In this document: positions 1 to 64,000 of the stretch, one piece after another | How the letters are laid out: every line of letters starts with the position of its first letter | How positions within the stretch are numbered: position 1 is the first letter of the stretch | NCBI GenBank assembly: GCA_045650745.1 | Contig: JAZRRN010000048.1 | Location: 5,896 to 69,895, forward strand | Source of the DNA: Candidatus Caccovivens sp. | GTDB lineage: Bacteria > Bacillota > Clostridia > Christensenellales > UBA1242 | Length of the DNA: 64,000 bases | Direction of reading: 5' to 3' | Translations under genes and position numbers: made by a program | The notes under the pieces: model-generated | The model's database searches: none | What the model saw: the letters and a program-made list of their open reading frames with translations, nothing else | What the model was told of the DNA's origin: nothing

Positions 1-671
1 AAAGTAAATGGTTTTGCTGGAGAATATTCCTTGTCCATTTTTTCAAGCAAAGCATTTTCTGTTTCTTCTTTTACGACGACATTTTGCGAAAATTTGTTTT
101 CTATCTCCAACTCTTCCAACAATGTTATGATTCTGACAAAGGATTCTCCCAATTTGACAGATTCCCCTTCCACATCACCATTTAAGAAATGTCCTCTACT
201 TTTGATAATATTATGCAAAGCAAGGTATAAAAATCTGATATCCTCTGCAGGTTTTTCAAGCAAATCTTTTCTCAAATGGAAAATGGTAGGGTATTTCTTA
301 TAATACTCTTTATCTGTAAATTTTTCGCCATTTACCCCAGTTTGGAACAAACTATCTTTTCCGTTGTTCAAGCAAATGTTTTTGTCTTCCTGATGCAAGG
401 AACTTTCTTTCAATCTTATAAAAAAGTTTTCATCAACTTTTGCAATTTCTTTGGCAAAAATTTCTTGAAGCCATTGGACCATAAGTTTCTTTCTTTGCCA
501 TCTTCTTCTTGCACCTCTCTTAACCCTTCTATCCTGGGCTACGCTTGCTTCGGGAAACAATGAAACTCCCCACAAATCCTGTCCTTTTGCCCTTTGCAAT
601 TCATAACTTTCATTGGTCACCGCCCAACCAACACTAGAAGTTCCAATATCCAATCCTAAAAAATACTTCAT
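1..671 (-). CDS. cas9: Cas9 (type II CRISPR endonuclease), N-terminal 223 codons; the gene continues beyond the left edge of the window
   Basis: Not in the supplied ORF track because there is no stop in the window. The reverse complement of 671..1 is one open frame starting at ATG (669-671): MKYFLGLDIGTSSVGWAVTNESYELQRAKGQDLWGVSLFPEASVAQDRRVKRGARRRWQRKKLMVQWLQEIFAKEIAKVDENFFIRLKES...KKYPTIFHLRKDLLEKPAEDIRFLYLALHNIIKSRGHFLNGDVEG... This contains the RuvC-I motif (DIGTxSVGWA), the Arg-rich bridge helix, and YPTI(F/Y)HLRK / LYLAL..IIK.RGHF motifs colinear with SpCas9-type (II-A-like) proteins. An SD GGAGGA is at 689-684. Confidence 0.9.
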   Translation of the reverse strand, partial: MKYFLGLDIGTSSVGWAVTNESYELQRAKGQDLWGVSLFPEASVAQDRRVKRGARRRWQRKKLMVQWLQEIFAKEIAKVDENFFIRLKESSLHQEDKNICLNNGKDSLFQTGVNGEKFTDKEYYKKYPTIFHLRKDLLEKPAEDIRFLYLALHNIIKSRGHFLNGDVEGESVKLGESFVRIITLLEELEIENKFSQNVVVKEETENALLEKMDKEYSPAKPFT

Positions 672-676
672 TTTAT

Positions 677-705
677 TTGACATCCTCCATTTATTGTGAT
701 ATACT
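677..705 (+). promoter_or_regulatory. Near-consensus sigma-A promoter driving the putative tracrRNA
   Basis: TTGACA (677-682), 17-nt spacer, TATACT (700-705), with TG at 697-698 (extended -10). It overlaps the cas9 SD and 5' UTR on the opposite strand. Predicted TSS is about 712. Confidence 0.55.
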
Positions 706-740
706 TCAAGTAGAATAACATAACGAGTTCAAATAAATTT

Positions 741-769
741 ATTCTAACAATGTCCACATCGTGTGGTAA
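741..769 (-). promoter_or_regulatory. Candidate cas9 promoter A, inside the tracrRNA gene on the antisense strand
   Basis: Minus strand: TTACCA (769-764), 17 nt, TAGAAT (746-741) preceded by TGt (extended -10). The region is AT-rich, so this could be a chance match. Confidence 0.3.
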
Positions 770-772
770 ATG

Positions 773-797
773 ATGAGTCTTCGGACTCATTTTTTTA
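773..797 (+). terminator. Rho-independent terminator (UUCG tetraloop hairpin plus T7)
   Basis: ATGAGTC (773-779), TTCG loop, GACTCAT (784-790), then a T run to 796. On the minus strand no T-run follows the hairpin, so it is unidirectional. Confidence 0.75.
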
Positions 798-838
798 TTT
801 AATACACCCGCAACATTTTTACTACTTCGATCAATTTC

Positions 839-867
839 AGTATAACACATATGATACAAAGTTCCAA
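839..867 (-). promoter_or_regulatory. Candidate cas9 promoter B, distal, giving a leader of about 160 nt antisense to the tracrRNA
   Basis: Minus strand: TTGGAA (867-862), 17 nt, TATACT (844-839) preceded by TGt (extended -10). Confidence 0.4.
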
Positions 868-940
868 AAAATTTACACGATTTTTATCAATTTTACAAAA
901 TGTTACAAAATTATTTTTTGCTGTTTTTATAATTTTTTGT

Positions 941-969
941 TTGCAAATTTTGGCAAAATTTCTTAAAAT
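941..969 (+). promoter_or_regulatory. Candidate fba promoter
   Basis: TTGCAA (941-946), 17 nt, TAAAAT (964-969). It lies about 33 nt upstream of the fba ATG. Confidence 0.45.
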
Positions 970-1001
970 AACAACAGAAAACAAAATATGGTGGTGTAAA
1001 A

Positions 1002-1922
1002 ATGTTGGCAAACACAAAACAAGTTTTTGAAAAAGCAATCAACGGCAGCTATGCTGTTGGAGCGTTCAATTTTGTAAATATGGAAATCTTGCAAGCAATC
1101 TTGGAAGCAGCCCAAGAAGAAAAAAGCCCTGTCATTATCCAATGCAGCACTGGCGCAATCAAGTATGCTGGCGAAGATTATCTCAAAGGCATGGTGCTTT
1201 CTGCAACAAAAAATATTTCCGTGCCTGTCGTTTGGAATTTGGATCACGGAAAAACCTTTGAAGATTGTGCAAAAGCGATTGAATTGGGATTTACAAATGT
1301 TATGATTGATGCATCTTCGCTCCCATACGAAGAAAATGTTGCCCTCACAAAAAAAGTGGTTGATTTTGCTCACAGCAAAGGTGTGACAGTCGAAGCAGAA
1401 CTTGGCGTGCTTGCCGGTGTTGAAGATGATACACACAACGACAGTCAATGTTACACAAATCCAGACCAAGCAATTGATTTTATAAACAAAACAAACTGCG
1501 ACAGTCTTGCAATTGCAATCGGCACAAGCCACGGTTTGCACAAATTTGCTGGCGAAGCAAAACTTAGATTAGACATTTTGCAAGATTTATCAAAAAGATT
1601 GCCAAACTATCCATTTGTGCTTCATGGCGCAAGTTCGATTCCAGAGCAATATGTAACCCTTGCAAACGAAAACGGTGCAGCCATAAAAAATGCAAAAGGT
1701 GTGCCAGAAGAAATGTTGAAAGAGGCCTGCCGCCTCAACATTTGCAAAGTCAATGTCGACAGCGATTTGCGAATTGGTTTTGCTGCCGGCATAAGAGAAT
1801 GCTTAAATCAAAACCCAAGTGATGTTGACATGAGACATTATCTCACCAACGGCAAAAAATATGTCAAACAACTTGTCAAAGCCAAAATGCAATCAGTGTT
1901 TGGCAGCAGCAACAAAGCATAA
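1002..1922 (+). CDS. fba: Class II fructose-1,6-bisphosphate aldolase
   Basis: 306-aa ORF: MLANTKQVFEKAINGSYAVGAFNFVNMEILQAILEAAQEEKSPVIIQCSTG...NLDHGKTFE...AIAIGTSHG..LHGASS. These are the typical FbaA/class II aldolase motifs. A hairpin terminator follows. Confidence 0.95.
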   Translation: MLANTKQVFEKAINGSYAVGAFNFVNMEILQAILEAAQEEKSPVIIQCSTGAIKYAGEDYLKGMVLSATKNISVPVVWNLDHGKTFEDCAKAIELGFTNVMIDASSLPYEENVALTKKVVDFAHSKGVTVEAELGVLAGVEDDTHNDSQCYTNPDQAIDFINKTNCDSLAIAIGTSHGLHKFAGEAKLRLDILQDLSKRLPNYPFVLHGASSIPEQYVTLANENGAAIKNAKGVPEEMLKEACRLNICKVNVDSDLRIGFAAGIRECLNQNPSDVDMRHYLTNGKKYVKQLVKAKMQSVFGSSNKA

Positions 1923-1951
1923 AAAAAGAGTGTTTTTACACTCTTTTTTTT
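1921..1951. terminator. Bidirectional hairpin terminator between convergent fba and the collagen-like gene
   Basis: A7-GAGTG (1928-1932)-TTTTTA-CACTC (1939-1943)-T8. Confidence 0.75.
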
Positions 1952-1964
1952 AATTGTTTTGTTT

Positions 1965-4900
1965 TTAGCCAACAATTGTCAAACATTGTCCAAGCAATGC
2001 CGCTTGCTCTTCAGTGAAATCAGGGTTTCCTGATTGGGTGTTTTTGAAGGCAATCATCACATATCTAGTGTTTGCTTGAAGTGTGTGAGGAGTTGACAAC
2101 CAAGCTCCTGCACATGCCGCCTTTTGTTCTGCTGTCGCAGTCTCTTGTCTAGCATTAGGGAAACTCAAGGTTTGCTTAGACAGCACAGCACTTGAAAATT
2201 CCATCACTGCAAATTCCAAATTTGTAGAACCAAAAACTTCTTCCAAATTTTCAACAAATGCAAGTGTTTCGCCACCATTTACTGCAAGCACAGCAGTGAT
2301 GCAAGTTGCACGACCTGTCACTGTTGCCGCTGCAGGAGTAAATGCTGCACCCGCATAGCCTGGAGGTGCATATTCAGTGTTGAAAGTCATGTCTGAAATG
2401 TTTTCGACAATTTCCAATTCCTCTCCATAATAAGTTGCAACAGTTGGTGCTTCAGGTTCGACTGGCACTTCTGGTTCTTCAGGGATTTCTGGTTCTGCAA
2501 ATGTTACACAACTATTCAACAAAGCCAAATCTTCTGCAGAAAAATTTGCACTGCTGTCTGTTTCGTTTCTAAACAAAATCATAATGTATTGTGTTGCAGA
2601 ATTCAAAACATAATCCCCATCAACCCAACTTCCAGCAGTTGCACTGTTTGTGAAAGTTGAGGAGTCCATAGGAATACCTGCAAATTCATAAATAGTATAT
2701 TTCAATTGCACAGATGTTTTTCCTTGAACAAGTGTCAATTTTCTATTTGTTGCGTCAACCTTCAAAACTTGTGATTGTGAAGCAGCTCTGCCTGCTGTGT
2801 CTGTATAGGTCAACTGATTTCCACCAATTGACTTGCCAGCTGTGTATTCAACTTCTGCAAAATCTTCAACAATTGTCAATGTTTTGCCATTGAATGTTGT
2901 TGTTGGGATTGATGGATCAACTGGTGTTTCACCTTGTTCAGGATCTCCACCCTCACCTGGCTCTTCAGGTGTTGTGGTTGTTTCTGTCAATGCCAAGCAT
3001 TGTGCGAGCACTGCAACTTGATCTTCTGTAAAGTCAACAGAGCTATCACCATTTTTGAATGCAATAATCACATATTTTGTGTTTGCTTGCAATCTGTGTG
3101 CTGTTGTCAACCAAGCCTTGCCAACTGCAGCAGCCGAAACACTCTCTGTTGTGCTCAATGTCGCCATTGAAAGCGGAGCAGCAGAAAATTCGAGCACCGC
3201 AAATGACAAATTGGTTGAGCCAAACACTTCAGCCAAATTGTCAACAAATGCAAGTGTTTCGCCACCATTTACTGCAAGCACTTTTGTCATGCCTACAGCA
3301 CGACCTTTTGTTGCAGGAAAATCGCCACTTGCTGTGCCGGCAACACTATATCCGGCAGTGAAGTCAATGTCAGCAATCTCATCAACAACAGTCATATCTT
3401 TTTCTACTCTGCTAGATTGACCAGTGCCAGGCTCAACCACAAATTTTACTGTTGTTTCATCTTCGCCAGGTGTTGGATCTGTTGGTGTTTCGCCGCCTTC
3501 ACCTGGTTGTTCGCCAGAAGCATCACCAAAGTTTCCAACTTTGTTCCAGTTTCCAGATGTTTTCAAATAAATATCAAAATTTGCTGTGTTGAGATAAAAA
3601 TCTCCATCTTCGCCCAATGTTGACAAAGGTGCCCCTTCGCCAGAATGCCATTCTGCCCCTGAAACTGTTGTTTCTGGATAAATATCACTCTTTGTTGGAG
3701 CAAGTTTTCTGTTTTGAGCAAAGTCAAAATCTATGTCATATTCTGATGCAAATCTGCAAGCATCTTCAAACCAAGTTTTTCCTGCACCGAGTTCCGAACC
3801 TGTATAGAATTGCCATTCGTGTCCAAACAAAATGTAAGAAGAAATCGAATTTGCATAACTTGCACTTGTGTATCTTGCAACAAGTTCGTCATAAACATTG
3901 TCTTCTGTTGGCTTGTTGTATGTGTTTGCTGAAGAAAAATCTGACTTAAACCAATCTGTGCGAAGGTCAGTTGTCAAAAACACTAAGCCATTTTCGTAAT
4001 CAGTCACATGGTCGTTTGAATACATATATTGCATCAATTCTGTGTCAAAATAATATGAAAGTCTGCTGTCGTCTGCTGACAAGAAGCCGAGAGCCCCACA
4101 ATTTGCATCTCTCATACCTCTCAAAGCTTCCAAACTTCCTGCAAATGTGTGAAGTCTTGGGATTCTGTCAATGTTGAGATATGATCCTGTGATTCTTACC
4201 ACATTGTCAACAAAACTGTTCCAAGCATTTTTTCCTTGGTCATATGTAGAACTTCCAAATTGTGCACTGCTGCTTGTCGCATGCAAACCAATCTTAAGCC
4301 AATCTTTTGCGGCAAGAAACTCTGCTGCAAATTTGTTTGATACTCCTGAAATTGCATCGTTGTAAACATACAAACTAAATTTTGCACCATATTGTTCGTT
4401 CAATCCTTTGAGCCAAGCAAAGAATGGTTCGTCATACAAGCTTGTGTATGTTGCGGCTTTGTTTTTCAAGTTTTGAAAACAGTAAGTCACATCATCAAAA
4501 GAAATATGCATAAATTCTGCTTGGCTTGCTATGGGAGAGTCAGTGCCGTCAGCACCATCGTTTCCGTCTTTGCCATCAGCACCTTTGATGTTTCCAATCT
4601 TTGTCCAACTGCCAGATGTCTTTTGATAAATATCATAATTTACGGTGTTGAGATAGAAGTCTCCATCTGCTCCCAAGGTGTCACTTGGCACAACTGCACC
4701 ACTGTGCCATACTGAGCCATCTTTTCCAGCAGGGCCTTCTGGACCTTGTGGACCAGTTTCTCCAGTTTCACCCTTTTCGCCTTCTGGACCTTGTTCACCC
4801 TCTGGGCCTTGTGGACCTTCAGGACCTTGTGGGCCAGTTTCGCCTTCACCATCTTCGCCATGAAGGTTTGAAATCACAGCCCAGCCACTTTCTCCTCTAA

Positions 4901-5162
4901 ACCAAACATTGCCTGTGTCGGTTTCAAAATAATAGTCGCCCAAAACACCAATTGCACTTGTTGGATCAGCCTCTCCATTATACCAAGTTGAACCATTTGT
5001 TCCAGGAGCACCTGGAGCACCAGGATCGCCCTTTTCGCCAGCTCCACAACCTGCGAGCATGCCTACAGAACCTGCAAACATCGCCACACCAAGTGCTGCA
5101 CCGACAAGACCTTTTCTAAACACATTGAAAGGCACTTTCTTTTTGTTTTTGTCTTTTGCCAT
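1965..5162 (-). CDS. Collagen-like repeat surface lipoprotein with a central globular domain of unknown function and three C-terminal repeats of about 130 aa
   Basis: The ORF track starts at 5219, but that ATG lies at or within the predicted TSS region just downstream of the -10 box. The paralog-supported start is ATG 5162 ([18 protein letters not shown]...), preceded by AGGAG. The signal peptide ends in the lipobox LAGC. G-X-Y runs include [16 protein letters not shown] and [48 protein letters not shown]. The module W(Y/H)xG...GD(Y/F)Y(F/L)xT...W occurs three times. The central domain has the motif HISFDDV...LHATSS; it may be deacetylase/glycosidase-like, but this is unverified. The C-terminal repeats (..[12 protein letters not shown](D/E)N..) are separated by Pro/Glu-rich linkers. 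Confidence 0.85.
4716..4859 (-). repeat. Collagen-like G-X-Y triplet tract, 48 residues, coding
   Basis: In-frame [48 protein letters not shown]. The DNA shows a 9-nt periodic ggaccttgtgg-type repetition. Confidence 0.9.
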
Positions 5163-5223
5163 TTTTGTCTCCTTTTTCCTTCTTGATTTAGTATGCCAAA
5201 CAAAATCAATAATACTCATTTTG

Positions 5224-5253
5224 AGTATACCCCCCCCCGAAGCAAAAAGTCAA
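5224..5253 (-). promoter_or_regulatory. Promoter of the 1965..5162 gene, with a G9 tract in the spacer
   Basis: Minus strand: TTGACT (5253-5248), 18-nt spacer TTTTGCTTC+GGGGGGGGG, TATACT (5229-5224). It is nearly identical to the promoter at 7685-7714. Confidence 0.65.
5230..5238. repeat. Homopolymer C9 (plus strand) = G9 (minus strand) within the -35/-10 spacer
   Basis: Read directly: gagtata-ccccccccc-gaagc. Confidence 0.9.
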
Positions 5254-5256
5254 ACA

Positions 5257-5287
5257 ATTTGCAAACAAAAAAAAGAGTGAAAAGTTC
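5257..5287 (-). terminator. Terminator of the 5312..7621 gene
   Basis: GAGTGAA (5265-5271), 3-nt loop, TTCACTC (5275-5281), flanked by A and T runs. On the minus strand it is followed by T8. Confidence 0.75.
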
Positions 5288-5311
5288 ACTCTTTTTTGTT
5301 TTGATTGATTT

Positions 5312-7621
5312 TTACGCTTTGTAAATTGTCACATAACTTGCCAAATCAGCAGAATCTGTTGACTCAAAATCAAATGCTGCTTCGCTAACCTTTTTAAGTG
5401 CAAAACCATACCAACCAGATTCAGCAATCACAAAAGTTGTTGCATCCCAACCACCAGAAATAGAACTTCCTGTTGTGATTTCTGTTTCGCCAGTTTGTTT
5501 GTAAACAGCATAAGCATAATCAGCATTTGCTTTCACAATTGTTGTGCCTGCAGTCAAATATACATTTTTGACTGTTGAAGCTCTCTTGACATCCTCTTCA
5601 TAACCAGCTCCATATTTAGAGCCAGCTTCAAATGTCACTTCAAAAGTTTGGATTTCATTTACTTCGATAGAAATGTAATCAAGCAAATCATTGCTCATTG
5701 TCGAGAAGTTGAAATTGCTGTCATCTTTTGTAGCCAACACAAAACCATACCAACCTGGTGCTGTGATTAAATATTCCCCTTCATTATAACCACCTGTGAG
5801 GCTTGTAAGACCTTCAGTTACAGTGATTGTTTCTCCTGTTTGTGCATAAACTGCAAATTTAACAGCAGAATTCTTCACTGAAACAGTTGCAATACCATTG
5901 ATATAAATGTTTTTTGTTACAGTTGCTCTTCTTGTGTCTAAAAGCACATTGTCGGTTGTGCCAAATTTATTTCCGGTCACCAAGGCACTTTCTGCGACTT
6001 CGCCATCATCTTCACCTTCACCTGGTGTAGGATCTGTTGGTTCTTCCCCTTCTTCACCTTCGCCACCATCACCTGGTTCTTCTGGTGTTGAAGTTGGTGG
6101 AGTAATTGTCACATAATCATAAAACTCTTTGCTCATTGTCAAGAAGTTGAAATCACTGCCATCGTCCATAGACAACACAAAACCATACCAACCATCTTCT
6201 TGAATTTCAAATGTGTCTACAAAACCACCAGAAATGCTTGAAGATGCAGCAATCGCTTCGCCTGTTTGTGCATAAACTGCCAAGCCGTGCATAGCTGCAT
6301 TTTTTACAGAAACCACATCACCCTTTTTAAGTTGAGTGTTTTTGACTGTCGTTGCTCTTTTAAGGGTTGTCGCTGTCGTAGGGTCTGTTGAAAAAGCATT
6401 TCCTGCTTTGATTTCATATTCATATTGTGGAGCAACAACTTCTTCGTTGCCACTTCTAGCAAACAAATTGAGATGATATTTCATAATGTTTGCCATAAGT
6501 TTGTGTCCTTCTGCATTTGGATGCAAACCATCTGGCATATACATATTTTTGATTGATTCAACAATTGGGTTCAAACCACTGATTGAAAACATATCAATCA
6601 CAGGGATTGAATATCTTTCGCAAACTTCTTTCATTGCATCAACATAATCTTTCAATGTTTTGCCTGTTACTGGGTGTGCTTCATAGTCGTAATTCAAATC
6701 ATTTTTGTTTGTGTCTGCATTATATCTGTGAAGTGGAGTAACCACAACAATTCTGCTTGAAGGATATTTTTGTTGCAATGCTGGCAAAATCACATTCAAA
6801 GCACCATAGAAAGAAACATCTGTTGTGTCATCAATTGATCCAAGTGGAGTGCCATGTCCATAGTCGTTTGTGCCCATAAAAATTTGGATCAAATCTGCTT
6901 CTGGGATTGTTTGATATCTGTTGATAAGAGGACTGTTTCCGGTGCCATAATCACTTTTTACACTCCAGCAAGAGCCACCAACTCCCATGCCAACAACATT
7001 TGCAAAGCCAAGTTCTTCTGCCAAAATTTCCCAGTATTTTTGACCATCACAGCCACTTCCCTTTGTGATGCTGTCACCAACAAACACTGCAGTTTTTCCT
7101 ACCCAAGGGCTTTGATCAACAATTGTTACATCTCTGTCACCAGAAATTTCGCCCATTTTTGTCCAAACGCCATTTGTTTTTGTGTAAACAAAGTTTGTTG
7201 AGATGTCCAAATATGTGTCACCATTTTTTCCAACTGCTGCTGTAGGTTCTGTTGTGCCAGTAAGCCAAGACGCGCCATCTTTGCCATCTTCACCTGGGTC
7301 TCCTTCTGGACCTGTAATATTTGAAATGGCAGTCCAGCCTGATGCAAGTTTTACATAAATGCTTCCATCGTCAGTGTCAAAAAAGAAATCTCCTGCAACA
7401 CCTTGTGCTGGGTCGTATTGAGAGCCAGAATACCAAGTTGAGCCATTTGTTCCTGCTGGTCCTTGTTCTCCTTGTGGACCTTGTTGACCTTGTGGACCTG
7501 CTTGTCCACAACCTGCGAGACCAACGCCACCTGCAAGGATTGTTGCACCAAGCAATGCTCCTACAAAACCTTTCTTAAACACATTGAAAGGCACTTTCTT
7601 TTTGTTTTTGTCTTTTGCCAT
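5312..7621 (-). CDS. Collagen-like repeat surface lipoprotein fused to an SGNH/GDSL hydrolase (esterase) domain, with three C-terminal repeats of about 115 aa
   Basis: [22 protein letters not shown] lipobox. GXY tracts include GPQGQQGPQGEQGPAGTNG and GPEGDPGEDGKDG. SGNH blocks: VFVGDSITKGSG (I), GVGGS (II), FMGTNDYG (III), DGLHPNAEGH (V). Three repeats (..VKN..L..G..V.VKN...AVYAQTGE...GWYGFVL..) are separated by PE/G-rich linkers. Confidence 0.9.
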   Translation of the reverse strand: MAKDKNKKKVPFNVFKKGFVGALLGATILAGGVGLAGCGQAGPQGQQGPQGEQGPAGTNGSTWYSGSQYDPAQGVAGDFFFDTDDGSIYVKLASGWTAISNITGPEGDPGEDGKDGASWLTGTTEPTAAVGKNGDTYLDISTNFVYTKTNGVWTKMGEISGDRDVTIVDQSPWVGKTAVFVGDSITKGSGCDGQKYWEILAEELGFANVVGMGVGGSCWSVKSDYGTGNSPLINRYQTIPEADLIQIFMGTNDYGHGTPLGSIDDTTDVSFYGALNVILPALQQKYPSSRIVVVTPLHRYNADTNKNDLNYDYEAHPVTGKTLKDYVDAMKEVCERYSIPVIDMFSISGLNPIVESIKNMYMPDGLHPNAEGHKLMANIMKYHLNLFARSGNEEVVAPQYEYEIKAGNAFSTDPTTATTLKRATTVKNTQLKKGDVVSVKNAAMHGLAVYAQTGEAIAASSSISGGFVDTFEIQEDGWYGFVLSMDDGSDFNFLTMSKEFYDYVTITPPTSTPEEPGDGGEGEEGEEPTDPTPGEGEDDGEVAESALVTGNKFGTTDNVLLDTRRATVTKNIYINGIATVSVKNSAVKFAVYAQTGETITVTEGLTSLTGGYNEGEYLITAPGWYGFVLATKDDSNFNFSTMSNDLLDYISIEVNEIQTFEVTFEAGSKYGAGYEEDVKRASTVKNVYLTAGTTIVKANADYAYAVYKQTGETEITTGSSISGGWDATTFVIAESGWYGFALKKVSEAAFDFESTDSADLASYVTIYKA
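6467..7096 (-). other. SGNH/GDSL hydrolase domain within 5312..7621
   Basis: Residues about 176-385 carry the four conserved SGNH blocks (GDS-, G, GxND, DxxH). Confidence 0.8.
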
Positions 7622-7684
7622 TTTGTTCTCCTTTTTTTTTGTTTAATCTAGTATAACCTCGAAATTCAATTAATACTCACTTTG

Positions 7685-7714
7685 AGTATACCCCCCCCCG
7701 AAAGAAAAAGTCAA
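7685..7714 (-). promoter_or_regulatory. Promoter of the 5312..7621 gene, with a G9 tract in the spacer
   Basis: Minus strand: TTGACT (7714-7709), 18-nt spacer TTTTCTTTC+GGGGGGGGG, TATACT (7690-7685). Confidence 0.65.
7691..7699. repeat. Homopolymer C9 (plus strand) = G9 (minus strand) within the -35/-10 spacer
   Basis: Read directly: gagtata-ccccccccc-gaaag. Confidence 0.9.
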
Positions 7715-7742
7715 ACAAATTTGATGTGTTTGTTGACTTAAA

Positions 7743-7773
7743 CAAAAAAAACGAGAGCTAATATTTCTCCCGT
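7743..7773 (-). terminator. Terminator of the 7796..8764 gene
   Basis: Minus strand: ACGGGAG-AAATATTAG-CTCTCGT followed by T8. Confidence 0.65.
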
Positions 7774-7795
7774 TTTTGTTTAATTTTTTATACTT

Positions 7796-8764
7796 TTATG
7801 CATTTCCAATTCTGTCTCTGCTTGAAGTTGTGCCTGTTGTTGAAAGTGGTCTAATCGAATAAATTTGATTTCCTGTTGCGTGAATTTGTTTTTCGATGTC
7901 ACGATCATATTTAACACTTGCAACAAGACCTTGTGGACCATAAATGTCAAGTGTTTTCGCTCTGATAAAATTTTCGATCAAATCACAAGTTTTTCTTGCT
8001 TTGCCATATTCTCTTACCAACTTGTCTTCAAGTTTCCATGAGCAATATTCTGTGCCAGTTCTTGCTTCGGCAAGTTTATATTCCATATAAAACTTTGCTG
8101 GGCTGTGTGTAAGTTCGGCAAATGTCCAAATGTCAACTGGATTTTTTGTTTTTTCGTATCTTTCATAATATCCAACCATCGCTTGCTTGATTGCATTTGC
8201 ATAAGCACCACTGTTTACAAAGTTCATATACCAACAATATTGTCTTCTTGCATTTACGACATATTCTTTGAAATCTTCTTTTGAAAATCTTTCTGCCGTA
8301 AATGGATCCCAATATCTGCCATGATCTCTTTGATCAAGAAGTTCGTTGTATCTAACCCACAACCAGTCGAGTTGTTTGTTGAGTTTTTTCACCGAGTTGA
8401 TGTCATCATTGATAGCAACATTCATATAATCGTTGATGTGCAAAGAAGCAATCACAAGCCATTCTTCTGGAGTTTTTTTGCCTGATTTTGCTTCGATTTC
8501 TTTTGCTTTTGCAACAAGTTCTGGAAGCAATCTTTCCTTTTCTTCCATTTCCAAATACATTGCCAAACTTCTCAAATCGCCTCTTTGTGCAAGATAAATC
8601 AAATCTTCTCTAATCAAGTGCATTTTATATTCTTCACCCACATATCTCTTCTTTGCAAGACTTGCTAAATATGCCTTAACCTTTACAAAATTGTCAAAAT
8701 TTTCATCTCTTGCAAACTCTTGCAAATCCATATCGGCACAAACAAACTTTCCATCTACAAACAT
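7796..8764 (-). CDS. Hypothetical cytoplasmic protein, 322 aa, predominantly helical, no recognisable motif
   Basis: Long ORF with SD AAGGGGA 6 nt upstream of the ATG, its own promoter and its own terminator. No signal peptide. Confidence 0.7.
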   Translation of the reverse strand: MFVDGKFVCADMDLQEFARDENFDNFVKVKAYLASLAKKRYVGEEYKMHLIREDLIYLAQRGDLRSLAMYLEMEEKERLLPELVAKAKEIEAKSGKKTPEEWLVIASLHINDYMNVAINDDINSVKKLNKQLDWLWVRYNELLDQRDHGRYWDPFTAERFSKEDFKEYVVNARRQYCWYMNFVNSGAYANAIKQAMVGYYERYEKTKNPVDIWTFAELTHSPAKFYMEYKLAEARTGTEYCSWKLEDKLVREYGKARKTCDLIENFIRAKTLDIYGPQGLVASVKYDRDIEKQIHATGNQIYSIRPLSTTGTTSSRDRIGNA

Positions 8765-8793
8765 AACATTTCCCCTTTTGCTTTTGTGTTTGA

Positions 8794-8822
8794 ATTATAG
8801 CACCAAAATCACCACTTTTCAA
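8794..8822 (-). promoter_or_regulatory. Promoter of the 7796..8764 gene
   Basis: Minus strand: TTGAAA (8822-8817), 17 nt, TGc-TATAAT (8799-8794). Confidence 0.6.
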
Positions 8823-9026
8823 TAGCAAAACCAAAAAAGAGCCGATTTTTTGCTCTTTTTTCTTTTTTTTGATTTGTTTGTTTTGTATAAGCACTCAAAA
8901 ACCAGCCAACTTTTTCAAAAATATTGATTTTTTGCGAAATTTTGCCCATTTTTGCCACTTTTGTTGCTTAAACAGCACCCAATTCGCCGACTGCCGTTTG
9001 CTTGAAAATAAGCCGATTTTACACAA

Positions 9027-9056
9027 CAAAAAAGACTAGGCAAAAACCCAGTCTTT
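9027..9056 (-). terminator. rpoC terminator
   Basis: Minus strand: AAGACTGGG-TTTTTG-CCTAGTCTT followed by T6, immediately after the rpoC TAA. Confidence 0.7.
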
Positions 9057-9062
9057 GATTTG

Positions 9063-12000
9063 TTATTCAGCAATTTCTTCTGCTTCAACTTTAACAGGAA
9101 CAACTGATCTATATTTCTTAAGACCGCTACCAGCAGGAATAAGTTTTCCGATGATAACATTTTCTTTGATACCGATCAAATTATCAACCTTGCCCTTAAG
9201 CGCAGCGTCTGTCAAAACTCTTGAAGTTTCTTGGAACGAACATGCAGACAAGAATGATTCAGTTGAAAGAGAAGCTTTTGTGATACCGAGAAGGATTCTT
9301 CTTGCGATTGCAGGTCTGCCACCAGCACGAAGTGTCTTTTCGTTTTCTTCTTCACAACGAGAAATGTCAACAACATCTCCAGTAAGAAGATTTGTGTCAC
9401 CAGAATCTTCGATCTTAACTTTCTTAAGCATTTGTCTGATGATGATTTCGATATGTTTGTCATTAACCTTAACATCTTGGCTTCTATAAACAGAGATAAC
9501 TTCTGAAAGCAAGTATTGTTGAAGACCTTTAAGACCTTTTGTTGTCAACAAGTCAGCAGGGTTGATAGCACCAGCAGTAAGTTGTGTGCCAGGTTCTACT
9601 GTTTCGCCGTTTTTAACCTTCAAAACTGCAGGTTTCTTAACTTCGTAATCAATGTCACCTTCACCTGTAACAATTGTGATTTGATATGTCTTAGCATCTT
9701 CTTTAATCTTAACCTTACCAGAAACTTCTGAAAGCAAACATTCACCCTTTGGTCTTCTTGCTTCAAAAATTTCTTCAACCCTAGGAAGACCTTGTGTAAT
9801 ATCGGCAGCGACAGCAGCACCACCTGTGTGGAATGTTCTCATAGTAAGCTGTGTACCAGGTTCACCAATTGATTGAGCAGCGATAATACCAACTGCTTCA
9901 CCAAGAGTAACCATTTCTTTTCCAGCCAAACTTCTTCCGTAACATTTTGCACAAACACCATGTTTGCAACGGCAAGTGATAAGCGAACGAACAGCAACTT
10001 CTTTGATTCCAGCCTTAACGACTTGAGATGCTTGTTCTTTTGAAATCATTGTGTTTGCTTCAACAATAATTTCTTTTGTCTTAGGATCAACAATGTTTTC
10101 AACAGCAACTCTACCGTAAATTCTTTCGTCCAAAGATTCTTGAACAAATCCGTCTTTAACAATATCAGAAACAACAACACCCTTAACTTTTTCGCCTGCA
10201 TCTTCAAAGCAGTCTTCAGTTGTGATTACAACATCTTGAGCGATGTCAACAAGTCTTCTTGTCAAGTAACCAGAGTCAGCTGTTTTCAAGGCTGTATCGG
10301 ACAAACCTTTACGAGAACCACGAGAGTTGATGAAGTATTCGATTGGTGTCAAACCTTGCTTAAATGAAGATTTGATTGGTGTGTCGTTTTTAGTACCAGA
10401 AGCTGTCGCTTTAATACCAATCATACCACAGTCTTGGTTGAGCTGTGTGTTGTTACCACGGGCACCAGAAACGACCATCAAACTAAATGGGTTGAATGCG
10501 TCCATGTTCTTTACAACTGCTGTTGTAACTTGGCTTACGGCATCATTCCAAACTGCAACGTTTTCGTTGATCTTTTCTTCAAGAGTGATAAGACCTCTCT
10601 TGAGCAACTTTTCATTTTCAAGAGCTTTAGCTTCTGCTTCTTTCAAGATTTCAGCTTTTTCAGCTGGTTCTTGAATGTCATAGATGTTTACAGAAACTGA
10701 AGCCAATGTTGAATATTTGTAACCTGTTTCTTTAAGTCTGTCAACAAGTTTAGAACATTCTGTTGTGCCAAATTTGTCATAGCAATCAGCAACAAGTTTC
10801 TTAAGTTCTTTCTTCATAACAGGCTTGTTGATTTCGAGGTCGCACATATTTTCTGGAGTTGATCTGTCTACATAACCAAGGTTTTGTGGAATAATGTTGT
10901 TAAACAAAATTCTACCAACAGATGTTGTAACTCTCTTAGAATATGTTTTTCCATCGATTTCTTTAGAAAGTCTTACTGTAATTTCAGCTTGCAAATCCAA
11001 ATTTTTTGTTTGGTATGCATAGATAACTTCGTTTTTAGAAGCAAAGATTGAGCCTTCGCCTTTAGCGCCTGGCTTAATCAATGTCAAATAATAGCAACCA
11101 AGCACCACGTCTTGTGCTGGTGTAACGATTGGTTCACCATCAGACAATTTCAAGATGTTGTTTGAAGCAAGCATCAATGTTCTAGCTTCGGTTCTTGCAT
11201 CAATTGAAAGTGGAATGTGAACAGGCATTTGGTCTCCGTCGAAGTCGGCGTTGAACGCTGCACACACTGATGGGTGAAGTTTGATCGCTCTACCTTCAAC
11301 CAAAACAGGTTCGAAAGCTTGCACTGACAATCTGTGAAGTGTTGGAGCTCTGTTCAAAAGCACTGGGTGATCTTTGATAACATCAGCCAAAACATCCCAA
11401 ACGATTGGCTTTTCTCTTTCGATCATTCTCTTTGCACTCTTGATGTTGTTTGATTCGTTCAAATCAATAAGTCTGTTGATAATAAATGGTTTGAAGAGTT
11501 CCAATGCCATTTCTTTTGGAAGACCACATTGATACATCTTAAGTTCTGGTCCAACAACGATAACTGAACGGCCTGAATAGTCAACACGCTTACCAAGAAG
11601 GTTTTGTCTAAATCTACCTTGCTTACCACCAAGCATAGCAGTAAGTGATTTCAAATCTCTTTGTTTAGAACCTTGAACAGGTTTGCCTCTCTTACCGTTG
11701 TCAATCAAGTTGTCAACAGCTTCTTGAAGCATTCTCTTTTCGTTTCTAACAATAACATCTGGAGCACCAAGTTCCATCAACTTTTTCAAACGATTGTTTC
11801 TGTTGATAACACGACGATACAAATCGTTCAAGTCACTTGTTGCATATCTGCCACCGTCAAGAGCAACCATAGGTCTCAATTCTGGTGGAAGCACAGGGAT
11901 AACATCAAGCACCATCCAAGTTGGGTTGTTTCCACTCTTTCTGAATGATTCAACAACATCCAATTTCTTTGCTGCTTTGATTTTTCTTTGTCCCTTTGCA

Positions 12001-12593
12001 GTTTTAAGTTCTTCTTTAAGGCTTTCACTATCTCTGTCCAAATCAACATGAGAAAGCAAAACTTTAACTGCTTCAGCACCCATTCCTGCATCAAAGCTGC
12101 CGTAGCCATATTTTTCAATAGCATCACGGTATTCTTTGTCGTTCAAAATTTGTTTATACAACAAATCTGTGTTTTTTGGATCTGTAACAACATAGTTGAT
12201 GTAATAAACAATTTGTTCCAAAGTCTTTGGAGTCAAATCAAGCAATGTGCCGATTCTTGATGGAACAGATCTGAAATACCAAAGGTGTGTAACAGGACAA
12301 GCAAGTTCGATGTGACCCATTCTTTCACGACGAACTTTGCTTCTTGTAACTTCAACCCCACACTTGTCGCAGACTACACCACGATAACGGATTCTTTTAT
12401 ACTTTCCACAATGACATTCCCAGTCCTTTTTAGGTCCAAAAATCTTTTCGCAGAAAAGTCCGTCTTTTTCTGGTTTTTGAGTTCTGTAGTTGATTGTTTC
12501 AGGTTTAGTTACTTCTCCGTGAGACCACTCTCTGATTTTTTCAGGTGAAGCAATACCAATTTTAATTTTTTCAAAATTATTAAGTTCAAACAT
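9063..12593 (-). CDS. rpoC: DNA-directed RNA polymerase subunit beta'
   Basis: 1176 aa. Motifs: N-terminal Zn-binding [23 protein letters not shown], the NADFDGDQM catalytic motif, and bridge-helix/trigger-loop regions. SD AAGGGGA. Confidence 0.98.
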
Positions 12594-12664
12594 ATTATAT
12601 TCCCCTTAATTGCAAACTCTTTGGCTTGCACTTTTACTCAAAATTGTATTTTTTTATACTAGTT

Positions 12665-15600
12665 TTATTCGTCAAAGTCTCCAAAATCGTCAAACAAGTC
12701 GATTTCGTCAAATCCAGCAGGTGTAGAAGTTTGTTCTTCGATTTCTTTTTCAACTTCGCTCTTTTCTTCACCAGCAATCATATCATCAATGTCAATTGTG
12801 ACATTTTTCAAATCTTTCTCAACGTCATTGTCAAGTGTAACCTTGTCTTGTTCGTCTTGTGAAAGTTCTGGAAGTTCGATTTCTTCATCGTTTTCAGTCA
12901 AGATCTTAACATCAAGCGCAAGAGCTTGCAATTCTTTAACCAAAACTTTAAATGATTCAGGAATTCCAGGTTCAGCGATTGGTTGTCCTTTAATAATCGC
13001 TTCAAATGTTTTTGTTCTTCCCACAACGTCGTCTGACTTAACTGTAAGGATTTCTTGAAGCACATGAGATGCACCATAAGCTTCCAAAGCCCAAACTTCC
13101 ATTTCACCAAATCTTTGTCCACCAAACAATGCCTTACCACCAAGTGGTTGTTGTGTGATGAGTGAGTATGGTCCAATAGAACGAGCGTGAATCTTGCTGT
13201 CAACCATGTGGTTAAGTTTAAGCATATACTTCATACCAACAGTTGTCTTGTTTTCAAATGGTTCACCAGTTCTTCCATCATAAAGTTGAATCTTGCCGTC
13301 TTCTGGGAAGTTGTTTTCTTTCAAAAGTGTTTGGATCTTGTCTGCATCAGCACCGTCAAATGATGGTGTAGCCACTTTCCAACCAAGTGAGCCAGCAACA
13401 AGTCCCAAGTGAACTTCGAGCACTTGGCCCAAGTTCATACGTGAAGGAACGCCGAGTGGGTTCAACACGATGTCAAGTGGACGGCCGTTTGCCATAAATG
13501 GCATGTCAGCTTCAGGCATAACGATTGAGATACAACCCTTATTTCCGTAACGACCACTCATTTTGTCTCCGACTGAAAGCTTTCTCTTTTGAGCGATAGT
13601 AACTTTTACAAGTTCGTTTACGCCAGGTTCGAGTTCGTCTTTGTTCTTTCTGCTAAACACTTGAACATCAACAACCACACCACCTTTTCCGTGTTGAACT
13701 CTCAAAGATGTGTCTCTAACTTCTCTAGCTTTTTCACCAAAGATAGCTCTCAAAAGTCTTTCTTCTGGAGAAAGTTCTGTTTCTCCCTTTGGAGTAACTT
13801 TTCCTACCAAGATGTCCCCTGCTCTAACTTCTGCACCAACTCTAACAATACCGTTTTCGTCGAGGTTTTTAAGAGCATCTTCACCAAGGTTTGGAATATC
13901 TCTTGTGATAACTTCATCACCGAGTTTTGTTGTTCTACATTTAAGTTCTTCGACTTTCAAGCAGATAGATGTGTAAACATCTTCTCTTACAAGTCTTTCA
14001 TTGATAAGAATAGCGTCTTCGTAGTTGTATCCTTCCCAGTTCATATAACCAACAAGAACATTCTTTCCAAGAGCCAATTCTCCGTTGTCTGTTGAGTAAC
14101 CATCAATGATTACATCACCTTTCTTAACTTCTTCACCTTTCTTAACACATGGTTTTTGGTTGAAGCAAGTTTCGTCGTTTGTTTTGTCAAATTTGATCAA
14201 GTTGTAAATGTCAACATTTCCGTTTACATTTTTGATTCTAACTTCATCAGCACTTACATATTCAACAACACCATCTTCTTTTGCAAGTTGTGTGTATCCA
14301 CAGTCTTTTGCAACTTTTGATTCCATTCCAGTTCCCACGATTGGAGATTCTGCTCTAAGAAGAGGCACAGCTTGTCTCTGCATGTTTGCACCCATGAGCG
14401 CACGGTTAGCTTCGTTGCTGTTTACAAATGGAATAAGTGATGTTGCCACTGAAATAAATTGTCTTGGAGAAGCATCAACAAAGTCAACTTGTCTTGCAGG
14501 AACTTCGATAGCATAATCTTTGTGTCTGCAGACAATTCTCTTGTTGAGAAGTCTTCCTTCTTCATCAAGTGGTTCTGTTGCTTGAGCAATATATGCTGTA
14601 TCTTCAATGTCAGCCATGAAGTATTCGCACTTACCAGAAACCTTTCCTGTTTCTTTGTCAACTCTTCTGTATGGAGTTTCAAGGAAACCATATTCGTTTA
14701 CTTTTGCATAGCTTGTCAAAGTGTTAACCAAACCAATCGCTTGACCTTCTGGAGTTTCGATAGGGCAGATACGGCCGTAGTTTGTGTAGTGAATATCACG
14801 CACTTCAGCATCAGCTCTTTCTTTCTTAATACCACCAGGGCCCACAGCAGATACACGGCGCTTTTGTGTAATGCCTGAAAGTGGGTTTACTTGGTCCATA
14901 AGTTGTGACAACTGAGAAGATGCCACAAAATCTCTCAAAGCTCTGTTGACAGCTTTTGGATTTACGATTTGTCTTGGTGTAACTTCTGAAAGTTCTTTAC
15001 CTTGCAATGTTTCTCTAACATTTGCAACAAGTTTTGTAACACCAGAACGGAAGTGATCATGGAACAATTCGCCAACAGTTGCAATTCTCTTGTTTGACAA
15101 GTGTTCGATCTTGTCTGTTTTAGCAATTCCTTCCAAAACATCAAGATACATACTCATAGAAGCCAAGATATCGTCCATTGTGAGTGTTGTGATCATCAAA
15201 TCTTTTGCGTGTTCTTTGATCGCAGCCATTCTCTTTTCTTTTGTCTTGTTTTCTTTCAAGAGTTCTGCAAGCACTGGATAATAAACTTCTTCCAAAATTC
15301 CCAAACTCTTTTCGTCGCAAGGGAAAACATCTGAAAGTTTAACTCTGTTGTTACCACGGATCAAATGCTTCTTGTCGTCAAGTTGCACCCAAACTTCGTT
15401 TACACCACTTGCTTGGATTTTGTTTGCAAGTTCGACATCAGCAACAGTTCCTGCTTTAGCGATGATTTCGCCATCTGGAGAAACAACATCTTCAGCCAAG
15501 ATGTGATCTCTGATTCTTCTAGCGATAGAAAGTTTTTTGTTAAGGTTGTATCTTCCTACTCTAGAAAGGTTGTACCATTGTTCTGAGAAGAACCAAAGGT

Positions 15601-16366
15601 TGAGATAACTTCTTGTTGTTTCTGCTGAAGGGACATCTGCTGGTCTAGTTTTTCTAGCAAATTCCAACAAAGCTTCTTCTTGAGTGTTTTGAGTTTCTTT
15701 TTCCAAAACATTCTTTACAAGTCTGTGTCCACCAAACAATTTTGAAATTTCGTCTGCAGTGTAACCAAAGCACTTAAGGAAAAGTCCCAAAGTAACTTTG
15801 TGTTTTCTGTCAAGAACAACTTTCAAAACTTCGTTTGCACCTTGTTCAAATTCGATGTACATACCACGCTTTGGAATGATTTGTCCTCTAAGTGTGCTGT
15901 TGTCTCCCGCTTTATCTCTCAAAAGATAATAGTTTGGCGACTTGATAATTTGGTTTACAACAACTCTTTCAACACCGTTGAAAATAAAAGAACAATCTTC
16001 TGTCATGTAAGGAATGTCACCCAAGAAAACAACATCTTCAACAGCTTGTCCTGTTTCTTCAACAACGAAACGAGCTTTCACATTGAGTGGAACTGAATAT
16101 GTTACGCTTCTTCTCTTGCATTCCTTTTTGTCATATTTAGGTTGAGCATCCAAAATTGGTTCAAGGAAATAGAGTTTTGCCTTTCCTGAATAATCTACGA
16201 TTGGAGAAAATTCATCGAGCACTTCCTTGATTCCGTTTGAGATGAAATCCTTAAAGCTATTTTTTTGGATTTCAAGAAGTGGTGGAATATCGATATAATC
16301 TTTAAGCTGAGCGAAAGTATATCTTTCCGCCTTTCCAAATTTTTGTTTCTTCAAAAAATCTGACAT
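12665..16366 (-). CDS. rpoB: DNA-directed RNA polymerase subunit beta
   Basis: 1233 aa. Conserved blocks include ..GRYNLNKKL.., the ..SQLSQLMDQVNPLS.. Rif region, ..GDKMSGRYGNKG.., and ..GGQRFGEMEVWALEAYGA.. It has an acidic C-terminal tail. SD GAGGGG. Confidence 0.98.
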   Translation of the reverse strand: MSDFLKKQKFGKAERYTFAQLKDYIDIPPLLEIQKNSFKDFISNGIKEVLDEFSPIVDYSGKAKLYFLEPILDAQPKYDKKECKRRSVTYSVPLNVKARFVVEETGQAVEDVVFLGDIPYMTEDCSFIFNGVERVVVNQIIKSPNYYLLRDKAGDNSTLRGQIIPKRGMYIEFEQGANEVLKVVLDRKHKVTLGLFLKCFGYTADEISKLFGGHRLVKNVLEKETQNTQEEALLEFARKTRPADVPSAETTRSYLNLWFFSEQWYNLSRVGRYNLNKKLSIARRIRDHILAEDVVSPDGEIIAKAGTVADVELANKIQASGVNEVWVQLDDKKHLIRGNNRVKLSDVFPCDEKSLGILEEVYYPVLAELLKENKTKEKRMAAIKEHAKDLMITTLTMDDILASMSMYLDVLEGIAKTDKIEHLSNKRIATVGELFHDHFRSGVTKLVANVRETLQGKELSEVTPRQIVNPKAVNRALRDFVASSQLSQLMDQVNPLSGITQKRRVSAVGPGGIKKERADAEVRDIHYTNYGRICPIETPEGQAIGLVNTLTSYAKVNEYGFLETPYRRVDKETGKVSGKCEYFMADIEDTAYIAQATEPLDEEGRLLNKRIVCRHKDYAIEVPARQVDFVDASPRQFISVATSLIPFVNSNEANRALMGANMQRQAVPLLRAESPIVGTGMESKVAKDCGYTQLAKEDGVVEYVSADEVRIKNVNGNVDIYNLIKFDKTNDETCFNQKPCVKKGEEVKKGDVIIDGYSTDNGELALGKNVLVGYMNWEGYNYEDAILINERLVREDVYTSICLKVEELKCRTTKLGDEVITRDIPNLGEDALKNLDENGIVRVGAEVRAGDILVGKVTPKGETELSPEERLLRAIFGEKAREVRDTSLRVQHGKGGVVVDVQVFSRKNKDELEPGVNELVKVTIAQKRKLSVGDKMSGRYGNKGCISIVMPEADMPFMANGRPLDIVLNPLGVPSRMNLGQVLEVHLGLVAGSLGWKVATPSFDGADADKIQTLLKENNFPEDGKIQLYDGRTGEPFENKTTVGMKYMLKLNHMVDSKIHARSIGPYSLITQQPLGGKALFGGQRFGEMEVWALEAYGASHVLQEILTVKSDDVVGRTKTFEAIIKGQPIAEPGIPESFKVLVKELQALALDVKILTENDEEIELPELSQDEQDKVTLDNDVEKDLKNVTIDIDDMIAGEEKSEVEKEIEEQTSTPAGFDEIDLFDDFGDFDE

Positions 16367-16391
16367 AATAAACCCCTCTTGTTAAATTTTC

Positions 16392-16433
16392 AAAAAAAAG
16401 GAATATGGGGGTCAAGAAACCTCCTTATTCCTT
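16392..16433 (-). promoter_or_regulatory. Strong hairpin plus T-run in the rpoB leader (attenuator or upstream-transcript terminator)
   Basis: Minus strand: AAGGAATA-aGGaGG-tttcttga-CCcCC-a-TATTCCTT followed by T6-8. It ends about 25 nt upstream of the rpoB ATG. Confidence 0.55.
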
Positions 16434-16633
16434 TCTTTTAAGTTAAATATGGTAAATATTCTTCAACATTGCGCCAACTAACTAGTAAATTTTAACAAAT
16501 TCTAGATAGAAAGTAAATAGATTTTCAAAAAAAGTTTCCAAAATAGGAAAATTCTGGCTTATATCACCATGTTAGCACAAATCAATATTTTTCTGCAAAT
16601 ATTTTTGGCACATTTTTCAAAAATTTCACCAAA

Positions 16634-16665
16634 CAAAAAACGAGCACACCTTTCAGTGAGCCCGT
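16634..16665 (-). terminator. Terminator of the 3440-aa gene
   Basis: Minus strand: ACGGGCTCAC-TGAAAG-GTGTGCTCGT (imperfect 10-bp stem) followed by T6. Confidence 0.6.
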
Positions 16666-16675
16666 TTTGTTTTGA

Positions 16676-19600
16676 TTATTCTGCCTCAAAAACCTTTGCA
16701 AGTCCATACATTGATGCATACAAATTGTATGAGTTTGAAGATTCATCAGCGTTTGGTCTGATGTAAACAATGTTGCAATAATAGTTTGAATCTGTGGCAA
16801 GAGTAATTCTTCTTGTGATGATTGTCTTGATTTCGCCACCTTCCAATTCTACTTCACCACCTGTAAGATTTCCAGTTGATGAAACTTTCAATGTGCTTGA
16901 CGATTCTTCCTTGCCTTCGTTTGAAACCAAGTCATAAACATGCACTGTAGCTGAAATTGTAGAATCAGTCGATTCAACCGATTGTTCCATAACACCAACA
17001 TTCAAACCAACAACTGCACCTACGCCAGAGTCAATATCTGATGCATAGACATAAATAGATTGATTTGCAACAACATTGAAGTAGTTTCTGTTTCCGGTTG
17101 TTGCAGAAAGTGCAAACGAACCATTGTCAACAATGCAACCAACCAAACCACCAATGCCGGTTTCGTCCATTCTGTGTCCATAAAGGTTGAGTTTGCCCAT
17201 TTCAAGCACAATGTCCTTAAACACAACACGACCAGTTTTGTTGTTGATTGTGCCAACAATTCCACCTACATATTGGAATCCGGTAAATTCGCCAGAAACT
17301 TTGATGTTTGAAATTTCAGCAACTTCGTTGATTACGCCTGCAAAACCACCAAGGTTTTGAATTCCGTTTTGAGTACTTTGTGTGCTGACACTGATTGATT
17401 TTGAAATTGTCACATCGCTGACACTTCCACCACTGATCAATCCAGCAAAACCACCAATACCTTCAGCAGTAAACACTTGCTTGATGTTTGTAAATGCTTG
17501 ATCACTTCCGTGAACATTAACATTCTTCACAGTTCCTCTAGATTCGCCGGTAACAAAACCACCATATCCATAGGCACTGATGATCATGCTGTCATCAACC
17601 AAAACATCAATCTTTTCTGCTGTTGCACCACTGTCGATATATCCAAAGACAAGCCCAGCAGTATCTGCATAAACAGAAACCACTTCGTCAACTTTGATGT
17701 TGTAGATATAACCTCTTCCACTCAAAACGCCAACCAAAGATCCTGCGTAAGAGTATCTGCCCATATCTTCGCCATCAACAAATGCCGATCCACCAATGTT
17801 CCAGTTTCTTACAATAGCTCCCACTTGAGAGTAAAGATTTTGAATTTTATAATTTCCAACAGCAACACCGATGGCACCACCAACAATGTTGTTTCCTTCA
17901 ACATAAACTGCATCTGCACTGTCTCTGACAATGTCAACATTGACGATTGTTCCACCATCAAGTCTTCCTGTAAGAGCACCAACTGAATTTGCGTTTGCAA
18001 ATGAAACGCCCAATGGTTCGTAAGTAAAGTTCATCAAAGTTCCAACAGCGTCTGTCAAACCTGATCTTCCCACTTCTGCAAAAAGACCAGCATAGTTTAC
18101 AGATTCGCTGTCAACGAGTGTTACACCTGAAATCTTCATAAAGTTTCCTTCAAGGTAACCAACAAACTTTGTCTTAAACAATTGACTGTTTTCTGTGTAA
18201 CCTTCGTAAGTCACATCTGAAATCAAACGATAATAAGAATAGTTGAATCCAGCATTTGTGTTTTCTCTTGAGATATAAGTTTCCATTGTCTTGTAGTCAT
18301 TGATAAGGATTGGGTTGTAAACCGAACCCAAAGGTTGACTTGAAAGAGCATAAATGTAAACATATCTTGCAGAAGTTGCACCCTTGTCATCAACAATTGT
18401 TTCGATGCGATCCAATTGTCTTCTTGAATATGCAATGATGTTTGCAGAAACAAGTTCCAATCTGCCAGCATTGAATGTCGCAGAATTGAAGTTTGAATAA
18501 TCGGTGGTGTTGTTATTAAAGAACCAAACCGAATTGATATCTCTTCCTTCAACATAAACATAGTTTTTAAAGTTTTCCATGTTGCCAAATTCTGTACAAG
18601 ACAAAGGTTTGAGTCCTTCTGAATCTTCAAGGGCAATCTCCCCAATATTTTCGTTGAGCCCACTGTCTTGCAAATAATAACAGTCTTCAAGACTTCCTTG
18701 AATAGATCCCTTATAGTTTGTCCTTGCAAAACCATAGTTTGAAGTTTGGTCATTTTCCATAATGCAAGTTGAGAAGCATCTTGCAATATTTCCACCGTTT
18801 TCAAATACAAAGCCTGATGCATAAGTTCCGCTTTGCTTCAATTGAATGTTTGAATAACAATCTGCAACAGTGCCTTCGTTTGAATAAATAAATCCAGCAA
18901 GGCTGTTGCTTGATCTGATTTCGTTTTCAGATCGTTTGTTATAATACATACTGTCTGCACTTGGAGTTCCACTTACATAAGAAGTGAAAATTCTTCCTGA
19001 ATTTGTGTTTGTCACAACAAATCCTGCGGTGTATTCGGCAGTAGTTGTTGTTTCATTTCGCAAGCTTGCGCCCATATAATAAGAACTTGCAATTGTTCCG
19101 CTGTTTTCACCAACAAAACCAGCCAAGTTTACATTACTAAAGATGCTTACCTTGCTTCTTGAGTTTGTGATATAGCCATTGTTTTTGCCGACTAAACCAG
19201 CAACATAAGCAGAAGAGGCTTTTTCCGAACATACAACAGAAAGTGTTGAGTTGTTTGAAGCCTCAACCGAGCAGTTTGTGATGATGCCTTCGTTGCTTGC
19301 AGTCAACAACCCTACATCAAATGATCCTGCACCAGTTTTGAAAATTGTGTCACTTGTCATTCTGACTGTAACATTTTGCAAAATTGCATCACTTTCATTT
19401 GTTGCAAACACACCAATTTGTGTTGCTGAGCCAAAATCATAAGTGCCTGCAAATTGCAAAGAATAGCCATTTCCGTCAAGTCCAGCAATTCTTGCTGTAA
19501 GTGGAACAAATTGTTCTACATCATTGATTGCCGCATATTCCATGCTTGGCAAAACAATGTCGTTGAGCAAGATATACCACTCGCCATCTGCCATCTTTTC

Positions 19601-22600
19601 GATCAAATCGTTGTAGTCCTCAATTGGGATAGGACTGTCTTGTGTGCTTTGATCATGCACATCAAATTCGAAAACAGTATAAACTCTTTCAGCACCATCT
19701 CTTGTTGCGCTGTAAGTATAAACACCGTTTCTCATTGTGTAATAAGAATCCATTGAGAATGAATAAACATCACTTGTTTTTGAATTGTAAACTCTAAGTG
19801 GAGTTACAGTGTAACCAGCAATTTGATAATAGTCAGTTCTAATTTGAGAATCGCCTGACAAAACTGTGTCCTCGCCATTCATATAAACTGTCCATGTGAC
19901 ATTGCTTGACATTTCACCAACAAATGTGTCAACTTCGTTGCTTACGATTGGGTTTGATTTGTCATATTCAAGGAAGCTTCTGATTGAAAGTTGAAGTTCG
20001 TAAGGATTTCCGATTGCTGTTGAGATAACGCCATCAACCATGCCTCTTACAAGGTCGAGATAAACGCCTTCTTCATACACATAGTTAAACACATATTCCA
20101 TTACATACAAACGGATAGAATCTTCGCTTCTTACGGCTTCGCCATTGACAATCTTTTCGCCGATTGTCTTGATCATAATTTCTTTTCCAATTCCACCATC
20201 ATAAACAATGTTTTCTGATGTAACCGTCAAAACATATTTTGCACCAACTTTGTTGATTGAAACAATTTGACTTGCATCAGAAGGTTGTCCATTTGCGTCC
20301 AAGATTTGGATTTCAATTTGATCTGCTGTGTAACCATAATAGTTTAATGTCAAATCATAAGAAAGACCACGGGCAACATAATAATATCCACCAGCATCTT
20401 GCTTGTCGTCAAAAACAAGTTCGGCATAACTGCCAAGTTTTGTTGTCAAGTAAACTGGATAAGATTCAGCAAATTCGCCTCTATTTCCATAAGTTACAGA
20501 AACATTAAATCCAACAGCCACACCATCAGAAACATTCTTTGATGGCATGTTGTACATAATATAAACTTTTCCAACATAAGAAACTGAAACTGTGTTCAAG
20601 AACGAAATCATTTCGTCGTATGTGAAGCTAAATTTGCCATCTTTTTGACTTCCAAATGTGTCAACTCTGACAAATTCCAATTCGCTGCCAGCTTCTTGCT
20701 TTTCATAAACAAATGTAAACAATGCTTTTGCTGCATCTTTGCTTGAATTTTGTGACATATTTTCGATTGTAAATGTGTTGAACACTGCTTCAACAGGGTC
20801 AACAAACACTTCAATCAAACCGTTTTGTCCAGGAACAATGATGTCATCAACCACTGAAACATCATTGATGTTTGAATAGTTGTCTGCTGTGATATAGTTT
20901 ACGCCTGCTTCATCAAGGTTGAGTTCGACTGTTGCAAACACACCATCATAAAGCTCAGTCGCATAGAAGAAGATCACATATTTTCCAAAAATTCCTGTTT
21001 CAAATCTGTTTACAAACGCATCACTTGCAGAATTTACTCTAAGAGAATAGTCAAAAACATTAACCATTCCTGCTTTTCTTGCAAGAGTAACATTAAACAA
21101 ATCATCTGTAAGTGAAAGTGTGTTTACAAATGCTTGCCACTCTGCCTCAGAGTCACAATCATTGATGTTGTCAGGCATTCTTGATTGAACAAGCCTGTCT
21201 TCATCACCTTCTCTATAGAAGATTTCGTAGAACAAATATTCTTCATCATTTGTTGAGTCAACTGTCACTGTGTCAGTGTAAGGTTCGTTTGTTTTGATTG
21301 AAATTTCAACACTGTCTGGTCTGATCGCAGATGCTGTATCTTTGTAAACAACAGACAAATCAATTTCAGAAGCAGACAATTCGTAAACAAACAAATATGA
21401 TTGCTCGCCAATTGTCACAGAAACTTGCAACATAGGCACAAGTGTGTAAGAGTCAACAGCACCTTCAATCGCTTCTGCACTCTTATAGAAGATGATTGTT
21501 TGCTTGTTTACTTGCACTGATGAGAATGTTTTTACATTTTCGTCACAATCTGCAAACAATTGAGAGTTTCTTGTCAAATTGTATGCAACATTTTTGTATG
21601 ACAAAACCCCTTCTTTTGTGATCGAATATTTGTCATTTTCGCCAAGATATGTCGCAGTGTCATCAAGTGTGTATGTTGGCACCAAATAAATGTTTGTGTT
21701 TGAATTTCCATAAACTGAAACTTGACTTCCGTTTACAACATTCATTCCACTTGCGTTTCTGCTTGTGTAGAATACTGATCCTGCAACATCTTTGTCGAAG
21801 TAATTTGTAATATAAATATAAACTGTTTTAGATTCTACTCTATTCAAAATGCTTGTCAATGTCAAAGTTGCCAAACCAACGCCATGCGCGGTAATGTTTC
21901 CATGAATGTCAACTGACAACAATCCTGCTTTTTCTGCAGTCGAAATGTTTACATCTTGACTTGTGATTTTGATTGGATAGAAATCAGAGTTTGGAGAAAG
22001 TGTGTTGAGTGCCAAAACTTCATCTTGCACCACTCCGGTTGTCGAACCACTTACACGGTTGTCAACACCAAAATAATACATAAAGTAAACACTTACACCT
22101 TCAACCGAGCCGTTTGTCATAAGGTAAGGATTTCCAGCATCTTCACCAAGACCAACTTCTTTTGTTTCGAAGCACACTGTTTTGAAGATTTCATAAACAT
22201 TGCCCACTTTCTTGAGAGAAACAAGATCTCCATAATAGTGAGTTGTTGAAGTGTCTGAAGTAGAACCCAACGCTGTTGATGGGTTTACAATTCTCTTCAA
22301 ATACGAAACTGCTCTAAATGCCGAACCATAGCTTCTTCTTGTTTCGCTAGCATTTCCAACCATTCCATAAACGCCTGCAGCATCAAATGCAACTTGCTTA
22401 AATTTGATGAGCATTGCAGAATAAAGAGTGTTTCTGCCATCGTCAACTGCTTCAATATAGTTTCCAGAACCAAAGTTTACACGATATCTGTCATCAACTG
22501 ATGCGTCAACAAAGTCATAACCACAAATTGTTCCAACATAGTCATATCCTCTGACAAAGATACGAGAGTTGTTTGTCCAAATGTCAATTCTGTCAACATT

Positions 22601-25600
22601 TGCAGTGTGAGCATAACCTACCACACCACCAACATAATCTGTGTATCCTTTTTCAGCTGCTGTTTTTGAAACAATGTCTTGTGTTGAAATTTCGCCACCA
22701 ACAAGCATGCTCTTGATTGCGATGCCACTTTCAACTGTTTCTTCTGCCATAATTGGCATTGTTGTTTCAGCCAAATCTTGGTTGTAAATATAAGCAACCA
22801 TAGATTTTTGGTGAGTTCTTCTGCTGTAGTTGTTGTATGCCACAGCACCAGCAACACCACCCAAATAGATGTTTGAATAATCATTTTGCACTGTTTCGCC
22901 AGACACTTTGATAAGAGTGTATGCCGAATAAGCAGAATAACCATAAAGTTTGAGTTCTGTTGATGTTGTGCGTTCTACAAGGCCTGCAGTTGCACCAACA
23001 ACACCACCAGCAAACAAGTTTGTCGAATCTGCTTCAATTGTCAAATAATCGTTGAAATATGCAAGATTTTTTGCATTTTGTCCAGCAAATTTTGCACCAC
23101 TTTCATACAAAGTGAAATCTTGCAAAATTTGTCCGTAGTTTGCTGCAGCAACCGAACCAAAATAAACATTTGTGCTTGCTACTGTTTCAATGCTTGATGC
23201 AGCAACAATTCTTGTGCCAAGGTTTCTCACAATACCTTTGTTGATTGCAACAGCAAGGCCAACATAGGCACTTCTTTGAAGATCGAGATCAACCTTTCCT
23301 GTGATCAAAATGTTTTCAATCATTGGAGTTTCAATTTCGATAATGTTTCCTGTCACACCATCATAAACAATTTCGTTGAGTTGTGCAAACAAGCCAGCAT
23401 ATTGAACGCCATCGACTGTTTCCACAAAGTTTGCATTGTTTACAAAAAGGTTTGTGATTGAAGCTTGAGCAGTTGTGCCTGTAAGCGAACCACTAAAACC
23501 AACCAACACTTTGTTGCCTTCTCTTTCAAGGATACCAATTGGTGTTGCACCTGAAATTGCAGACATATCAATCACTGTGTTGAGCTCGTAATGACTCTTC
23601 AATGTTGTTTCATTTGCATTGATTGCCAAAATATCTTCTGGTTTTTCAAGCAAATAAGGATTGTTTCTAGATCCGTTTCTATAATGAACATCAATGCAAA
23701 GAGGTTTCTTTGTCAAAGAAGTATAGTTGCTGCCCCATTCTGCTGGATAAACATAAATTCTTCCTGTCAAAGACTCTTCAATGTTTACAATGTTTGCAAT
23801 GTTGTTTCTATAGAAGTTTTCACAAGAAATAAAAATTGTATAAGTGCCCTTTGATTGTTCTGAATAATCCACAACAATCTCAACCATATCGGTATAAGGG
23901 TTTCCGTTTGTCAATTCAAAGTCAACTCTCAATCTCTTGTTTGTCGCATCTGTTGGATATGTGTAAACACCCAAAGTATAAGACAATTTGTCGTTTGTAA
24001 AGTTGAGTTCGTCTATTGCTGTTGAAAGTGATATGCTTTCAATTGATTTGTATGGAGATGAAACAATCTTTGCATCATATCTCTTTGTCGAATTTCTTTG
24101 TCTGAGATTTGTGCTCAACACAAATGAATACGAACGCATATCTGTTGCAAAATATGTCAAAGTGTCAAGGTCAAAATAACCAAAACCACCAATGCTTCCA
24201 CCGAGATAATAGATGTTTGAGAATTCTACGGTATACAACGCCATAAGCGAGCCACCCTCATCTCTTTCTTCATAGATAAAATCTTCAGAACTAAACATCA
24301 TTCCGGTTTCAAATGTCACATAAACCATACGAGTTTCTTCGTGTGTTGTGCCATCTTGAATCCATTGTTTTGTGATTTCAACAGCTGTTGCTGTTTTGTC
24401 AAATGGTTGACCTTTGCTGTTTTGCACATAATAGTATACAAATTTTTGATCATATTCTTCTTCAACCAATTCAGAATAATAATCTGTGCTTACAGTTGTA
24501 TAGTTGTAGACAATGCTGCCATCTGGCAATTCAGAGTCAAAAGAGTTGTACATGTTTGGAATAGCTTTCTTGTCAAATTCGTATTTATAGAAGTTTGTTG
24601 ATTGTCGGTTGTTTGCCACAACATCAAACTTGACCGAACTGTCTTCTGTGCTTACTCCCGAACCATAATAAACAGTGTTGTTCAAGGCATAATCTTCGCC
24701 ATTCTTCAAATAATATTCGTCAACAAGTGAATAAGAACTAATCCTTGCATAATATGTAAGTTCTGTGTTCACCACCTTAAAATCATCTACTGTATTTCCC
24801 ATCAAGGTAAATGTGACATCTGTCACACCATTTTTAACAGTTGCAATTCTGTAAAAATCGTTTACTTTTGCCACTGTTGCAATGTTTACATCACCAGGGA
24901 TATATTTTACGCCTTCACCTGCCAAGTTTGCTGCAATCTTGATAAAGGCATAATTGTTGAAAGTGATTTCATCTTTTGTAGATGGGTTCAACACTTCAAT
25001 GTTTAACACATTTTCATATTCTGCTTCATATTTTGAATAAGAATAGTTTGAAACTGCCTCATTTCCTTCACTTGCCAAAGCAAAGGTTGTTGTTTCTGCT
25101 TTCAAAGTTTTTACAACTTCAAAATTTACATATCTTGACAAACCGTTGTCAAGGAAGATTTTGTAAACACCTTTACCAACTTTCTTTGGCACAACCTTCA
25201 TGTTAAGGAAAAATCCGTCAACACCTTCAACATAAGGATTTTCGTTGTCTGCAATGATTGTCACGACATCTTCGCCACCATCATGCTCGTATGAAATCCC
25301 TTGAAATCTGTGTTCTGCATAAAGTTGTTGATCAAACGCAACTTCTTCTGCGTCATAATCCACTTTCAAATATCTGTTTTCATCACCTGTGTAAGCATGA
25401 GCAATATTCAAATAGCTTGCACCTTCAACAACCGAGAAGTCAATTGCCAATGTCAATTCTTCTGCGTCTTGAATGATGTCGCTCACAAGGTGAATAACAA
25501 GTGTTGTTTTGTCTGTTTTTGGCGCTTTGTCAACACCTCTAACAAAAAATGGTCTATTCAAATCAGTGTAGAGCTTTGCGTTGCCGTTTACAACATTCAC

Positions 25601-26998
25601 TCTGTCACTTGTGATAATTTCCAAATAAGTTTCATCAAATTCAAACCAAATTCCATCGTAGTTTGCTGGAGAGTTGAGTCCTGACAAAACATTTACCCAA
25701 AGTTCGTTCCAGCCATATTCATCAAGTTTGTAACTGTTGTAAACCACCATTGGTTCTGGTTCGGAAGTTCCGTTTACTGTCACTTCAATTGGTGCAATTT
25801 TTACATCAAGTCTAAACCTTCTCAATGCGTTGACACTGTCATCTTGCACACCCTTTGCAACATTATAATAGATTTCAACATCAAAATAGTCTGTTGTTTG
25901 TGTTTGTGAGTTTTGTGAAACCAACCAATAGAAAGTTTCAAATTCGCCTTCATCAGCAACTTCCAAAGGTTCGATATTCACAAAGCCATTTTCAAGCAAA
26001 GGTTTGTAAGTGATGATTGATTCTTCTTCCAATTTGATGTTTGTTTCGATTTTCAAAACAAATTGTGTCATGTTTATATTGTTTGGCACGATTGAAATTG
26101 TGTTGTCTGTAAGTGGTTGATAGTCCACATCGCCAGTCACCGTGTCAACATATCCACCAGACACATCAATTTTGAGACTTGGCAACACATAAACATCTGA
26201 CAAACAATAAACAATTTTGTCATATGCAATGTTCCCTACCGAACATTCATAAACAGTAAGCATATTAAACTTGCTCACAAGGTCAACTTCTGCAAATGCA
26301 GATCCGTTTACACTTGCAAAAAGTTTGTTTTCGCCCGTATCTTCATCAGCAACAAGTTTCATTTTGTCAAAAGCAACAATGCTTCCATCAATGATAGATC
26401 CTGTTCCGTTTTTGAAGATCGCTTTGTCTGATTCAAGGTCAATTGAATCAAGATAGAATGTTGCATCCAAATCTGCGTTTGGTGTGAAATAATAATAGTT
26501 CAATTTGTCATAAGTCACAAAGTCACTATCAAATTCGACCAAAGCAGAAGTTGGTTGAAACATTGTGTCATTTGAAACATAGTTGATGTCATCTTTTGCG
26601 TCCATAGATTTTGCATATTGTTCTACAAAAATTGACACCGTGCAAGTCTTCATTCCATCAAAAGTTGAAACTGTAAGAGTTCCTTCGCCACCATTTGTTG
26701 CTGTGACAGTCACCCTTATTCTCGACTTGTCCATTTGTTGTTGTGTGTAAGTAAAGATTGAAGAATCTCTGTTTGAATCTTCTTCAATATGCACATAGTT
26801 GTCAAAACCATTTTGATATCCTTCGATTGTGAAGATAATATCCTCAGTTTGTCCAACTTCCAAGTTTACTGATTGACGATTGGCTGTGATGTGAATCTTG
26901 CTGTAGTCTACTCCACAACCAACAAAAAAGAAACCTGCAAACAAAAATGCAAATACACTACACAATGATATAATTATATTTCTTAAAGTTTTTGTCAT
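16676..26998 (-). CDS. Giant surface lipoprotein (3440 aa) built from beta-sandwich/Ig-like arrays alternating with GLUG-type beta-helix repeat modules
   Basis: Uninterrupted 10.3-kb ORF. N-terminus MTKTLRNIIISLCSVFAFLFAGFFFVGCG gives a signal peptide plus lipobox. There are many repeats of about 20-25 aa of the form (A/G)G(F/L/I)(V/A)G.N.G.I..(S/C)(Y/F), for example YVAGLVGKNNGYITNS, LAGFVGENSGTIASSY, AGFVVTNTNSGRIFTSY, AGFIYSNEGTVADCY, SGFVFENGGNIARCF. Modules open with NP(I/Y)xI...DGNGYSL-type entries. Confidence 0.9.
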   Translation of the reverse strand: MTKTLRNIIISLCSVFAFLFAGFFFVGCGVDYSKIHITANRQSVNLEVGQTEDIIFTIEGYQNGFDNYVHIEEDSNRDSSIFTYTQQQMDKSRIRVTVTATNGGEGTLTVSTFDGMKTCTVSIFVEQYAKSMDAKDDINYVSNDTMFQPTSALVEFDSDFVTYDKLNYYYFTPNADLDATFYLDSIDLESDKAIFKNGTGSIIDGSIVAFDKMKLVADEDTGENKLFASVNGSAFAEVDLVSKFNMLTVYECSVGNIAYDKIVYCLSDVYVLPSLKIDVSGGYVDTVTGDVDYQPLTDNTISIVPNNINMTQFVLKIETNIKLEEESIITYKPLLENGFVNIEPLEVADEGEFETFYWLVSQNSQTQTTDYFDVEIYYNVAKGVQDDSVNALRRFRLDVKIAPIEVTVNGTSEPEPMVVYNSYKLDEYGWNELWVNVLSGLNSPANYDGIWFEFDETYLEIITSDRVNVVNGNAKLYTDLNRPFFVRGVDKAPKTDKTTLVIHLVSDIIQDAEELTLAIDFSVVEGASYLNIAHAYTGDENRYLKVDYDAEEVAFDQQLYAEHRFQGISYEHDGGEDVVTIIADNENPYVEGVDGFFLNMKVVPKKVGKGVYKIFLDNGLSRYVNFEVVKTLKAETTTFALASEGNEAVSNYSYSKYEAEYENVLNIEVLNPSTKDEITFNNYAFIKIAANLAGEGVKYIPGDVNIATVAKVNDFYRIATVKNGVTDVTFTLMGNTVDDFKVVNTELTYYARISSYSLVDEYYLKNGEDYALNNTVYYGSGVSTEDSSVKFDVVANNRQSTNFYKYEFDKKAIPNMYNSFDSELPDGSIVYNYTTVSTDYYSELVEEEYDQKFVYYYVQNSKGQPFDKTATAVEITKQWIQDGTTHEETRMVYVTFETGMMFSSEDFIYEERDEGGSLMALYTVEFSNIYYLGGSIGGFGYFDLDTLTYFATDMRSYSFVLSTNLRQRNSTKRYDAKIVSSPYKSIESISLSTAIDELNFTNDKLSYTLGVYTYPTDATNKRLRVDFELTNGNPYTDMVEIVVDYSEQSKGTYTIFISCENFYRNNIANIVNIEESLTGRIYVYPAEWGSNYTSLTKKPLCIDVHYRNGSRNNPYLLEKPEDILAINANETTLKSHYELNTVIDMSAISGATPIGILEREGNKVLVGFSGSLTGTTAQASITNLFVNNANFVETVDGVQYAGLFAQLNEIVYDGVTGNIIEIETPMIENILITGKVDLDLQRSAYVGLAVAINKGIVRNLGTRIVAASSIETVASTNVYFGSVAAANYGQILQDFTLYESGAKFAGQNAKNLAYFNDYLTIEADSTNLFAGGVVGATAGLVERTTSTELKLYGYSAYSAYTLIKVSGETVQNDYSNIYLGGVAGAVAYNNYSRRTHQKSMVAYIYNQDLAETTMPIMAEETVESGIAIKSMLVGGEISTQDIVSKTAAEKGYTDYVGGVVGYAHTANVDRIDIWTNNSRIFVRGYDYVGTICGYDFVDASVDDRYRVNFGSGNYIEAVDDGRNTLYSAMLIKFKQVAFDAAGVYGMVGNASETRRSYGSAFRAVSYLKRIVNPSTALGSTSDTSTTHYYGDLVSLKKVGNVYEIFKTVCFETKEVGLGEDAGNPYLMTNGSVEGVSVYFMYYFGVDNRVSGSTTGVVQDEVLALNTLSPNSDFYPIKITSQDVNISTAEKAGLLSVDIHGNITAHGVGLATLTLTSILNRVESKTVYIYITNYFDKDVAGSVFYTSRNASGMNVVNGSQVSVYGNSNTNIYLVPTYTLDDTATYLGENDKYSITKEGVLSYKNVAYNLTRNSQLFADCDENVKTFSSVQVNKQTIIFYKSAEAIEGAVDSYTLVPMLQVSVTIGEQSYLFVYELSASEIDLSVVYKDTASAIRPDSVEISIKTNEPYTDTVTVDSTNDEEYLFYEIFYREGDEDRLVQSRMPDNINDCDSEAEWQAFVNTLSLTDDLFNVTLARKAGMVNVFDYSLRVNSASDAFVNRFETGIFGKYVIFFYATELYDGVFATVELNLDEAGVNYITADNYSNINDVSVVDDIIVPGQNGLIEVFVDPVEAVFNTFTIENMSQNSSKDAAKALFTFVYEKQEAGSELEFVRVDTFGSQKDGKFSFTYDEMISFLNTVSVSYVGKVYIMYNMPSKNVSDGVAVGFNVSVTYGNRGEFAESYPVYLTTKLGSYAELVFDDKQDAGGYYYVARGLSYDLTLNYYGYTADQIEIQILDANGQPSDASQIVSINKVGAKYVLTVTSENIVYDGGIGKEIMIKTIGEKIVNGEAVRSEDSIRLYVMEYVFNYVYEEGVYLDLVRGMVDGVISTAIGNPYELQLSIRSFLEYDKSNPIVSNEVDTFVGEMSSNVTWTVYMNGEDTVLSGDSQIRTDYYQIAGYTVTPLRVYNSKTSDVYSFSMDSYYTMRNGVYTYSATRDGAERVYTVFEFDVHDQSTQDSPIPIEDYNDLIEKMADGEWYILLNDIVLPSMEYAAINDVEQFVPLTARIAGLDGNGYSLQFAGTYDFGSATQIGVFATNESDAILQNVTVRMTSDTIFKTGAGSFDVGLLTASNEGIITNCSVEASNNSTLSVVCSEKASSAYVAGLVGKNNGYITNSRSKVSIFSNVNLAGFVGENSGTIASSYYMGASLRNETTTTAEYTAGFVVTNTNSGRIFTSYVSGTPSADSMYYNKRSENEIRSSNSLAGFIYSNEGTVADCYSNIQLKQSGTYASGFVFENGGNIARCFSTCIMENDQTSNYGFARTNYKGSIQGSLEDCYYLQDSGLNENIGEIALEDSEGLKPLSCTEFGNMENFKNYVYVEGRDINSVWFFNNNTTDYSNFNSATFNAGRLELVSANIIAYSRRQLDRIETIVDDKGATSARYVYIYALSSQPLGSVYNPILINDYKTMETYISRENTNAGFNYSYYRLISDVTYEGYTENSQLFKTKFVGYLEGNFMKISGVTLVDSESVNYAGLFAEVGRSGLTDAVGTLMNFTYEPLGVSFANANSVGALTGRLDGGTIVNVDIVRDSADAVYVEGNNIVGGAIGVAVGNYKIQNLYSQVGAIVRNWNIGGSAFVDGEDMGRYSYAGSLVGVLSGRGYIYNIKVDEVVSVYADTAGLVFGYIDSGATAEKIDVLVDDSMIISAYGYGGFVTGESRGTVKNVNVHGSDQAFTNIKQVFTAEGIGGFAGLISGGSVSDVTISKSISVSTQSTQNGIQNLGGFAGVINEVAEISNIKVSGEFTGFQYVGGIVGTINNKTGRVVFKDIVLEMGKLNLYGHRMDETGIGGLVGCIVDNGSFALSATTGNRNYFNVVANQSIYVYASDIDSGVGAVVGLNVGVMEQSVESTDSTISATVHVYDLVSNEGKEESSSTLKVSSTGNLTGGEVELEGGEIKTIITRRITLATDSNYYCNIVYIRPNADESSNSYNLYASMYGLAKVFEAE
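18771..19200 (-). repeat. Example block of GLUG-like repeats (coding) inside the 3440-aa gene
   Basis: Translates to AYVAGLVGKNNGYITNSRSKVSIFSNVNLAGFVGENSGTIASSYY...AGFVVTNTNSGRIFTSYVSG...LAGFIYSNEGTVADCYSNI...ASGFVFENGGNIARCFSTC. Confidence 0.7.
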
Positions 26999-27039
26999 AG
27001 ATTTCCTTTTATCAGTTTGTATTTAGTTTATAAATCAAA

Positions 27040-29739
27040 TTATCTACCTTCAAAGAGTTTTCTTACATAAGGTTGAGCAATAACTTGAACTGTCGTTCTG
27101 GCTGTTGCGCTTGTGATCAAGAAGCATTGTCCAACGCCGGCAGTAACGATTGTGTTTTGTTCTTCTTCGTTGATACCACCAGATTTTTCATACAACGACA
27201 CAAGGTCGGATATATCTGCCGGAGCAAGTGAGAAGATCATAGAATATTGACAAGCGTTGATAACGGCTGTTGATTGTCTTCTGATTTCTTCAGTACCAAC
27301 GAAGTCGGCAATGTTTTGTGTAATGATAAGCAACATACCACCGTATTTTCTAATACGCTTAGCCATCTGTGCCATAAAGTCCAAAGCTACTGGGTATTTA
27401 GGGTTAATAAAGATGTGAGCTTCGTCAACGGCAACGATAATTTTTCTGTTTTTGCGATATTTTTTGTTGAAGTCTTTGTTGTTGATAACTTCGTTGTTGA
27501 GGTATCTAAATACCAAAAGCATCTGAGCGTTTGTGATTTGTCCGTTGTTTCCAGCAACCAATGATTGGAAGTTGAAAGTAACGAAGTTTTCGTTTGTTTC
27601 AATAGAAGTTGGGCCATTCCACAACGCACTGTTTCTTCCACCTGTCGCAAACTTCTTGATGTAAGTTTCAACAGTCATCAAACTTCTCAAAGAGAATTCG
27701 TCTTTCGCTTCTTTAATTCTCTTTACAATCAAAGCATACAAGTCGTCAAAGGTTGGATAATCAGTTGGCTTCAATCTAGCCAAGTTTGAAGTTTCACCAA
27801 TGTCTTTTTCTTTGTACATATCAATAATCAAAGAGTTGAGTGTTTCGAAAGCGTCTGTGTTGATACCTTCCAAAATAACTCTAAAGAATTGTTCCAAAAA
27901 CTGCAAGTGTTGTGCAAACGAGTCGTCGACTTTCTTGTCAAGTTGTTTCTTCTTTTGGATAGGTCTTCCAAAATCGTCAAATTCTTCTTCCTCTTCTTTT
28001 TCTTCGTCTTCAGACGCTTCCAAAGATGAAATAACGTGGAATGGATTCAAAATTCCGTGAAGTGATGATCCAACGTCGATAAACTTTCCACCAAGACTCA
28101 TTGTCAAATCTTTATATTCGTTTTCAGGGTCGAGAATAAAGATCTTACAGTTGTCGGCTGACAAGTTTGTCAACAAAGTTTTTGTAGCATAAGATTTTCC
28201 GGAACCAGATTTTCCAATAACCATCATGTTTGAGTTAACTCTGCTTCTATCTCTCTTGAAGAAGTCAACAAACACTGGATATTCGTTGTCTCCCAAATAA
28301 ATTCCGTTTGGATCTTGCAACGCATTTGAAATAAATGGGAATGTCGCAGCAAGAGTTGTTGTTGGGATACCTCTGGCATTTTTTACCATTGCATCTCTTC
28401 TTGAAACGCCGGCAGAAACAAATCCATCAATTTGTCTTGCAAACAATTCAGAATATTTGAAGCCAGATTGTTTGAGCATCGCTCTAACATCTTTCTTTGC
28501 AGCATCTTCTGCAATGACATAAGTGTTTACGTTGTAAAGTTGTTCGTTGCTGTTTTTCAAACTTTGAAGCAAATCTTTCAATGTTGCCAAGTGAGTTTGA
28601 AGTTCGATTTGAGTAGAACTCTTTCCTGCTTTTTGCAACTTTGTTTCCATTTCCATGATACCACGGTCGATTTGCTTTTCAGATTCAAGTCTTCCAATCG
28701 GAGTAAACTTCATTACAACTCTAGTTCTGTCCAAAAGAAAAACTGGTGATCCCCAAGCATTTCCTACTTGCAAAGGATAGTCTGTCAAACTGAAACAACG
28801 ATAAGGTTGGTCATCAATAAAATATCTTGCGATGTTGAATTTGATTTTTTCTGGAGTCGCCCACTTCATATATTCTGACATTGGCATAACTTCCAAATCT
28901 CTTTCGTCAAATTCTTTTGTAAGGTTTGCCTTCAAGAAGACATACAAGTCATTTCCTTCAAGTTTGTGTGATGTGATTGGGTTGAGTGCTGCGCCCATTG
29001 CTTGGATCATACCTGAAGTGGTTGTATCCAAAATTTCCATGTCCTTGTCATAAACGACCATATAGAAGTGATCTTTGTAGACTTTTGATTGTCTGTTCAT
29101 AAATTCGTAAAGCGTAACTCTTTCTTCAAAGATCGGAGCACGGGCATCAATTTCGTCTTGTGAAATTTGTCCATCATATTGCATGTCATAAAGCACATCA
29201 TACTTTTGGTTTTCGCCATGAATGTATCTATCCAAAATCATTGGCTTGCTGATCTTGACAAGCGAACAAGTTTGATCTGGTGTCAATCTTCTGAATGCGT
29301 TGGCAAAAGCATTGATAACATTGTCTTGATAATATTCTGTCAACAAAGTGAAAAACATTGGTTCGATTTCAATAACTTGTGCATAGTATGGACCAAAGTT
29401 GATAAACTTGTCTTGATACACACCTTCGTATGCAATCATTTCGCCAACTGTTGATTTCTTCTTGGCACCATCTCCCTTGCTAAACTTTTTCTTTTGCACC
29501 GAATATTTCAGCAAGTGCACCAATGTGATATAGAAACGATCTTCATCGGCTGGCTTCAAATACATTGAGATTGCAACAATCAACCATGCAACACCAAGCC
29601 ATACGTGAAATGAGAAGTTTGCCAAAAACAAAACTACTGCCACGGCAATAAAAATAAGAGCCAAGATCAAGTCAAGCCCTGTGAAACCTCTCATAAATTC
29701 TGATTTAACTTTTGCTTTTTTTGGAATAACTCTAACCAT
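27040..29739 (-). CDS. VirB4/TraE/TrsE-family conjugation-type ATPase with an N-terminal VirB3-like two-TM segment
   Basis: 899 aa. Two TM helices (LILALIFIAVAVVLFLANF and VWLGVAWLIVAISMYL). Walker A MMVIGKSGSGKSY (about 28194-28217), DPENEY, Walker B KIIVAVDEAHIF (about 27412-27442), and ..ELFARQIDGFVSAG.. typical of Gram-positive VirB4 homologs. The stop is 41 nt upstream of the 3440-aa gene start, with no terminator between them. Confidence 0.8.
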   Translation of the reverse strand: MVRVIPKKAKVKSEFMRGFTGLDLILALIFIAVAVVLFLANFSFHVWLGVAWLIVAISMYLKPADEDRFYITLVHLLKYSVQKKKFSKGDGAKKKSTVGEMIAYEGVYQDKFINFGPYYAQVIEIEPMFFTLLTEYYQDNVINAFANAFRRLTPDQTCSLVKISKPMILDRYIHGENQKYDVLYDMQYDGQISQDEIDARAPIFEERVTLYEFMNRQSKVYKDHFYMVVYDKDMEILDTTTSGMIQAMGAALNPITSHKLEGNDLYVFLKANLTKEFDERDLEVMPMSEYMKWATPEKIKFNIARYFIDDQPYRCFSLTDYPLQVGNAWGSPVFLLDRTRVVMKFTPIGRLESEKQIDRGIMEMETKLQKAGKSSTQIELQTHLATLKDLLQSLKNSNEQLYNVNTYVIAEDAAKKDVRAMLKQSGFKYSELFARQIDGFVSAGVSRRDAMVKNARGIPTTTLAATFPFISNALQDPNGIYLGDNEYPVFVDFFKRDRSRVNSNMMVIGKSGSGKSYATKTLLTNLSADNCKIFILDPENEYKDLTMSLGGKFIDVGSSLHGILNPFHVISSLEASEDEEKEEEEEFDDFGRPIQKKKQLDKKVDDSFAQHLQFLEQFFRVILEGINTDAFETLNSLIIDMYKEKDIGETSNLARLKPTDYPTFDDLYALIVKRIKEAKDEFSLRSLMTVETYIKKFATGGRNSALWNGPTSIETNENFVTFNFQSLVAGNNGQITNAQMLLVFRYLNNEVINNKDFNKKYRKNRKIIVAVDEAHIFINPKYPVALDFMAQMAKRIRKYGGMLLIITQNIADFVGTEEIRRQSTAVINACQYSMIFSLAPADISDLVSLYEKSGGINEEEQNTIVTAGVGQCFLITSATARTTVQVIAQPYVRKLFEGR

Positions 29740-29801
29740 ACTTTCCCTCTTGCATTTATGATACTACAAATCGTTCTAAAAATACAAATAAATTTGCGAG
29801 A

Positions 29802-29821
29802 AATATTATATTTATAATATT
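29802..29821. promoter_or_regulatory. Perfect 20-bp palindrome upstream of the ATPase gene (possible operator)
   Basis: AATATTATA-TT-TATAATATT, 63-82 nt upstream of ATG 29739. The context is AT-rich. Confidence 0.3.
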
Positions 29822-29920
29822 GAAAAATCCAATAAAAGAAATCACAAAAAAAATCAAAAAATAAATAATAAAAAAATAAATTGACATTTCTATATGCACG
29901 AAAACACGCAACAAATAAAT

Positions 29921-29948
29921 AAAAAAGGCAAAAAATAATATTTTTGCC
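29921..29948 (-). terminator. Terminator of the 29979..30650 gene; it isolates the ATPase/giant-gene operon
   Basis: Minus strand: GGCAAAAA-TATTA-TTTTTGCC followed by T6. Confidence 0.65.
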
Positions 29949-29978
29949 GATTTTTTGCAATTTTTATTTAATTTATTT

Positions 29979-30650
29979 TTATTTTATTGAAAAAAACAAT
30001 TGATTTAATTTGTTGTGTTTTTTGACATTTTCAAAGATTTCTTTTGTTATTTTTTGACCACAACAAACAACCCTTTCGTTGTTGTATCCAATCACATCTT
30101 TGATGCAAAGTTTGCCAAGATAGTTCTTTTCGCTCAAATTGACAACCCCTGGCACCGACACAGTTTGCTTTTGTTGCGCCACAACCAAAATCTCTTTTTC
30201 ATCTTTTTTGACAACCATTGAAATTGGTTTAATCTTTTTTCTTTTTCTCAAATCAACAAAAACAAAATCTTCTCCTACAAACTTTAAATGTTTGCACAAC
30301 ACTTCAGCACAATCCGTAACAAATTTTGTGCACTTGTTGTTTTCAAATTCAATTGTTTCGATTTTTCCCAAATTTTGCAAATTTTCATCAAAAACAATCT
30401 TTCCAATCACATTGTCAAATCCATCAAACTCAAATTGCAAAACTTCAACTCTTTCCACAAAAACAAAGCTTTTTGTTTCAACTTTCACATCTTCGCACAA
30501 AACAAAATATTCATTTTCGCTTTCTTCATCAACAACAATCCACCCCACCCTTTTGCACAAAGACCAATCAATGCAAACATCAAGCACATATCCAATCTTT
30601 TTGCCGGTGGCGAGTTCTACAACAATTTTTGAAATATTTTTCACAACCAT
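29979..30650 (-). CDS. PRC-barrel-like domain protein (tentative)
   Basis: 223 aa. Two segments (..GKKIGYVLDVCIDWSLCKRVGWIVV.. and ..GKIVFDENLQNLGKIETIEF..) resemble PRC-barrel/YlmC-type repeats. The start may be GTG 30644, which has better spacing from the GGGGGA SD. Confidence 0.45.
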   Translation of the reverse strand: MVVKNISKIVVELATGKKIGYVLDVCIDWSLCKRVGWIVVDEESENEYFVLCEDVKVETKSFVFVERVEVLQFEFDGFDNVIGKIVFDENLQNLGKIETIEFENNKCTKFVTDCAEVLCKHLKFVGEDFVFVDLRKRKKIKPISMVVKKDEKEILVVAQQKQTVSVPGVVNLSEKNYLGKLCIKDVIGYNNERVVCCGQKITKEIFENVKKHNKLNQLFFSIK

Positions 30651-30781
30651 TCCCCCATATCACAACTTATGCAGTTTTGCATAAGAATAGAAATGATTTA
30701 TGTTTTTGCCACTTTTTCAACAAAATTGTGCAAATTTTCCACATTTTTGCACTTTTTTAATTTTCAATTCAACAAATAGAT

Positions 30782-30810
30782 TTGACAACACCACCTTGCT
30801 GTGCTAGAAT
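30782..30810 (+). promoter_or_regulatory. Promoter of the DUF1858-like gene
   Basis: TTGACA (30782-30787), 17 nt, TGc-TAGAAT (30805-30810). Confidence 0.6.
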
Positions 30811-30838
30811 AAAACCGAAAAATTTTTAGGAGATGTTT

Positions 30839-31042
30839 ATGAAAAAGAAAGAAATCACAAAAGATATGACAATTGGCGAAGTTATGAAATCAAACGAAAA
30901 ACTTGCAGATGTTTTTATGGGATTTGGCATGCATTGCTTTTCATGTCCAGTAAGCCAAATGGAAACAATCGAACAAGCTGCTGCAGTGCACGGCATCGAA
31001 CTTGACTTTTTGCTCAAAAAACTCAACGAAAACAACAAATAA
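30839..31042 (+). CDS. DUF1858 / hybrid-cluster-protein-associated redox-disulfide-type small protein
   Basis: MKKKEITKDMTIGEVMKSNEKLADVFMGFGMHCFSCPVSQMETIEQAAAVHGIELDFLLKKLNE. The start is set at the second ATG, 6 nt after AGGAG. Confidence 0.7.
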   Translation: MKKKEITKDMTIGEVMKSNEKLADVFMGFGMHCFSCPVSQMETIEQAAAVHGIELDFLLKKLNENNK

Positions 31043-31071
31043 AAAAGAAACCTCAACCGGTTTCTTTTTTT
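31043..31071. terminator. Bidirectional terminator between convergent genes
   Basis: A6-GAAACC-tcaa(cc)-GGTTTC-T7. Confidence 0.65.
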
Positions 31072-32152
31072 ATTCATCAAGTGCTTGCTTGATAAAGTTT
31101 TTAAGTTTGTCAGCATTGTCTTTGTTTTTTGTTGAAAACAAAATTTGTCTTTCTTCAATTTCGATAGGTTTTGTCAACAAATCGCTTTTGTTGAGAATGA
31201 CAATTCTGTTTTTTGTTGCACCGATATCGTCCAAAATCTTGTTTGTGATTTCGATGTTCTTTTTATAAAATTCGTCTGCAATGTCAACCACATGCAAAAC
31301 GAGATCAGCCCCTGCAACTTCTTCAAGTGTTGCAGAAAAACTCTCAACCAATTCGTGTGGCAACTTGCTGATAAAACCAACCGTGTCAATCAACAAACAA
31401 AATCGTCCATCTTCAAGATACATTCTTCTGCTTGTTGTATCCAGCGTTGCAAACAACTTGTCATCAGCATAAATTTTTTCTTTTGTCAGCAAATTGAAAA
31501 TCGAACTCTTTCCAGCATTTGTATAACCACCCAAAACAACATTTTTTATGCCATTTTTTTCTCTCAACACTTTGTTTTGTCTTCTGCTGTTTTTGATTTT
31601 TTCAATTTCTTTTTCAAGCAACAAAATTTCTTTTTCAAGTTTACGGCGATCAAGCTCCAACTTGGTTTCTCCCGGACCTCTCATGCCAGCACCACTGCCA
31701 CCAAAACGACCTTGACTGCCTTGCATTGATGACAATCTTGTCAAAAGATATCTGTCTTGTGCAAGTTTGACTTCAATTTTGCCTTCGCTTGATTTTGCAT
31801 TAAGTGCAAAAATGTCGATAATAAGCAAAATTCTGTCCAAAACTTTGATTTCCAATTCGTCTGACAAATTGCGAAGTTGCGATCCTGTAAGTTGATAGTC
31901 AACCACCAAACAATCACAAGGATTTTCTTTCAAAAATTCTTTGATTTCTGCAAGTTTGCCAACGCCCATAATAGTGCGACGATTGAAAGCATCAATACTT
32001 TGCGAAAAAATCTTGACAACTTCCATATCTGCAGAAAAACACAGTCTGCTGATTTCAGCAAACTGATATGCTTTTTCTTTATCATTTTCGATAGGGCAGA
32101 AAATCACTACCCTTTCTTTTTGTTCTTCTTTTACTTGAATCATCTTTCCCAT
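31070..32152 (-). CDS. hflX: GTPase HflX
   Basis: ..GPGETKLELDRRKL.., G1 GYTNAGKSSIFN, ..ATLDTT.., DTVGFI..LPHELVESFSATLEE. The start is uncertain (32152 or 32143). The track start 32158 abuts the -10 box directly and is therefore unlikely. Confidence 0.9.
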   Translation of the reverse strand: MGKMIQVKEEQKERVVIFCPIENDKEKAYQFAEISRLCFSADMEVVKIFSQSIDAFNRRTIMGVGKLAEIKEFLKENPCDCLVVDYQLTGSQLRNLSDELEIKVLDRILLIIDIFALNAKSSEGKIEVKLAQDRYLLTRLSSMQGSQGRFGGSGAGMRGPGETKLELDRRKLEKEILLLEKEIEKIKNSRRQNKVLREKNGIKNVVLGGYTNAGKSSIFNLLTKEKIYADDKLFATLDTTSRRMYLEDGRFCLLIDTVGFISKLPHELVESFSATLEEVAGADLVLHVVDIADEFYKKNIEITNKILDDIGATKNRIVILNKSDLLTKPIEIEERQILFSTKNKDNADKLKNFIKQALDE

Positions 32153-32158
32153 AAACAT

Positions 32159-32187
32159 ATTATAGCAAAAATGTTTTCAAAAAACAA
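32159..32187 (-). promoter_or_regulatory. hflX promoter
   Basis: Minus strand: TTGTTT (32187-32182), 17 nt, TGc-TATAAT (32164-32159). Confidence 0.5.
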
Positions 32188-32197
32188 CATTTTGTCG

Positions 32198-32863
32198 TTA
32201 GATTGATTTTGCCAAAATCGAACCATCTTCTGTGGATATAATCACCGACCAACTATTTCCACTGCGATCAAGCAAAGTAAAACACCAAAACACACCATCA
32301 AAGTTGTTTGCCTTTTTGTCCAAAACTCGCAAATATCCTTCGCCCAACAATTTGTTTGATTTTGTCAATGGTTGCAACAATTGATCAAACTCTTGGCAGG
32401 CGATTTCGATCGCTTTGTCACTGTCAATCAAAAAACTGTTTGAAATTGCATCAAGCACAATGCGTTTTTCGTCAAACTCAATCTCAACCTTTTCTCTCCC
32501 AGAAAACTTCTTTTCCATGTCACACATAAATTTTCCGTTGTTTTCATTAAGTTCCAATTCAACATCAACCAAAGCATCATCAATCAACACATTTGCCTTG
32601 ATCACATTTTGTTGCACAGGATTGTGAAATGCCAACACAAGCAATGCAAAATCTGTCAGCTGTCCACATCTCCCATCAAGCAAATATTCCTCTTCCCTCT
32701 CGCCAACTGACAAAGTCACATAACAATCATCATCTTCGCCATAATAATACACATTTGTCACCTCTGCCATGTTGTTTTCAACAAGTTTGTCTGCATCTAT
32801 CCCACAAGCCGACAAACCAACAAAAGCAAAAACCAGAAAAACAGCAATCACACCCTTTCGCAT
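32198..32863 (-). CDS. Hypothetical lipoprotein
   Basis: Start chosen at MRKGVIAVFLVFAFVGLSACG (lipobox LSAC) with GGAGG upstream. No recognisable catalytic motif. Confidence 0.7.
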   Translation of the reverse strand: MRKGVIAVFLVFAFVGLSACGIDADKLVENNMAEVTNVYYYGEDDDCYVTLSVGEREEEYLLDGRCGQLTDFALLVLAFHNPVQQNVIKANVLIDDALVDVELELNENNGKFMCDMEKKFSGREKVEIEFDEKRIVLDAISNSFLIDSDKAIEIACQEFDQLLQPLTKSNKLLGEGYLRVLDKKANNFDGVFWCFTLLDRSGNSWSVIISTEDGSILAKSI

Positions 32864-32958
32864 AACCCCTCCATATTTAGATTTGCTGTTATATATGTTT
32901 GATTTCATGCAAAAATGTTCTAAAATATTGTCAAAATACACAGAAAAATGGACAATTT

Positions 32959-33690
32959 ATGAAAACAGAAAACAAAAACATTCATTCTGGGCACAGACAA
33001 CGACTCACAGACCTTGTGACAAATGCCGGCATAGACAATGTCAGCGACATTCAGTCAGTCGAGTTTTTTCTTACCTACATCTTCCCTCGTGGCGATGTAA
33101 ATCCTCTTGCCCACCGACTTCTCGACAAATACGAAAACTTTGCAAACATTGTCAACTCTTCCGTTGCAGAACTTTGCACCATCAAAGGGATAAGCAAACA
33201 AAGTGCTCAAAAAATCAAAATGTTTGCCGAAATGTTTTATTTGTATTCTTCTTCAATGTTGTCATCAAAAACCAACCTTAAAAACAGTGGCCAATTTTTG
33301 GATATATTGGAAGGCATACTTCGTTTTCAAACAAGCGAAAATTTGTTTATTTTTGCATTCAATCACAACCTTGCTTTGATTGGAAAACGCCGCTTTGATC
33401 TCAACCTTGTCAGAGAAGTTGGCATAAGCCCTTATCAGCTTTACGACTTTCTTTCTTCAACAAAAGCAAGTCACATCATCATCGCACACAATCACCCTGG
33501 CGGCAAAGCACTCCCTTCTGCAGATGATCACGAGGCAGTTTTGTATATCGAACAACTTCTCAAAAATCTTGACTGCAAACTTATTGACAGCTTTATCGTT
33601 GGCAAAGATGGCATTTACAGCGAAAAGCAATCTTCTTATGCTCGCATTTTTTCAACAACTGATCAAATCACAAACATTGCAAATCAATAA
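32959..33690 (+). CDS. radC: RadC-like JAB-domain protein (UPF0758), paralog 1
   Basis: MKTENKNIHSGHRQRLTDLVTNAGIDNVSDIQSVEFFLTYIFPRGDVNPLAHRLLDKYENFANI..IKGI gives the HhH region. The JAB motif is ..IIIAHNHPGGKALPSADD. Confidence 0.85.
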   Translation: MKTENKNIHSGHRQRLTDLVTNAGIDNVSDIQSVEFFLTYIFPRGDVNPLAHRLLDKYENFANIVNSSVAELCTIKGISKQSAQKIKMFAEMFYLYSSSMLSSKTNLKNSGQFLDILEGILRFQTSENLFIFAFNHNLALIGKRRFDLNLVREVGISPYQLYDFLSSTKASHIIIAHNHPGGKALPSADDHEAVLYIEQLLKNLDCKLIDSFIVGKDGIYSEKQSSYARIFSTTDQITNIANQ

Positions 33691-33719
33691 AAAAGACCGA
33701 CAATTTGTCGATCTTTTTT
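33689..33719. terminator. Bidirectional terminator
   Basis: AAAAAGA(C)CGACAA-TT-TGTCG(A)TCTTTTTT. Confidence 0.65.
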
Positions 33720-34500
33720 ATTTCAACTTAAACAAAGTTGTTGGCCTTGTAAGTGCAACATCAATTTTGAAATTTTCCCCTTCAATCAACCCATGTTGTG
33801 CAAGCTGATTTGTTATATATTCGTATGCAAACGATGGCGAATTGTTTTCTTTGCTCAAGTGCGAAAGCACAATTTGTTTTGTGCCAGTTTGCACCAATTT
33901 TTCAATAAACTGTGCAGATGCCTCATTTGATAAGTGTCCGTTTGGTCCTGCAATACGCATCTTCAAAGTGAGGGGATATTTTTCGCAAGATCTAAGCATG
34001 CTCAAATCGTGATTCGCTTCAAGATAAATGAGCGAACTTCCTTTCACAACATTAAAAATCTTGTCGTTTGTGTGTCCCAAATCGGTCAAAATGCTGATTT
34101 TTTTGTCATTTTCAACAAAACTATATCCAAAACATTTCACATCGTGTGGCACTTCAACAGGATTGATAAGCAAATCTTTTATGCCAAACGAATCAACAAA
34201 AATCTTTTTGTTTTCTTCTTTCACTTTGTCGAGTTTGTCATTAAGCCCTGCCCAAACCTCGTTGTGCGCATACACCGGCACCGAATATTTTTTGCTGAAA
34301 ACATTGATGCCTTTGATGTGGTCAACATGCTCGTGGCTTACGATGATTGCATCAATGCTTCTTCCATCAACGCCAAGCAACGACAATCTGCTTTCTGCAT
34401 CTTTGCATGAAATACCCATATCCACCAAAATTCGTGAATTTTCCGTTTCAATGTATGTAAGATTTCCGTCGCTTCCTGACGACAAATTTATTACTTTCAT
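33718..34500 (-). CDS. MBL-fold metallo-hydrolase (YycJ/WalJ-like)
   Basis: MKVINLSSGSDGNLTYIETENSRILVDMG...IIVSHEHVDHIKG (HxHxDH). The start at 34500 is chosen because the track start 34527 lies inside the promoter. Confidence 0.8.
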   Translation of the reverse strand: MKVINLSSGSDGNLTYIETENSRILVDMGISCKDAESRLSLLGVDGRSIDAIIVSHEHVDHIKGINVFSKKYSVPVYAHNEVWAGLNDKLDKVKEENKKIFVDSFGIKDLLINPVEVPHDVKCFGYSFVENDKKISILTDLGHTNDKIFNVVKGSSLIYLEANHDLSMLRSCEKYPLTLKMRIAGPNGHLSNEASAQFIEKLVQTGTKQIVLSHLSKENNSPSFAYEYITNQLAQHGLIEGENFKIDVALTRPTTLFKLK

Positions 34501-34508
34501 GCCATACA

Positions 34509-34537
34509 ATTTTACACAATCTGACACAATTTGTCAA
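34509..34537 (-). promoter_or_regulatory. Promoter of the MBL hydrolase gene; it implies a leaderless or near-leaderless mRNA
   Basis: Minus strand: TTGACA (34537-34532), 17 nt, TAAAAT (34514-34509). Only 8 nt separate the -10 box from ATG 34500, and there is no SD. Confidence 0.6.
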
Positions 34538-34552
34538 TTTTTGCAGACAAAC

Positions 34553-34577
34553 AAAAAAGAGCATATAAAAATGCTCT
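34553..34577 (-). terminator. uvrA terminator
   Basis: Minus strand: AGAGCAT-TTTTAT-ATGCTCT followed by T6. Confidence 0.7.
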
Positions 34578-34578
34578 T

Positions 34579-37404
34579 TTAGTTTCCATTTGCCCAGAAA
34601 ATATTTTTCAAGAATTTGCCTGTATAACTTTCTGCAACTTCTACAATTTGTTCTGGTGTGCCGGTTGCAACAATCGTGCCACCTTCGTCGCCACCTTCAG
34701 GTCCAATGTCGATAATGTGATCTGCACATTTGACAACATCAAGGTTGTGTTCGATAACAAGCACGGAGTTTCCATTTTCAACAAGTCGATTTAAAATTGA
34801 AATCAACTTTTTGACATCATACATATGAAGTCCTGTTGTAGGTTCGTCCAAAATATACATTGTCTTGCCTGTTTCTTTTCGAGAAAGTTCGGTCGCAAGT
34901 TTAACTCTTTGCGCCTCGCCACCTGAAAGAGTTGTTGCAGGTTGACCAAGTTTGATATAACCCAAACCAACATCATAAAGCGCTTGAATTTTTGGTTTGA
35001 TGTTTGGAATGTTTTCAAAAAATGCCAATGCATCTTCGACAGTCATATCTAAAACATCACTGATTGTTTTGCCTTTGTATTTAACTTCCAATGTTTCTCT
35101 GTTATATCTCTTTCCTTTGCACACTTCACAAGGCACTGTGATGTCAGGCAAGAAATACATTTCAATTTCTTTCACACCTGCACCTTCGCAAGTCTCACAT
35201 CTTCCACCTTTGACATTAAAACTAAATCTTCCAGCAGTGTAACCTCTTGCCTTTGCATCTGGTGTTGCTGCAAACAATTCTCTTATTGCAGTGAAAACCC
35301 CTGTGTATGTTGCAGGGTTGCTTCGTGGAGTTCTTCCAATTGGTGCTTGATCAATTGCAATAACTTTGTCCAAAACTTCTATGTTTTTGATTTCTTTAAA
35401 TTTTCCAAGCTCCAATTTGCTGTTGTTGAGATTGTTTGACAAATAAGGATAAAGCACCCCATTGACCAAGCTTGACTTACCGCTTCCAGAAACACCTGTC
35501 ACAACAGTCAACACCCCTGTAGGGATTTGCACATCAATGTTTTTCAAGTTGTTTTGTTTTGCACCAATCACAGAAATAAAATCTTTTGGTTTTCTTCTTT
35601 CTGCTGGCACTTCAATCTTTTCGTCCCCTCTCAAAAATTGAGCAGTGATTGATTTTTTGTTTTTCAAAAGCTGGTCGACAGTTCCACAAGCGACAATCTC
35701 GCCACCGTGCACACCTGCATAAGGTCCAACATCGACAATATAATCTGCTGCACGGATTGTGTCTTCATCATGCTCAACAACAATCAAGGTGTTTCCCAAA
35801 TCTTTAAGGTGCTTCAAACTTGCAAGCAACTTTTCGTTGTCTCTTTGGTGAAGGCCAATTGATGGTTCGTCCAAAATGTAAAGGACGCCAACCAAACCAC
35901 TGCCGATTTGAGTTGCAAGCCTGATTCTTTGCGCTTCGCCACCTGAAAGCGATTCGGCAGAACGATTTAGTGTCAAATATGCAAGACCAACATCTTGCAA
36001 GAAATGCAATCTTGCCAAAATCTCTTTCAGGATAGGTTCTGCAATTTGCATTTGTGTTTTGTTTAACGCAAGGTTTTCAACCACAGGAATAAGGTTTTTT
36101 ACACTCAAACTGCAATAGTCATCAATGTCTTTTCTGCAAATCTTGACACTCAAAGCAGATTGATTGAGTCTTTTTCCTCCACACACTTTGCAAGGCAACT
36201 CTCTCATAAATTTTTCGATTTCAAACTTGATATATTCGCTGTTTGTCTCTCTAAATCTTCTTTTAAGGTTGTTTACAATGCCTTCAAAAGCAACTGACAT
36301 TTCCCTTCTTCCACTTTCGTTGACAACCTCAATATCAATCTTTTCATCGCCTGTGCCATACAACAAAATTTTGATTTTGTCTTTTGCAAGCTTGCACACA
36401 GGTTTGTCCAAATCAATGTCATATCTTTTTGAAAGGGCCACAAAAAACGCTTTTGCCATGCCGCCATCAGCAACCTTCCAACCGGTAAGATTGAAAGCCC
36501 CCTCGTTGATTGACAAATCACTGTTTTTCAAAACAAGATCATCATCAATGTCCATAGTATAGCCAAGCCCTGTGCAATGAGGACAAGCACCGTATGGAGC
36601 ATTAAACGAAAACAATCTTGGCGAAATTTCTTCCAACGCCCAACCACATTCTGGACAAGCATAGTTGGTCGAATACATTTCTCTTTCGTCTTCGGTCGCA
36701 ACAATCACCAAACCTTCGGCAAGTTTGAGTGCCGTTTCCAAACTCCCTGTAAGTCTCGAATCTTTTCCATCTTTGATGACAATACGATCAACCACAACAT
36801 TGATGTCGTGTTTAAGATTTTTGTCAAGAATGATTTCTTCATCAAGCATAAAGATGTTTCCATCAATCTCAACTCTCACAAAACCACTTTTTCTGAGTGA
36901 TTCCAAAAGTTTTTCATGTCTGCCCTTTTGACCTCTAACTGCTGGAGCAAGGATTGTCAACTTTGCACCCTCGCCTTTTTCTTTGATTGCGTCAACAATT
37001 TGATCAATGCTCTGTTGCTTGACTTCTTTGTTGCAGTGTGGACAATAAGGCACACCAACACGAGCAAAAAGCAAACGGAAATAATCATAAATTTCTGTCA
37101 CAGTGCCCACAGTTGATCTAGGGTTTCGGTTTGTTGTTTTTTGATCAATCGAGATTGCTGGCGAAAGCCCGTCAATCACCTCAACATCAGGTTTTTGTGT
37201 TTGTCCCAAAAACTGTCTTGCATAAGAAGACAAACTTTCGATATATCTTCTTTGACCTTCTGCAAAAATCGTGCCAAACGCAAGAGAAGATTTCCCCGAT
37301 CCACTCACACCTGTAAACACAACAAATTGATCTCTAGGGATTTGCAAACTAACATTTTTTAAGTTGTTTTCTTTTGCACCCTTGATAATAATAGAATTTT
37401 TCAT
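34579..37404 (-). CDS. uvrA: Excinuclease ABC subunit A
   Basis: [43 protein letters not shown].., a second Walker [15 protein letters not shown], Zn modules CPHC/CPEC.., and two LSGGEAQR signatures. Confidence 0.97.
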
Positions 37405-37503
37405 AAACTTACCTTTCCTAAATTTTATTATAACACAATTGTCCAACATCTAACAATACATAAACAAAAAAAACAACACCCGAAAGTGCTGTTTTCTCAA
37501 TTT

Positions 37504-38007
37504 TTACTTGCCTCTGCCACCGTTATCATTTTTGTAAACAACTCCGTTGAGAATAACATCTTGTGTTTCAATTGCCTTTGGCAATTTCTTTCCAACTGCA
37601 ACACCATACAAAGTTGTTTTGCCAATTTCAACAGGTCTGTTTGGATCAATTTCGTGTGCTACACCTGTAAGTGGTGTTGTCGAATAAGCAACAACTTGAC
37701 TAAGCAATGTTTGTGGCGCTTTGTAATAGATTTCTTCCAAAGTTTCTTCAACACTTGGTGCAAATTTGCCTTTATATCCTACCAAAGCGTGTTCGGTTGT
37801 GATTTCACACAACTTTACAAGCTCGCCTCTCACCTTGATTGTTGGTGTCATATCTCTTTTTGACATATGTTCGGTGAGTTCAACTGGTGCAACATAAAAC
37901 AATCCACCACCTGCAAAAAACGATCTGTTTGGATCTTTTGTTTTGATAACTGGTTTAATATCTCTTGCAAGTCTCAAAATAACTTCTTTTCCCAATTTTC
38001 TAGTCAT
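37504..38007 (-). CDS. Hypothetical protein (167 aa) inserted between uvrB and uvrA
   Basis: ORF with a strong AAGGAGA SD and its own consensus promoter. No motif recognised. Confidence 0.65.
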   Translation of the reverse strand: MTRKLGKEVILRLARDIKPVIKTKDPNRSFFAGGGLFYVAPVELTEHMSKRDMTPTIKVRGELVKLCEITTEHALVGYKGKFAPSVEETLEEIYYKAPQTLLSQVVAYSTTPLTGVAHEIDPNRPVEIGKTTLYGVAVGKKLPKAIETQDVILNGVVYKNDNGGRGK

Positions 38008-38041
38008 GATTTTTCTTTCTCCTTGTCACAAATGTAACCAC

Positions 38042-38070
38042 ATTTTACCATCAGTTGGTCATTTTGTCAA
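38042..38070 (-). promoter_or_regulatory. Consensus promoter of the 167-aa gene
   Basis: Minus strand: TTGACA (38070-38065), 17 nt, TGg-TAAAAT (38047-38042). It is flanked by TTGTCAC repeats at 38023-38029 and 38079-38085. Confidence 0.65.
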
Positions 38071-38103
38071 GGGGCACTTTGTCACGCCTTCATTGCTAGG
38101 CAA

Positions 38104-38127
38104 CAAAAAAAGAGGTTGATCACCCCT
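38104..38127 (-). terminator. uvrB terminator
   Basis: Minus strand: AGGGGT-GATCA-ACCTCT followed by T7. Confidence 0.6.
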
Positions 38128-38128
38128 T

Positions 38129-40093
38129 TTATTTGCCTCTTTTGTCAAGTCGTTTTTTCAACTCGTTTATCTTGTTTCTAAGTTCGATCGCCCTTTCAAA
38201 ATCAAGTTGTGCCGATGCAATTTTCATCATCGAAGTCAAACGGTCAATCTCTTTTGGAATATCCTTCTTTGCAATTTCGTTGTGATCAACTTTCTTCGCA
38301 ATGTCCAAAGTGTTTTTAATTTCTTTGACAATTGTTTTTGGCACAATATTGTGCTTTTTGTTAAATTCTTCTTGCAACGATCTTCTTCTGCTTGTTTCAT
38401 CAATCGCCTTTTGCATAGATTTTGTGATTGTGTCTGCAAACATAATCACTCTGCCGTTTGCATTTCTTGCAGCACGCCCAATTGTTTGAATCAAAGCTCC
38501 TTCACTTCGCAAAAATCCTTCTTTGTCTGCGTCCAAAATGCACACAAGTTCCACTTCTGGCATATCCAAACCTTCTCTCAAGAGGTTGATGCCAACAAGA
38601 ATGTCAAACTCGCCTTGTCTGAGTCCATTGATGATCTCCACCCTTTCCATTGTGTCGATTTCGGAGTGCAGATATTTCACCTTAAACTCTCTGTCGGCAA
38701 GATAAGTCGTCAAGCTTTCGGCCATCTTCTTTGTAAGCGTTGTGACAAGCACCCTTGCACCACGAGCAATGATCTCTTTACACTCTTGCATAAGCACTTC
38801 AATTTGATTTTCGATTGGCTTGATTTCTACTTTTGGGTCAAGAAGTCCGGTCGGTCTGATAACTTGTTCAACAATCTGACCAGCTTTGTCAGTTTCGTAA
38901 GCTGATGGTGTGGCTGAAACATAAATTGTTTGTTTCAATTTTTTTTCAAACTCTTCAAACTTCAAAGGCCTGTTGTCTCTTGCCGCTTCCAAACGGAAAC
39001 CAAAATCAACAAGCGAAGTTTTTCTTGCTTTGTCTCCGTTATACATTGCTCTGATTTGAGGGATTGTCATGTGACTTTCGTCAATGATTGTCAAAAAGTC
39101 ATTTGGAAAATAATCAATAAGTGTGTATGGTGGCTCGCCAGGTTTTCTGCCATCAAAATATCTCGAATAGTTTTCAATTCCGCTGCAATAACCAACTTCT
39201 TGCATCATTTCCATGTCATAAGCAACTCTTTGGCCAATGCGTTCGGCTTCCAAAGGTTTGTTTGCATCTTCAAATTGCTTGATTGCAATTTCTCTGTCAA
39301 TGCCAATTTGCACAAGAGCATCTTTCAGTGTTGTGCTTCCGACTGCATAATGTGTCGCAGGATAAATCGCAACAAAGCTCAACTTGTTGAGCATTGTTCC
39401 ACTGACAGGATCAAACTCATAAATCCTTTCAATTTCATCTCCAAAAAATTCGACTCTCACAGCAAGTTCGGAAGTGTTGGCAGGAAATATATCCACAACA
39501 TCACCCTTAACCCTGAAAGTTGTGCGCTTGAAATCAATGTCGTTTCGTGTGTATTGAATTGCAATCAAATGATTGATCAAATCATCTCTGTCACACACAT
39601 CACCTTCTCGCAAAGCAATGTGCAAATTGTGATATTCTTCTGGGCTTCCCAAACCATAAATACATGAAACCGAAGCCACAACAATCGTGTCATTTCGCTC
39701 CAACAACGAAGAAGTCGCAGACGAACGCAACTTGTCTATATCTTCGTTGACACTCATATCCTTTTCGATGTAAGTGTCTGTCGAAACAATGTATGCCTCT
39801 GGCTGATAATAATCATAATACGAAACAAAATATTCAACACGATTGTTTGGAAAAAACTCCCTAAACTCGTTGCAAAGCTGCGCTGCCAAAGTTTTGTTGT
39901 GCGCAATCACAAGCGTTGGTTTGTTTACCTTTTCAATTATGTTTGCCATCGTAAATGTTTTGCCCGAACCAGTAACACCCAAAAGCACTTGATCTTTCAA
40001 TCCATCTTCAAGACCTTCAACAAGTTTTTCAATCGCTTGTGGCTGATCGCCTGCCGGCTTATATTTCGACTTCAATTCAAATTTTCTTTCCAT
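38129..40093 (-). CDS. uvrB: Excinuclease ABC subunit B
   Basis: [40 protein letters not shown].., DESH box, and C-terminal UVR domain ..[17 protein letters not shown]. Confidence 0.97.
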
Positions 40094-40166
40094 AAGTTTA
40101 TTATAACACAAAACCCAATCTTTTTGTCATCTATTTTTGTTTGTTTTGTTTCAAATTAAAACCAAC

Positions 40167-40188
40167 AAAAAAAACAGCCCTTAGGCCG
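40167..40188 (-). terminator. Weak GC hairpin plus T8 after the coiA-like gene
   Basis: Minus strand: CGGCC-TAAG-GGCTG followed by T8. Confidence 0.45.
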
Positions 40189-40191
40189 TTT

Positions 40192-41052
40192 TTATTTTCT
40201 TTTTCTATAATTATATTGTCGATGTTTCGATGTATTCATTGGCAATGACCACTCTCGAGGACCTCTCCCACTATATCTCTTAGAAGACATGTTTGTTGTA
40301 AATTGAACGGTCTTCTGTTTGTTGGTCGAATAAATATCACGATTTATCAATTCGCTTATTGACGGAATTTTGATTTTGAATAATTCTTCTATGTACGACA
40401 TGTCAACATCATATTCCTTCAAAAAACACCAAGGAATTATGTCGACATTAGGATCTTCAAACCTAAAATACCTTCTTGTCTCAAAATTAATAATAGAAAT
40501 TAAAACACTGTTTATGTTATTATTAATTTCCTTGTCAATTTCAAAAAACACAAAAACATCATTATTGTATCTTATAAAATCAGTAAATGTGCTTTCAAAA
40601 ATATTTCCCTTCTTCCAATTGAAAGTTCCATCTTCATTGACAGATATCTGTCCCCTCATATCAAATACCCATACAACAGATTTTCCACAACTAGTATAGA
40701 ATCTATTTCTTTTGTTAAACTCCGTATTTGAAATATGGCTATGCTGAAATTCTATAACAACATTTTTTACAAATACATCAGCCCTATGGCACTCAGTCAC
40801 ACCTTTGATCCAAACTTCTCTGTTTTCTTTTGCAAAATTCTCTTGCCACTTTAAATGCCAATCTGACATAGGTTCATATTTCCAATTATCTTTGCATGTG
40901 GTTTTTGGAAAATGCGAAAAACAATGTTTTTTTCTTGTTCCAAAAATTTTTAATATTAAAGGCTCTCCACAAGCAGGGCAAAAATACTTTTTACTTTTGT
41001 CCACATCATCAATATATACACTGTTTCCGTTTACATCATTTGCTCTAAACAT
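40192..41052 (-). CDS. CoiA-like competence/nuclease family protein
   Basis: YFCPACGEPLILKIFGTRKKHCFSHF (Zn-ribbon region), ..EPMSDWHLKWQENF.., and ..CHRADVFVKNVVIEFQHSHIS..F.KRNRFY (PD-(D/E)xK-like core typical of CoiA). AGGAGA SD. Confidence 0.7.
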   Translation of the reverse strand: MFRANDVNGNSVYIDDVDKSKKYFCPACGEPLILKIFGTRKKHCFSHFPKTTCKDNWKYEPMSDWHLKWQENFAKENREVWIKGVTECHRADVFVKNVVIEFQHSHISNTEFNKRNRFYTSCGKSVVWVFDMRGQISVNEDGTFNWKKGNIFESTFTDFIRYNNDVFVFFEIDKEINNNINSVLISIINFETRRYFRFEDPNVDIIPWCFLKEYDVDMSYIEELFKIKIPSISELINRDIYSTNKQKTVQFTTNMSSKRYSGRGPREWSLPMNTSKHRQYNYRKRK

Positions 41053-41081
41053 AATTCTCCTAACATTTCAGCCTGTATAAC

Positions 41082-41996
41082 CTAGGCCGTTTTTTTAGTT
41101 TTTCTCTTTTTGAGTGAAATTGTGTTTATCAAAATGTAAATGCCAAGCAGCAACACCACACAACCTGCAATAATGCCATACATTGCGCCAGTGCTTATGT
41201 TTGTGCCAAAAAAGGAAAGGTTTATGTCATTGAAATCTTTGATCCCCTCAACCACATCACTTGGCATACCCGATTTTGACAATGCAGCCAAAGCACCTCT
41301 CATGGTGTGGTTTTTGATAAGTGAAGTGCCATAAGTGCTAGGGAAAAACATCAACACCTTTTGCAAAGTTGGCCCAAACGAAGCGATTGGCATGTAAGCC
41401 CCACTGATAAAACCATAAACCGAACTTACGATTGTGCCAACTGCAGAAATTTGTCCTTGTGATTTCAAGAAGAAGTTGACAACCGATGCAAGCAATGTGC
41501 CAAACAAGGTCAACAAAACAACATCTGCCAAAACAAGCAAAACATCAACAAACGAAAAATACCAGCCGACAATTGCAGTGTAACCAAAACAAAGCGCTGT
41601 TGCAAAAAGACACACAATCAATGTGTTGATAAAAGTTGCTGTAAAATAAGAAAGTGCCAACTTATATTTTTTGACAGGTGCAATGCGAAAATCATTGGTT
41701 ACACCTGTTATTTTGTCTTGCACCATCAACATATTCGAGCAAAAAGCGACCGTCACAGCCGAAACTGAAACAATCGAAGCAAAAAGTTGTCCACTTATCA
41801 TGCCAGAAATGATTTTTTCTGACACCTCAACCCCTTCCGGAATGTTTGAAATGTAACTATCCTTAAAAACATTCCCCAAAAATGTTGCATAAAGCACAAG
41901 CAAAATCAAAGGAGTCGCCAAAGAAGTAAAAAACAACCCTTTGTCCTTGAAAAATATTTTTACATTTCGTTTGACTATCATCAAAAATTGTTTCAT
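41082..41996 (-). CDS. ABC-2 type transporter permease
   Basis: 304 aa, six predicted TM segments. Its start overlaps the stop of the upstream ATPase gene (ATGA overlap). Confidence 0.85.
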   Translation of the reverse strand: MKQFLMIVKRNVKIFFKDKGLFFTSLATPLILLVLYATFLGNVFKDSYISNIPEGVEVSEKIISGMISGQLFASIVSVSAVTVAFCSNMLMVQDKITGVTNDFRIAPVKKYKLALSYFTATFINTLIVCLFATALCFGYTAIVGWYFSFVDVLLVLADVVLLTLFGTLLASVVNFFLKSQGQISAVGTIVSSVYGFISGAYMPIASFGPTLQKVLMFFPSTYGTSLIKNHTMRGALAALSKSGMPSDVVEGIKDFNDINLSFFGTNISTGAMYGIIAGCVVLLLGIYILINTISLKKRKTKKTA

Positions 41997-42901
41997 TTGT
42001 TACCTCCCTCAATTTTTTTGCCGGTAACACTCAAAAACACATCATCAATCTTTCCCTTTTCGATTTCATAATCCTTAAACACATCAGGATATTTCAAAAT
42101 CAAATCGGTTGCTTCAGCCGTGTTTTTAACTTCAATCTTAAAACATTCTGGCAAAATTTCATAAGGGATTTTAAGTTTCTTGACTTTCTTTTCAGTGCTA
42201 TTATACAACTTGATAAAGTCACCAGTATATTTGTTTTTAAGGGCCAACGGACTTCCTTGTGCAACAATTTTGCCATTGTCGATGATCACAATGTTGTTTG
42301 AATCTGCGGCTTCTTCCATATAGTGTGTTGTCAAAAAAATTGTAGTCCCAAACTCTTTGCGCATAAAATTTAATGCTTGCCAAACAGTTTTTCTTGTTTG
42401 TGCATCAAGCCCTGTTGTAGGTTCGTCCAAAATCAAAAGTTTGGGATTGTGAATGATTGCTCTTGCAATGTCAATCCTTCTTCTCTGTCCGCCAGACAAT
42501 TTGCCAACTGGTCTTTTAAGCAAATCTTTGATGTCAAAAAGTTTGTCAATTTCACCAATTCGCTTCTCAAAATCTTTGCCAAAAATTCCATAAAGTGCAG
42601 CACGACTTTCCAAATTGTCTTTCACAGACAACTTTTTGTCCAAAACAGAATCTTGATACACAACACCTATTTTTGATTTGTGTTGATCGGATTTTTCAAC
42701 ATTTTCGCCATCAATCAAAACTTCGCCAAAATCTTTGTTGCAAACCCCACAAATGATGTTGATTGTTGTTGATTTTCCTGCACCATTGAGACCAAGAAAA
42801 GAAAACAATTCTCCTTCAGTGACAGAAAAAGAAATGTCATCAACAGCTTTGACATCGCCAAAATGTTTCTTCAAATTTTTTATCTCTAAAATCTTGCCCA
42901 T
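41993..42901 (-). CDS. ABC transporter ATP-binding protein (ABC-2/DrrA-like exporter ATPase)
   Basis: MGKILEIKNLKKHFG.., Walker A GLNGAGKST, signature LSGGQRRR, Walker [13 protein letters not shown]. Confidence 0.92.
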   Translation of the reverse strand: MGKILEIKNLKKHFGDVKAVDDISFSVTEGELFSFLGLNGAGKSTTINIICGVCNKDFGEVLIDGENVEKSDQHKSKIGVVYQDSVLDKKLSVKDNLESRAALYGIFGKDFEKRIGEIDKLFDIKDLLKRPVGKLSGGQRRRIDIARAIIHNPKLLILDEPTTGLDAQTRKTVWQALNFMRKEFGTTIFLTTHYMEEAADSNNIVIIDNGKIVAQGSPLALKNKYTGDFIKLYNSTEKKVKKLKIPYEILPECFKIEVKNTAEATDLILKYPDVFKDYEIEKGKIDDVFLSVTGKKIEGGNK

Positions 42902-42954
42902 AACTTGCCCTCTGCACAATAAAAAATAAACAAACTTTTACAGAGGTATTGTAG

Positions 42955-42973
42955 CACAAAAATATTTTTTGTG
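42955..42973. promoter_or_regulatory. Perfect inverted repeat overlapping the ABC-operon promoter spacer (possible operator)
   Basis: CACAAAAA-TAT-TTTTTGTG. On the minus strand, TGc-TACAAT (-10) is at 42953-42948 and TTTCAC (-35) at 42976-42971. Confidence 0.4.
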
Positions 42974-42984
42974 AAAACAAATTG

Positions 42985-43344
42985 TCAACTTTTGAAAATT
43001 GCACGCAAAATAATGCCAAAAACAAAACTTACCGTTGCCAAAAACATACTTCGCAGCACCAGCAATCCCATTGTCCTTCTGCTTTTTTTTGCATCAACCA
43101 AATATGTCTGCCCTGCTTTTTTCAAGTTTACACAATAAAAATATCCGTTCTTCCCATCAGAGACAACAAAGTCAATGTAATTTTGGTTTGCCAACGAAAC
43201 CATAATTTCGTCAATCTCCGAAACAGACAACACAAACTTTTTTGACAATGCTTGTGTTATGTCTTGTGGAGCAATCAAATATGTTTTGTTTTTTTGACAC
43301 TTTTTGCATAAATATGTCATAGTCAGTTTTTCTTTTTTTGTCAT
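42985..43344 (-). CDS. Small protein with a winged-helix-like N-terminal domain and a C-terminal TM helix, paralog A
   Basis: The start at MTKKEKLTMTYLCKKCQKNKTYLIAPQDITQAL.. is chosen by alignment with the divergent paralog. C-terminal TM segment: MGLLVLRSMFLATVSFVFGIIL. Confidence 0.6.
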   Translation of the reverse strand: MTKKEKLTMTYLCKKCQKNKTYLIAPQDITQALSKKFVLSVSEIDEIMVSLANQNYIDFVVSDGKNGYFYCVNLKKAGQTYLVDAKKSRRTMGLLVLRSMFLATVSFVFGIILRAIFKS

Positions 43345-43434
43345 AGTTATTCTCGAAATTTTGCGCAAAAATCTTCATTTTTGCTCCTTTTTGCTTTATG
43401 TATATTCTTGCCAAATATTTGAAAAACTAACACT

Positions 43435-43821
43435 ATGATTGACACAAAATCCAAATTAATCCTTTCAATCTTGTCAAAAGAATGCGAAAACGGAAACTAC
43501 AAAATCGTGGAAATATGCGACATAATCTCTGCTCTTCCACGGCAATTTCGCATGGACAGCGAGGCCGTAAAACACATTTTAACCTATCTCGAACGACAAG
43601 ATGCAATCTCAATAAAGTATGATGATGACGATGTTTATTGTTTAGCAATTTTGCCTTATGGGTATCAAATTTTGGAAAATGCAAAACCCAAACTAATTTA
43701 TTCAAACTCACCAAAAACAAACAAATTTACGGCAATTTTGTGCTTTTTTTCTGCATTTCTAGGCACAATTGTCGGCATCGGTATAACTTTTTTGCTGATC
43801 AAACTTTTTCATATTTCATAA
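43435..43821 (+). CDS. Small protein with a winged-helix-like N-terminal domain and a C-terminal TM helix, paralog B
   Basis: MIDTKSKLILSILSKECENGNYKIVEICDIISAL...YLERQDAISIKYDDDDVYC..; C-terminal TM FTAILCFFSAFLGTIVGIGITFLLI. No obvious SD. Confidence 0.6.
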   Translation: MIDTKSKLILSILSKECENGNYKIVEICDIISALPRQFRMDSEAVKHILTYLERQDAISIKYDDDDVYCLAILPYGYQILENAKPKLIYSNSPKTNKFTAILCFFSAFLGTIVGIGITFLLIKLFHIS

Positions 43822-43839
43822 CACAAATTGACTGCAACA

Positions 43840-43870
43840 AAAAAAGACCTCAAAATTTGAGGTCTTTTTC
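43840..43870. terminator. Bidirectional terminator
   Basis: AAAAAAGACCTCAAA-AT-TTGAGGTCTTTTT. Confidence 0.75.
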
Positions 43871-44605
43871 TTATTTTGAAAAAAGTGTTTTAAGTTGTTC
43901 GACATCACAGTATGATCTTACCAATCTTTCATCTTGTTGACTGTACACTCCATCTTCGCCAACAATATAAGAGTCAATAAAATTCACACCACAAGTTTCG
44001 CACAAATTTTTTACCATTTCAAATGCTTCAACATCATTTCCTGATGGCATTGCTCTCCCATAAGGATGACAGTGTGCCACAACAAACGATGCCGGTTTTG
44101 ATGTTGAAAGAAAATTTGTAAGTTCCAAAACACTGATGCTCACTTGACCAGAAGAGTCTGATTTGATCCTTCTTTTGTGAGTAACAATGTTGCCTGCACT
44201 GATTGCAATCAAAATCATATTTTCAGTGTTTCTAAATCTCAAATTGTCTTCAACAATGTCGATAATATCGGCCTTGCAAAAGACTTTTGTCTTTTTGCCC
44301 ATTTTGCTTGATGTGTAGTGAAAAAACAAATCACCAAACAAAACAATCTTTTTGGCAGACCTTTCGTTTATGCCTTTGATGCGAGCAAGATCGCTCACCG
44401 AAGCATCAACAATGTTTGCCAAAGATTCGTATTCTTCAAGAAGTCGATGGGCGAGAGGATTTACATCTCCTCTAGGGAAAATGTAAGTCAAAAACAATTC
44501 AACGACTTGCACATCACTCATATTGTCCACCCCTGCATTTACTGCAAGGTCAGTCAACCTTTGTCTGTGCCCTTCATGCATTGTTTTTTCAATGTCACCT
44601 CTCAC
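43871..44605 (-). CDS. radC: RadC-like JAB-domain protein, paralog 2, located 24 nt downstream of the giant ORF
   Basis: GTG start at 44605, 8 nt after AAGGAG. (M)RGDIEKTMHEGHRQRLTDLAVNAGVDNMSDVQVVELFLTYIFPRGDVNPLAHRLLEEYESLANI.. The JAB region is ..FVVAHCHPYGRAMPSGND. Confidence 0.85.
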   Translation of the reverse strand: MRGDIEKTMHEGHRQRLTDLAVNAGVDNMSDVQVVELFLTYIFPRGDVNPLAHRLLEEYESLANIVDASVSDLARIKGINERSAKKIVLFGDLFFHYTSSKMGKKTKVFCKADIIDIVEDNLRFRNTENMILIAISAGNIVTHKRRIKSDSSGQVSISVLELTNFLSTSKPASFVVAHCHPYGRAMPSGNDVEAFEMVKNLCETCGVNFIDSYIVGEDGVYSQQDERLVRSYCDVEQLKTLFSK

Positions 44606-44629
44606 CTGTCAATCTCCTTTTTGGTTGTT

Positions 44630-47600
44630 TTATGAATGGTATTCACTTGGGACTTCAAAGCTTCGTGTCATATTGATATAGTTACCGGTTGACCAAACAG
44701 TTTTTGCTCCACCACCTTCCCAGTAGAACCAAGCAGGTTGAAGAACAAATCCGGCAGTTGCCTTACCATCAATATACAAATAAACTTTTGTTTCGTCGCC
44801 AACTGAGCCAGAAGCATCTACTTCAGCTTCAGCATTGTCCCACCACCAGTCAACACCGTTTTGAACGAAGGTAAATTGTTCCCATACCCACCAAACAAAT
44901 TTTGTCTTGTTGTGTGGGAACAAGTGTCCAGTTGCATCTCCGACTTTTGAAGCTGTGTTTGCATGGTGAAGTCCATGCTTAACGGCTGCACCAAATGTTG
45001 TGCCGTATCCATTGCCTTCTGCCCATGTGCCACTTGATGGAATCTTAGAGCTGTCATTGTTTGAAGCAGCATAATAATAGTTTGATGCGCCTGGATCGAT
45101 ATATCCAAATCCACCAGAACCTGACAAACCTGCATATACCTTTGTGCGTGGAGTTGGCGCTTCAAGTGCTGTGGCAGAACCTGTGCTTCCGTTTGAGCCA
45201 TTTGTTCCACCTGCACCAGCAGAACCACCATCTCTGATAGCAATGCTTGATGTGTTGTCAATATAACCATTGACGCCACTTCCGCCATAACCAGCAAATC
45301 CACCTTTTCCAGCTCTTGCAATTGATGTTGATTGAGATGCACCAACATCAACCGAACCTCCATTGCCTCCATTTTTTCCTGTTTGACCATTTCTTTCAGA
45401 ACTGTCTACAGAAATCTTTCCTTCAATACCATTTTTTGCACTGCCAGCATCACCTGCGATGAGCAAGTTTTTTGCAGTGTATGTTTCTTCTGCAGCGAGC
45501 GCAACATTGTCAATAAGTTTTGTTGTTACGCTGTCGCCAGCATCAATTGTTGATTTAAATTCGGCAGACAAACCAGAAACTGCAACATTTGATTTAAGTC
45601 CTTTGTATGTCAACTTATCGCTTCCACTTACTGCACCAACAGTGATGCCAATGTCGTGTTTAGCGTTTCTGATATTTCCATACAACGAAACATTATCCAA
45701 AGTTGTCACTGCCGAACCTTGTCCACTAAGAAGCAAATAGAATTCTGGTCTACTGTTGTTGATTCTGCTTCTAAGTGAAGAAGATCCAACAACGATAAGA
45801 TTTTCGATGTTTCTATTGTTTGTGTCAAACAAACTGCTTTGTTCGCTGTTCGAACTAAACGCAATAATCTTGTTTTGTCCGATAATTTCAAAGATGTTTG
45901 TTGTCGAAATGTTTCCATCAATGTAAACATTGTTTGCCAACATCATCTTGTTGAAGACTTCTCTCTCTTCTCCAGAAGATGCACATGAAATTGTTGTATT
46001 TTTTGTGTATGTTGCATCGTAAGAATACAAATAAATTGTTTCGTTGATTCCAGAGTGATCAATTCTTCCTGTGCTTGACGATTTGATATCATTAGAAGTT
46101 GTGTTCTTGTGATATTTGAATGAATTTGGCACAAGGAGATGTCCTGAAGCCAAGTTGAGTTGGAATGTCTTTGAATGTCCAGCAACAAGGTTTTGAGTTG
46201 TTGATCTGCCTGCACTCTCTTCTCTAAGTTGATCAAACTTCATTTGCAAGAAACCATAATCTATCTTGTATCTAACCAAATTTAAAGAATCGGCAGACCA
46301 GCCACCTACGACAAGTTCGACAGGAATTTCTGCTTCTGTGCCTTGACTTTCCATGCTTTCAAACTTGCTTGCATTGAAACTTCCACTTGTTGCATTCTTA
46401 TAGTTTTCTTTCCAGTTGCAAGCTGCATATGCATTCACCCCATCAGTTGATACACTGTTTGCATGGACTGTATACATTGTCTTTCCATCTGTAATAAACA
46501 TTACGGATTTTTTGAGTTTTTTCTCATCATGCTCAACTTCTTCACCTTCGGATGAATTAACAGCGTTATACATGTAAGCAATTGAGATAACACCATTTTC
46601 GTAAATACGATATTCATATTCGTATTGAGTCATTGCGTAAGCAACATCTCTTGTGTATCTTGAAGTTGTTGCAACAAACTTTTTGCCATTGATCCAATCG
46701 TCGATGCTGTTTGATGGGGTTGAAATGTCAGACTCCTCAGTTCCATAAGCAACTGTAAATCCCTTAATGAGATCTTCTTCACCATCATCGTTCAATTCTA
46801 CCCAATTCATTCGAATTACTGTGTCAGTAGGACCCAATTTGTCAACGCCAGCCTTCCAAGATCCTCCCATGGTTGTCTTGATGTAAGTGATTTCAAACTT
46901 GTCGCCATCAGCAACATCATTGAATGTGTATTTGTGTGGCGTTGCATCTCTGTCATAGTATGTTTGAACATAATCTTTTGTTGCATTTGCAGAAGATTTT
47001 TGGGTAATTGTAAATCCAAGAGCTTCTTCGTTTGATGCTGTGATTTCTGTTCTTCTTGTCAAATCAAGAGTGATTTGAACAAGTTTTGTTGATGACAAAC
47101 CAAACTTAGCGCCACTGCTAATAACATTGACTTTTGCGCCATTTGACATTGCATCCAAACTTACGCTTGTGCTTGTGTATTGAACATTTGAGATCTTTCC
47201 AGCAGCTGCTGTAACAGTAACATATCCACCAGAAATGTTTGTTGTTGTTGCAACTGTTGCAAAGTCATCAATCTTAAATCCATCTTTTACTTGAGAATCT
47301 TTTACTTCCATATTAGATCCAAGAAGGTTTGTAGATTTGTTTTGATTCCAGTCAGCAACAGCATAAACAATGAATGCACCATTTATATCATTGATAAATT
47401 GTGTTTTCGCTGCCGAAGGTGCGCTGTTAATTTGAACACCAGTTGAATTGAAAGTAATAATTCCTGGAGTCACATATGTGCTAGTAATTGATGGGGAGCA
47501 AGTAACCAAACCACCTTGAATTGTAAAGTAGTGATTATCGTCCCAACCAAATGCAAAGTTTTCACTTGTGACACCAAATTCTGTTTTCAAATTTGCCCAA

Positions 47601-50600
47601 GAATTGATGATTGTTTCAATTTGCTTACCTGCACTTGAAACTCTTTCTTCTTTGTAGTTTGCAAAGTTTGCTACATACCCTGTAACACTGAAATCATCAT
47701 AAACTGTTTTTTCTGCATTTGCTCTGATTTCTGCACTTACATTGACTTGGGTTTTCCAATTTTCTTTGTAAGCAAGTTTAAGTTTCTTTCCATTGAATCT
47801 GTTTGCAATTTGCATATCATCGCCCAATTGAGAACTAAATTCAAGATAAGCAACATTAGAGTGTCCATTAAGAGTTCCGGTTGTATATTTCAAAGCATAA
47901 TTTGAAAGAGTTTGAACTGGAGTTTCAATTGTTGCAACAAGATCTGTAAACCACTTTGTGCCTGTGCCAATCGAGTCAGTTGACTCTCCATTTGTCACAT
48001 ATTTGTTGTAAGTATCAACAAAACTCTTTGTGATCATAACATTGTTGTCAAAGTTTTCTTTGAGCAAGATGTATGTCTTTCCACCTTGGTTGAACACGTT
48101 GTTTTCGCCAAGAGTAACAGTTCCACCTGTCTTTGAATAACTCAACGATGCTTCAATGTTGAATGATGTAACTTCTGACATAAAGCATACTGTATATTTT
48201 GCAGTAACATTTTTGCCAGATTTTGTAAATCCATTGAAGATGTTTCTTGAATACAATGCTGTGTTTGGATTTACACTTGTCACTCTGTTGAATGTGACTG
48301 CAAAGTTTGAATATTTGTCAACAGTCTCGTCCAAAGTGAATGTAACTTCTGCATCATATTTATATCCGTTGTACATTGCATCAACTTGATTTGCATTTGA
48401 AACGATGTTGATCTTTTCTCCTGCAACAGTGATTGTCTTTTCAGCCTCAAGAGACTTGATTGTTTTTTCAATTTCAGCAACTTTTTCAGTAATATAAGCA
48501 TCATTTTCTTGCTTATTTCCTGCATCATCAGTTCTGTTTGTAGGCTTTAAGAATGAAGTTGATGTGTAAGCTTGCACTTTATCGCTTCTCTTTGCGCACA
48601 AAGCAGCAAGTCCCATATATGGGTTTTCTGCATAAGTATAAGATCCATTTGCAGTTTCGTTGATTGTGTAAAGCACATCATCATAAGACATAAACTCAGC
48701 TTCTGCAAAGTATTTCACACTTCCCGAACCAGGCATTGTGTAATCTTCATTTGTGAAGTCAAAATCTGTTCCCTTTGTATATTCAACCCAAATTCTTTGT
48801 CCAAATGAGAATGTTTCTTTTCCAGTAAGAAATCCACCAGAATAAGAATATCTTCCTTTAAGATGCCATTCGTTTTCAGAATATGTTGGAGTTGCAGCAA
48901 CTTTGATGTCGTTTGAGTTTTGGTCGCCTTCGCTTGCATATTTTCTTTGAACAGCATCAATACCATAGATTCTTGTTGGGAATCCAAATGAGTCAGTTCC
49001 GTTGATACGATATGTTGTATCGCCAGTGCCCTTGTCTGTGCTTGCAAAGTTGTATTTATCAAATTTGCCCCAGAATCTCTTTGACGATGTTGCATCCAAC
49101 ATTTGTTGTCTGTCAAATGTCATTGTCGCAGAAACTTTGTATTCACCAATATTTCCATCATTCTTAACATTGTCTGTTGAACTTGATGTGTTTGTAATTA
49201 AATTAGCAGACTCTGATGTCCAACCAATACCATAAGCATAAACTTGTCTTTGTTTGCCAGGGTTGTAAGTCAATTCGTATGCGACCGAGTAATCTCCTGG
49301 TGTGTTTGTGTAAGCTTGATTTGGTGTGCCAGAAGTTGTGGCAGAGATTGAATAGTTGTCTGTGTTAGATCCATCAGGTCTCTTGCCCAATGCTTGAACA
49401 GCACCATCATTTGCACAACCAGTAACCTTGATGCCATCAGCATAACCAAAGATACCACCAGCAACATTCAAACCTTCTGACTTATAGTTTCCTGCGCCAA
49501 CAAATCCTGTGTTGTAACATTCTGTCAAACCATAAGTATTTGCACCAGAAGCAGATTTTCCAACAATACCACCAGCATAAGCAGCAGAAGTTGTATTTCT
49601 GTCTTCTGTATAGTTTGCAACAACCATACCTGTGTTGTATGTTTTGTTGATGTTTGAAACAGCAGCACGACTTCCTGCAATACCACCGGCATCAACTTCG
49701 ATGTTGTTGTGTGTCACAGCAACAACTGCGCCTGCGCTGCTTGAATTTGTAATTTCACCATTTTGCAATGCACCAACAAGACCGCCGACTGCACCACCTC
49801 TTGCAGTTACATTTACGGCAGATCTAACCTTGCTGATTTTTGCAGAGGCAGAGTCGATAACACCAACCACACCACCATAAGCAGCTGCAACATCGTCCTT
49901 TGTTGAAGTAAGACTTCCAACAACAGAAACATTTTCAAGCAAACCATTCAATTTGTTTGCAACAGTTCCTGCCATTGTGCCACTTGCAGTTACATTGATA
50001 TTTGCAATGTGAATATTTGACAATGTTCCATAGAACTCAGCAAAAATACCATTACTCATACCAGATGTCACATTTGTGTAATCCAATGTCTTGTTGTTTC
50101 CATCAAGAGCAAACGCAAATGAGCTTGAGCTCTTGTTGAGAACTGTAATGTTTGACTTTGAAGAAGCCAATTGACTTGCATCAATGTCATATCTAAGAAT
50201 AAATTTGTAGTTGTAAGTGTATGATGAGCCTGTTGTCACAGTTGCAATCATTTCGTCATATTTTGCCGCATTTGGAATTTGCATATACCATGTGCCAATA
50301 CCTGATCCTGTAGGCAAAGTGCAACTATTGTTGAAGAACCCTGTAACAATTTCATCAACACTCAAAACTTGATAACCAACACCTTCAACAGTAATGTCGT
50401 TTCCGTCATCATCTATTGTAGGTATTTCGATTGTTGTTTGTTTGTAAGTTGTGACATTTTTCAAGAAGTCAAATCCATGCACGCCATATCCATAGTTTAC
50501 AAATGGAGAGAAGTACCATGCATATTGAGTTTCTGGAGCAGTGTCACTTGGGTTGAGTGAGAACACTCTCTTTCCGTTTTCCAAATCTGCAAATGTCAAC

Positions 50601-53600
50601 GAAGCTGTTTCAGTTGAAACTGTTCCATCAGCGTTTGCACCTGTGTTTGTAGATTGTGTGCCTGAAGAGTAGTTCAAAACATTTTTGATTCTGCTTGCAA
50701 TAGTGTTTGCTCCGTCTGAAGTTCTCAAGAAGAAATCTCCAACAGTCGAACTCTTTGCAGCGTTTCCATTTCTCAAAATTTGAGAGATTGAATAAGAATC
50801 CAAAATGTAGTTCTTTTGAGTTGCAGCATATCCATTTACATTTGCAAATGTATAGATGTCAACTGCAGTGTAAGTTTCAATTCTACCTGAAGAGTAAACA
50901 TTTCTTGTAAATGTGTATCCCGTCATGTAAGTTGTAATTCCGGCAGCATGTCCATTTGCTGCAGCACGATATGTCATGTCAACATCTTGATAACATTCAA
51001 TAATCGCACCAGATTCTGTAAGCCCTGAAATACCACCAAGGATCAATTGAGTTGTTCCACCAACTGACAATTCGCCCTTCACACCAACAGCGTAGAGGAT
51101 TGCGTTGCCTTCCATCTTTCCAACAACACCACCATAAACACCTCTTTGTGCAGTTGTTGCACCTGCGTGTTTGTTGATGTCTGCCTCTCTTATCTTAAGG
51201 TTTGCAACAAAACCAGAAATTACGCTGAATGACAATTCTTCGCCATTTCCCATTTTGTGAGCAAGACCACCTTTGATAGCCATTGTGTTTGCGCCGTTGT
51301 CTGCAACACTAACTCTTTCGTCGTCAGTTCTTGTAAATGTTGTTCCGTTTCCAACAACAACCATGTTGTCAAGATTGTCTGCGATAACATCACCAACATT
51401 AAGATCTTCCTTAACAACCACCCACGCAACATTGTTGAAGTGGTTGTCCATCTTTCCGTTTCCATCAAAATCCTTGCCATCAGCAGAAATCTTTCCGTTG
51501 AAGGTTTTTGGATTCAATTTGTGCCCCATAACAAGTTTGTCTCTGTCAATGTTAAACACAGCCAATGAATCAAAGATGTCATATGCACCGGCTGCAATTG
51601 CTGCAGCATCTTTCTTCATTTCGCCGATGGAATATCCTTTATACAATCCGTCAACACCATATCCCCTATCTTCAACACCAGCAATCTTATCAGCTTCGTC
51701 TTCATAACAAAGTGTAACTTGTGATGAATATTTGTTTTCTGCATAAGCCACTGTGCCTTCTTGCAAAGCCACAAATGGGCCAATGTTGATAAGGTGATTT
51801 GCTTCTGTTGTATTTGATGGTCTTGCATTGAAGTTTGTCATCAATGAAACACAACTTGAAATTGTCATATCAACTGTTCTTGCAACAATACCACCAAAGT
51901 AATATGACTTCAATGCCTTGTCTGTGTTTGCTGGATAGTTTACAAACACATCTCCGTAAGAGAGGCAGTTTTCAACGATAACTGTCTTTCCAGCTGTTGT
52001 AGCTGCACTTGAGCCAATTTTTGTAAACGCACCAATAATACCACCAACATTGACATCTGCTTTGTCAAATGTATTGTAAACTTTCAATGCGTTTCCGGTG
52101 ATTGCATTTGCAATTTTTATATCTCTGGTAGCTGAAACTTCACTGTATGCAATGTTTCCAACAAGGCCACCATAGTTGAGGGTTCCGTCAACATTTGAAA
52201 CCAAAGTTCCTTCATATTTGTAGTATTGTCCGTTGATTGCTGATGTTTGCATTGTAATATTGCCGGCAGTTTCAGTAATCAAACCAATCATACCACCAAT
52301 GTTGGCAACTGCTTGTCCATCACCTGCTTTAATAGAAATGTCGATATCATTTGTACAATTCAAGTTGTCCAATGTTTCGAGTTCTGAGTCAAATCTTCCG
52401 ATAACACCACCAACATTGAGCACGCCTTTGTTTTTACTTGATTGAACATCAATCAAACCATCAACAGAAATCATGCCTGCGATTGTAACTTTTGCTTGTG
52501 TGATATTTCCAAACAAACCACCAACTGCAGGTTGTTCGTTTGAGAACACAACGGGTTTTGTCAAATATGTTTCTTTGTGAGAAGCATATTCTTCTTTTGT
52601 CGCTTGCAAAGAAGTTGCATTTACTTCTGTGTTTGCCAATCTAAAGTTGATGTCAATGTTTGACACAACGATTTGATTTTGACTTGGTGCCAAAACTTGT
52701 CCAGCAAATCCACCAAGTGCAACATTTTCGCCAGCAAACAACAATTGATTATCTGTACCAAACACAGATCCTTCTACAGCAACTCTTGTTGCGCCTGTGC
52801 TTGAAATGTTTGCATCACAGTTGTCAAGTTCACCAAATCCAAGGCCAAGTGCGGCATTTTCAACTTCTTTTGGAAGTTTGATATTGATGCCGATATTTTC
52901 GCCTTGATATGCATCTTCTTCACTTACTGCGATCATTGAGATTGCATCTGCAAATTTTGTTTTTGCAGCATAACCACCAACATACAAGTTGTCTGGCAAG
53001 AAACTTGCGTCACCTTTTACGATTGACAACTGAACATTGTTGAGAGGTTCAAGTTCCAAAGTCAATTTAGCATTGTCTGAAGAAACTTTTGTAATAAGAC
53101 CAGCATAAACTCCCACATAAGCAGAAGCTTGAATTTCATCTCCAAAGCCTTCTTTTCTGCTGTAACTCATATTAAACTTGATTTCATATCTCTCTTCGTC
53201 ACTTGTGTGGCTTTCACGAGTAAACTTGATTGATGAAACAAGCATAGGGATATAAGTTTGATTTTGTTCAATAATTCCAGCGAGCAAACCAATGTAAGCT
53301 GCTTCGTTGTTTTCAAGTACTGTGTTTTCGTATTTGAAGTTTACACCATTTTCGATGTCTTCTCTAGCTCTAGCTACAAATTCAATGCCAGAGAATGATG
53401 TTGATTCGGCAATCTTTCCAACTACCAAACCAGCCATCTTGCTCACATTTTCAGAAGTGTAGTTTAAAGCAGCACTCTTTGATGCTTCGAGATAAACTTC
53501 ATAGTTGAGCACAAATCTAACATCTTCAAATGATGATGTAATTGCATCTTCTTCAATTATGCTGTATTTGATTTCGTTTGTTTTTGTAAGGTCATCACCT

Positions 53601-56600
53601 TCAAAGTTGATAGTGCCTGCCATATAGAAATTCAAATCTCTGATTGTGGCAGAAGAGAGTTTCTTAAACATACTTGAGTGCAAAATGACACCAACTTTGT
53701 CGCCAACTCGTCCACCATCTGAAACCTCACCAGTAACATATCCCAAGTCAGTTGCGTTTGCATATTTTGCATAAGAAACCAATGTTCCAGCAAATTCAAC
53801 ATTAAGGAATCTGTTGAGAAGTTCTCTGCTTACGCCAGTTTCACCACCCCATGTCACTTCAACATCTTGACATGACATGTTGTTTTCGTCGTTGTTAAGT
53901 TTTCCTCTGACAACAACTGTGATTGATGGATTTTCAATAACTGAAGCCATAACTTCTGCTGTGTTGAAATAATCCCAGAAAATGATTGATGTTTTAGGGA
54001 ACAATTCGATTGTTGGGAACAATCTATCCATTTCGTGATCCCAGAATTCGTCAGCCCAACCGTTTGGAACAAAGTATCTTGACAAAACAGCATATGCTTG
54101 TGACATTGTTGCCATTGAAGACTTATCACTGATTGAAGTTGCATTCAAGCAAGATCTTTCTTTGACTTGAGCTTCAAATCCAAATGGATTGATTGTGTAA
54201 TTTGTTGCACCAACCCAAACATTTGAATATCCACCTACTGACAAAGCACCAGAAATTTCTGATGTTTGTGTTCCGTCTCCAACATTGTATGCACAATCTT
54301 CGGCATCAATAAGATACAAGTTGTATCTGCCTTTAAGATTTGTTGTTTGAGCAACAATCTTTCTGTCAGATCCATCTGTCTTATATCCATAAACGCCACC
54401 AACAAGCATAAAGTGTTTGTCACTGGTTGAAGTCACCTCGCCATCGCCAAGCAACTTGCCGTTTTGATGTGCATAATAGTTTGTTGCCATAACATTTTTC
54501 AACGCTACTGTGCTGACATAAGTAAATGCATCTGCCGCACTGACAAATTCAGTTGCTTCCAAAGCACCAACCAAACCAGCTGCAACGCCAGATCCGTTTA
54601 CAACAGCAACATCGCCTGATGCGTAAACATCGTTGAGCAAAATGTTTGTTTTTGGAGTGTTGTTGATAAACATCAAGTCAAATTGATTTGCAACAACACC
54701 TGCATAACCAACGATACCACCAACTGCCAATGTTTCTGTTGAGTAAGAAACAACATTGAGTCTGTTGTATCCAACATAGATGTATCCACCACCCATATAA
54801 CCAACCAAACCACCAACAAACAATGGGTTTGATTGTCTTGATTCGTAATGTTTGTCTGCTTCTGTGTAAGAGAAAATTGACATTTGTCCTCTTTCAACAT
54901 CTGCAGATCCGTTGTAGTAAGCATTTTCATTTGCTTCAATGTCAGCTTGCAATTGTGATGTATAGCTTGCATAAACAGCAAACAAACCACCATAACTTTC
55001 ACCGATCAAACCACCGGCATACAAGTTTTTAGCCGCAATGTAAGAAGCAGATTTTGATTCTACTGCAGTTTCTGGTGCTTCCAATTCGATGTTTGCATCA
55101 TAAACAGCAGTTGATTCGCCAACATAACCAAAGAGACCTCCGGCCACGCTCGCATAAATGTCGACTGAGTTTTTAACTCTGATAGTAACAACATTAAATT
55201 GTGTAACATCGATATCTGTTGAGAATTTTGCAGGTTCGCTGTTGAGCGTACGATAAATGTCAACATAACCAGCAACACCACCAGCATAAGAAATGTTTGA
55301 AACTTTGTCTGTCAAAATGTTTTTACTTTCAACAGCATTTCTCAAATCTTTGCCTACAAATGCTCTGTTTGTTTCAATTGTTCCGTTTACTTTGTTTGTA
55401 GCTTCAACAACAATGTTTGTAAGTGTAATATCACTCAATCTGCTGTCGCCGAAAAGCATACCAACAACACCACCAACAACATTTCTGCCTTGGATTGCTG
55501 TTGCACCTGTCGAATCTTTTGTTTCAACAGGTTGAACATTGATTGACAAAATTCTTGAGTCAATTGCAGTTCCTGCCAAAGCACCAACAATGCTTGCTTT
55601 TGCGTTGTGGATTGAGTTTACTGTCAAATCCATATTCACAACAATAGCACCATCAAACTTGGCAAACAAACCATAGTTTTCGCACGCTTCGTTGCTACCC
55701 AAATTGATGTTTGAAATCTTAAATCCGTTTCCGTCCAACAAACCAGTAAATGTCTTCTTTGTTGTTGTCAACTTGATTGAAGATTCGCCTTCTGCGTTTT
55801 GATCAATGTTGTCCATATCGAGGTCGAACACAATTCTATAATGTCCGTCAACACTGTCATCATCATAATATTCTTTATAAGAAGAAATTTCTTTTGCTGT
55901 AGCTTTTCCTGTTGCTTGAGCAAATTCTTGTTCGCTTCTAATAATAATTGGGTTGTTTTCACTTCCATAAGCAAGGTTTTTCATTGTGTAATCTGAAAGA
56001 TCCATAATGCTCTTGTTGTAGAAGATAGAGATGTCATCTCCATTTGTCACAGCATATCTGCTTGACATTGCAATTTGATTTGCACTAACCAAAGAAACAC
56101 CACCATCTGTCATTTCCCAAATGCCGTCATAAGCACCTTCTTGAGAAGAGAAACTGAATCCGTAGAATGTTTCTTGTTCGTCATATTCGTTGATACCCAA
56201 AGCACCCTTAACAAGTTTTGATTGAATTGTAGTGTCTGAGCTTGAGTTGTTGTAATAGTAAGAAAGTGAAATTTCACCTTGATTCAAAGATTCTGATCTT
56301 TCTGCACCAGAGAATGGCATTTCGTTGATGTCTGTTGTCGAAATTTCGCAAGCAGAATAACACAATGTCACAGTTGCTTCTGGGCCGTTTTTGTAAACAA
56401 AACCAGCAACTGATGCAGCCTTTACTTCGTCGTGTTCGATTGCAATGTTTGCATATGAGTTTTTAACAAGTTTTGCGTTGTCATAAACAAATCCGGCAAT
56501 TGTTCCGATCGCAGTGATCTTTGATCCATTGTTGTAAACATCTTTACCGTTTGGTGTAAGTTCTCCAGCAACCCCTTCAACATAACTGCCTTGAATGCTG

Positions 56601-59600
56601 TTTGTGTTATACAAAGCAAATCCAGCTGTCAATGATTGAACTGATTGCATATAGTTCAAAATTTCAATCTTCTTTGCAAATGATGCACTGATATATCCTG
56701 TGTTTGTGTGGACAAAACCAGCAACTTCACCTTGCGCTCTGATCGTAAATTTGTCAAGAGGAGTTGTTGTAATGTAGTTTGTTCCGTTTGTCACAATAAC
56801 ATGACTATATTCGTTTCCACCAACACGAGAGTTTGTGATTGATGAAGCGTTTTCGATAACAAAACCAGCAACTCTGCTTGTCACACCACTAGAGCTTGTA
56901 AGGTAAGAGTCATCTGCATTTGTGCCAAGTGCATATTTGACTGCCAAACCAAAACTGTTTGACAATGCAGACGATTGATAAGAGTTGTCGTATGATGCCA
57001 CAACTTCGCAGTTGTAGATGATACCATTGTTTATGATTGCAAAACCTGCAATATCAATGGTTTCGTATTGTGTTATATCAACAGAAATTTGTCCACCATT
57101 GTAGATGTTGACTCTAACATTCTTCAAGGTTGTGTTTGCAGTCACTTCTGTAAACAATGCAAGTTGCACCGTGCTGCCCTTTGGCATTGCAAAACTGTTG
57201 ATGTGGATTGTGTAACCATTTCCGTCCAAACTATTTACTTTTGTTGTGTCAAATGGAGTATAGTTTGTCAAAACAATATCTTTCATCAAGATATAGTCAT
57301 CTGCTTCTGCAGAATTTTTCAACAATCTTTCAAATTGTTCTGCAGAAGAAATTTGTGTAGGAAGATCTTCATCTGAATAAACTTCAACCACAATCAAGAA
57401 GTAATATGGGACAACCATTTCAATACCTTGATAGTTTACGGTTGTTTCCAATCTCATAAGTTGAGTTCCACTTTGCTTTCCTGTAACTTGAAGCATTTCC
57501 ATTCCGTTTACATAAGTTGTGGAAATTGTGAAGTATCTGTTGTCAGCAATTCCGTTGTTTGGATTGTAAATTGCTGACCAGCTGTTTTCGTTTGCAGCGT
57601 AAGCGAGTTGTTGCTTGAGAGAAAGTGCATTAAATGCGCCTGTGTGTTCGTCAAAACGGTGATTGATGTAATAACCACAGTTGTCATCTCTAAAGTTGTT
57701 TTGAAGTTTAAATTGATTTCTCTTTGCTGTCAAATCTGCAACAGCTTTATATTCGCTGGCATTTGTCTTGTCGTAGTTGTATTCTTCTGGAGTAAATGGA
57801 TAGTCAAATGTCAAATATTGTGTGTCGTTGAGATATGTGCGATAAACATCATAAACTCTTCCGTTGTATGCCATTGTAGAACCACTGGCAACAACTTTGA
57901 TTTTGTTTGCATCAACAGCAAAGTCAACCAAACAAAGAGTTGCTTTGCTTACTTTTGTTTCAGCAACGCCATTTTCAATTTTTTGCACTGATGCACAAAC
58001 ATAGAAAATACCTGTTGTAGCGCCATCACCAAGCACTGCGTTTACGCCGGCACGGATTTTTGCTCTATAAACTTTGTATTTTGCAGTTGGATCACTCACA
58101 AGTTCTGGAGTAGAAAGTGTGATGTTTGCACCATTGTTTTGCAAATAAACTCCATAAAGGTTTTGATCTGCACCAAGTGTCACTTCAACATAAACAGACT
58201 CGCCTTTTGCAAGCATATATGTTGTTTGACCTTCATCTTCAAGATCACCCTTTACAACAATGTCAGCATCTGGCATATAAGCCACAGACATTGTTGAAGT
58301 TCCTGTCTTGAGCACTTGATCTTCATAATAATATGTAAGAGTAAGTGTCAAATCGCTGTCATCAGCAAAAGCACTTGACAAATAAAGTCTAAAGAAAAAT
58401 TCTCCTGTGCCTTGCTTGTCTTCTTCTGTAAGATTTACCAAAATTCCGTTTGTAAGCAAAACTGTGTTTTCAGTATCTGTATAATATCCATACATTTCAT
58501 AACTAAGTTTTGACAAACTTACAGTTCCGACACTCTTTCCTGAAACAGAATATGTCAAAGTAAAGTGTGTCATCTTTGCATAAGCAGGTGTAACATTTAC
58601 TGCCACAATTGCATCAGAAGATGGTTTCAAAACGCTTGTAATAACATCTTCAGGATTGAAATACAAAACAGAGTTTCTAATTCTTCTGCTTGCAATTTTG
58701 TAAGTTGCAATAGAAATTGTGTCAACAGATTGAGTCAACACTCTAACATTGATGCTCTTTCTGTATGTATCATTTTCTTGTTGACTGATTGCATTTACAG
58801 ACAAAACGATGTCTTCATAAGTTTGTTCTACCAAATGCTTGCAGTCATTTTTGATTTTTACCACTACTGCATAAGTCATTGTTTTTGAAGTTGCGCCTTC
58901 TTCAGCAATCTTTGTCCAATAAACTTCCAAAGTCACTTTGCTGTCAAGTTTATATTCAAAAACATTGTCATCAACTTCTTCGCCTTCAACCGAGATTTGA
59001 CCATAAGTCATATCAAACACAAGTCCATCATCAGCATTGTCAGTAACAATTGTCACTTCAAAACTTCCGTGATCTGATGGTTTGATTTCAAGGTCAGAGG
59101 CATCTTCGATGATGAGTGCTGTTGCACCATCATAAACCTTAATCTTATAAGATTTTGCAAGTTCTTCAGCAATTTCTGTTGCATATTCTTCTGCAAGAGC
59201 ATTCATCTTGACATTAGAATTGATATCAATAGAAACATCTTCACTTGCTTTAATACCTTTAAAGATAAGAGAGTTGCTTGTTTTTTGAATTGACAAAAAT
59301 TCTTTTTCAGAATCTTCCAATTCTTCATAAGCGATTGAATAATCAGCTTTGTCAGTTTGCAATTCGTAAGGAACATCTGTTCCGTTGAGATAAACTGCAC
59401 TTGAATAGTTGTAAATCACATTTCTTGTTTTGCCGTTTTGCAACAAGATTGTTTGATTGTTTTTGATTGGATTTCCTTCCAATGTTGTTGAAAGTGTTGG
59501 AAGAACATTTGCAATCACAACATTGAAGTCAAGAGATTGTGTAAAGTCCATTTTTGAGTGAACTGTAAGCACAAATTCGTCCAAGTTTTCTCTAAGCAAT

Positions 59601-62600
59601 CTGATTGAATTTGCAGAGATAACAACATCTTGACAAGTTGTCGAAACGAGCAATGTGCTTGCTTGTTTTTCTGTCACACCAAACAAATCTGCTTTTGAGA
59701 TTGTGTTGTATTGATTCAAGATCATTTTTTCTCTGTCATCAACAACATTCAAAACTGGTTGATAAACAAACAAAATTGCTTTTGTGCCATCTTCAACTTC
59801 AAGCACTTGCAATGGATCTTTAACATCTGCAAATTTGACAGTGTCAATTTCAACTGCGATTGTTTGTTTTACATCTTTAAGGTGAACAATACCAAAGTTT
59901 ACTTCAGGTTCAACTTCTTCTTTTTGCCAGATGTTTCCATCAAGCCCTGCAACATATGTGTCAAAGCCAGTCACCCAACTTCCCATACCGTTGCTTCCAC
60001 CAAGATAGTCGTATGTGTAAGCAAATTTTGTATCCTTAAACACTCTCGAAACAAATGCATCTGTCCTATAGTATGTCAAATATGAGTTTACCACAGCAAC
60101 ATAATTGTCTGTTTCTGAAGAATGTGTTGGAGCTTCCAAATCGCCTGCAAAAGCAAAGCTTTGTTCGATCTTTGTGTCAGTAACATGTCCGGCAGCAAAT
60201 GCACCAACCTTGCCTTCTTGTGCAATAAAGATTGTCTTGTATGCATCAACCGGTGCCAAATCATCAGGATCTGTCAAAGAGTATGCATACATATATGATT
60301 TCAAAATCCAGCTTCCAGCGCCGGCATAACCAACAATACCACCAACATTTCCTTTGGCAAAGATTGTTGTGTTTTCAGTTTCAAATTTGTAAAGTTCGTA
60401 ACCAGAACCTTCAATTCTTCCAAAGTTTTGTCCAGCAATACCACCAGCATAACCTGAATTTGCACCACTGATGCTTGCACCATAAACAAAACTGTCCTTA
60501 ATTGTGCCTTGGTTTGATCCAACGATTCCACCGACTGCAGTGTTTGCATTTGGTGCAGAAATCATACTTGGCACATATTTTCCACCAACATAAGCAACAT
60601 CAACCTTAACATTGTTGATTGTGCCCGTGTTGACATTTGCAACAAAACCACCAACTCTGTCATCTGTTGAAACAACATTTCCAGCAAATGTCAAATCTTT
60701 GATCACACCTGAAAGTGACTTAACAAATTCTTCGCTTGTGCCAGTCATTGTCAAAGTGACTGTTGGTTCGTTTCCATAAATCATACCACTGAGAGTTTCA
60801 TAAGCAGTCCAATCTGTCAATTCGATGTCATTCATCACTCTGTAGTATTTTGCAGTGTCAATTTTTTCCAAGTCGCCTTGGTTGTAAACTCTGATTGCAG
60901 TGCCTTCGCTTTCACCATCTGCGATTGTGATTGCAATGCGCACAATCAATTCTGAATAATAAATCTTTTCGCCTGAGTTGTTGTAGAAATAGTTTGAATA
61001 GTCATCACTGCCATTGATGATTGCATCATAGTTTGAAACCAATTCTGAAACTCTGATGTATTTTGCAGTTTCAACAACATTTCCACCAACTTCATCATAC
61101 TTGTAAACCAAAACATGTTCGATGCCTTGCACCTCTTTGATCATGTCTGTTGGCAACAAATAGATATAACCACTTCCACCTGTTGTTGTGTTGATTGTGA
61201 GGTTGAATGATTGTCCAGATGAAGAAGCCAAAACATTCAAATCGGCAGACGAACCACCACCAGTTGCAAAGTAATATGCTTGCAAACTCAAATCATTTGC
61301 AGTGCTTGGAGCAACTGAGGTTGCAATTGTAAAGTTCTTTTCTGTGATATCTCCAGTCAAGTTGAGATAAATTTCATCATCAATTGTTCTGTTGAGCCAT
61401 CTTACACTTTCAACACGGTTTTCATTTCTGATTTCAATTTGTATTTCTGCAGATCTTCTCAAACCATTGCCATCTTCGTAATAAACAACCAATGTTTCTC
61501 TTACAGAAGTTTGCAAGTTTGTTGAGTTTGCAGTAATTCTAAATGTCAACACTTTGCCATCTTGTTCTACTGCAATTCTGCCAACTGAATAATAGTCGTT
61601 TTCATAATATGTTCCGTCAGCAGAAACATATCCAAAGTTTTGAATTGTTGGTTCAAAAGTAAAGTAAGAAATCGCATCTGTGTATGTAGGGATTTTTTCG
61701 TCAGAACGGAATGTAACTCTTACATCTCTGTAAGATCTTGCCATATCGCTGATGCTCAAAGTTTCTGTTGTATACAAAGTTGCTGTTGAAATGTTTGATT
61801 TCATAAACTTTACAGGATAGAAACTTTCCAAAGCGAAAAATCTTGCAAGTGTAAACGATTCGTGATCTTCATCAAAACCATTCACCAAAACGGCGACATA
61901 ACCTCTAAATTCGTTGTCTGTGAGAGTAAGTTTTTCTGGAGTAAGTTGGAAATACATTCCATCAAGATTTTGGAAGTAAATATAATATTGACTAGCAATC
62001 AAAGAAAGTTGATTTTCTGTAAAGATTTCATTTGCTCTCACTTGAGCATCTTTGTCTTCAACAATGCTTTCAGCAATCTTTACTGCATTTACAAATTGAT
62101 CATAACTCAAATATCTAAATTCAATGCCTGCTTCTGTCAATGTCGCTCTGCGATAGTTTGTAGAAAGCACAGCACTAGAACCAGCTTCAAGCATAATCTT
62201 TGAAAGCGAAGTATCAATTATTGCATCACTTTCTTCAATCACACCACCAGCCAAAACATAATTTTGGTCAGCCATTTGGTCAACATAGATGTCCATTGAT
62301 GCCTTGTCAGCATTTGTCATGCTTGCATATGACAATGGCACAAAAGAATGAATGTTAAACGCACCTGATTTTTTGCCGGTAATATGTTCAAACCAGAACT
62401 TTGTCGAACCTTCAAAATTCAATTCTTTCAAAGTTACGGTAAATTCAACGATAATATAATCTTCATCGCCATCAGAAACCACTGATTTTAAATACAATGG
62501 CGAAAATTCAAACTTGTCAGCATTGCTTCCAGCAACATTGTTTCCATACTTAAGTTCCAATCCAGCTTTTGTTGTCAAGTTTTTAAGTTTGATTCTATAT

Positions 62601-64000
62601 ACAACTTCTCTTGGAGAAATCACGCTTGAAGAAACAAATGTATCTTCGGCAATCTCTTCGTCTGCTTCTGTCACAGCAACCAATTCGGCATCTGTCGAAA
62701 TCTTATAAAAGTTCATCGAAACCTTTGCATAAGCATTTTGATTGCTTGATGCAACAAACTTCAATTCCACATTTTCAAACACATCAAAAATTTCAGCTGC
62801 TGTGATGAAAACATTGTTCATAGCACTGATGCTTTCTGTCACATAGATGTGAGATCCAGCAGAGATTGGTGCAAAGTTCAACAAGTTGTCACCAACCCTA
62901 ACATTAAACACAGCACCCAATGGATTTTCTGCAGGAAGCAAACCTTGCTTTTCTGCAAGTGCTTGTTGTGTCAAATCTACTGCGATGTAGAATCTAGAAT
63001 CTTCAAGCACAACATCACTTGGCCCAACAATTGCTTTTACTGAAAATCCTTCTTCGCCAGTATAGTCAGAGAAGACATCAACCAAACTGTTTGCCAAACT
63101 GTCACCTTTCTTGTTTTGAATGTCAACAGTTTTTGCAACATAAGCTGTATCCAAAAGCACGCTTACATCATCAACAACAAAATCATAGTTGTAATCTGCA
63201 TATCCAACCTTGAGATAGAAATAGAAATCTCCGTCCAAAGTTGTTTTCTCTGTGTATGCGTTTACAACAAAGTTATATTCAACGCCATCGGCAGTTGGAT
63301 TTGTATATTTTTCCCAACTGAAATAATCTTCAAATTCAACTTCAACAAGCCCAGATCTTTCAACTTTGTAAATCACTGGATCAAGTTGGAGATTGTAGCT
63401 TGTGTTTACAACAAACGAACCTTCAATCTTTGATCTATAATCATCATTTCTCTTCAATTGGAAGGTTGCGCTCTTTTTGTCTGTTGCTGTGCCATCTGCA
63501 TAGAAAACTTCATGTTCGATTGAATATGCATCAATTGTCGCATTGTCCAAAATAGTCAACTCAACAACATTTGAAACTTCAGAATTTCTTGCAAAGGTTG
63601 CTCTAAGCAAAACTTTCTTTGCTTGGCAATCTGGAGAAATTTTCAACTTGCCATCTTCAATCACACCATAAACTTGTCCATCAACAACCCACTCTTCAGT
63701 TTGACTGTCAACAAATGTCCAAACAATGTCACAAATGTTTGCTGTGATTGGCTCAAAGCTGAAATATTGTCCAACCACCAACTCTTTGTCTACACCCTTA
63801 ACCACAAAGTTGTTTGTTCTTGAATCAGGTCTGTCATCTTTCACCTCATTCAATCCTGTCAACAATGTGTTTACAGTCACATAAACAAATTGATATTTGG
63901 TTGGATCTTCTTTTGAAGAAACTTTGATGGTTGCAGGTTGAACTTGAGTTGCAAGATCTGCCTTCACAACAAAAGCATACTTTCCACTTCTCTTTGGAGA
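44630..64000 (-). CDS. Giant surface protein, more than 6456 codons, 5' end beyond the right edge of the window; paralogous in architecture to the 3440-aa lipoprotein
   Basis: A single open frame from the window edge to TAA at 44630. The M at 63967 in the track is an internal GTG, and the frame stays open to 64000. It shows the same grammar: beta-sandwich arrays alternating with at least six GLUG-type beta-helix modules, for example VGGFVANVNTGTINNVKV..AVGGIVGSNQGTIKDSFVYG..YAGGIAGQNFGRIEGS (about 60300-60720). The C-terminus is a Gly-rich tract followed by a Trp-rich tract. Confidence 0.9.
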   Translation of the reverse strand, partial: SPKRSGKYAFVVKADLATQVQPATIKVSSKEDPTKYQFVYVTVNTLLTGLNEVKDDRPDSRTNNFVVKGVDKELVVGQYFSFEPITANICDIVWTFVDSQTEEWVVDGQVYGVIEDGKLKISPDCQAKKVLLRATFARNSEVSNVVELTILDNATIDAYSIEHEVFYADGTATDKKSATFQLKRNDDYRSKIEGSFVVNTSYNLQLDPVIYKVERSGLVEVEFEDYFSWEKYTNPTADGVEYNFVVNAYTEKTTLDGDFYFYLKVGYADYNYDFVVDDVSVLLDTAYVAKTVDIQNKKGDSLANSLVDVFSDYTGEEGFSVKAIVGPSDVVLEDSRFYIAVDLTQQALAEKQGLLPAENPLGAVFNVRVGDNLLNFAPISAGSHIYVTESISAMNNVFITAAEIFDVFENVELKFVASSNQNAYAKVSMNFYKISTDAELVAVTEADEEIAEDTFVSSSVISPREVVYRIKLKNLTTKAGLELKYGNNVAGSNADKFEFSPLYLKSVVSDGDEDYIIVEFTVTLKELNFEGSTKFWFEHITGKKSGAFNIHSFVPLSYASMTNADKASMDIYVDQMADQNYVLAGGVIEESDAIIDTSLSKIMLEAGSSAVLSTNYRRATLTEAGIEFRYLSYDQFVNAVKIAESIVEDKDAQVRANEIFTENQLSLIASQYYIYFQNLDGMYFQLTPEKLTLTDNEFRGYVAVLVNGFDEDHESFTLARFFALESFYPVKFMKSNISTATLYTTETLSISDMARSYRDVRVTFRSDEKIPTYTDAISYFTFEPTIQNFGYVSADGTYYENDYYSVGRIAVEQDGKVLTFRITANSTNLQTSVRETLVVYYEDGNGLRRSAEIQIEIRNENRVESVRWLNRTIDDEIYLNLTGDITEKNFTIATSVAPSTANDLSLQAYYFATGGGSSADLNVLASSSGQSFNLTINTTTGGSGYIYLLPTDMIKEVQGIEHVLVYKYDEVGGNVVETAKYIRVSELVSNYDAIINGSDDYSNYFYNNSGEKIYYSELIVRIAITIADGESEGTAIRVYNQGDLEKIDTAKYYRVMNDIELTDWTAYETLSGMIYGNEPTVTLTMTGTSEEFVKSLSGVIKDLTFAGNVVSTDDRVGGFVANVNTGTINNVKVDVAYVGGKYVPSMISAPNANTAVGGIVGSNQGTIKDSFVYGASISGANSGYAGGIAGQNFGRIEGSGYELYKFETENTTIFAKGNVGGIVGYAGAGSWILKSYMYAYSLTDPDDLAPVDAYKTIFIAQEGKVGAFAAGHVTDTKIEQSFAFAGDLEAPTHSSETDNYVAVVNSYLTYYRTDAFVSRVFKDTKFAYTYDYLGGSNGMGSWVTGFDTYVAGLDGNIWQKEEVEPEVNFGIVHLKDVKQTIAVEIDTVKFADVKDPLQVLEVEDGTKAILFVYQPVLNVVDDREKMILNQYNTISKADLFGVTEKQASTLLVSTTCQDVVISANSIRLLRENLDEFVLTVHSKMDFTQSLDFNVVIANVLPTLSTTLEGNPIKNNQTILLQNGKTRNVIYNYSSAVYLNGTDVPYELQTDKADYSIAYEELEDSEKEFLSIQKTSNSLIFKGIKASEDVSIDINSNVKMNALAEEYATEIAEELAKSYKIKVYDGATALIIEDASDLEIKPSDHGSFEVTIVTDNADDGLVFDMTYGQISVEGEEVDDNVFEYKLDSKVTLEVYWTKIAEEGATSKTMTYAVVVKIKNDCKHLVEQTYEDIVLSVNAISQQENDTYRKSINVRVLTQSVDTISIATYKIASRRIRNSVLYFNPEDVITSVLKPSSDAIVAVNVTPAYAKMTHFTLTYSVSGKSVGTVSLSKLSYEMYGYYTDTENTVLLTNGILVNLTEEDKQGTGEFFFRLYLSSAFADDSDLTLTLTYYYEDQVLKTGTSTMSVAYMPDADIVVKGDLEDEGQTTYMLAKGESVYVEVTLGADQNLYGVYLQNNGANITLSTPELVSDPTAKYKVYRAKIRAGVNAVLGDGATTGIFYVCASVQKIENGVAETKVSKATLCLVDFAVDANKIKVVASGSTMAYNGRVYDVYRTYLNDTQYLTFDYPFTPEEYNYDKTNASEYKAVADLTAKRNQFKLQNNFRDDNCGYYINHRFDEHTGAFNALSLKQQLAYAANENSWSAIYNPNNGIADNRYFTISTTYVNGMEMLQVTGKQSGTQLMRLETTVNYQGIEMVVPYYFLIVVEVYSDEDLPTQISSAEQFERLLKNSAEADDYILMKDIVLTNYTPFDTTKVNSLDGNGYTIHINSFAMPKGSTVQLALFTEVTANTTLKNVRVNIYNGGQISVDITQYETIDIAGFAIINNGIIYNCEVVASYDNSYQSSALSNSFGLAVKYALGTNADDSYLTSSSGVTSRVAGFVIENASSITNSRVGGNEYSHVIVTNGTNYITTTPLDKFTIRAQGEVAGFVHTNTGYISASFAKKIEILNYMQSVQSLTAGFALYNTNSIQGSYVEGVAGELTPNGKDVYNNGSKITAIGTIAGFVYDNAKLVKNSYANIAIEHDEVKAASVAGFVYKNGPEATVTLCYSACEISTTDINEMPFSGAERSESLNQGEISLSYYYNNSSSDTTIQSKLVKGALGINEYDEQETFYGFSFSSQEGAYDGIWEMTDGGVSLVSANQIAMSSRYAVTNGDDISIFYNKSIMDLSDYTMKNLAYGSENNPIIIRSEQEFAQATGKATAKEISSYKEYYDDDSVDGHYRIVFDLDMDNIDQNAEGESSIKLTTTKKTFTGLLDGNGFKISNINLGSNEACENYGLFAKFDGAIVVNMDLTVNSIHNAKASIVGALAGTAIDSRILSINVQPVETKDSTGATAIQGRNVVGGVVGMLFGDSRLSDITLTNIVVEATNKVNGTIETNRAFVGKDLRNAVESKNILTDKVSNISYAGGVAGYVDIYRTLNSEPAKFSTDIDVTQFNVVTIRVKNSVDIYASVAGGLFGYVGESTAVYDANIELEAPETAVESKSASYIAAKNLYAGGLIGESYGGLFAVYASYTSQLQADIEANENAYYNGSADVERGQMSIFSYTEADKHYESRQSNPLFVGGLVGYMGGGYIYVGYNRLNVVSYSTETLAVGGIVGYAGVVANQFDLMFINNTPKTNILLNDVYASGDVAVVNGSGVAAGLVGALEATEFVSAADAFTYVSTVALKNVMATNYYAHQNGKLLGDGEVTSTSDKHFMLVGGVYGYKTDGSDRKIVAQTTNLKGRYNLYLIDAEDCAYNVGDGTQTSEISGALSVGGYSNVWVGATNYTINPFGFEAQVKERSCLNATSISDKSSMATMSQAYAVLSRYFVPNGWADEFWDHEMDRLFPTIELFPKTSIIFWDYFNTAEVMASVIENPSITVVVRGKLNNDENNMSCQDVEVTWGGETGVSRELLNRFLNVEFAGTLVSYAKYANATDLGYVTGEVSDGGRVGDKVGVILHSSMFKKLSSATIRDLNFYMAGTINFEGDDLTKTNEIKYSIIEEDAITSSFEDVRFVLNYEVYLEASKSAALNYTSENVSKMAGLVVGKIAESTSFSGIEFVARAREDIENGVNFKYENTVLENNEAAYIGLLAGIIEQNQTYIPMLVSSIKFTRESHTSDEERYEIKFNMSYSRKEGFGDEIQASAYVGVYAGLITKVSSDNAKLTLELEPLNNVQLSIVKGDASFLPDNLYVGGYAAKTKFADAISMIAVSEEDAYQGENIGINIKLPKEVENAALGLGFGELDNCDANISSTGATRVAVEGSVFGTDNQLLFAGENVALGGFAGQVLAPSQNQIVVSNIDINFRLANTEVNATSLQATKEEYASHKETYLTKPVVFSNEQPAVGGLFGNITQAKVTIAGMISVDGLIDVQSSKNKGVLNVGGVIGRFDSELETLDNLNCTNDIDISIKAGDGQAVANIGGMIGLITETAGNITMQTSAINGQYYKYEGTLVSNVDGTLNYGGLVGNIAYSEVSATRDIKIANAITGNALKVYNTFDKADVNVGGIIGAFTKIGSSAATTAGKTVIVENCLSYGDVFVNYPANTDKALKSYYFGGIVARTVDMTISSCVSLMTNFNARPSNTTEANHLINIGPFVALQEGTVAYAENKYSSQVTLCYEDEADKIAGVEDRGYGVDGLYKGYSIGEMKKDAAAIAAGAYDIFDSLAVFNIDRDKLVMGHKLNPKTFNGKISADGKDFDGNGKMDNHFNNVAWVVVKEDLNVGDVIADNLDNMVVVGNGTTFTRTDDERVSVADNGANTMAIKGGLAHKMGNGEELSFSVISGFVANLKIREADINKHAGATTAQRGVYGGVVGKMEGNAILYAVGVKGELSVGGTTQLILGGISGLTESGAIIECYQDVDMTYRAAANGHAAGITTYMTGYTFTRNVYSSGRIETYTAVDIYTFANVNGYAATQKNYILDSYSISQILRNGNAAKSSTVGDFFLRTSDGANTIASRIKNVLNYSSGTQSTNTGANADGTVSTETASLTFADLENGKRVFSLNPSDTAPETQYAWYFSPFVNYGYGVHGFDFLKNVTTYKQTTIEIPTIDDDGNDITVEGVGYQVLSVDEIVTGFFNNSCTLPTGSGIGTWYMQIPNAAKYDEMIATVTTGSSYTYNYKFILRYDIDASQLASSKSNITVLNKSSSSFAFALDGNNKTLDYTNVTSGMSNGIFAEFYGTLSNIHIANINVTASGTMAGTVANKLNGLLENVSVVGSLTSTKDDVAAAYGGVVGVIDSASAKISKVRSAVNVTARGGAVGGLVGALQNGEITNSSSAGAVVAVTHNNIEVDAGGIAGSRAAVSNINKTYNTGMVVANYTEDRNTTSAAYAGGIVGKSASGANTYGLTECYNTGFVGAGNYKSEGLNVAGGIFGYADGIKVTGCANDGAVQALGKRPDGSNTDNYSISATTSGTPNQAYTNTPGDYSVAYELTYNPGKQRQVYAYGIGWTSESANLITNTSSSTDNVKNDGNIGEYKVSATMTFDRQQMLDATSSKRFWGKFDKYNFASTDKGTGDTTYRINGTDSFGFPTRIYGIDAVQRKYASEGDQNSNDIKVAATPTYSENEWHLKGRYSYSGGFLTGKETFSFGQRIWVEYTKGTDFDFTNEDYTMPGSGSVKYFAEAEFMSYDDVLYTINETANGSYTYAENPYMGLAALCAKRSDKVQAYTSTSFLKPTNRTDDAGNKQENDAYITEKVAEIEKTIKSLEAEKTITVAGEKINIVSNANQVDAMYNGYKYDAEVTFTLDETVDKYSNFAVTFNRVTSVNPNTALYSRNIFNGFTKSGKNVTAKYTVCFMSEVTSFNIEASLSYSKTGGTVTLGENNVFNQGGKTYILLKENFDNNVMITKSFVDTYNKYVTNGESTDSIGTGTKWFTDLVATIETPVQTLSNYALKYTTGTLNGHSNVAYLEFSSQLGDDMQIANRFNGKKLKLAYKENWKTQVNVSAEIRANAEKTVYDDFSVTGYVANFANYKEERVSSAGKQIETIINSWANLKTEFGVTSENFAFGWDDNHYFTIQGGLVTCSPSITSTYVTPGIITFNSTGVQINSAPSAAKTQFINDINGAFIVYAVADWNQNKSTNLLGSNMEVKDSQVKDGFKIDDFATVATTTNISGGYVTVTAAAGKISNVQYTSTSVSLDAMSNGAKVNVISSGAKFGLSSTKLVQITLDLTRRTEITASNEEALGFTITQKSSANATKDYVQTYYDRDATPHKYTFNDVADGDKFEITYIKTTMGGSWKAGVDKLGPTDTVIRMNWVELNDDGEEDLIKGFTVAYGTEESDISTPSNSIDDWINGKKFVATTSRYTRDVAYAMTQYEYEYRIYENGVISIAYMYNAVNSSEGEEVEHDEKKLKKSVMFITDGKTMYTVHANSVSTDGVNAYAACNWKENYKNATSGSFNASKFESMESQGTEAEIPVELVVGGWSADSLNLVRYKIDYGFLQMKFDQLREESAGRSTTQNLVAGHSKTFQLNLASGHLLVPNSFKYHKNTTSNDIKSSSTGRIDHSGINETIYLYSYDATYTKNTTISCASSGEEREVFNKMMLANNVYIDGNISTTNIFEIIGQNKIIAFSSNSEQSSLFDTNNRNIENLIVVGSSSLRSRINNSRPEFYLLLSGQGSAVTTLDNVSLYGNIRNAKHDIGITVGAVSGSDKLTYKGLKSNVAVSGLSAEFKSTIDAGDSVTTKLIDNVALAAEETYTAKNLLIAGDAGSAKNGIEGKISVDSSERNGQTGKNGGNGGSVDVGASQSTSIARAGKGGFAGYGGSGVNGYIDNTSSIAIRDGGSAGAGGTNGSNGSTGSATALEAPTPRTKVYAGLSGSGGFGYIDPGASNYYYAASNNDSSKIPSSGTWAEGNGYGTTFGAAVKHGLHHANTASKVGDATGHLFPHNKTKFVWWVWEQFTFVQNGVDWWWDNAEAEVDASGSVGDETKVYLYIDGKATAGFVLQPAWFYWEGGGAKTVWSTGNYINMTRSFEVPSEYHS

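Follow-up and report, generated by a model that had tools for sequence, protein, structure and literature searches.

Positions 711-796 (+) of the window, by which we mean the whole stretch of 64 kb analysed here, very probably encode the tracrRNA of a CRISPR-Cas9 locus that is type II-A-like and has the start of its cas9 at 671, on the other strand. A tracrRNA is the small helper RNA needed by Cas9 to use CRISPR guides. The complementarity that identifies it here is to the repeats of related loci; for the window itself we infer the expression and processing of the RNA and the sequence of the repeat. The arrangement is the expected type II-A layout, and the Cas9 lineage, from gut Clostridia, is uncharacterised. 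The coordinates of the features are collected in Table 1.

Table 1. Features of the putative tracrRNA gene and of its surroundings (window coordinates).
Feature	Position	Strand	Basis or remark
-35 box, TTGACA	677-682	+	TTGAC(A/T), at the same spacing in all family loci
Promoter spacer, 17 nt	between -35 and -10	+	
Extended -10, TGaTATACT (TG 697-698, TATACT 700-705)	697-705	+	TGnTATA(C/A)T or a near variant in relatives
Whole anti-repeat, UAGAAUAACAUAACGAGUUCAAAU	711-734	+	
Anti-repeat, upper-stem part, UAGAAUAACAUAACG	711-725	+	pairs with repeat nt 8-22 (loci with identical anti-repeat)
tracrRNA bulge, 2 nt (AG)	726-727	+	cofold of repeat and tracrRNA
Anti-repeat, lower-stem part, UUCAAAU	728-734	+	pairs with repeat nt 1-7 (GUUUGAG)
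AU-rich conserved linker at the nexus position, AAAUUUAUUCUAACAAUGU	735-753	+	no convincing stem
Hairpin 1, CCACA (754-758)-UCG-UGUGG (762-766)	754-766	+	folding, family comparison
Terminator, AUGAGUC (773-779)-UUCG-GACUCAU (784-790), then U6 (791-796)	773-796	+	fold, covariation
cas9, 5' part	3-671	-	translation, Pfam Cas9-BH, match to FrCas9 (9JWK)
cas9 Shine-Dalgarno, GGAGGA, within the tracrRNA promoter spacer	683-688	-	sequence; GGAG-type block in 10 loci
Candidate cas9 promoter, TTGGAA-17-TGtTATACT	839-867 (867..839)	-	predicted; transcript would be antisense across the whole tracrRNA gene
Class II fructose-bisphosphate aldolase (fba), next gene	1002-1922		

The open reading frame that adjoins the proposed gene on the minus strand encodes the N-terminus of a Cas9. 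The window holds the first 223 codons, and the gene continues past the left window edge. The protein opens with MKYFLGLDIGTSSVGWAV... (MKYFLGLDIGTSSVGWAVTNESYELQRAKGQDLWGV... in a longer readout), contains the RuvC-I motif GLDIGTSSVGWAV and matches the Cas9 bridge helix of Pfam (Cas9-BH); of the solved structures, FrCas9 (9JWK) matches it best (E 1e-38). Many full-length Cas9 proteins of type II-A share ~50-63% identity with it, and searches of genome and metagenome contig collections returned relatives only, with identities of at most 68%. The tracrRNA unit is divergent from cas9, i.e. the two stand back-to-back with the -35 box 5 nt from the ATG, and the putative RNA is hence encoded adjoining the cas9 locus. 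The surroundings are chromosomal, as the window includes rpoB, rpoC, uvrA, uvrB and fba. Its RpoB is ~91% identical to MAG proteins, two of which are labelled 'Clostridia bacterium'. Two very large ORFs (3440 and 6445 aa), at 16676-26998 (-) and 44630-63967 (-), lie near a TraG/HerA-like ATPase (27040-29739); they had no Pfam match at E <= 1e-5, the 6445-aa ORF having been scanned over its first 4900 aa.

The promoter TTGACA-17-TGaTATACT, claimed in a preliminary description of this DNA, is where it was said to be: it agrees with the consensus at 11 of 12 positions, has the additional TG, and no other promoter-like site in the first 2 kb is as good. From the cas9 start to the next gene there is only one terminator-like site on the plus strand, the one at 773-796. 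The same description was right about the hairpin of this terminator and about the smaller CCACA/UGUGG hairpin before it, and counted one U too many in the U-run, which has six unless the last U of the stem is included to make seven. There is no ORF of any size between promoter and terminator, and the 86 nt of 711-796 are without a meaningful ORF. At the level of the sequence, the putative gene therefore has a promoter and an intrinsic terminator of its own, and both are kept in 10 loci. Transcription is predicted to start at 711-713. This agrees with the extent of the complementarity to the repeat, which in every locus ends 0-3 nt upstream of UAGAAU; for the same reason we rejected a longer anti-repeat extending into the promoter.

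Within the 64 kb, the element appears to be unique. The motif GAGUUCAAAU (725-734) occurs once, and the window contains no CRISPR array, no repeat and no second anti-repeat. A covariance model of the family matched the 64 kb at a single place, 711-796 (E 1.8e-10, 87.5 bits); as the ten sequences behind the model include the window's own, what this single match shows is the absence of a second copy. The exact 22-mer of the anti-repeat is absent from a collection of viral contigs, and full-text search found the repeat and anti-repeat strings in no paper.

The partner of the anti-repeat is seen in the related loci with visible arrays, whose repeats, GTTTGAG(T/A)GTTATGTTATTCTA..., are complementary to it. 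We predict that the repeat of the window locus also reads GTTTGAG(T/A)GTTATGTTATTCTA.... The repeat GTTTGAGTGTTATGTTATTCTATATATAACTAAAAC is found in L001, L028, L029, L031, L032 and the truncated L027, all of which have an anti-repeat identical to the window's, and also in L007, whose anti-repeat differs by one base; the repeats of L027 and L029 are incomplete, as the contigs end there. In a cofold with GTTTGAGTGTTATGTTATTCTATATATAACTAAAAC, the RNA of the window forms a 7-bp lower stem (GUUUGAG/UUCAAAU), a 2-nt bulge on the tracrRNA side (AG) and a 15-bp upper stem. Across the family, cofolding gives a lower stem of 7 bp, a tracrRNA bulge of 2-3 nt and an upper stem of 14-15 bp, so that the succession of lower stem, bulge and upper stem is obtained with the repeats of the family. 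The duplex of the window anti-repeat with GTTTGAGTGTTATGTTATTCTATATATAACTAAAAC has an energy of -21.9 kcal/mol, against -6.0 +/- 2.1 kcal/mol for 1000 shuffles of the repeat (best -15.1) and -8.9 kcal/mol for the SpCas9 repeat.

These repeats allow the repeat predicted in the preliminary description, GTTTGAACTCGTTATGTTATTCT, to be evaluated. It had been written as the perfect complement of the anti-repeat. The family repeat departs from it in one segment of 5 nt, in whose place it has 3 nt, and the duplex is thus bulged rather than perfect. Accordingly, the expected 20 or more complementary nucleotides exist as 22 paired positions, yet split 7 + 15 and with no continuous run of at least 20. 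The likeness drawn between the 3' end of the anti-repeat and the streptococcal junction holds, as ...GAGUUCAAAUAA resembles ...CAAGUUAAAAUAA. Two variants of the repeat are informative. L030 has a repeat ...AUGUUAUUUCU (...GATATGTTATTTCT) and a matching anti-repeat AGGAAUAACAU (AGGAAUAACAUUAACGCG), which on sequence grounds is co-variation between array and tracrRNA. In L034 and L035 the repeat is GTTTGAGAGTTATG..., with the change inside the bulge region. The combination of a repeat GUUUGAG... with a tracrRNA ...(G)AGUUCAAAU, i.e. a module of the FrCas9 type, is also found when the window RNA is taken with the family repeat.

The same unit of promoter, anti-repeat, hairpin and terminator is carried by nine other loci, in the same divergent place beside cas9, and their Cas9 N-termini are ~50-63% identical to the window's. 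Together with the Cas9 neighbour and with the pairing of the family repeats, these loci support the tracrRNA reading put forward in the preliminary description. The first scans gave L001 (an uncultured Catabacter MAG) and L007, with an almost identical unit directly upstream of cas9. The Cas9 of L007 then served as query to collect full-length relatives and their contigs, for a sample of ten complete copies of the unit, window included, and two copies cut at contig ends. The order of the elements is constant: cas9 ATG, 5-8 nt, TTGAC(A/T), a 17-nt spacer, the extended -10, 5-8 nt and the anti-repeat, followed by the linker AAAU(G/U)UAUUCUAA..., hairpin 1, the terminator hairpin and the U-run. 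The family consensus of the anti-repeat is (U/A)(A/G)GAAUAACAU(U)AACG(A/C)GUUCAAAU. The covariance model also weakly matches the anti-repeat sites of the more distant loci L009-L018, which had been located independently by shared repeat k-mers.

Eight of the loci (L027-L032, L034, L035) have the genes cas9-cas1-cas2-csn2 and are thus of type II-A; two of the eight hold a truncated copy of the unit only. The loci of the Catabacter type, L007 (3566-9356) and L001, have a 10-repeat array directly after cas9 and then cysS, and lack cas1, cas2 and csn2 within ~6 kb, unlike all other family loci. In several loci (L028 10240-10300, L031 10470-10505, L034 9430-9480) the array leader ends ...TTGAGG right before the first repeat. 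The leaders of the closer relatives have a conserved TATAGAATAAA ~45 nt upstream, possibly the promoter of the pre-crRNA.

The absence of cas1, cas2 and csn2 from L001 and L007 shows that loss of modules occurs in this family. One might then speculate that the window has a genuine tracrRNA gene in a CRISPR-Cas locus that is decayed or incomplete, so that the RNA is left without a working partner. Only 223 codons of cas9 are visible, and the protein search with this N-terminal fragment gave no 100% match. Yet, the reading frame of cas9 is uninterrupted as far as it can be seen and retains the RuvC-I and bridge-helix motifs, and neither promoter nor anti-repeat nor terminator is damaged or less conserved than in the complete loci. 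We thus regard decay as unlikely and retain the tracrRNA gene of a type II-A-like locus as the preferred reading.

The conservation of the unit argues for a tracrRNA too. Its first 37 nt (711-747) have 84-97% identity to the window across loci, the first 300 nt of cas9 have 62-67%, and the 3' hairpin region has 45-63% with its pairing kept. Judged from these alignments, the pattern of selection looks RNA-like. In the terminator helix, all 8 pairs of the model show compensatory changes among family members and 96% of the cells are paired; its covariation score was reached by none of 500 shuffles, and all slid controls were far lower. Hairpin 1 had to be assessed differently, by folding each sequence, since it is out of register in the MAFFT alignment and only 68% paired after realignment with the covariance model. 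These folds give seven different stem sequences in the family, each of 5-9 bp and each 17-20 nt past the lower stem. Hence, the RNA has a structured 3' tail, in which the terminator covaries and hairpin 1 refolds at the same place.

These observations also bear on a reading of 711-734 as a degenerate solitary CRISPR repeat, left behind by a former array, instead of an anti-repeat that is transcribed. The minus strand of this segment reads ATTTGAACTCGTTATGTTATTCTA, which resembles the family repeat without its last 14 nt. Such a remnant would hardly come with its own promoter and terminator, nor be followed by conserved and covarying hairpins. The insertion of 2-3 nt relative to the repeat is constant in every locus, as fits a functional bulge, and the distance to the cas9 ATG is fixed even in L027, L030 and L034, whose Cas9 proteins have diverged to ~41-52% identity with that of L007. 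We find the remnant extremely improbable and a transcribed anti-repeat the better account.

Is the conserved element read from the plus strand at all? It might instead be the 5' leader of the cas9 mRNA, on the minus strand, with an incidental promoter and terminator on the other. Part of the region must indeed be leader, as the Shine-Dalgarno sequence of cas9 lies inside the tracrRNA promoter, and there are promoter-like sites on the cas9 strand beyond the terminator. Yet, the U-run follows the terminator hairpin on the plus strand only, in 10/10 loci; TTGAC(A/T)-17-TGnTATAnT is kept at fixed spacing on that strand; the conserved 24-mer is complementary to the repeat RNA only if read from it; and the homologous RNA of FrCas9 was seen by RNA-seq in this orientation. 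A leader in place of a tracrRNA is thus highly improbable, and in any case a leader and a tracrRNA can coexist, one on each strand.

Certain features do count against the tracrRNA call. The anti-repeat is short, ~24 nt from the predicted start of transcription (that of FrCas9 has 22 nt). No relevant Rfam match was found in window positions 1-3000, even at E <= 10 with permissive filters, nor at gathering score in the whole window. A match to MicX below threshold was recorded further on, at 1793-1960 (-), with 33.9 bits for a gathering score of 75; it overlaps a bidirectional terminator (1921-1950) between fba and a 1084-aa collagen-repeat ORF, and is most likely mere terminator resemblance. 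Last, there is no clear nexus stem-loop of the SpCas9 type in the segment 735-753, which is conserved and AU-rich. The AU-rich nexus-like stem of the preliminary description (AAUAAA/UUUAUU) did not survive comparison: the alignment columns that form it do not vary, and the lower stem with the crRNA requires the 5' half of this stem. A candidate stem of 3 bp (737-739 with 749-751) is 70% paired, with one double change.

The linker has another pairing option. The sequence UAUUCUA at 741-747 is a copy of nt 16-22 of the repeat and can pair with 711-717. Over the 10 loci, 96% of the cells of this pairing are paired, with one double change, in L033, and its covariation was equalled by 21 of 500 shuffles. 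This repeat mimic may hold the free tracrRNA in a closed fold.

How would such a gene work? The near-consensus sigma-70 promoter (677-705) would start transcription at ~711-713, and the anti-repeat, which makes up the first 24 nt of the RNA, would pair with nt 1-22 of every pre-crRNA repeat. This would give a duplex with a lower stem of 7 bp, the 2-nt bulge of the tracrRNA and an upper stem of 15 bp, and the tail that binds Cas9 would consist of the AU-rich linker with hairpin 1 and the hairpin of the terminator. Processing of the duplex, which in characterised type II-A systems is the work of RNase III, would then yield the dual RNA that guides Cas9.

The proximity of the two genes has implications for the expression of cas9. 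In all loci the 17-nt spacer of the tracrRNA promoter holds the Shine-Dalgarno sequence of cas9 on the other strand, and a GGAG-type purine block stands directly beside the antisense -35 box in 10/10 loci. Since the Shine-Dalgarno sequence is inside the spacer, the promoter and leader of cas9 must overlap the tracrRNA gene in antisense. An internal antisense promoter for cas9 through TAGAAT (746..741, -) was considered and rejected, as the hexamer is lost in L033 (TGGAAT) and L034 (TAGATA). Beyond the terminator, promoter-like islands are present on the cas9 strand in L029/L031 (TTGTGA-18-TG(A/G)TATACT) and in L028/L032 (TGTTAAAAT), and these islands are preserved within pairs that have otherwise diverged. 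From the candidate promoter at 867..839 in the window, the cas9 leader would have ~160 nt and be complementary to the entire tracrRNA. One might go further and see in the tracrRNA and the cas9 mRNA leader an obligatory cis-antisense pair, a proposal we regard as rather doubtful at present. If it were true, every cas9 transcript would have a ~160-nt leader, perfectly complementary to the tracrRNA over its full length and including a repeat-like sequence. The levels of Cas9 and tracrRNA could then be coupled by promoter collision or by RNase III cleavage of an 86-bp duplex, or else the leader could yield a non-canonical crRNA. The head-to-head overlap of the tracrRNA promoter and the cas9 ribosome-binding site offers, in itself, a small case in which the coordination of Cas9 and tracrRNA expression could be studied.

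The overlap also leaves a trace in public annotation. Gene calls in L029 and L031 (4001-4057; P0122, P0123, also P0121) start Cas9 18 codons early, giving proteins of 1440-1441 aa instead of ~1422 by reading through the tracrRNA promoter and the anti-repeat. Gene callers thus extend the Cas9 start through the tracrRNA gene in some public records.

The putative gene provides a guide-RNA scaffold, of anti-repeat, bulge, an unusually AU-rich linker and two hairpins, for uncharacterised Cas9 proteins of ~1,400 residues. This group is from uncultured gut Clostridia and is related to FrCas9, an enzyme already used in genome editing. An sgRNA could be designed directly from the scaffold, as a spacer followed by GUUUGAGUGUUAUGUUAUUC-GAAA-GAAUAACAUAACGAGUUCAAAUAAAUUUAUUCUAACAAUGUCCACAUCGUGUGGUAAAUGAUGAGUCUUCGGACUCAUUUUUUU. 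L023 has the Cas9 N-terminus nearest to the window's (68%), yet a tracrRNA of a different type (...CATTCAAAATTACATATACAAGATTAAAATAAG), which lies ~290 nt upstream of cas9 at 1-120 (- strand), where the end of the contig truncates it. By its sequence, the guide module is therefore not predicted by the identity of the Cas9 N-terminus alone.

Among known systems, the short-form tracrRNA of S. pyogenes, reportedly described by Deltcheva et al. in 2011 and by Briner et al. in 2014, offers the general plan. Like this RNA gene, the window unit is placed upstream of cas9 and divergent from it, in a type II-A setting, and its modules are likewise upper stem, bulge, lower stem, linker, hairpins and terminator. 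It differs in having no nexus hairpin of the GGCUAGUCC type and a much shorter anti-repeat (~24 nt). The tracrRNA family of Rfam is RF02348, which we take to be built on streptococcal sequences; the window RNA would belong to the same functional class without being a member of that sequence family.

The long-form tracrRNA of S. pyogenes serves as a naturally occurring single guide and represses the promoter of cas9 (Workman et al., bioRxiv 10.1101/2020.05.21.102756). There is no candidate for a long form at the window locus, since only 5 nt separate the -35 box from the coding sequence of cas9 upstream of it. The resemblance is loose: in both cases the tracrRNA is intertwined with the promoter region of cas9, and a repeat mimic can pair with the RNA's own anti-repeat. 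In the window, however, the mimic follows the anti-repeat on its 3' side, corresponds to just 7 nt of the upper stem and comes without a spacer-like 5' extension, and the overlap is with the Shine-Dalgarno sequence and leader of cas9, not with a promoter target site.

By sequence, the closest characterised system is FrCas9, the type II-A enzyme of Faecalibaculum rodentium (Cui et al. 2022, PMC8931148; structures 9JWK/9JWN, PMC12926199), which is also the best solved-structure match of the family Cas9 (L007, E 7.6e-174). Its tracrRNA of 71 nt, which small-RNA-seq has confirmed, is encoded upstream of cas9 in the opposite orientation (PMC8931148). It reads AATTAACAAGATGAGTTCAAATCAGG... for a repeat GTTTGAGTGTCTTGTTAATTCGGAAGTATTTCAAAC (PMC8931148, Supplementary Tables 2-3), of which mature crRNAs retain ~20 nt (PMC8931148). 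The two systems differ in the upper stem (AAUUAACAAGAU in FrCas9, UAGAAUAACAUAAC in the window), in the sequence after the lower stem (a GC-rich CAGGCUCC...GAUCCG in FrCas9, the AU-rich AAAU(G/U)UAUUCUAA in the window family), in their 3' hairpins, which are unrelated in sequence, and in the 3' halves of their repeats, which are unlike. The lower stem of the FrCas9 pair was not recovered in a cofold of the whole molecules; paired by hand, it gives the same 7 bp, AG bulge and upper stem. In both systems the tracrRNA is upstream of cas9 and runs in the opposite direction, at most a few nt separate the start of the anti-repeat from the 5' end of the RNA, the lower stem and bulge carry the motif GAGUUCAAAU, and the repeat begins with GTTTGAGTGT.

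What the first reader, a model, noticed from the sequence alone, without database searches (positions are those of the whole stretch)
1965..7722. Mosaic lipoprotein family with a conserved expression and signal-peptide cassette
A 49-bp block is identical between the two genes (5117-5165 and 7576-7624). It covers the start codon and codons for [15 protein letters not shown]. The promoter and 5' UTR upstream are nearly identical (about 5215-5262 versus 7675-7722). Downstream the proteins share modules in the same order: lipobox, G-X-Y collagen tracts, the module W(Y/H)xG..GD(Y/F)(Y/F)..T, and PE-rich linkers containing PTDPTPGE. They carry different central domains and different C-terminal triple repeats. 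A conserved 5' cassette plus variable mature region resembles variable lipoprotein families of wall-less bacteria. It would permit recombinational shuffling.
Basis: partly seen in the sequence, partly recalled or inferred. Interest (0 to 1): 0.6.

Follow-up and report, generated by a model that had tools for sequence, protein, structure and literature searches.

The report
Switchable, shuffled surface-enzyme lipoprotein gene family
A tiny-genome gut bacterium carries nine surface-anchored enzyme genes that share one "start cassette" with a slippage-prone run of G's in the promoter, so each gene can probably be dimmed or switched at random and the genes are swapped between strains, a pathogen-style trick in a little-known commensal lineage.

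Summary
The two genes on the minus strand (A 1965-5162, B 5312-7621) share an exact 49-bp block, near-identical promoters and leaders, lipobox signal peptides and the stated modules.

The family is larger than reported. The 1.21-Mb genome has nine members and no promoterless silent copies.

Each cassette promoter has a G8-G11 run between its -35 and -10 boxes. All 13 G/C runs of 7 or more in the genome sit in such spacers, ahead of surface-protein genes.

- Tract variation: six assemblies of a sister strain are identical over 2,700 nt except G9 versus G10 at the orthologue of promoter B.
- Locus variation: the slot between a conserved 322-aa gene and fba holds B+A, B alone, A alone or no family member in different samples.
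- Mosaicism: one paralogue is a chimera, and leader types are exchanged between genes.

The proteins are collagen-stalked, phage-tail-fibre-like hydrolases: SGNH esterases, a deacetylase-like fold, a phosphoesterase and a GDPD domain.

The organism is walled (PBPs, MraY), not wall-less. It resembles Mycoplasma Vlp and Treponema Tpr functionally.

Switching of expression is inferred.

The scan has noted poly-G lipoprotein promoters before, on other DNA and elsewhere in this genome.

The parts
7685..7714 (-). Promoter of gene B. The -35 box TTGACT is at 7709-7714, a 9-nt spacer segment at 7700-7708, the poly-G (G9) at 7691-7699 and the -10 box TATACT at 7685-7690. The total spacer is 18 bp.
   Evidence: The promoter scan scores it 10 of 12 with an 18-nt spacer.
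5224..5253 (-). Promoter of gene A. The -35 box TTGACT is at 5248-5253, a 9-nt spacer segment at 5239-5247, the poly-G (G9) at 5230-5238 and the -10 box TATACT at 5224-5229.
7673..7690 (-). Palindrome TATACTCA-AAG-TGAGTAT overlapping the -10 box of B. It is a candidate operator shared by the family.
   Evidence: Read. It is conserved in most cassettes. Its function is inferred.
5212..5229 (-). The same palindrome (TATACTCA-AAA-TGAGTAT) overlapping the -10 box of A.
7622..7684 (-). 5' leader of B (beta type) with the ribosome-binding site AAAGGAG.
   Evidence: There is no Rfam hit and no significant fold.
5163..5223 (-). 5' leader of A (alpha type). It is 97% identical to the leaders of paralogues C55_10596 and C56_4888.
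5312..7621 (-). Gene B, a 769-aa lipoprotein.
7508..7621 (-). B signal peptide with lipobox LAGC (Cys38).
   Evidence: Lgt and LspA are present in the genome.
7127..7507 (-). B stalk: two short collagen G-X-Y tracts and two W..G..GD.Y..T modules. It resembles phage tail fibres.
   Evidence: PHROG tail-fibre families 15437, 3904, 5073 and 819.
6497..7084 (-). B SGNH/GDSL hydrolase head.
   Evidence: Pfam PF13472, 6.7e-22. Phage tail-fibre family phrog_5240, 1.1e-46.
5315..6439 (-). B C-terminal region: three roughly 115-aa all-beta jelly-roll repeats, with the PE linker PTDPTPGE at 6017-6040.
   Evidence: AF2 pLDDT 87. The best PDB matches are CBM-bearing glycosidases, with low TM scores.
5269..5297 (-). 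Intrinsic terminator of B, so A is a separate transcription unit.
1965..5162 (-). Gene A, a 1065-aa lipoprotein.
5046..5162 (-). A signal peptide with lipobox LAGC (Cys39).
4521..5045 (-). A stalk: collagen tracts (15 triplets at residues 107-151) and two tail-fibre-like modules.
   Evidence: Pfam Collagen, 2.2e-07. PHROG tail-fibre families.
3669..4514 (-). A head: an alpha/beta barrel with a polysaccharide-deacetylase-like (CE4/NodB-type) fold.
   Evidence: AF2 pLDDT 89, pTM 0.85. PDB 3rxz, E 9e-7. An uncharacterised siphovirus protein matches at E 3e-21, TM 0.70 and 32% identity.
1968..3440 (-). A C-terminal region: three roughly 150-aa repeats separated by PE-rich linkers, with PTDPTPGE just upstream at 3462-3485.
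   Evidence: (families D3, D12). No Pfam hit.
1921..1950 (-). Bidirectional terminator shared by A and the convergent fba gene.

Best explanation
The two genes belong to a nine-member family of lipid-anchored surface proteins. The host is a walled, reduced-genome gut Clostridia bacterium that earlier notes place in family UBA1242.

Each gene is its own transcription unit. Each begins with a shared cassette made of:
- an upstream terminator,
- a TTGAC(A/T) -35 box,
- 9 conserved bases,
- an uninterrupted run of 8-11 G,
- a TATACT -10 box inside a palindrome,
- a roughly 60-nt leader with a strong ribosome-binding site,
- a lysine-rich lipoprotein signal peptide ([15 protein letters not shown]...LAGC).

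Behind the cassette comes a short collagen stalk like that of a phage tail fibre. Then comes a hydrolase head that differs between members: SGNH esterase, deacetylase-like barrel, metallophosphoesterase or glycerophosphodiesterase. Most members end in repeated beta-sandwich domains.

Shown: the G run changes length by slippage, because otherwise identical strains differ only there.

Inferred: each length change alters the -35/-10 spacing (9 + n bp, with 17 bp at G8). This raises, lowers or silences transcription of that one gene, so a population carries many combinations of surface enzymes (phase variation).

Shown by comparison between genomes: the shared cassette also acts as a homology patch. 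Through it, genes are duplicated, deleted, fused and given each other's leaders, so strains differ in which members they carry.
For: Family and cassette:
- There are nine genes with the cassette or a diverged form of it.
- All have lipoboxes.
- Lgt and LspA are present.

Poly-G placement:
- The genome has only 13 G/C runs of 7 or more. There are 12 runs of 8 or more, against 2.7 expected.
- All 13 lie between -35-like and -10-like boxes ahead of lipoprotein or membrane-protein genes. Nine are in this cassette.
- The feature persists in other genera of the family whose cassettes have a different sequence.

Poly-G variation:
- Six assemblies of the RGIG3948-type sister strain are identical over 2,700 nt except G9 (three assemblies) versus G10 (three) in the orthologue of promoter B.
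- All three orthologous promoter pairs between this genome and RGIG3948 differ in run length: 9/10, 8/9 and 11/7.
- One more sample has G11.
- Two contigs break at or inside the run.

Recombination:
- The slot holds different haplotypes in different samples.
- Paralogue C55_10596 is a chimera.
- The B orthologue in L028 carries an alpha-type leader, 93% identical to the leader of A against 78% to that of B.
- RecA is present.

Precedent: poly-G between -35 and -10 controls tp0126 in Treponema pallidum and porA in Neisseria meningitidis, with a 17-bp optimum. The tpr gene family behaves likewise (PMC7864442).
Against: - No expression data exist and no transcription start site is mapped.
- G9 versus G10 calls come from short-read assemblies. 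Several of those may derive from one study, and consensus homopolymer lengths can be wrong.
- Most promoters sit at G9 (18-bp spacer), not at the canonical 17 bp, so the on/off assignment is uncertain.
- Three contigs of a more distant relative all show G10.
- MutS and MutL are present, so slippage is not enhanced by loss of mismatch repair.
- Identity between paralogue bodies is only 30-70%, so most domain shuffling is old.
- The 100% identity of the cassettes at the ends of contigs C55, C56 and C50 may partly be an assembly effect.
Confidence: 0.7

Rival explanations
1. This is a static paralogue family. The cassette is conserved only because all members need the same promoter, regulator sites and export signal. 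The G run is a fixed promoter or operator element, and the length differences are neutral drift or assembly error. Control is by a shared transcription factor, not by stochastic switching.
For: - Palindromes overlap the -10 box and lie upstream of the -35 box in most cassettes, which suggests a common regulator.
- Three samples of a distant relative share G10.
- A C7 tract is unchanged between the two species.
- No expression data exist.
Against: - The G run is the only variable site in 2,700 nt across six assemblies.
- All three orthologous pairs differ in run length.
- Every long G/C run in a 37% G+C genome lies in a surface-gene promoter spacer. That pattern is hard to explain without selection for the run itself.
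Confidence: 0.17
2. This is antigenic variation by gene conversion from silent, promoterless donor copies into one or a few expression sites, as with MgPa in Mycoplasma genitalium or tprK in Treponema pallidum.
For: The family has a conserved 5' end with variable bodies, and mosaic paralogues exist.
Against: - tblastn of all nine proteins against the whole assembly finds no family sequence outside the nine promoter-bearing genes.
- Every member has its own promoter and terminator.
Confidence: 0.03
3. The genes are phage or mobile-element cargo, such as prophage tail fibres or depolymerases, rather than cellular surface proteins. Their patchy distribution reflects prophage gain and loss.
For: - The stalks and both heads match phage tail-fibre families or phage proteins.
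- Presence is patchy: 7 of 101 family genomes have a match.
- One slot haplotype carries a serine recombinase.
Against: - All members have lipoprotein signal peptides.
- They sit between housekeeping genes (rpoC, fba, mraY region), and none of the gene tables read for these loci lists another phage gene.
- Each has a sigma-70-type promoter cassette shared genome-wide.
- The loci are syntenic across species.
Confidence: 0.05

Closest known systems
Mycoplasma hyorhinis Vlp variable lipoprotein family (Rosengarten and Wise 1990/1991, cited in PMC11868660). The poly-A promoter detail comes from my own knowledge of Yogev 1991 and Citti and Wise 1995.
   Same: - It is a multigene family of surface lipoproteins.
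- Each gene has its own promoter.
- The 5' region is highly conserved (promoter, leader, lipoprotein signal peptide) and the mature regions diverge.
- A homopolymer sits between the -35 and -10 boxes.
- Expression is combinatorial, and gene number differs between strains.
   Different: - The run is poly-G, not poly-A.
- The host is walled, with peptidoglycan genes, and is not a Mollicute.
- The mature parts are folded enzyme and binding domains on collagen stalks, not short tandem-repeat antigenic coats.
- No sequence homology to Vlp was found.
- Switching has not been observed here.
Treponema pallidum tpr family and tp0126 poly-G promoters (PMC7864442)
   Same: - The host has a reduced genome and is host-dependent.
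- A paralogous surface-protein family carries G7-G12 runs in its promoters.
- In tp0126 the run lies between the -35 and -10 boxes, with a 17-bp optimum.
- G9 is the commonest length in natural populations, with G8-G11 minorities.
   Different: - Tpr proteins are outer-membrane beta-barrels of a pathogen.
- Here the proteins are lipoproteins of a Gram-positive-type gut commensal or parasite of other microbes.
- Tpr promoters do not form one near-identical cassette that includes the signal peptide.
Neisseria meningitidis porA (poly-G spacer) and opc (poly-C) promoters
   Same: Slippage of a G/C run in or at the promoter core gives graded or on/off transcription of a surface protein.
   Different: These are single genes, not a cassette-sharing family. 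They are Gram-negative outer-membrane proteins.
Phage tail fibres and tail spikes with collagen-like segments and SGNH or deacetylase heads (PHROG 5240, 819, 3904, 5073; BFVD A0A8S5UN50)
   Same: The order of parts matches: a collagen-like trimerising stalk, W..G..GD.Y..T modules and a carbohydrate-esterase head. Sequence or fold matches give E values of 1e-46 and 3e-21.
   Different: - These are chromosomal genes.
- They have lipoprotein signal peptides.
- They have cellular promoters.
- No virion genes lie nearby.

Membership tests
Homopolymer promoter-spacer phase-variable (contingency) loci | An uninterrupted mononucleotide run of about 7 or more lies between the -35 and -10 hexamers. | tested here: met
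   G9 lies in an 18-bp spacer at both window promoters. The other members carry G8-G11.
Homopolymer promoter-spacer phase-variable (contingency) loci | Run length varies among otherwise identical cells or strains. | tested here: met
   This was met for the orthologous promoter in a sister strain. G9 versus G10 is the only difference in 2,700 nt across six assemblies.
Homopolymer promoter-spacer phase-variable (contingency) loci | Run length changes transcription, reversibly and at high frequency. | not testable with these tools
   This needs reporter assays, 5' RACE, metatranscriptomes or read-level data.
Mycoplasma variable lipoprotein families (Vlp, Vsa, Vsp) | The host is a wall-less Mollicute. 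| tested here: not met
   Two transpeptidase PBPs and MraY are present. Related records are labelled Clostridia bacterium.
Mycoplasma variable lipoprotein families (Vlp, Vsa, Vsp) | A conserved promoter, leader and lipoprotein signal peptide is joined to divergent mature regions in several genes. | tested here: met
Mycoplasma variable lipoprotein families (Vlp, Vsa, Vsp) | The mature region is built of short in-frame tandem repeats that give size variation. | tested here: not met
   The mature regions are folded domains (SGNH, deacetylase-like, Metallophos, GDPD, Big_2/3) plus 2-5 repeats of 110-150 aa.
Bacterial lipoproteins (Lgt/LspA pathway) | There is an N-terminal signal peptide ending in a lipobox [LVI][ASTVI][GAS]C, and the host has the processing enzymes. 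| tested here: met
   Lipoboxes LAGC, LAAC, LTAC and LTGC occur in all nine members. Lgt scores 6e-67 and LspA 6e-39.
SGNH/GDSL hydrolases (gene B and four paralogues) | A Pfam PF13472 match above the cut-off, with the GDS(I/L) block present. | tested here: met
   B scores 79 bits against a cut-off of 32.9. FVGDSIT and DGLHPN are read in the sequence. Three paralogues have Pfam hits. The fourth, C3_102733, was not scanned against Pfam; its GDSI block was read by eye.
CE4/NodB polysaccharide deacetylases (gene A head) | A sequence match to the family model, and the fold with a metal-binding Asp-His-His set. | tested here: inconclusive
   No Pfam hit. The fold matches 3rxz at E 9e-7 with TM about 0.5. 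Invariant H, S, D, H, D, H and E are present, but the catalytic geometry was not checked.
Streptococcal Scl / Legionella Lcl collagen-like adhesins | An NCBIfam equivalog score above the cut-off. | tested here: not met
   The scores are 52 bits against a cut-off of 325 and 40 against 500. Only the collagen tract matches.

The most novel reading that the evidence does not exclude
The family is a domesticated set of phage receptor-binding and receptor-destroying proteins. A partner-dependent, tiny-genome bacterium displays them on lipid anchors to recognise and strip the envelope glycans or teichoic acids of the microbes, or the host mucus, that it lives on. The poly-G switches and cassette swapping then diversify its partner range, much as phages diversify host range. 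The G run may also act as a preferred breakpoint or docking site for cassette exchange, because two independent rearrangement junctions lie exactly at it.
Probability: 0.12. Interest if true: 0.85.

Novelty: new variant of a known kind. Interest (0 to 1): 0.55.

Why it matters
Slippage-driven contingency gene families are textbook material for pathogens such as Mycoplasma, Treponema, Neisseria and Haemophilus. I found no report of them for uncultured, reduced-genome gut Clostridia. The one paper on the biology of this lineage proposes dependence on partner cells but names no surface machinery (PMC12306168).

Here the variable repertoire consists of enzymes on stalks rather than an antigenic coat. 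This points to stochastic diversification of what the cell can bind or degrade.

The locus also offers a simple marker for strain-level dynamics in metagenomes: G-run length and slot haplotype. In addition, it shows phage tail-fibre parts reused as cellular lipoproteins.

Tried and rejected
- Own-strain look-up: the exact look-up of this genome's 322-aa neighbour found no other record.
- Relatives: the exact promoter pattern was not found in 100 other genomes of the family, or in 30 relatives of the sister genome. Two same-genus genomes lack the family.
- Silent copies: none were found.
- Domain models: Pfam gave nothing for the stalk module, the A head or the C-terminal repeats.
- Leader function: a riboswitch or leader structure was rejected. 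There is no Rfam hit, and the fold z-score is about 0.
- Loss of mismatch repair: rejected as the driver, because MutS and MutL are present.
- Wall-less host: rejected.
- Illumina poly-G artefact: rejected. The runs are internal, are flanked by conserved promoter boxes and recur in independent assemblies.
- C-terminal repeats: the fold search gave only low-TM matches to carbohydrate-binding modules, so their role stays open.
Full report
**1. The observation**

Two long genes lie on the minus strand. A runs from 1965 to 5162 and encodes 1065 aa. B runs from 5312 to 7621 and encodes 769 aa.

The blocks 5117-5165 and 7576-7624 are identical over exactly 49 bp. The promoter blocks are 92% identical. 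A 34-nt promoter core occurs twice, against none expected by chance.

Lipoboxes, G-X-Y tracts, the W..G..GD.Y..T modules and PTDPTPGE are all present. Each gene has its own terminator.

**2.

Both promoters read TTGACT, then 9 nt, then nine G, then TATACT. This gives an 18-bp spacer, half of it a G run. The -10 box is also the left arm of a palindrome, TATACTCA-N3-TGAGTAT.

**3. Size of the family**

The window lies on contig C48 of a 1.21-Mb, 62-contig genome. Searching that genome gives nine members.

| Member | Length (aa) | G/C run |
|---|---|---|
| A | 1065 | G9 |
| B | 769 | G9 |
| C8_124 | 621 | G10 |
| C50_46772 | 1257 | G8 |
| C50_3069 | 524 | G10 |
| C55_10596 | 964 | G9 |
| C55_7521 | 1267 | G11 |
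| C56_4888 | 1046 | G9 |
| C3_102733 (diverged) | 486 | C7 |

Three contigs end inside the cassette. Synteny with a sister genome suggests that C50, C56 and C55 are one cluster.

All nine members have lipoboxes, and Lgt and LspA are present. No family sequence exists outside these nine genes.

**4. The G runs are not chance**

The genome has 37% G+C. It holds only 13 G/C runs of 7 or more, and 12 runs of 8 or more against 2.7 expected. By my reading, every one lies between a -35-like and a -10-like box ahead of a lipoprotein or small membrane-protein gene.

Other genera of the family keep the design with different cassette sequences. Examples are TTGACAAAAAGT-G11-TAAACT, and TTGACAAA..-G9/G10-TAGTAT ahead of [13 protein letters not shown] lipoproteins.

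**5. The runs vary in length**

A sister genome is labelled "Clostridia bacterium RGIG3948, roe deer cecum". It has about 91% nucleotide identity in the flanks and carries three orthologous promoters. All three differ from ours in run length:
- B slot: G9 here against G10 there.
- C50_46772 slot: G8 against G9.
- C55_7521 slot: G11 against G7.

The strongest evidence comes from six assemblies that encode an identical upstream protein. They are identical over 2,700 aligned bases except for one column, the G run. It is G9 in three assemblies and G10 in three. Another sample shows G11.

Caveats apply. These are short-read consensus sequences. Several assemblies may come from one study.

**6. Mosaicism and recombination**

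Within the genome, similarity at the N-terminus does not follow similarity of the body.
- A, C8_124 and C55_10596 share one stalk type (66-70% identity).
- B and C56_4888 share another (89% over 161 aa).
- C50_46772 and C55_7521 share a third (71%).
- Each stalk type is joined to unrelated heads.

C55_10596 is 96-98% identical to A in the cassette and 80-88% in the first stalk. It then switches to B-like sequence at 70-83% identity.

Leader types move between genes. The B orthologue in ENA contig L028 has the alpha leader. It is 93% identical to the leader of A, against 78% to our B leader.

The slot between the conserved 322-aa gene and fba shows five states.

| State | Samples |
|---|---|
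| B then A | this genome |
| B only | RGIG3948 type, L027 (L028 carries B, but the contig ends at B's stop, so what follows is unseen) |
| A only | L073; the upstream flank is orthologous to that of B |
| Serine recombinase plus CRISPR array | L109, L110 |
| Convergent beta-helix lipoprotein, no cassette | L113, L114, L117 |

In the B-only state, an orphan TTGACTTTTTATTTC remnant follows B and stops exactly where the G run would begin. In the recombinase state, the promoter remnant ends after five G.

RGIG3948 has three members where this genome has nine. RecA is present.

**7. What the proteins are**

- Four members (B, C8_124, C55_10596, C56_4888) have Pfam SGNH/GDSL esterase heads. The diverged C3_102733 looks like a fifth, from a GDSI block read by eye and weak similarity to C8_124.
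- C50_46772 has a metallophosphoesterase plus Big_2 domains.
- C50_3069 has a glycerophosphodiester phosphodiesterase domain.
- C55_7521 has Big_3 domains.

The head of A had no sequence-family hit. Its model is confident (pLDDT 89). It resembles polysaccharide deacetylases (3rxz, E 9e-7). It matches an uncharacterised siphovirus protein closely (E 3e-21, TM 0.70, 32% identity).

The stalks and the SGNH head match phage tail-fibre families, with phrog_5240 at 1e-46. The C-terminal repeats of B model as beta jelly rolls. Their best but weak matches are carbohydrate-binding modules.

I therefore read the proteins as trimeric, lipid-anchored stalks that carry carbohydrate- or phosphoester-cleaving heads. 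The substrates are unknown.

**8. The host**

Earlier notes place the genome in family UBA1242. I did not test that assignment. The sister record is labelled Clostridia.

A paper describes UBA1242 as reduced-genome, metabolically dependent gut bacteria that probably live off partner cells (PMC12306168).

The genome encodes two PBPs and MraY, so the cell is walled.

**9. Mechanism and comparison**

The spacer length is 9 + n bp. G8 gives 17 bp, the usual optimum. G9 to G11 give 18 to 20 bp.

In Treponema pallidum, poly-G runs in tpr-family promoters, and between the -35 and -10 boxes of tp0126, vary in vivo and set promoter strength. N. meningitidis porA works the same way (PMC7864442).

The M. 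hyorhinis Vlp system is the closest match in layout (PMC11868660; the poly-A detail is from my own knowledge).

This family meets the structural tests for a homopolymer contingency locus and the variability test in a sister strain. The expression test could not be run. It fails membership of the Mycoplasma families themselves.

**10. Verdict**

The finding is a new variant of a known kind.

The scan has already noted poly-G lipoprotein promoters on other DNA, and in this genome.

Noticed in passing
L109:8044-9401 and L110 (ENA contigs): In one slot haplotype the cassette promoter is cut after five G. It abuts foreign DNA that carries a 418-aa large serine recombinase followed by a CRISPR array, and fba and the lipoprotein genes are missing. 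Together with the orphan -35 remnant after B in other strains, this gives two independent junctions exactly at the G run.
   Followed up: partly
L020:7040-7075 and L027:2395-2425: An orphan promoter half, TTGACTTTTTATTTC, follows gene B in B-only genomes. It ends where the poly-G of the A promoter begins in this window (5239-5253).
   Followed up: partly
whole genome G000: The longest A or T run in the genome is 9. There are 32 runs of exactly 9 and none longer, although about 16 runs of 10 or more would be expected from base composition. The cut-off is unexplained and could reflect selection or an assembly effect.
   Followed up: no
G000 C21:29352-29361, C21:34478-34485, C49:174762-174770: Three further G/C runs (G10, C8, C9) lie in promoter spacers ahead of two unrelated lipoproteins and an 89-aa membrane protein. 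A second design recurs on C21 and C3: TTGAC(A/T)-N3-Cn-GTGC-TAnAAT.
   Followed up: partly
L019, L022, L023, L025 (genome-contig hits): MAGs labelled Peptostreptococcaceae, Lachnospiraceae or simply Clostridia also have TTGAC(A/T)-N9-G8..G10-TATA promoters. One precedes a lipoprotein. The design may be widespread in gut Clostridia.
   Followed up: no
L026:5694-7100 (RGIG3948): A cassette-type promoter with G8 drives a 446-aa membrane protein, by my reading glycosyltransferase-like (not scanned). This protein is absent from the corresponding place on contig C9 of this genome.
   Followed up: no
window 3-683 (minus strand), and contig C48 upstream of the window: The N-terminus of a Cas9 gene lies at the left edge of the window. 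CRISPR repeats lie at the starts of contigs C48 and C9. Sister strains have an acetyltransferase and an ABC-F gene there instead.
   Followed up: no
window 7796-8764 (minus strand): A conserved 322-aa protein with no Pfam hit anchors the variable slot. It is duplicated in tandem in contig L113.
   Followed up: no
window 7720-7745 and other cassettes: An imperfect inverted repeat, GTCAACAAA...TTTGTTTGAC, spans the -35 box in several cassettes. It is a possible second operator.
   Followed up: no

Follow-up and report, generated by a model that had tools for sequence, protein, structure and literature searches.

A Candidate Poly-G Promoter Dial at Two Adjacent Collagen-Like Lipoprotein Genes of an Uncultured Gut Clostridium

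The Two Lipoprotein Genes and Their Promoters

The window, by which we mean the whole 64-kb stretch of DNA that was analysed, carries two adjacent lipoprotein genes on its minus strand, each with its own predicted promoter (Table 1). The 769-aa protein has a K-rich signal peptide, a LAGC lipobox, Gly-X-Y stretches, an SGNH/GDSL hydrolase domain and three C-terminal repeat domains; the lipobox and the Gly-X-Y repeats are also present in the 1065-aa protein, and the two genes have a 5′ cassette in common and differ in the cargo domain. The cassette comprises a common promoter core and a coding start that is identical over the first 66 nt, and in the paralogue pairs P0005/P0124 and P0019/P0128 the first 42 amino acids are 98% and 100% identical, respectively. 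Short 9-nt Gly-X-Y arrays are present, and orthologues range in length from 757 to 774 aa. Searches of Pfam and NCBIfam gave matches to SGNH/GDSL and collagen-type models alone. Given the signal peptide and lipobox, the collagen-like repeats and the SGNH hydrolase domain, both products are presumably exposed at the cell surface.

Table 1. Features of the two lipoprotein genes and their promoters (positions within the window)
Feature	Position	Strand	Sequence or basis
769-aa lipoprotein gene	5312..7633	-	RBS AAGGAG (7633-7628)
1065-aa collagen-like lipoprotein gene	1965..5174	-	RBS AAGGAG (5174-5169)
Terminator hairpin and T-run of the upstream 322-aa gene (7796-8764)	7744..7780	-	inverted repeat, 14-nt arms
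Promoter 2 (predicted)	7714-7685	-	TTGACT(7714-7709)-TTTTCTTTC-G9(7699-7691)-TATACT(7690-7685)
-35 hexamer TTGACT, promoter 2	7709..7714	-	consensus scan; TTTGAC invariant across family promoters
G9 homopolymer, promoter 2	7691..7699	-	3′ half of the 18-bp spacer, abuts the -10; proposed slippage tract; G8-G10 in relatives
-10 hexamer TATACT, promoter 2	7685..7690	-	sequence reading and consensus scan
Perfect 17-bp palindrome ATACTCA-AAG-TGAGTAT, promoter 2	7673..7689	-	read directly; spans the -10 and predicted +1
Bidirectional terminator hairpin between the 769-aa gene stop and promoter 1	5264..5302	-	inverted repeat
Promoter 1 (predicted)	5253-5224	-	TTGACT(5253-5248)-TTTTGCTTC-G9(5238-5230)-TATACT(5229-5224)
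-35 hexamer TTGACT, promoter 1	5248..5253	-	sequence reading and consensus scan
G9 homopolymer in spacer, promoter 1	5230..5238	-	run count and sequence reading
-10 hexamer TATACT, promoter 1	5224..5229	-	sequence reading and consensus scan
Perfect palindrome ATACTCA-AAA-TGAGTAT, promoter 1	5212..5228	-	read directly; across the -10 and predicted +1

The promoters, predicted from consensus match and position, have the same layout, in which TTGACT is followed by 9 nt, nine Gs and TATACT, so that the G9 tract brings the spacer to 18 bp at both genes, as the initial annotation had claimed. In a consensus scan of positions 4900-8000 both sites reached 10 of 12 hexamer matches, a top score tied with one intragenic site, and upstream of either lipoprotein gene they are the only sites to do so. 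The 30-nt promoter pattern has two matches in the 64-kb window and none in 100 dinucleotide shuffles. The start of each gene (AAGGAG-ATG) lies 61–63 nt downstream of its promoter; for the 1065-aa gene the start is the ATG at 5162, and a longer open reading frame from 5219, which lacks a ribosome-binding site and begins inside the palindrome, was rejected. Each promoter sits directly downstream of a terminator hairpin, and the one upstream of promoter 2 is predicted to insulate it against read-through. A second promoter at a conserved downstream ATACTA was also considered and rejected, having no acceptable -35 hexamer or TG extension.

As in the porA/tp0126 type of promoter, to which we return below, a homopolymer of at least 8 nt thus appears to lie between the -35 and -10 hexamers of both genes. 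These tracts had been described as the only G or C homopolymers of at least 8 nt in the 64 kb, which holds even at a threshold of at least 6 nt: the next longest run is 5 nt, while base composition predicts 0.05 runs of at least 9 nt and 5.7 runs of at least 6 nt in the window. The further suggestion that the same functional position of the two tracts argues against chance is weak, because the two sites are duplicates of one cassette and their common position does not represent two independent events. It is the relatives that supply the proper case against chance.

The G Tract in Related Genomes

Protein similarity was the sole basis for selecting homologous lipoprotein genes from other assemblies, with the addition of L007, which was found through the palindrome pattern. 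Every homologue has an uninterrupted G tract abutting the -10 hexamer or lies on a contig that ends at the tract, and the family promoter takes the form TTGAC(A/T)-6 or 9 nt-G8-10-TAnnnT. Nine independent promoters carry G8, G9 or G10, in spacers of 16–19 bp. The commonest state, G9 with an 18-bp spacer, is found in five of them (the two of the window, L002, L038 and L041); L007 and L034 have G10 and 19 bp, L039 has G8 and 17 bp, and L035 has G10 and 16 bp. The assemblies L035-L037 encode an identical protein, all have G10 and are 100% identical in DNA over 9–18 kb; they are therefore not independent, were counted once and are uninformative on length change.

Tract length varies across related genomes, so that the invariance which would have refuted the initial annotation is not seen, and close pairs stand one G apart: the window (G9) and L007 (G10) at 91.7% nucleotide identity, and L034 (G10) and L041 (G9) at 89.5%, these being species-level relatives and not strains. 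A difference of one G from one assembly to another might, in principle, reflect an error in a consensus sequence; taken as they stand, the differences point to the behaviour of the porA/tp0126 type, in which lengths differ and the flanks are retained. The non-G half of the spacer is 9 nt in eight of the nine promoters, which means that changes in tract length are not compensated elsewhere in the spacer.

Conservation of the tract itself matches that of the -35 and -10 hexamers in strictness. The elements that are invariant across subfamilies are limited to TTTGAC, eight Gs, TAnnnT and the ATG/start region, the flanks having diverged, and not one substitution was found at about 85 G positions across the family, from which it follows that the G run itself is under purifying selection. 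Elsewhere such runs are absent: 165 kb of non-redundant DNA from the related genomes has no G or C run of at least 6 nt outside the family promoters, against about 10 expected; runs of at least 8 nt number nine, against 0.3–0.5 expected. This distribution is what would be anticipated if such runs, being mutable, were purged wherever they serve no use.

The same conservation lends itself to another reading, which we regard as rather unlikely, namely that the G run does not switch expression but belongs to the promoter as a fixed element, the lengths of 8–10 representing slow drift within a tolerated range. Such an element might be a stiff segment of poly(dG)·poly(dC), difficult to melt, that sets promoter strength or responsiveness (to supercoiling or temperature, for example), or the site of a dedicated regulator. 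The geometry of the tract is consistent with this, since it always abuts the -10, always has G on the non-template strand and in eight of the nine promoters follows directly on TTC. A binding site, too, would be expected to be conserved no less strictly than the hexamers. G9 is the commonest length, and the recurrence of G9 with an 18-bp spacer in five of nine lineages could mean a preferred fixed length. However, spacers of 16–19 bp without compensation are not expected of a binding site or a structural block, no other conserved upstream motif points to an activator, and the absence of other G or C runs of at least 6 nt indicates that runs are costly because they are mutable; besides, a run of 8–10 Gs slips whatever its other role. 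A bolder form of the idea, which we consider improbable, would give slippage a secondary place and make the G8-10 block an anciently conserved, dedicated cis-element, a rigid stretch of poly(dG)·poly(dC) that RNA polymerase itself or some as yet undescribed factor recognizes and that acts jointly with the palindrome over the -10/+1 region. It would then define a previously undescribed class of promoter, and the promoter and signal peptide would form a cassette moving between surface-enzyme genes of uncultured gut Clostridia.

The junction between the tract and the -10 hexamer also recalls alternative sigma factors with a G-rich -10 element, of the sigma-B type, for which the consensus is GTTTAA-N12-15-GGGTAT and the tract would supply the GGG. 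All nine promoters have GGGTAT or GGGTAA at this junction, in agreement with a sigma-B-type -10 of the form GGG(A/T)A(A/T), and their -35 region reads (G/A)TTTGA. We nevertheless judge this explanation very improbable. GTTTAA is not found 12–15 nt upstream, and the distance from (G/A)TTTGA to GGGTAW is 16–18 nt in eight of the nine promoters, the 15 nt of L035 alone falling inside the 12–15 window; three Gs would do, which leaves an uninterrupted run of 8–10 unexplained, and TTGACA and TAnnnT hexamers at 16–19 bp fit sigma-A in every case.

Three assemblies (L001, L033 and L040) stop at the tract, whereas L039, to which L040 is 100% identical, reads through it. The break in L001 falls one base past the tract, for which a sequencing error is a better explanation than a polymorphism in length. 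These breaks are the one indirect hint of heterogeneous tract length within a population, but Illumina errors at poly-G can also interrupt contigs, and the breaks are not counted here as proof of heterogeneity. It is scarcely credible that the tract as a whole is a sequencing or assembly artefact of the two-colour Illumina poly-G kind, or that it reflects reiterative transcription from a start site inside the run. Artefactual poly-G is frequent at the ends of reads, and the tract does form the end of three contigs, but in seven assemblies, independent of one another and produced by different pipelines, the run is internal and both of its flanks are conserved, by which the artefact is effectively refuted; as to reiterative transcription, no -10-like hexamer lies upstream of the tract to place a start site within it.

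The search for further examples extended to several collections. Exact-protein look-ups with the window proteins and P0009 gave no identical record, and hence no second assembly of the same strain entered the comparison. A scan of JGI metagenomes with a tract-free pattern (TTTGAC-N12-26-TATACTCAAANTGAGTAT) gave two matches, both unrelated, and a scan of IMG/VR with TTGAC-N7-TTC-G8 gave one, a G10 in the coding region of an unrelated phage. The palindrome pattern had 28 matches in the GTDB genomes, among whose species representatives the window's own genome does not figure, and only L007 was a relative.

Comparison With Known Systems

Details of the porA promoter of Neisseria meningitidis were reportedly given by van der Ende in 1995. 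In a more recent paper, porA is described as having a poly-G tract between the -35 and -10 hexamers, with transcription set by spacer length and an optimum at 17 bp (PMC7864442). The likeness is that a surface protein is expressed from a sigma-70-type promoter with a G homopolymer in its spacer. The porA case concerns a single porin gene of a Gram-negative pathogen, while the present one concerns lipoprotein enzymes of an uncultured, spore-forming gut Clostridium and has a tract that abuts the -10.

The same paper reports that tp0126 of Treponema pallidum has poly-G between the -35 and -10 and is transcribed best at 17 bp, that the tpr genes (E, G, J and L), a paralogous family of surface proteins, have poly-G promoters with tracts of about 7–11, and that in tprL the commonest length is 9 G, with minorities of 8, 10 and 11 within isolates (PMC7864442). 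Here too poly-G stands in the promoters of a paralogous family of surface proteins. Treponema pallidum, however, is a spirochaete and its products are outer-membrane proteins; the tract of tprE/G/J/L lies upstream of the transcription start site and not strictly in the spacer, and the treponemal cases have experimental confirmation from fragment analysis and GFP reporters.

The organization of the cassette resembles that of the Vlp lipoproteins of Mycoplasma hyorhinis, whose promoter spacer tract is said by Citti and Wise (in 1995) to be poly-A. The vlp genes have a common promoter, 5′ UTR and signal-peptide block (PMC4198240). With a promoter-spacer homopolymer of its own, each Vlp gene can be expressed in combination with the others. 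The paralogues described here likewise have a common 5′ cassette and different cargo. They differ from Vlp in that the tract is poly-G, the proteins are non-homologous to Vlp (SGNH, collagen-like) and two genes are seen per locus, and the host is a walled member of a spore-forming Clostridia lineage and not a Mollicute. By analogy, the system would work like Vlp without being a member of it.

In another Firmicute, Streptococcus pyogenes, a short repeat switches the expression of the collagen-like surface protein SclB/Scl2. In Scl2, however, the repeat is CAAAA, lies in the coding region and acts on translation, and the protein is LPXTG-anchored and not a lipoprotein. Matches of the window proteins to the NCBIfam Scl model are weak, cover the Gly-X-Y region only and fall far below the curated cut-off, so that these proteins are not members of the Scl family. 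A G-tract does serve as an on/off switch by replication slippage for a surface structure of a Gram-positive gut commensal, the pilus of Bifidobacterium breve (PMC9187656), but there the tract lies inside a gene and works through frameshifting, in an actinobacterial host.

Proposed Role of the Tract

Most likely the tract is a slippage-driven expression dial of a known kind, similar to those of porA and tp0126. In its full form, which we hold to be probable though by no means assured, the proposal is that a spacer tract driven by slippage tunes lipoprotein expression from sigma-A promoters of the porA/tp0126 kind, set in a Vlp-like 5′ cassette. Each gene would have one promoter of the housekeeping (sigma-A/sigma-70) type, with a start site at about the predicted +1, some 7 nt after TATACT. 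Slipped-strand mispairing during replication would add a G to the run or remove one within the population, giving spacers of 17, 18 or 19 bp and altering the rotational register of the hexamers, and promoter strength would presumably rise or fall with length in a heritable and reversible manner. Since each of the two neighbouring genes has a tract of its own, individual cells of a population could differ in their combination of the two products, which are lipid-anchored, collagen-stalked surface enzymes. By such variation the population might hedge its bets against phage, against antibodies of the host or against the cost that the enzymes impose.

The initial annotation had proposed a phase-variable switch. 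The anatomy agrees with that proposal (surface lipoprotein genes behind a sigma-70-type promoter whose spacing depends on a G tract), but on/off switching is no likelier than volume control. Promoters with an 18-bp spacer usually retain activity, and a change in length may therefore have a graded effect in place of an on/off one. For runs of G8-10 in a Firmicute proficient in mismatch repair, the switching rate is perhaps only about 1e-6 to 1e-5, as estimated from the mutation-accumulation literature. As G9 with 18 bp recurs in five of the nine promoters and L035-L037 count only once, a volume control that switches at a modest rate and a sharp on/off switch are equally likely.

To our knowledge, nearly all accounts of phase variation in gut Firmicutes concern invertible promoters, and a literature search found no description of repeat-driven promoter switches in Clostridia. 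That the present promoters constitute the first family-wide, selection-maintained contingency system based on repeats in the class Clostridia, Vlp-like in a walled spore-former, seems to us to fall a little short of an even prospect, and likelier than a dedicated cis-element. If confirmed, it would mean that, in uncultured Clostridia of ruminant and other animal guts, a family of lipid-anchored, collagen-stalked esterases is under homopolymer contingency promoters that are maintained through long divergence while G and C runs are purged elsewhere. The signature TTGACA-N9-G8-10-TAnnnT before a conserved signal peptide would then find variable surface proteins in metagenome-assembled genomes, assembly breaks at these loci would have a concrete reason, and there would be a testable handle on the pressure of phage or IgA on these Clostridia.

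The palindrome over the -10/+1 region adds a further element. An explanation based on RNA structure was dropped, as the 5′ UTRs of the window fold no better than shuffles (z about 0). Rfam and tRNA scans of the window gave no matches. The palindrome is kept in L001, L002, L007 and L033, and it is a candidate operator, through which ordinary repressor control is probably exerted on top of the tract.

Promoter structure in the window

Each of the two lipoprotein genes is preceded by a promoter whose spacer contains an uninterrupted run of nine G residues, as the initial annotation had claimed and as the reading of the minus strand at both sites confirmed. The promoters lie directly downstream of terminator hairpins and are followed, 61-63 nt downstream, by an AAGGAG ribosome-binding site and an ATG. 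For the 1065-aa gene a longer reading frame opens at 5219, and since it is without a ribosome-binding site and begins inside a palindrome, 5162 is the real start. In a simple promoter scan both promoters match 10 of 12 hexamer positions, the joint top score in the interval 4900-8000; the third site with this score is intragenic, and upstream of the two genes only the G9 promoters reach it. Against two matches of their 30-nt pattern in the window, 100 dinucleotide-preserving shuffles gave none.

The claim that these tracts are the only G/C homopolymers of at least 8 nt in the 64 kb also stands, and a homopolymer census extends it: no other run reaches even 6 nt, the next longest having 5. From the base composition (37.6% G+C), 0.05 runs of at least 9 nt and 5.7 of at least 6 nt would be expected in the window.

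Features of the window that are discussed in the text
Feature	Position	Strand	Description
Promoter 2 (769-aa gene)	7714-7685	minus	TTGACT-TTTTCTTTC-GGGGGGGGG-TATACT, spacer 18 bp
Promoter 1 (1065-aa gene)	5253-5224	minus	TTGACT-TTTTGCTTC-GGGGGGGGG-TATACT, spacer 18 bp
769-aa protein gene	7621-5312	minus	lysine-rich signal peptide, lipobox LAGC, short Gly-X-Y stretches
1065-aa protein gene	5162-1965	minus	N-terminus as in 769-aa protein; Pfam Collagen match
Terminator hairpin	7744-7780		after 322-aa gene
Terminator hairpin	5264-5302		after 769-aa gene
Palindromes	7673-7689, 5212-5228	minus	ATACTCA-AAR-TGAGTAT
Intragenic 10/12 site	6142-6113
Tandem arrays	4767-4832, 5002-5025, 7457-7499		Gly-X-Y coding, 9- and 18-nt units
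Giant ORF	16676-26998	minus	3440 aa
Giant ORF	44630-63967	minus	at least 6445 aa, runs off the window
P-loop ATPase gene	27040-29739		TraG/VirD4/HerA-like

Conservation and length variation of the G run

An exact look-up of the window's own proteins found no match. Contigs of relatives were located through homologues of the 769-aa protein, except for L007, a GTDB representative named 'Clostridia bacterium RGIG3948' that comes from roe-deer cecum. L007, which shares 91.7% identity with the window across 7.1 kb, part of rpoC included, was found by a genome scan with a palindrome pattern that excludes the tract. Loci were chosen by protein similarity or palindrome, the presence of a tract being no criterion, and in every homologous locus an uninterrupted G run abuts the -10 element of a TTGAC(A/T)...TAnnnT promoter. 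The neighbourhood of one relative includes SpoIIR, SipL and YpeB, and therefore the hosts are spore-forming Firmicutes.

Promoters of the window and of homologous loci on other contigs (L035, L036 and L037 are 100% identical and are counted once)
Locus	-35	Non-G spacer (nt)	G run	-10	Spacer
Window 7714	TTGACT	9	G9	TATACT	18
Window 5253	TTGACT	9	G9	TATACT	18
L002	TTGACT	9	G9	TATACT	18
L007	TTGACA	9	G10	TATACT	19
L034	TTGACA	9	G10	TAAGAT	19
L038	TTGACA	9	G9	TAAGAT	18
L041	TTGACA	9	G9	TAAGAT	18
L039	TTGACA	9	G8	TAGTAT	17
L035	TTGACA	6	G10	TAAACT	16

When the subfamilies are aligned, invariant non-coding columns are confined to TTTGAC, eight Gs, T-A-n-n-n-T and the start region; the other half of the spacer has diverged, and so have the UTR and the DNA upstream. 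No G position is substituted in any of the nine promoters, and the run is under purifying selection. Its length is not fixed: close relatives differ by one G (window and L007; L034 and L041), and because the non-G half is constant in eight of the nine promoters, the spacer shifts without compensation. The candidate phase variation of the initial annotation is partly supported: it withstands the comparison of related genomes that the annotation had itself put forward as a check (G8-G10, with close pairs one G apart).

The depletion of G/C runs was counted in 165 kb of non-redundant sequence, formed by the window and eight related loci. Runs of at least 8 nt number 9 against 0.3-0.5 expected, whereas outside the lipoprotein promoters there are no runs of at least 6 nt against about 10 expected (mononucleotide or first-order Markov model). 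Such runs are avoided everywhere else and strictly kept at a single regulatory position, as would be expected of a locus retained for its mutability. The idea that the G block is instead a fixed structural or protein-binding site accounts for its strict conservation, its constant position beside the -10 element and the predominance of G9, but leaves unexplained both the uncompensated spacers of 16-19 bp and the genome-wide purge of G/C runs, and we regard it as rather unlikely. Runs of at least 5 nt are likewise depleted in general (25 observed, 59 expected).

Three more public contigs, two from Logan and one NCBI MAG, end at or within the tract: L033 starts with G7-TATACT (positions 1-7 being the tract), L040 with G8-TAGTAT, and L001 one base past the tract. 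In the rest of its sequence L040 is identical to L039, and L039 reads through the tract. Short-read assemblies of these genomes break at such G tracts, and genes can be parted from their promoters in MAGs. That the tract itself is an artefact of sequencing or assembly is excluded by seven independent assemblies that read through it with conserved flanks on both sides, and reiterative transcription would need an upstream -10 element able to place the start within the G run, and no such element exists; we give these two readings almost no credence. Scarcely more credible is a sigma-B-like promoter: all nine promoters contain GGGTAT or GGGTAA, which resembles a sigma-B -10 element, but such an element needs at most three Gs, and the spacing would be 16-18 nt in eight of the nine, against a sigma-B consensus of 12-15 nt.

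Proposed mechanism and known systems

The best-supported model, which we consider probable, has a sigma-A-type promoter in which a slippage-prone G run sets the length of the spacer. Where the non-G half has 9 nt, G8 would give the canonical 17-bp spacer, G9 one of 18 bp that is usually still active, and G10 one of 19 bp that is usually weak. Of its steps, the promoter anatomy, the conservation of the tract, its length differences between genomes and the depletion of G/C runs are shown by the data above; beyond these the model supposes transcription from the predicted +1, slippage within populations, a dependence of transcription on tract length and a selective agent.

The spacer-length principle is experimentally established for porA of N. 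meningitidis and tp0126 of T. pallidum, and in the tprL promoter of T. pallidum 9 G is commonest, while isolates contain 8, 10 and 11 G in smaller proportions (PMC7864442). The present element shares the poly-G promoter spacer of porA and tp0126 and would work alike; since each window gene has its own tract, four expression combinations would be possible. The Vlp system of Mycoplasma hyorhinis (PMC4198240) is similar in that several lipoprotein genes have a common promoter/UTR/signal-peptide cassette, each with its own homopolymer. The window proteins, unrelated SGNH and collagen-like enzymes, are not members of the Vlp family, and the host here is a walled Clostridium. The tracts differ as well, being poly-A in Vlp and poly-G here.

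Literature searches brought up homopolymer phase variation in Neisseria, Campylobacter, Helicobacter, Bordetella, Treponema, Mycobacterium, Bifidobacterium and Mycoplasma, and invertible promoters in Clostridia and gut Firmicutes; a description of the present element was not among the results. The mechanism is textbook, and what deserves attention is that uncultured gut Clostridia that form spores conserve it throughout the gene family, that the cassette is organised in a Vlp-like way, and that the G runs stand out so sharply against the genome-wide avoidance of G/C runs. A G10 run also occurs in an IMG/VR phage contig unrelated to the lipoprotein family (L042, 510-519), inside an ORF (460-837), where it may be a frameshift-prone tract.

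A shared 5' cassette

The 5' regions of the window pair hardly differ between a point 4 nt before the -35 element and about +20; they diverge midway along the UTR, and their first 66 coding nucleotides agree again at 100%. The tracts are thus one cassette in two copies rather than two independent occurrences, and their shared position is weaker evidence against chance than the initial annotation took it to be. Paralogues with different cargo within a lineage have N-termini that are 98% (P0005/P0124), 100% (P0019/P0128) and 79% (window pair) identical, against only 40-60% across lineages, and on L002 (730-900) a GDSL gene has the type of UTR that belongs to the 1065-aa gene in the window; for these reasons the cassette (promoter and signal peptide) appears to evolve in concert or to be exchanged between genes. 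Its homogenisation within lineages suggests gene conversion or cassette exchange. Upstream neighbours differ by locus (UDG, FtsW, SbcC, PheT, a Na/Ca exchanger or the 322-aa gene), and the promoter therefore travels with the gene.

A palindrome over the -10 element

A perfect 17-bp palindrome overlaps the -10 element and the predicted +1. Six sequences (both window copies, L001, L002, L007 and L033) conserve it while the remaining UTR diverges, and about 35 nt further downstream there is a third, invariant ATACTA. Folding of the UTR RNA is no better than that of shuffled sequences, and an operator in the DNA, bound by a dimeric repressor, therefore seems likelier than an RNA hairpin. More distant subfamilies have other UTR palindromes, such as GTGTCAAAATTTGACAC in L041 (z = -2.5).

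Two copies of the motif (ATACTCAnnnnGAGTA) were also seen at about 3540-3600 of L020, an unrelated Clostridia MAG, with a divergent CI/LexA-like repressor gene (242 aa, HTH + S24 peptidase) on one side and a 77-aa Cro-like HTH gene on the other. Such an arrangement is a prophage immunity region, and the occurrence of the motif in it shows that motifs of this kind are targets of XRE-type HTH dimers.

Encoded proteins and neighbouring genes

The 769-aa protein has three repeat domains at its C-terminus and an SGNH/GDSL hydrolase domain (Pfam E = 7e-22) that counts a phage tail-associated lysin among its PDB relatives; the cargo domain of the 1065-aa protein is a different one and unannotated. 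The tandem arrays that encode the Gly-X-Y stretches could add size variation of the collagen-like stalk. Elsewhere in the window, two giant ORFs with zero Pfam matches flank the P-loop ATPase gene.

Follow-up and report, generated by a model that had tools for sequence, protein, structure and literature searches.

The window that we analyzed, a 64,000-nt stretch of DNA from Candidatus Caccovivens sp., contains an intact, strongly conserved gene for a predicted lipid-anchored surface protein of 3440 amino acids (P0001). This result is based on the ORF itself, a conserved lipobox, the presence of Lgt and LspA genes, folds for about 60% of the chain, purifying selection and operon structure. The protein consists of familiar folds and is of a known kind. 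The function that we infer for it, that of a lipid-anchored fibre with which a partner-dependent bacterium makes contact or adheres, is in our estimate somewhat better than an even bet (probability about 0.55).

ORF and membrane anchor

A single 3440-aa ORF with an N-terminal lipobox had been proposed in an earlier note on this DNA, and our analysis confirmed it. The ORF is preceded by a GGA-type ribosome-binding site at 27004-27008 upstream of its ATG and ends with the stop codon at 16678-16676. The N-terminus (MTKTLRNIIISLCSVFAFLFAGFFFVGC) has a basic n-region (K3 and R6) followed by a hydrophobic h-region, and residues 4-33, the Kyte-Doolittle peak, form the sole hydrophobic segment in the protein. 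In and beside the FVGC lipobox, F24, F25, G27 and C28 are invariant in 22 orthologues. The genome encodes both Lgt (PF01790, E 6e-67) and the signal peptidase II LspA (PF01252, E 6e-39). The lipobox was also kept in all three other genera examined, and variants such as FAAC, FSAC and LFGC were observed in other genera. The predicted mature form has a mass of 376 kDa and is acidic (pI 4.4).

Compared with the pattern [LVI][ASTVI][GAS]-C, positions -2, -1 and +1 of the P0001 lipobox agree, and F at -3 is uncommon. This residue is permitted at -3 by relaxed PROSITE PS51257-style patterns only, and it counts against the reading of P0001 as a lipid-anchored fibre. We also searched for a second anchor. 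The P0001 sequence contains no LPxTG motif and no C-terminal transmembrane or hydrophobic segment, and a whole-protein Pfam search found no SLH or CWB2 domain, in keeping with the earlier proposal that anchoring is by the N-terminal lipid only.

Table 1. Features of the P0001 locus, in window coordinates
Feature	Residues	Position	Strand	Evidence or detail
Intrinsic terminator right after the P0001 stop		16625..16675	-	Hairpin then U-run; fold -18.5 kcal/mol, z -4.25
Lipoprotein P0001, complete ORF	1-3440	16676..26998	-	Orthologues over full length, 36-95% identity
Beta-helix module 3	2891-3440	16679..18328	-	AF2 model, column conservation
Beta-helix module 2	2453-2890	18329..19642	-	AF2 model m40f115fd55ca, pLDDT mostly >90
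Middle region	~1651-2452	19643..22048	-	Composition and low-confidence part of AF2 model
Beta-helix module 1	1111 to ~1650	22049..23668	-	AF2 model; hhalign to modules 2 and 3
Beta-sandwich array 1, ~9 domains of ~115 aa	29-1110	23669..26914	-	Modelled for 640-1110, extrapolated for 29-640
Signal peptide and lipobox F-V-G-C	1-28	26915..26998	-	Cys28, predicted lipidated residue
VirB4-like ATPase, 899 aa, upstream partner of P0001		27040..29739	-	PDB 4ag5, E 1.9e-46; Pfam TraG P-loop, DUF87
Terminator of preceding PRC-barrel gene; start of two-gene unit		29927..29948	-	
Paralogous giant ORF, 6550 aa stop-to-stop, running past the window end		44630..64000	-	blastp, hmmsearch --max

Domain architecture

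Segment-wise AlphaFold modelling recovered both element types described in the earlier note, beta-sandwich arrays and right-handed beta-helices, the latter at residues 1114-1510, 2453-2890 and 2891-3440. Confident fold models cover about 60% of P0001; residues 29-640 and 1520-2445 (about 40%) lie outside them. The beta-sandwich part of model mcb63aa79bbde had pLDDT values of 70-91, and the model of residues 640-1110 gave Foldseek matches to S-layer (Sap, SbsB and SbsC) and cadherin-type Ig arrays with a probability of 1.0 (E 1e-9 to 1e-6). The claim of about 1000 residues of Ig-like or beta-sandwich sequence is therefore supported by modelling for residues 640-1110 and is an extrapolation for residues 29-640 and 1650-2450. 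The middle region, with a column identity of 0.58-0.72, is presumed to be a second beta-sandwich array.

All entry motifs quoted previously were located in P0001: NPYLL at 1113, PIPIEDYNDLIEKM at 2456, GLDGNGY at 2506, NPILI at 2895 and GYLEGNFM at 2947. Module 1 has an NPYLL helix cap, short-strand coils and, at 1389-1424, a variable insert that is disordered; where the module ends on its C-terminal side is uncertain. Module 2 consists of a PIPIEDY cap, a first coil carrying GLDGNGY, N-x-G-x-I-x-x-S-Y coils and a VWFF closing segment. Module 3 opens with the NPILI cap and has longer strands; its last 140 residues, which show the lowest conservation, are presumed to be the distal tip. The model of residues 2446-3440 reached an overall pLDDT of 84.6. 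Windowed profile-profile comparison (hhalign) matched module 1 to module 2 with 95.9% probability and to module 3 with 92.4%, indicating at the level of sequence profiles that the three beta-helix blocks are homologous to one another. The same comparison found no repeats among the beta-sandwich regions at a probability of at least 80%; only the beta-helix modules matched each other.

The modules had been likened to GLUG repeats of 20-25 residues. The motif G-(G/A)-hydrophobic-hydrophobic-G does recur, but at a spacing of 26-46 residues, corresponding to one beta-helix coil. Pfam GLUG (PF07581) gave one match per module, at 17.1, 15.1 and 13.7 bits, all under the gathering score of 20.5 bits. 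The best of them lies in module 2 (19256-19327), and those of modules 1 and 3 lie at 22592-22636 and 17288-17359, respectively. Sub-threshold GLUG matches also occurred in 3 out of 14 orthologues (best E 0.0033), and Pfam returned nothing beyond such matches in three distant orthologues. Whole-protein searches of P0001 against Pfam and NCBIfam gave no significant match, and a profile of 22 orthologues searched against PDB sequences gave only noise. By fold, the best Foldseek neighbours of the 2446-3440 model were 3n6z, 7uvk, 7uvl, 6xja and 6xjb (probability 0.85-1.0, 14-18% identity). Of these, 3n6z is the GLUG domain protein BACOVA_03286, annotated as a putative IgA1 protease, and 7uvk, 6xja and 6xjb are IgA1-protease beta-helices. 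The models thus indicate that the P0001 modules share the beta-helix fold of solved GLUG-bearing proteins, whereas formal membership in Pfam GLUG was not reached; the Pfam scan assigned no unrelated family.

Conservation and selection

About 480 clusters of homologues reached E<=1e-30. Among the 150 of them listed, nearly all were 3150-3900 aa long and carried the module pair at their C-terminal end. A collinear ORF was present in 45 species-level gut MAGs from differing hosts and assemblers; one collinear orthologue, from roe deer, was 96% identical. The beta-helix module was carried by 78 of the 101 genomes sampled. Over the whole gene, dN/dS was 0.076, and it lay between 0.04 and 0.09 in 10 out of 10 windows along it. 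P0001 is a single-copy core gene at a fixed place under strong purifying selection. Its codon adaptation index, used as a proxy for expression, ranked at the 81st percentile; rpoB and rpoC scored higher, and EF-Tu much higher. An exposed adhesin would not usually show such even, strong purifying selection, which would fit a structural envelope protein too.

The host genome is a MAG of 62 contigs, a state in which a giant ORF might have arisen by chimeric assembly or be a pseudogene undergoing decay. We consider this extremely improbable for P0001, because collinear orthologues of full length are found in assemblies made independently, as the synteny and presence-absence comparison across relatives showed. 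The ORF also contains no DNA tandem repeats, and the dN/dS of 0.076 likewise counts against this reading.

Genomic context and paralogues

In this genus, P0001 and the VirB3/VirB4-like ATPase form a two-gene operon directly upstream of rpoBC. The ATPase has two N-terminal transmembrane helices (VirB3-like) and the Walker A motif GKSGSGKS, and its gene is separated from the ATG of the lipoprotein by 41 nt that contain no terminator. Of 45 species-level loci, 41 extend far enough to show the gene order, and every one of these has the order ATPase, giant gene, rpoB. A phase-variable promoter was considered and rejected, there being no homopolymer G/C tract upstream of the operon. The genome has one VirB4, a VirB6-like gene and a VirD4, the last two on a different contig, and a PF03432 relaxase was not found in it; of these T4SS genes, VirB4 is the only neighbour of P0001.

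The arrangement differs in other genera of the family. In those checked for it (G237, G222, G280 and G066), the P0001 orthologue lies behind a larger paralogue, at or near rpoB. Across the three genera examined besides the present one, it directly follows a paralogous lipoprotein of 5400-6300 aa, the pair is upstream of rpoB, and the ATPase is not next to it. The ATPase is located 117 kb away in G237 and on a separate contig in G222, G280 and G066, and in other families the VirB4 orthologue has unrelated genes as neighbours. The pairing of P0001 with the ATPase is therefore lineage-specific, and we rejected a family-wide functional link between the two.

The window itself also contains a larger relative, the 6550-aa ORF, which aligned to P0001 with 25% identity over 845 aa (blastp, E 1e-29); hmmsearch with default filters overlooked it and --max recovered it. 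The two proteins share their strand and the pair of modules 2 and 3, which lies at residues ~2315-3321 of the paralogue. However, the paralogue is about twice as long, carries the shared unit mid-chain rather than at the terminus, and has additional GLUG blocks above the Pfam cut-off. The window ends before its N-terminus; in other genera, the N-termini of the proteins orthologous to this larger paralogue carry a lipobox. A further ORF in the genome, of 1279 aa, matched the module HMMs and had a GLUG match above the cut-off.

Proposed function and alternatives

We propose that P0001 would be exported through Sec, that Lgt would then add diacylglycerol to Cys28, and that LspA would cut off the signal peptide, so that the lipid alone would hold the protein to the outside of the membrane. 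From there, about nine Ig-like domains, beta-helix 1, the presumed beta-sandwich stalk 2 and the tandem pair of GLUG-type beta-helices would follow in outward order, and the least conserved end of the tandem pair would be the tip of the fibre. No catalytic domain was recognized. Its most likely role would be physical contact, in which it would bind a conserved ligand presented by partner cells or by surfaces in the gut. The extended fibre geometry, exposure through the wall and binding function are all parts that we infer.

A different role for the same surface location would be that P0001 and the 6550-aa paralogue form an envelope layer resembling an S-layer or glycocalyx, whose task would be to protect or shape the cell and not to bind a partner. 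We regard this as unlikely. In its favour, the best fold matches of the beta-sandwiches are S-layer proteins, P0001 is acidic, selection is even along the gene, and the two genes look like a family-wide core pair next to rpoBC, with the module in 78/101 genomes and the pair upstream of rpoB in 3/3 other genera. However, the S-layer matches reflect a generic likeness to Ig arrays (TM-scores of ~0.1-0.18), no SLH or CWB2 domain is present, codon adaptation is not at the top, where an S-layer gene would be expected, but below that of rpoB and rpoC and far below that of EF-Tu, and the S-layer proteins known to form lattices do not resemble a chain of about 3400 residues with three beta-helices. 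The operon structure raises another alternative, which we consider somewhat less probable still: P0001 may be the surface adhesin of a T4SS-derived machine, working with the VirB3/VirB4-like ATPase, and with the products of the dispersed VirB6-like and VirD4-like genes to move DNA or other cargo between cells. The 41-nt gap without a terminator, the terminators flanking the pair, the gene order in 41/41 loci, and the one VirB4 gene together with the VirB6-like and VirD4 genes in a genome with no PF03432 relaxase are consistent with this. Comparable proteins are PrgB of pCF10 (Enterococcus) and the CDS14 lipoprotein of Mycoplasma ICEs. By analogy with these, P0001 would be a surface protein that shares its transcript with an ATPase of the VirB4 family and, like CDS14, a lipoprotein; unlike them, it does not lie in an ICE context, its genome has no PF03432 relaxase, it shows no sequence similarity to them, and its pairing with VirB4 is confined to one genus-level lineage. 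A precedent for a relaxase-less chromosomal T4SS comes from epibiotic Patescibacteria (bioRxiv 10.1101/2025.01.22.634366). Against such a role, the ATPase is elsewhere in G237, G222, G280 and G066, the VirB4 orthologue of other families is flanked by unrelated genes, and P0001 has a Sec/lipobox signal and needs no T4SS for its export. With equally little confidence, we suggest that in this genus of reduced-genome Christensenellales a domesticated, relaxase-less T4SS remnant (VirB3/4 ATPase, VirB6-like protein and VirD4) might have become transcriptionally linked to the P0001 fibre and might together with it make up a contact-dependent apparatus for uptake from, or delivery into, partner cells; if true, Firmicutes would have a parallel to the epibiosis for which dependence on a T4SS has been proposed in Saccharibacteria.

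The beta-helices could also be enzymes: polysaccharide depolymerases or lyases resembling tailspikes or pectate lyases, or a component of a peptidase akin to IgA protease. We think this very improbable. Lower-ranked fold matches did include the HK620 tailspike, a Klebsiella phage depolymerase, fucoidan lyase and polygalacturonase, and the top matches carry an IgA1 protease annotation; however, the enzyme-like matches had probabilities of 0.1-0.7 and TM-scores of ~0.25, and the invariant residues of the modules form a repeating ladder of N, G, I, S and Y with no cluster of acidic residues. In IgA1 protease, moreover, the beta-helix serves as a gate and has no catalytic role; the HEMTH motif required for catalysis lies in other domains (PMC7695701). 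P0001 contains no HExxH motif and has no Pfam match to Peptidase_M26, which ruled out the IgA-protease reading. The M26 IgA1 proteases of S. pneumoniae (6xja/6xjb) and G. haemolysans (7uvk/7uvl) and BACOVA_03286 resemble P0001 in the short helical cap, the right-handed beta-helix and the coil motif G-G-hydrophobic-hydrophobic-G ... N-x-G-x-I. Unlike them, P0001 has three modules per chain, the third with much longer strands, and it lacks the middle and C-terminal protease domains of M26; unlike the streptococcal IgA1 proteases with their LPXTG and G5 context, it is predicted to be lipid-anchored.

The reading of P0001 as a contact fibre also invites comparison with giant modular surface proteins from gut Clostridia and other bacteria (West-Roberts et al., bioRxiv 10.1101/2023.11.21.568195), which are likewise encoded by large gut-metagenome ORFs, combine many small beta domains with beta-helix elements, and have a proposed cell-binding role. 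Those proteins, however, are 10,000-30,000 aa long, compared with 3440 aa for P0001, which lacks Listeria-Bacteroides, RCC1, dockerin or other Pfam repeats and is a single-copy core gene at a fixed position under strong purifying selection.

Members of the UBA1242 family are widespread in animal and human guts, are uncultured, and have genomes of about 1 Mb without most biosynthesis. The family is described as lacking biosynthesis and standard transporters and as having a lifestyle that is probably that of an obligate symbiont or parasite (PMC12306168). A Caccovivens label on one MAG that carries an orthologue points to UBA1242 as the most probable family (PMC8035907). Since P0001 is one of two conserved genes adjacent to rpoBC, it is a leading candidate for the structure that touches a partner or host. 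Its module boundaries, anchor and well-modelled, expressible pieces are now defined, making possible reagents for antibodies, pull-downs and imaging. The host bacterium, whose genome measures about 1 Mb, is predicted to rely on other cells. About 9% of its DNA goes into a few giant ORFs, and at least some of these encode surface proteins.

Coding integrity and predicted lipid anchor

The earlier note had described a single reading frame of 3440 amino acids beginning with a lipobox. Indeed, the frame ran uninterrupted through 3440 codons, and all the sequence motifs quoted there were found in its product, P0001 (at residues 1113, 2456, 2506, 2895 and 2947). Translation would start at an ATG five nucleotides downstream of a GGA-type ribosome-binding site. 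The N-terminus, MTKTLRNIIISLCSVFAFLFAGFFFVGC, has a basic n-region and closes in F-V-G-C; F24, F25, G27 and C28 were invariant across 22 orthologues, and orthologues from three other genera had FAAC, FSAC or LFGC at the same position. The source genome (G000) encodes both Lgt (E 6e-67) and LspA (E 6e-39). The identification of P0001 as a lipoprotein is well supported at the sequence level, although phenylalanine at position -3 is unusual and makes agreement with a strict lipobox pattern uncertain. As had been claimed, the whole chain contained neither an LPxTG motif nor a C-terminal hydrophobic segment; HExxH was also not found, and the sole hydrophobic segment comprised residues 4-33. The mature protein would have a mass of 376 kDa and a pI of 4.4.

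From a collection of 5.8 billion proteins we retrieved 23 proteins, 22 of which were full-length orthologues (3430-3566 amino acids, 36-95% identity). A scan of species-representative genomes yielded 45 P0001 loci in gut metagenome-assembled genomes (MAGs) labelled Clostridia, 'Christensenella', 'Catabacter' or 'Candidatus Caccovivens', from hosts including roe deer, water deer, rabbit, mouse and human. At E<=1e-30, an exhaustive profile search returned 480 clusters formed at 50% identity; among the 150 best, almost every one was 3150-3900 amino acids long, with the matched unit C-terminal. With L029 as the nearest relative available for comparison (C-terminal third 96% identical), the gene gave a dN/dS of 0.076 over its whole length, and ten windows along it all fell within 0.04-0.09; the neighbouring ATPase gene gave 0.018 and rpoB 0.016. 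Column conservation across the 22 orthologues was even along the protein, only the last 140 residues being clearly more variable, and no DNA tandem repeats were found within the reading frame. Taking these results together, we rejected the possibilities of an assembly chimera and a pseudogene.

Predicted folds and module relationships

Pfam and NCBIfam scans of whole P0001 gave no match, and comparison of the orthologue profile with PDB sequences found no relative. Segment-wise AlphaFold2 modelling agreed, in the parts modelled with confidence, with the beta-sandwich and beta-helix layout proposed earlier. The model of residues 2446-3440, built from the alignment (pLDDT 84.6, pTM 0.81), comprised two capped beta-helices joined by a small linker: module 2 (2453-2890), whose cap is short and helical and whose strands are short, and module 3 (2891-3440), which again opens with a cap and has longer strands. 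A second model (residues 640-1760, pLDDT 71.7, low confidence past residue 1520) placed about four beta-sandwich domains at 640-1110 and a helix-capped beta-helix, module 1, spanning 1114 to roughly 1510 and interrupted at 1389-1424 by a variable, disordered insert. In one orthologue, P0012, a coiled-coil-like insert of ~55 residues (LKDLENEVTELEEAIQELETEINASEIDDKTLLEKEQKLATKKKELAKMQDSIEK) lay inside module 3, near P0001 residue 3300, and the distal part therefore accommodates large inserts.

Foldseek searches of the PDB with the C-terminal model ranked 3n6z first (BACOVA_03286, annotated as a putative IgA1 protease; probability 1.0, target TM 0.53). The other leading matches were the IgA1 proteases of G. 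haemolysans (7uvk/7uvl) and S. pneumoniae (6xja/6xjb), with autotransporters, tailspikes, lyases and other generic beta-helix proteins lower in the ranking. Residues 640-1110 matched Ig-like arrays of the S-layer proteins Sap, SbsB and SbsC and of cadherins (probability 1.0, E 1e-9 to 1e-6). Windowed profile-profile comparison scored module 1 at 95.9% against module 2 and at 92.4% against module 3, indicating that the three modules are homologous; it detected no sequence repeats among the beta-sandwich regions.

The repeats, put at about 20-25 residues each, had been likened to the GLUG motif. Pfam GLUG matched each module once, at 17.1, 15.1 and 13.7 bits, all below the 20.5-bit cut-off, so that formal family membership does not apply. 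It was the only family to recur among the orthologues (3 of 14, best E 0.0033), and a distant orthologue again gave 17.1 bits. HMMs of modules 2 and 3 matched two other G000 reading frames, the 6550-aa paralogue and a 1279-aa ORF that has a GLUG match above the cut-off. Through this transitive similarity and the GLUG-like fold neighbours, the modules are predicted to be divergent GLUG-type beta-helices. The proposed repeat length did not hold: motifs recurred every 26-46 residues, corresponding to one coil. The invariant residues of the helices formed a structural N/G/I/S/Y ladder.

Genomic neighbourhood

An 899-aa gene lies 41 nt upstream of the P0001 gene, with no terminator in between. Its product has two N-terminal, VirB3-like transmembrane helices, a Walker A motif and a C-terminal half matching the Thermoanaerobacter VirB4 ATPase domain (PDB 4ag5, E 1.9e-46). 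A strong hairpin and U-run follow the P0001 stop codon (-18.5 kcal/mol, z -4.25), after which rpoB has a separate promoter-like site. The two genes thus have the predicted anatomy of an operon directly upstream of rpoB-rpoC. Downstream of rpoC are a 1084-aa ORF with collagen triple-helix repeats and a 769-aa ORF with a GDSL lipase/acylhydrolase domain, probably further surface proteins. About 17.6 kb separate the P0001 gene from the paralogue; besides the ATPase gene, this interval holds housekeeping genes including those for RadC, an ABC transporter, CoiA, UvrB, UvrA and HflX and a PRC-barrel gene.

Coordinates of features in the window and in other loci
Feature	Location	Remarks
P0001 gene	window 16676-26998 (-)	3440 codons
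VirB3/4-like ATPase	window 27040-29739 (-)	upstream of 3440-aa gene
Terminator	window 29927-29948	precedes ATPase gene
Paralogue	window 44630 to beyond 64000 (-)	6550 aa
Collagen-repeat ORF	window 1965-5219 (-)	1084 aa; PF01391, E 8.5e-8
GDSL-domain ORF	window 5312-7621 (-)	769 aa
VirB6-like ORF, G000	C49:176784-179252	823 aa; just upstream of 1829-aa ORF, C49:180694-186180
VirD4/TraG coupling protein, G000	C49:36593-38059	PF02534, E 8.5e-51; tail-to-tail with 4103-aa ORF, C49:39873-52181
Tandem giant lipoproteins upstream of rpoB (L074-L079)	G237:C2:28310-59807; G222:C2:45426-75350; G066:C5:57524-91953	other genera of the family
Large charged proteins	L015:4702-9729; L016:9482-14620	1676-1713 aa
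VirB4-like orthologues	G187:C8:51679-54312; G007:C5:30950-33571	one in-frame TAA each

Of the 45 loci, 41 reached far enough to show the gene order, and every one of these had ATPase, giant gene, rpoB, as did L009 and L011. Other genera of the same family had the ATPase gene away from the P0001 orthologue: the two were 117 kb apart in G237, while G222, G280 and G066 had them on different contigs. The ATPase gene was also elsewhere in G213 and G236, where the giant gene and rpoB were on separate contigs. The operon with the ATPase is thus a lineage-specific arrangement, not a family-wide one. In the loci read from three of these genera (G237, G222 and G066), a paralogous lipoprotein of 5400-6300 aa was followed directly by the 3220-3520-aa orthologue, and this in turn by rpoB; the conserved unit there is therefore two giant lipoproteins followed by rpoBC.

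In other families of the order, the neighbours of the orthologous ATPase gene encode a VirB6-like membrane protein and unrelated large charged proteins. At L015 and L016, a VirB6-like polytopic protein gene overlapped the ATPase start from upstream, and the highly charged, apparently helical proteins encoded downstream had no similarity to P0001. The VirB4-like genes interrupted by TAA, also from other families, could be pseudogenes or sequencing errors.

Lineage and possible function

G000 is 1.21 Mb (estimated 100% complete), and 100 sampled genomes of its family were 0.7-1.6 Mb. GTDB places Candidatus Caccovivens, the label of one orthologue-bearing MAG, in family UBA1242, order Christensenellales (PMC8035907); on this basis, the family of G000 is most probably UBA1242. 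UBA1242 is common in animal guts (PMC13155120) and is described as having reduced genomes without amino acid, nucleotide or lipid pathways or standard transporters, and as probably depending on partner cells (PMC12306168). Seven G000 ORFs (11098, 6550, 6173, 4145, 3648, 3448 and 2749 aa) make up about 9% of the genome, with above-median codon adaptation (72nd-90th percentile). Its T4SS-like genes are scattered, every one beside a very large ORF.

P0001 may form a long acidic fibre tethered by its N-terminal lipid, in which Ig-like stalks would be interrupted and tipped by beta-helices. The most likely reading, to which we assign a probability of roughly 0.55, is a contact or adhesion fibre of a partner-dependent bacterium. 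A structural coat seems unlikely: the S-layer fold matches, acidic pI and uniform purifying selection are consistent with one, but such fold matches are generic in nature, and codon adaptation reached only the 81st percentile, compared with the 95th-97th for rpoB and rpoC and the top rank for EF-Tu. We consider it slightly less probable again that P0001 serves as adhesin of a T4SS-derived machine. The operon with the VirB4-like ATPase points that way, as does the G000 complement of one VirB4, one VirB6-like and one VirD4 gene with no PF03432 relaxase found, for which the relaxase-less chromosomal T4SS of epibiotic Patescibacteria is a precedent (bioRxiv 10.1101/2025.01.22.634366); the ATPase linkage, however, is missing in other genera. 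That the beta-helices are enzymatic is very improbable. P0001 has no recognisable catalytic domain, and the part of the S. pneumoniae IgA1 protease that it matches is the non-catalytic gating beta-helix, whereas catalysis depends on an HEMTH motif carried by other domains (PMC7695701). P0001 has no motif of this type.

Very large modular surface proteins that combine beta-helix with Ig-like parts are already known (bioRxiv 10.1101/2023.11.21.568195), and the P0001 folds are familiar ones. Particular to P0001 are a large, unannotated family with conserved architecture, the well-supported predicted lipid anchoring, and a position beside rpoBC that is fixed in a lineage with reduced genomes.
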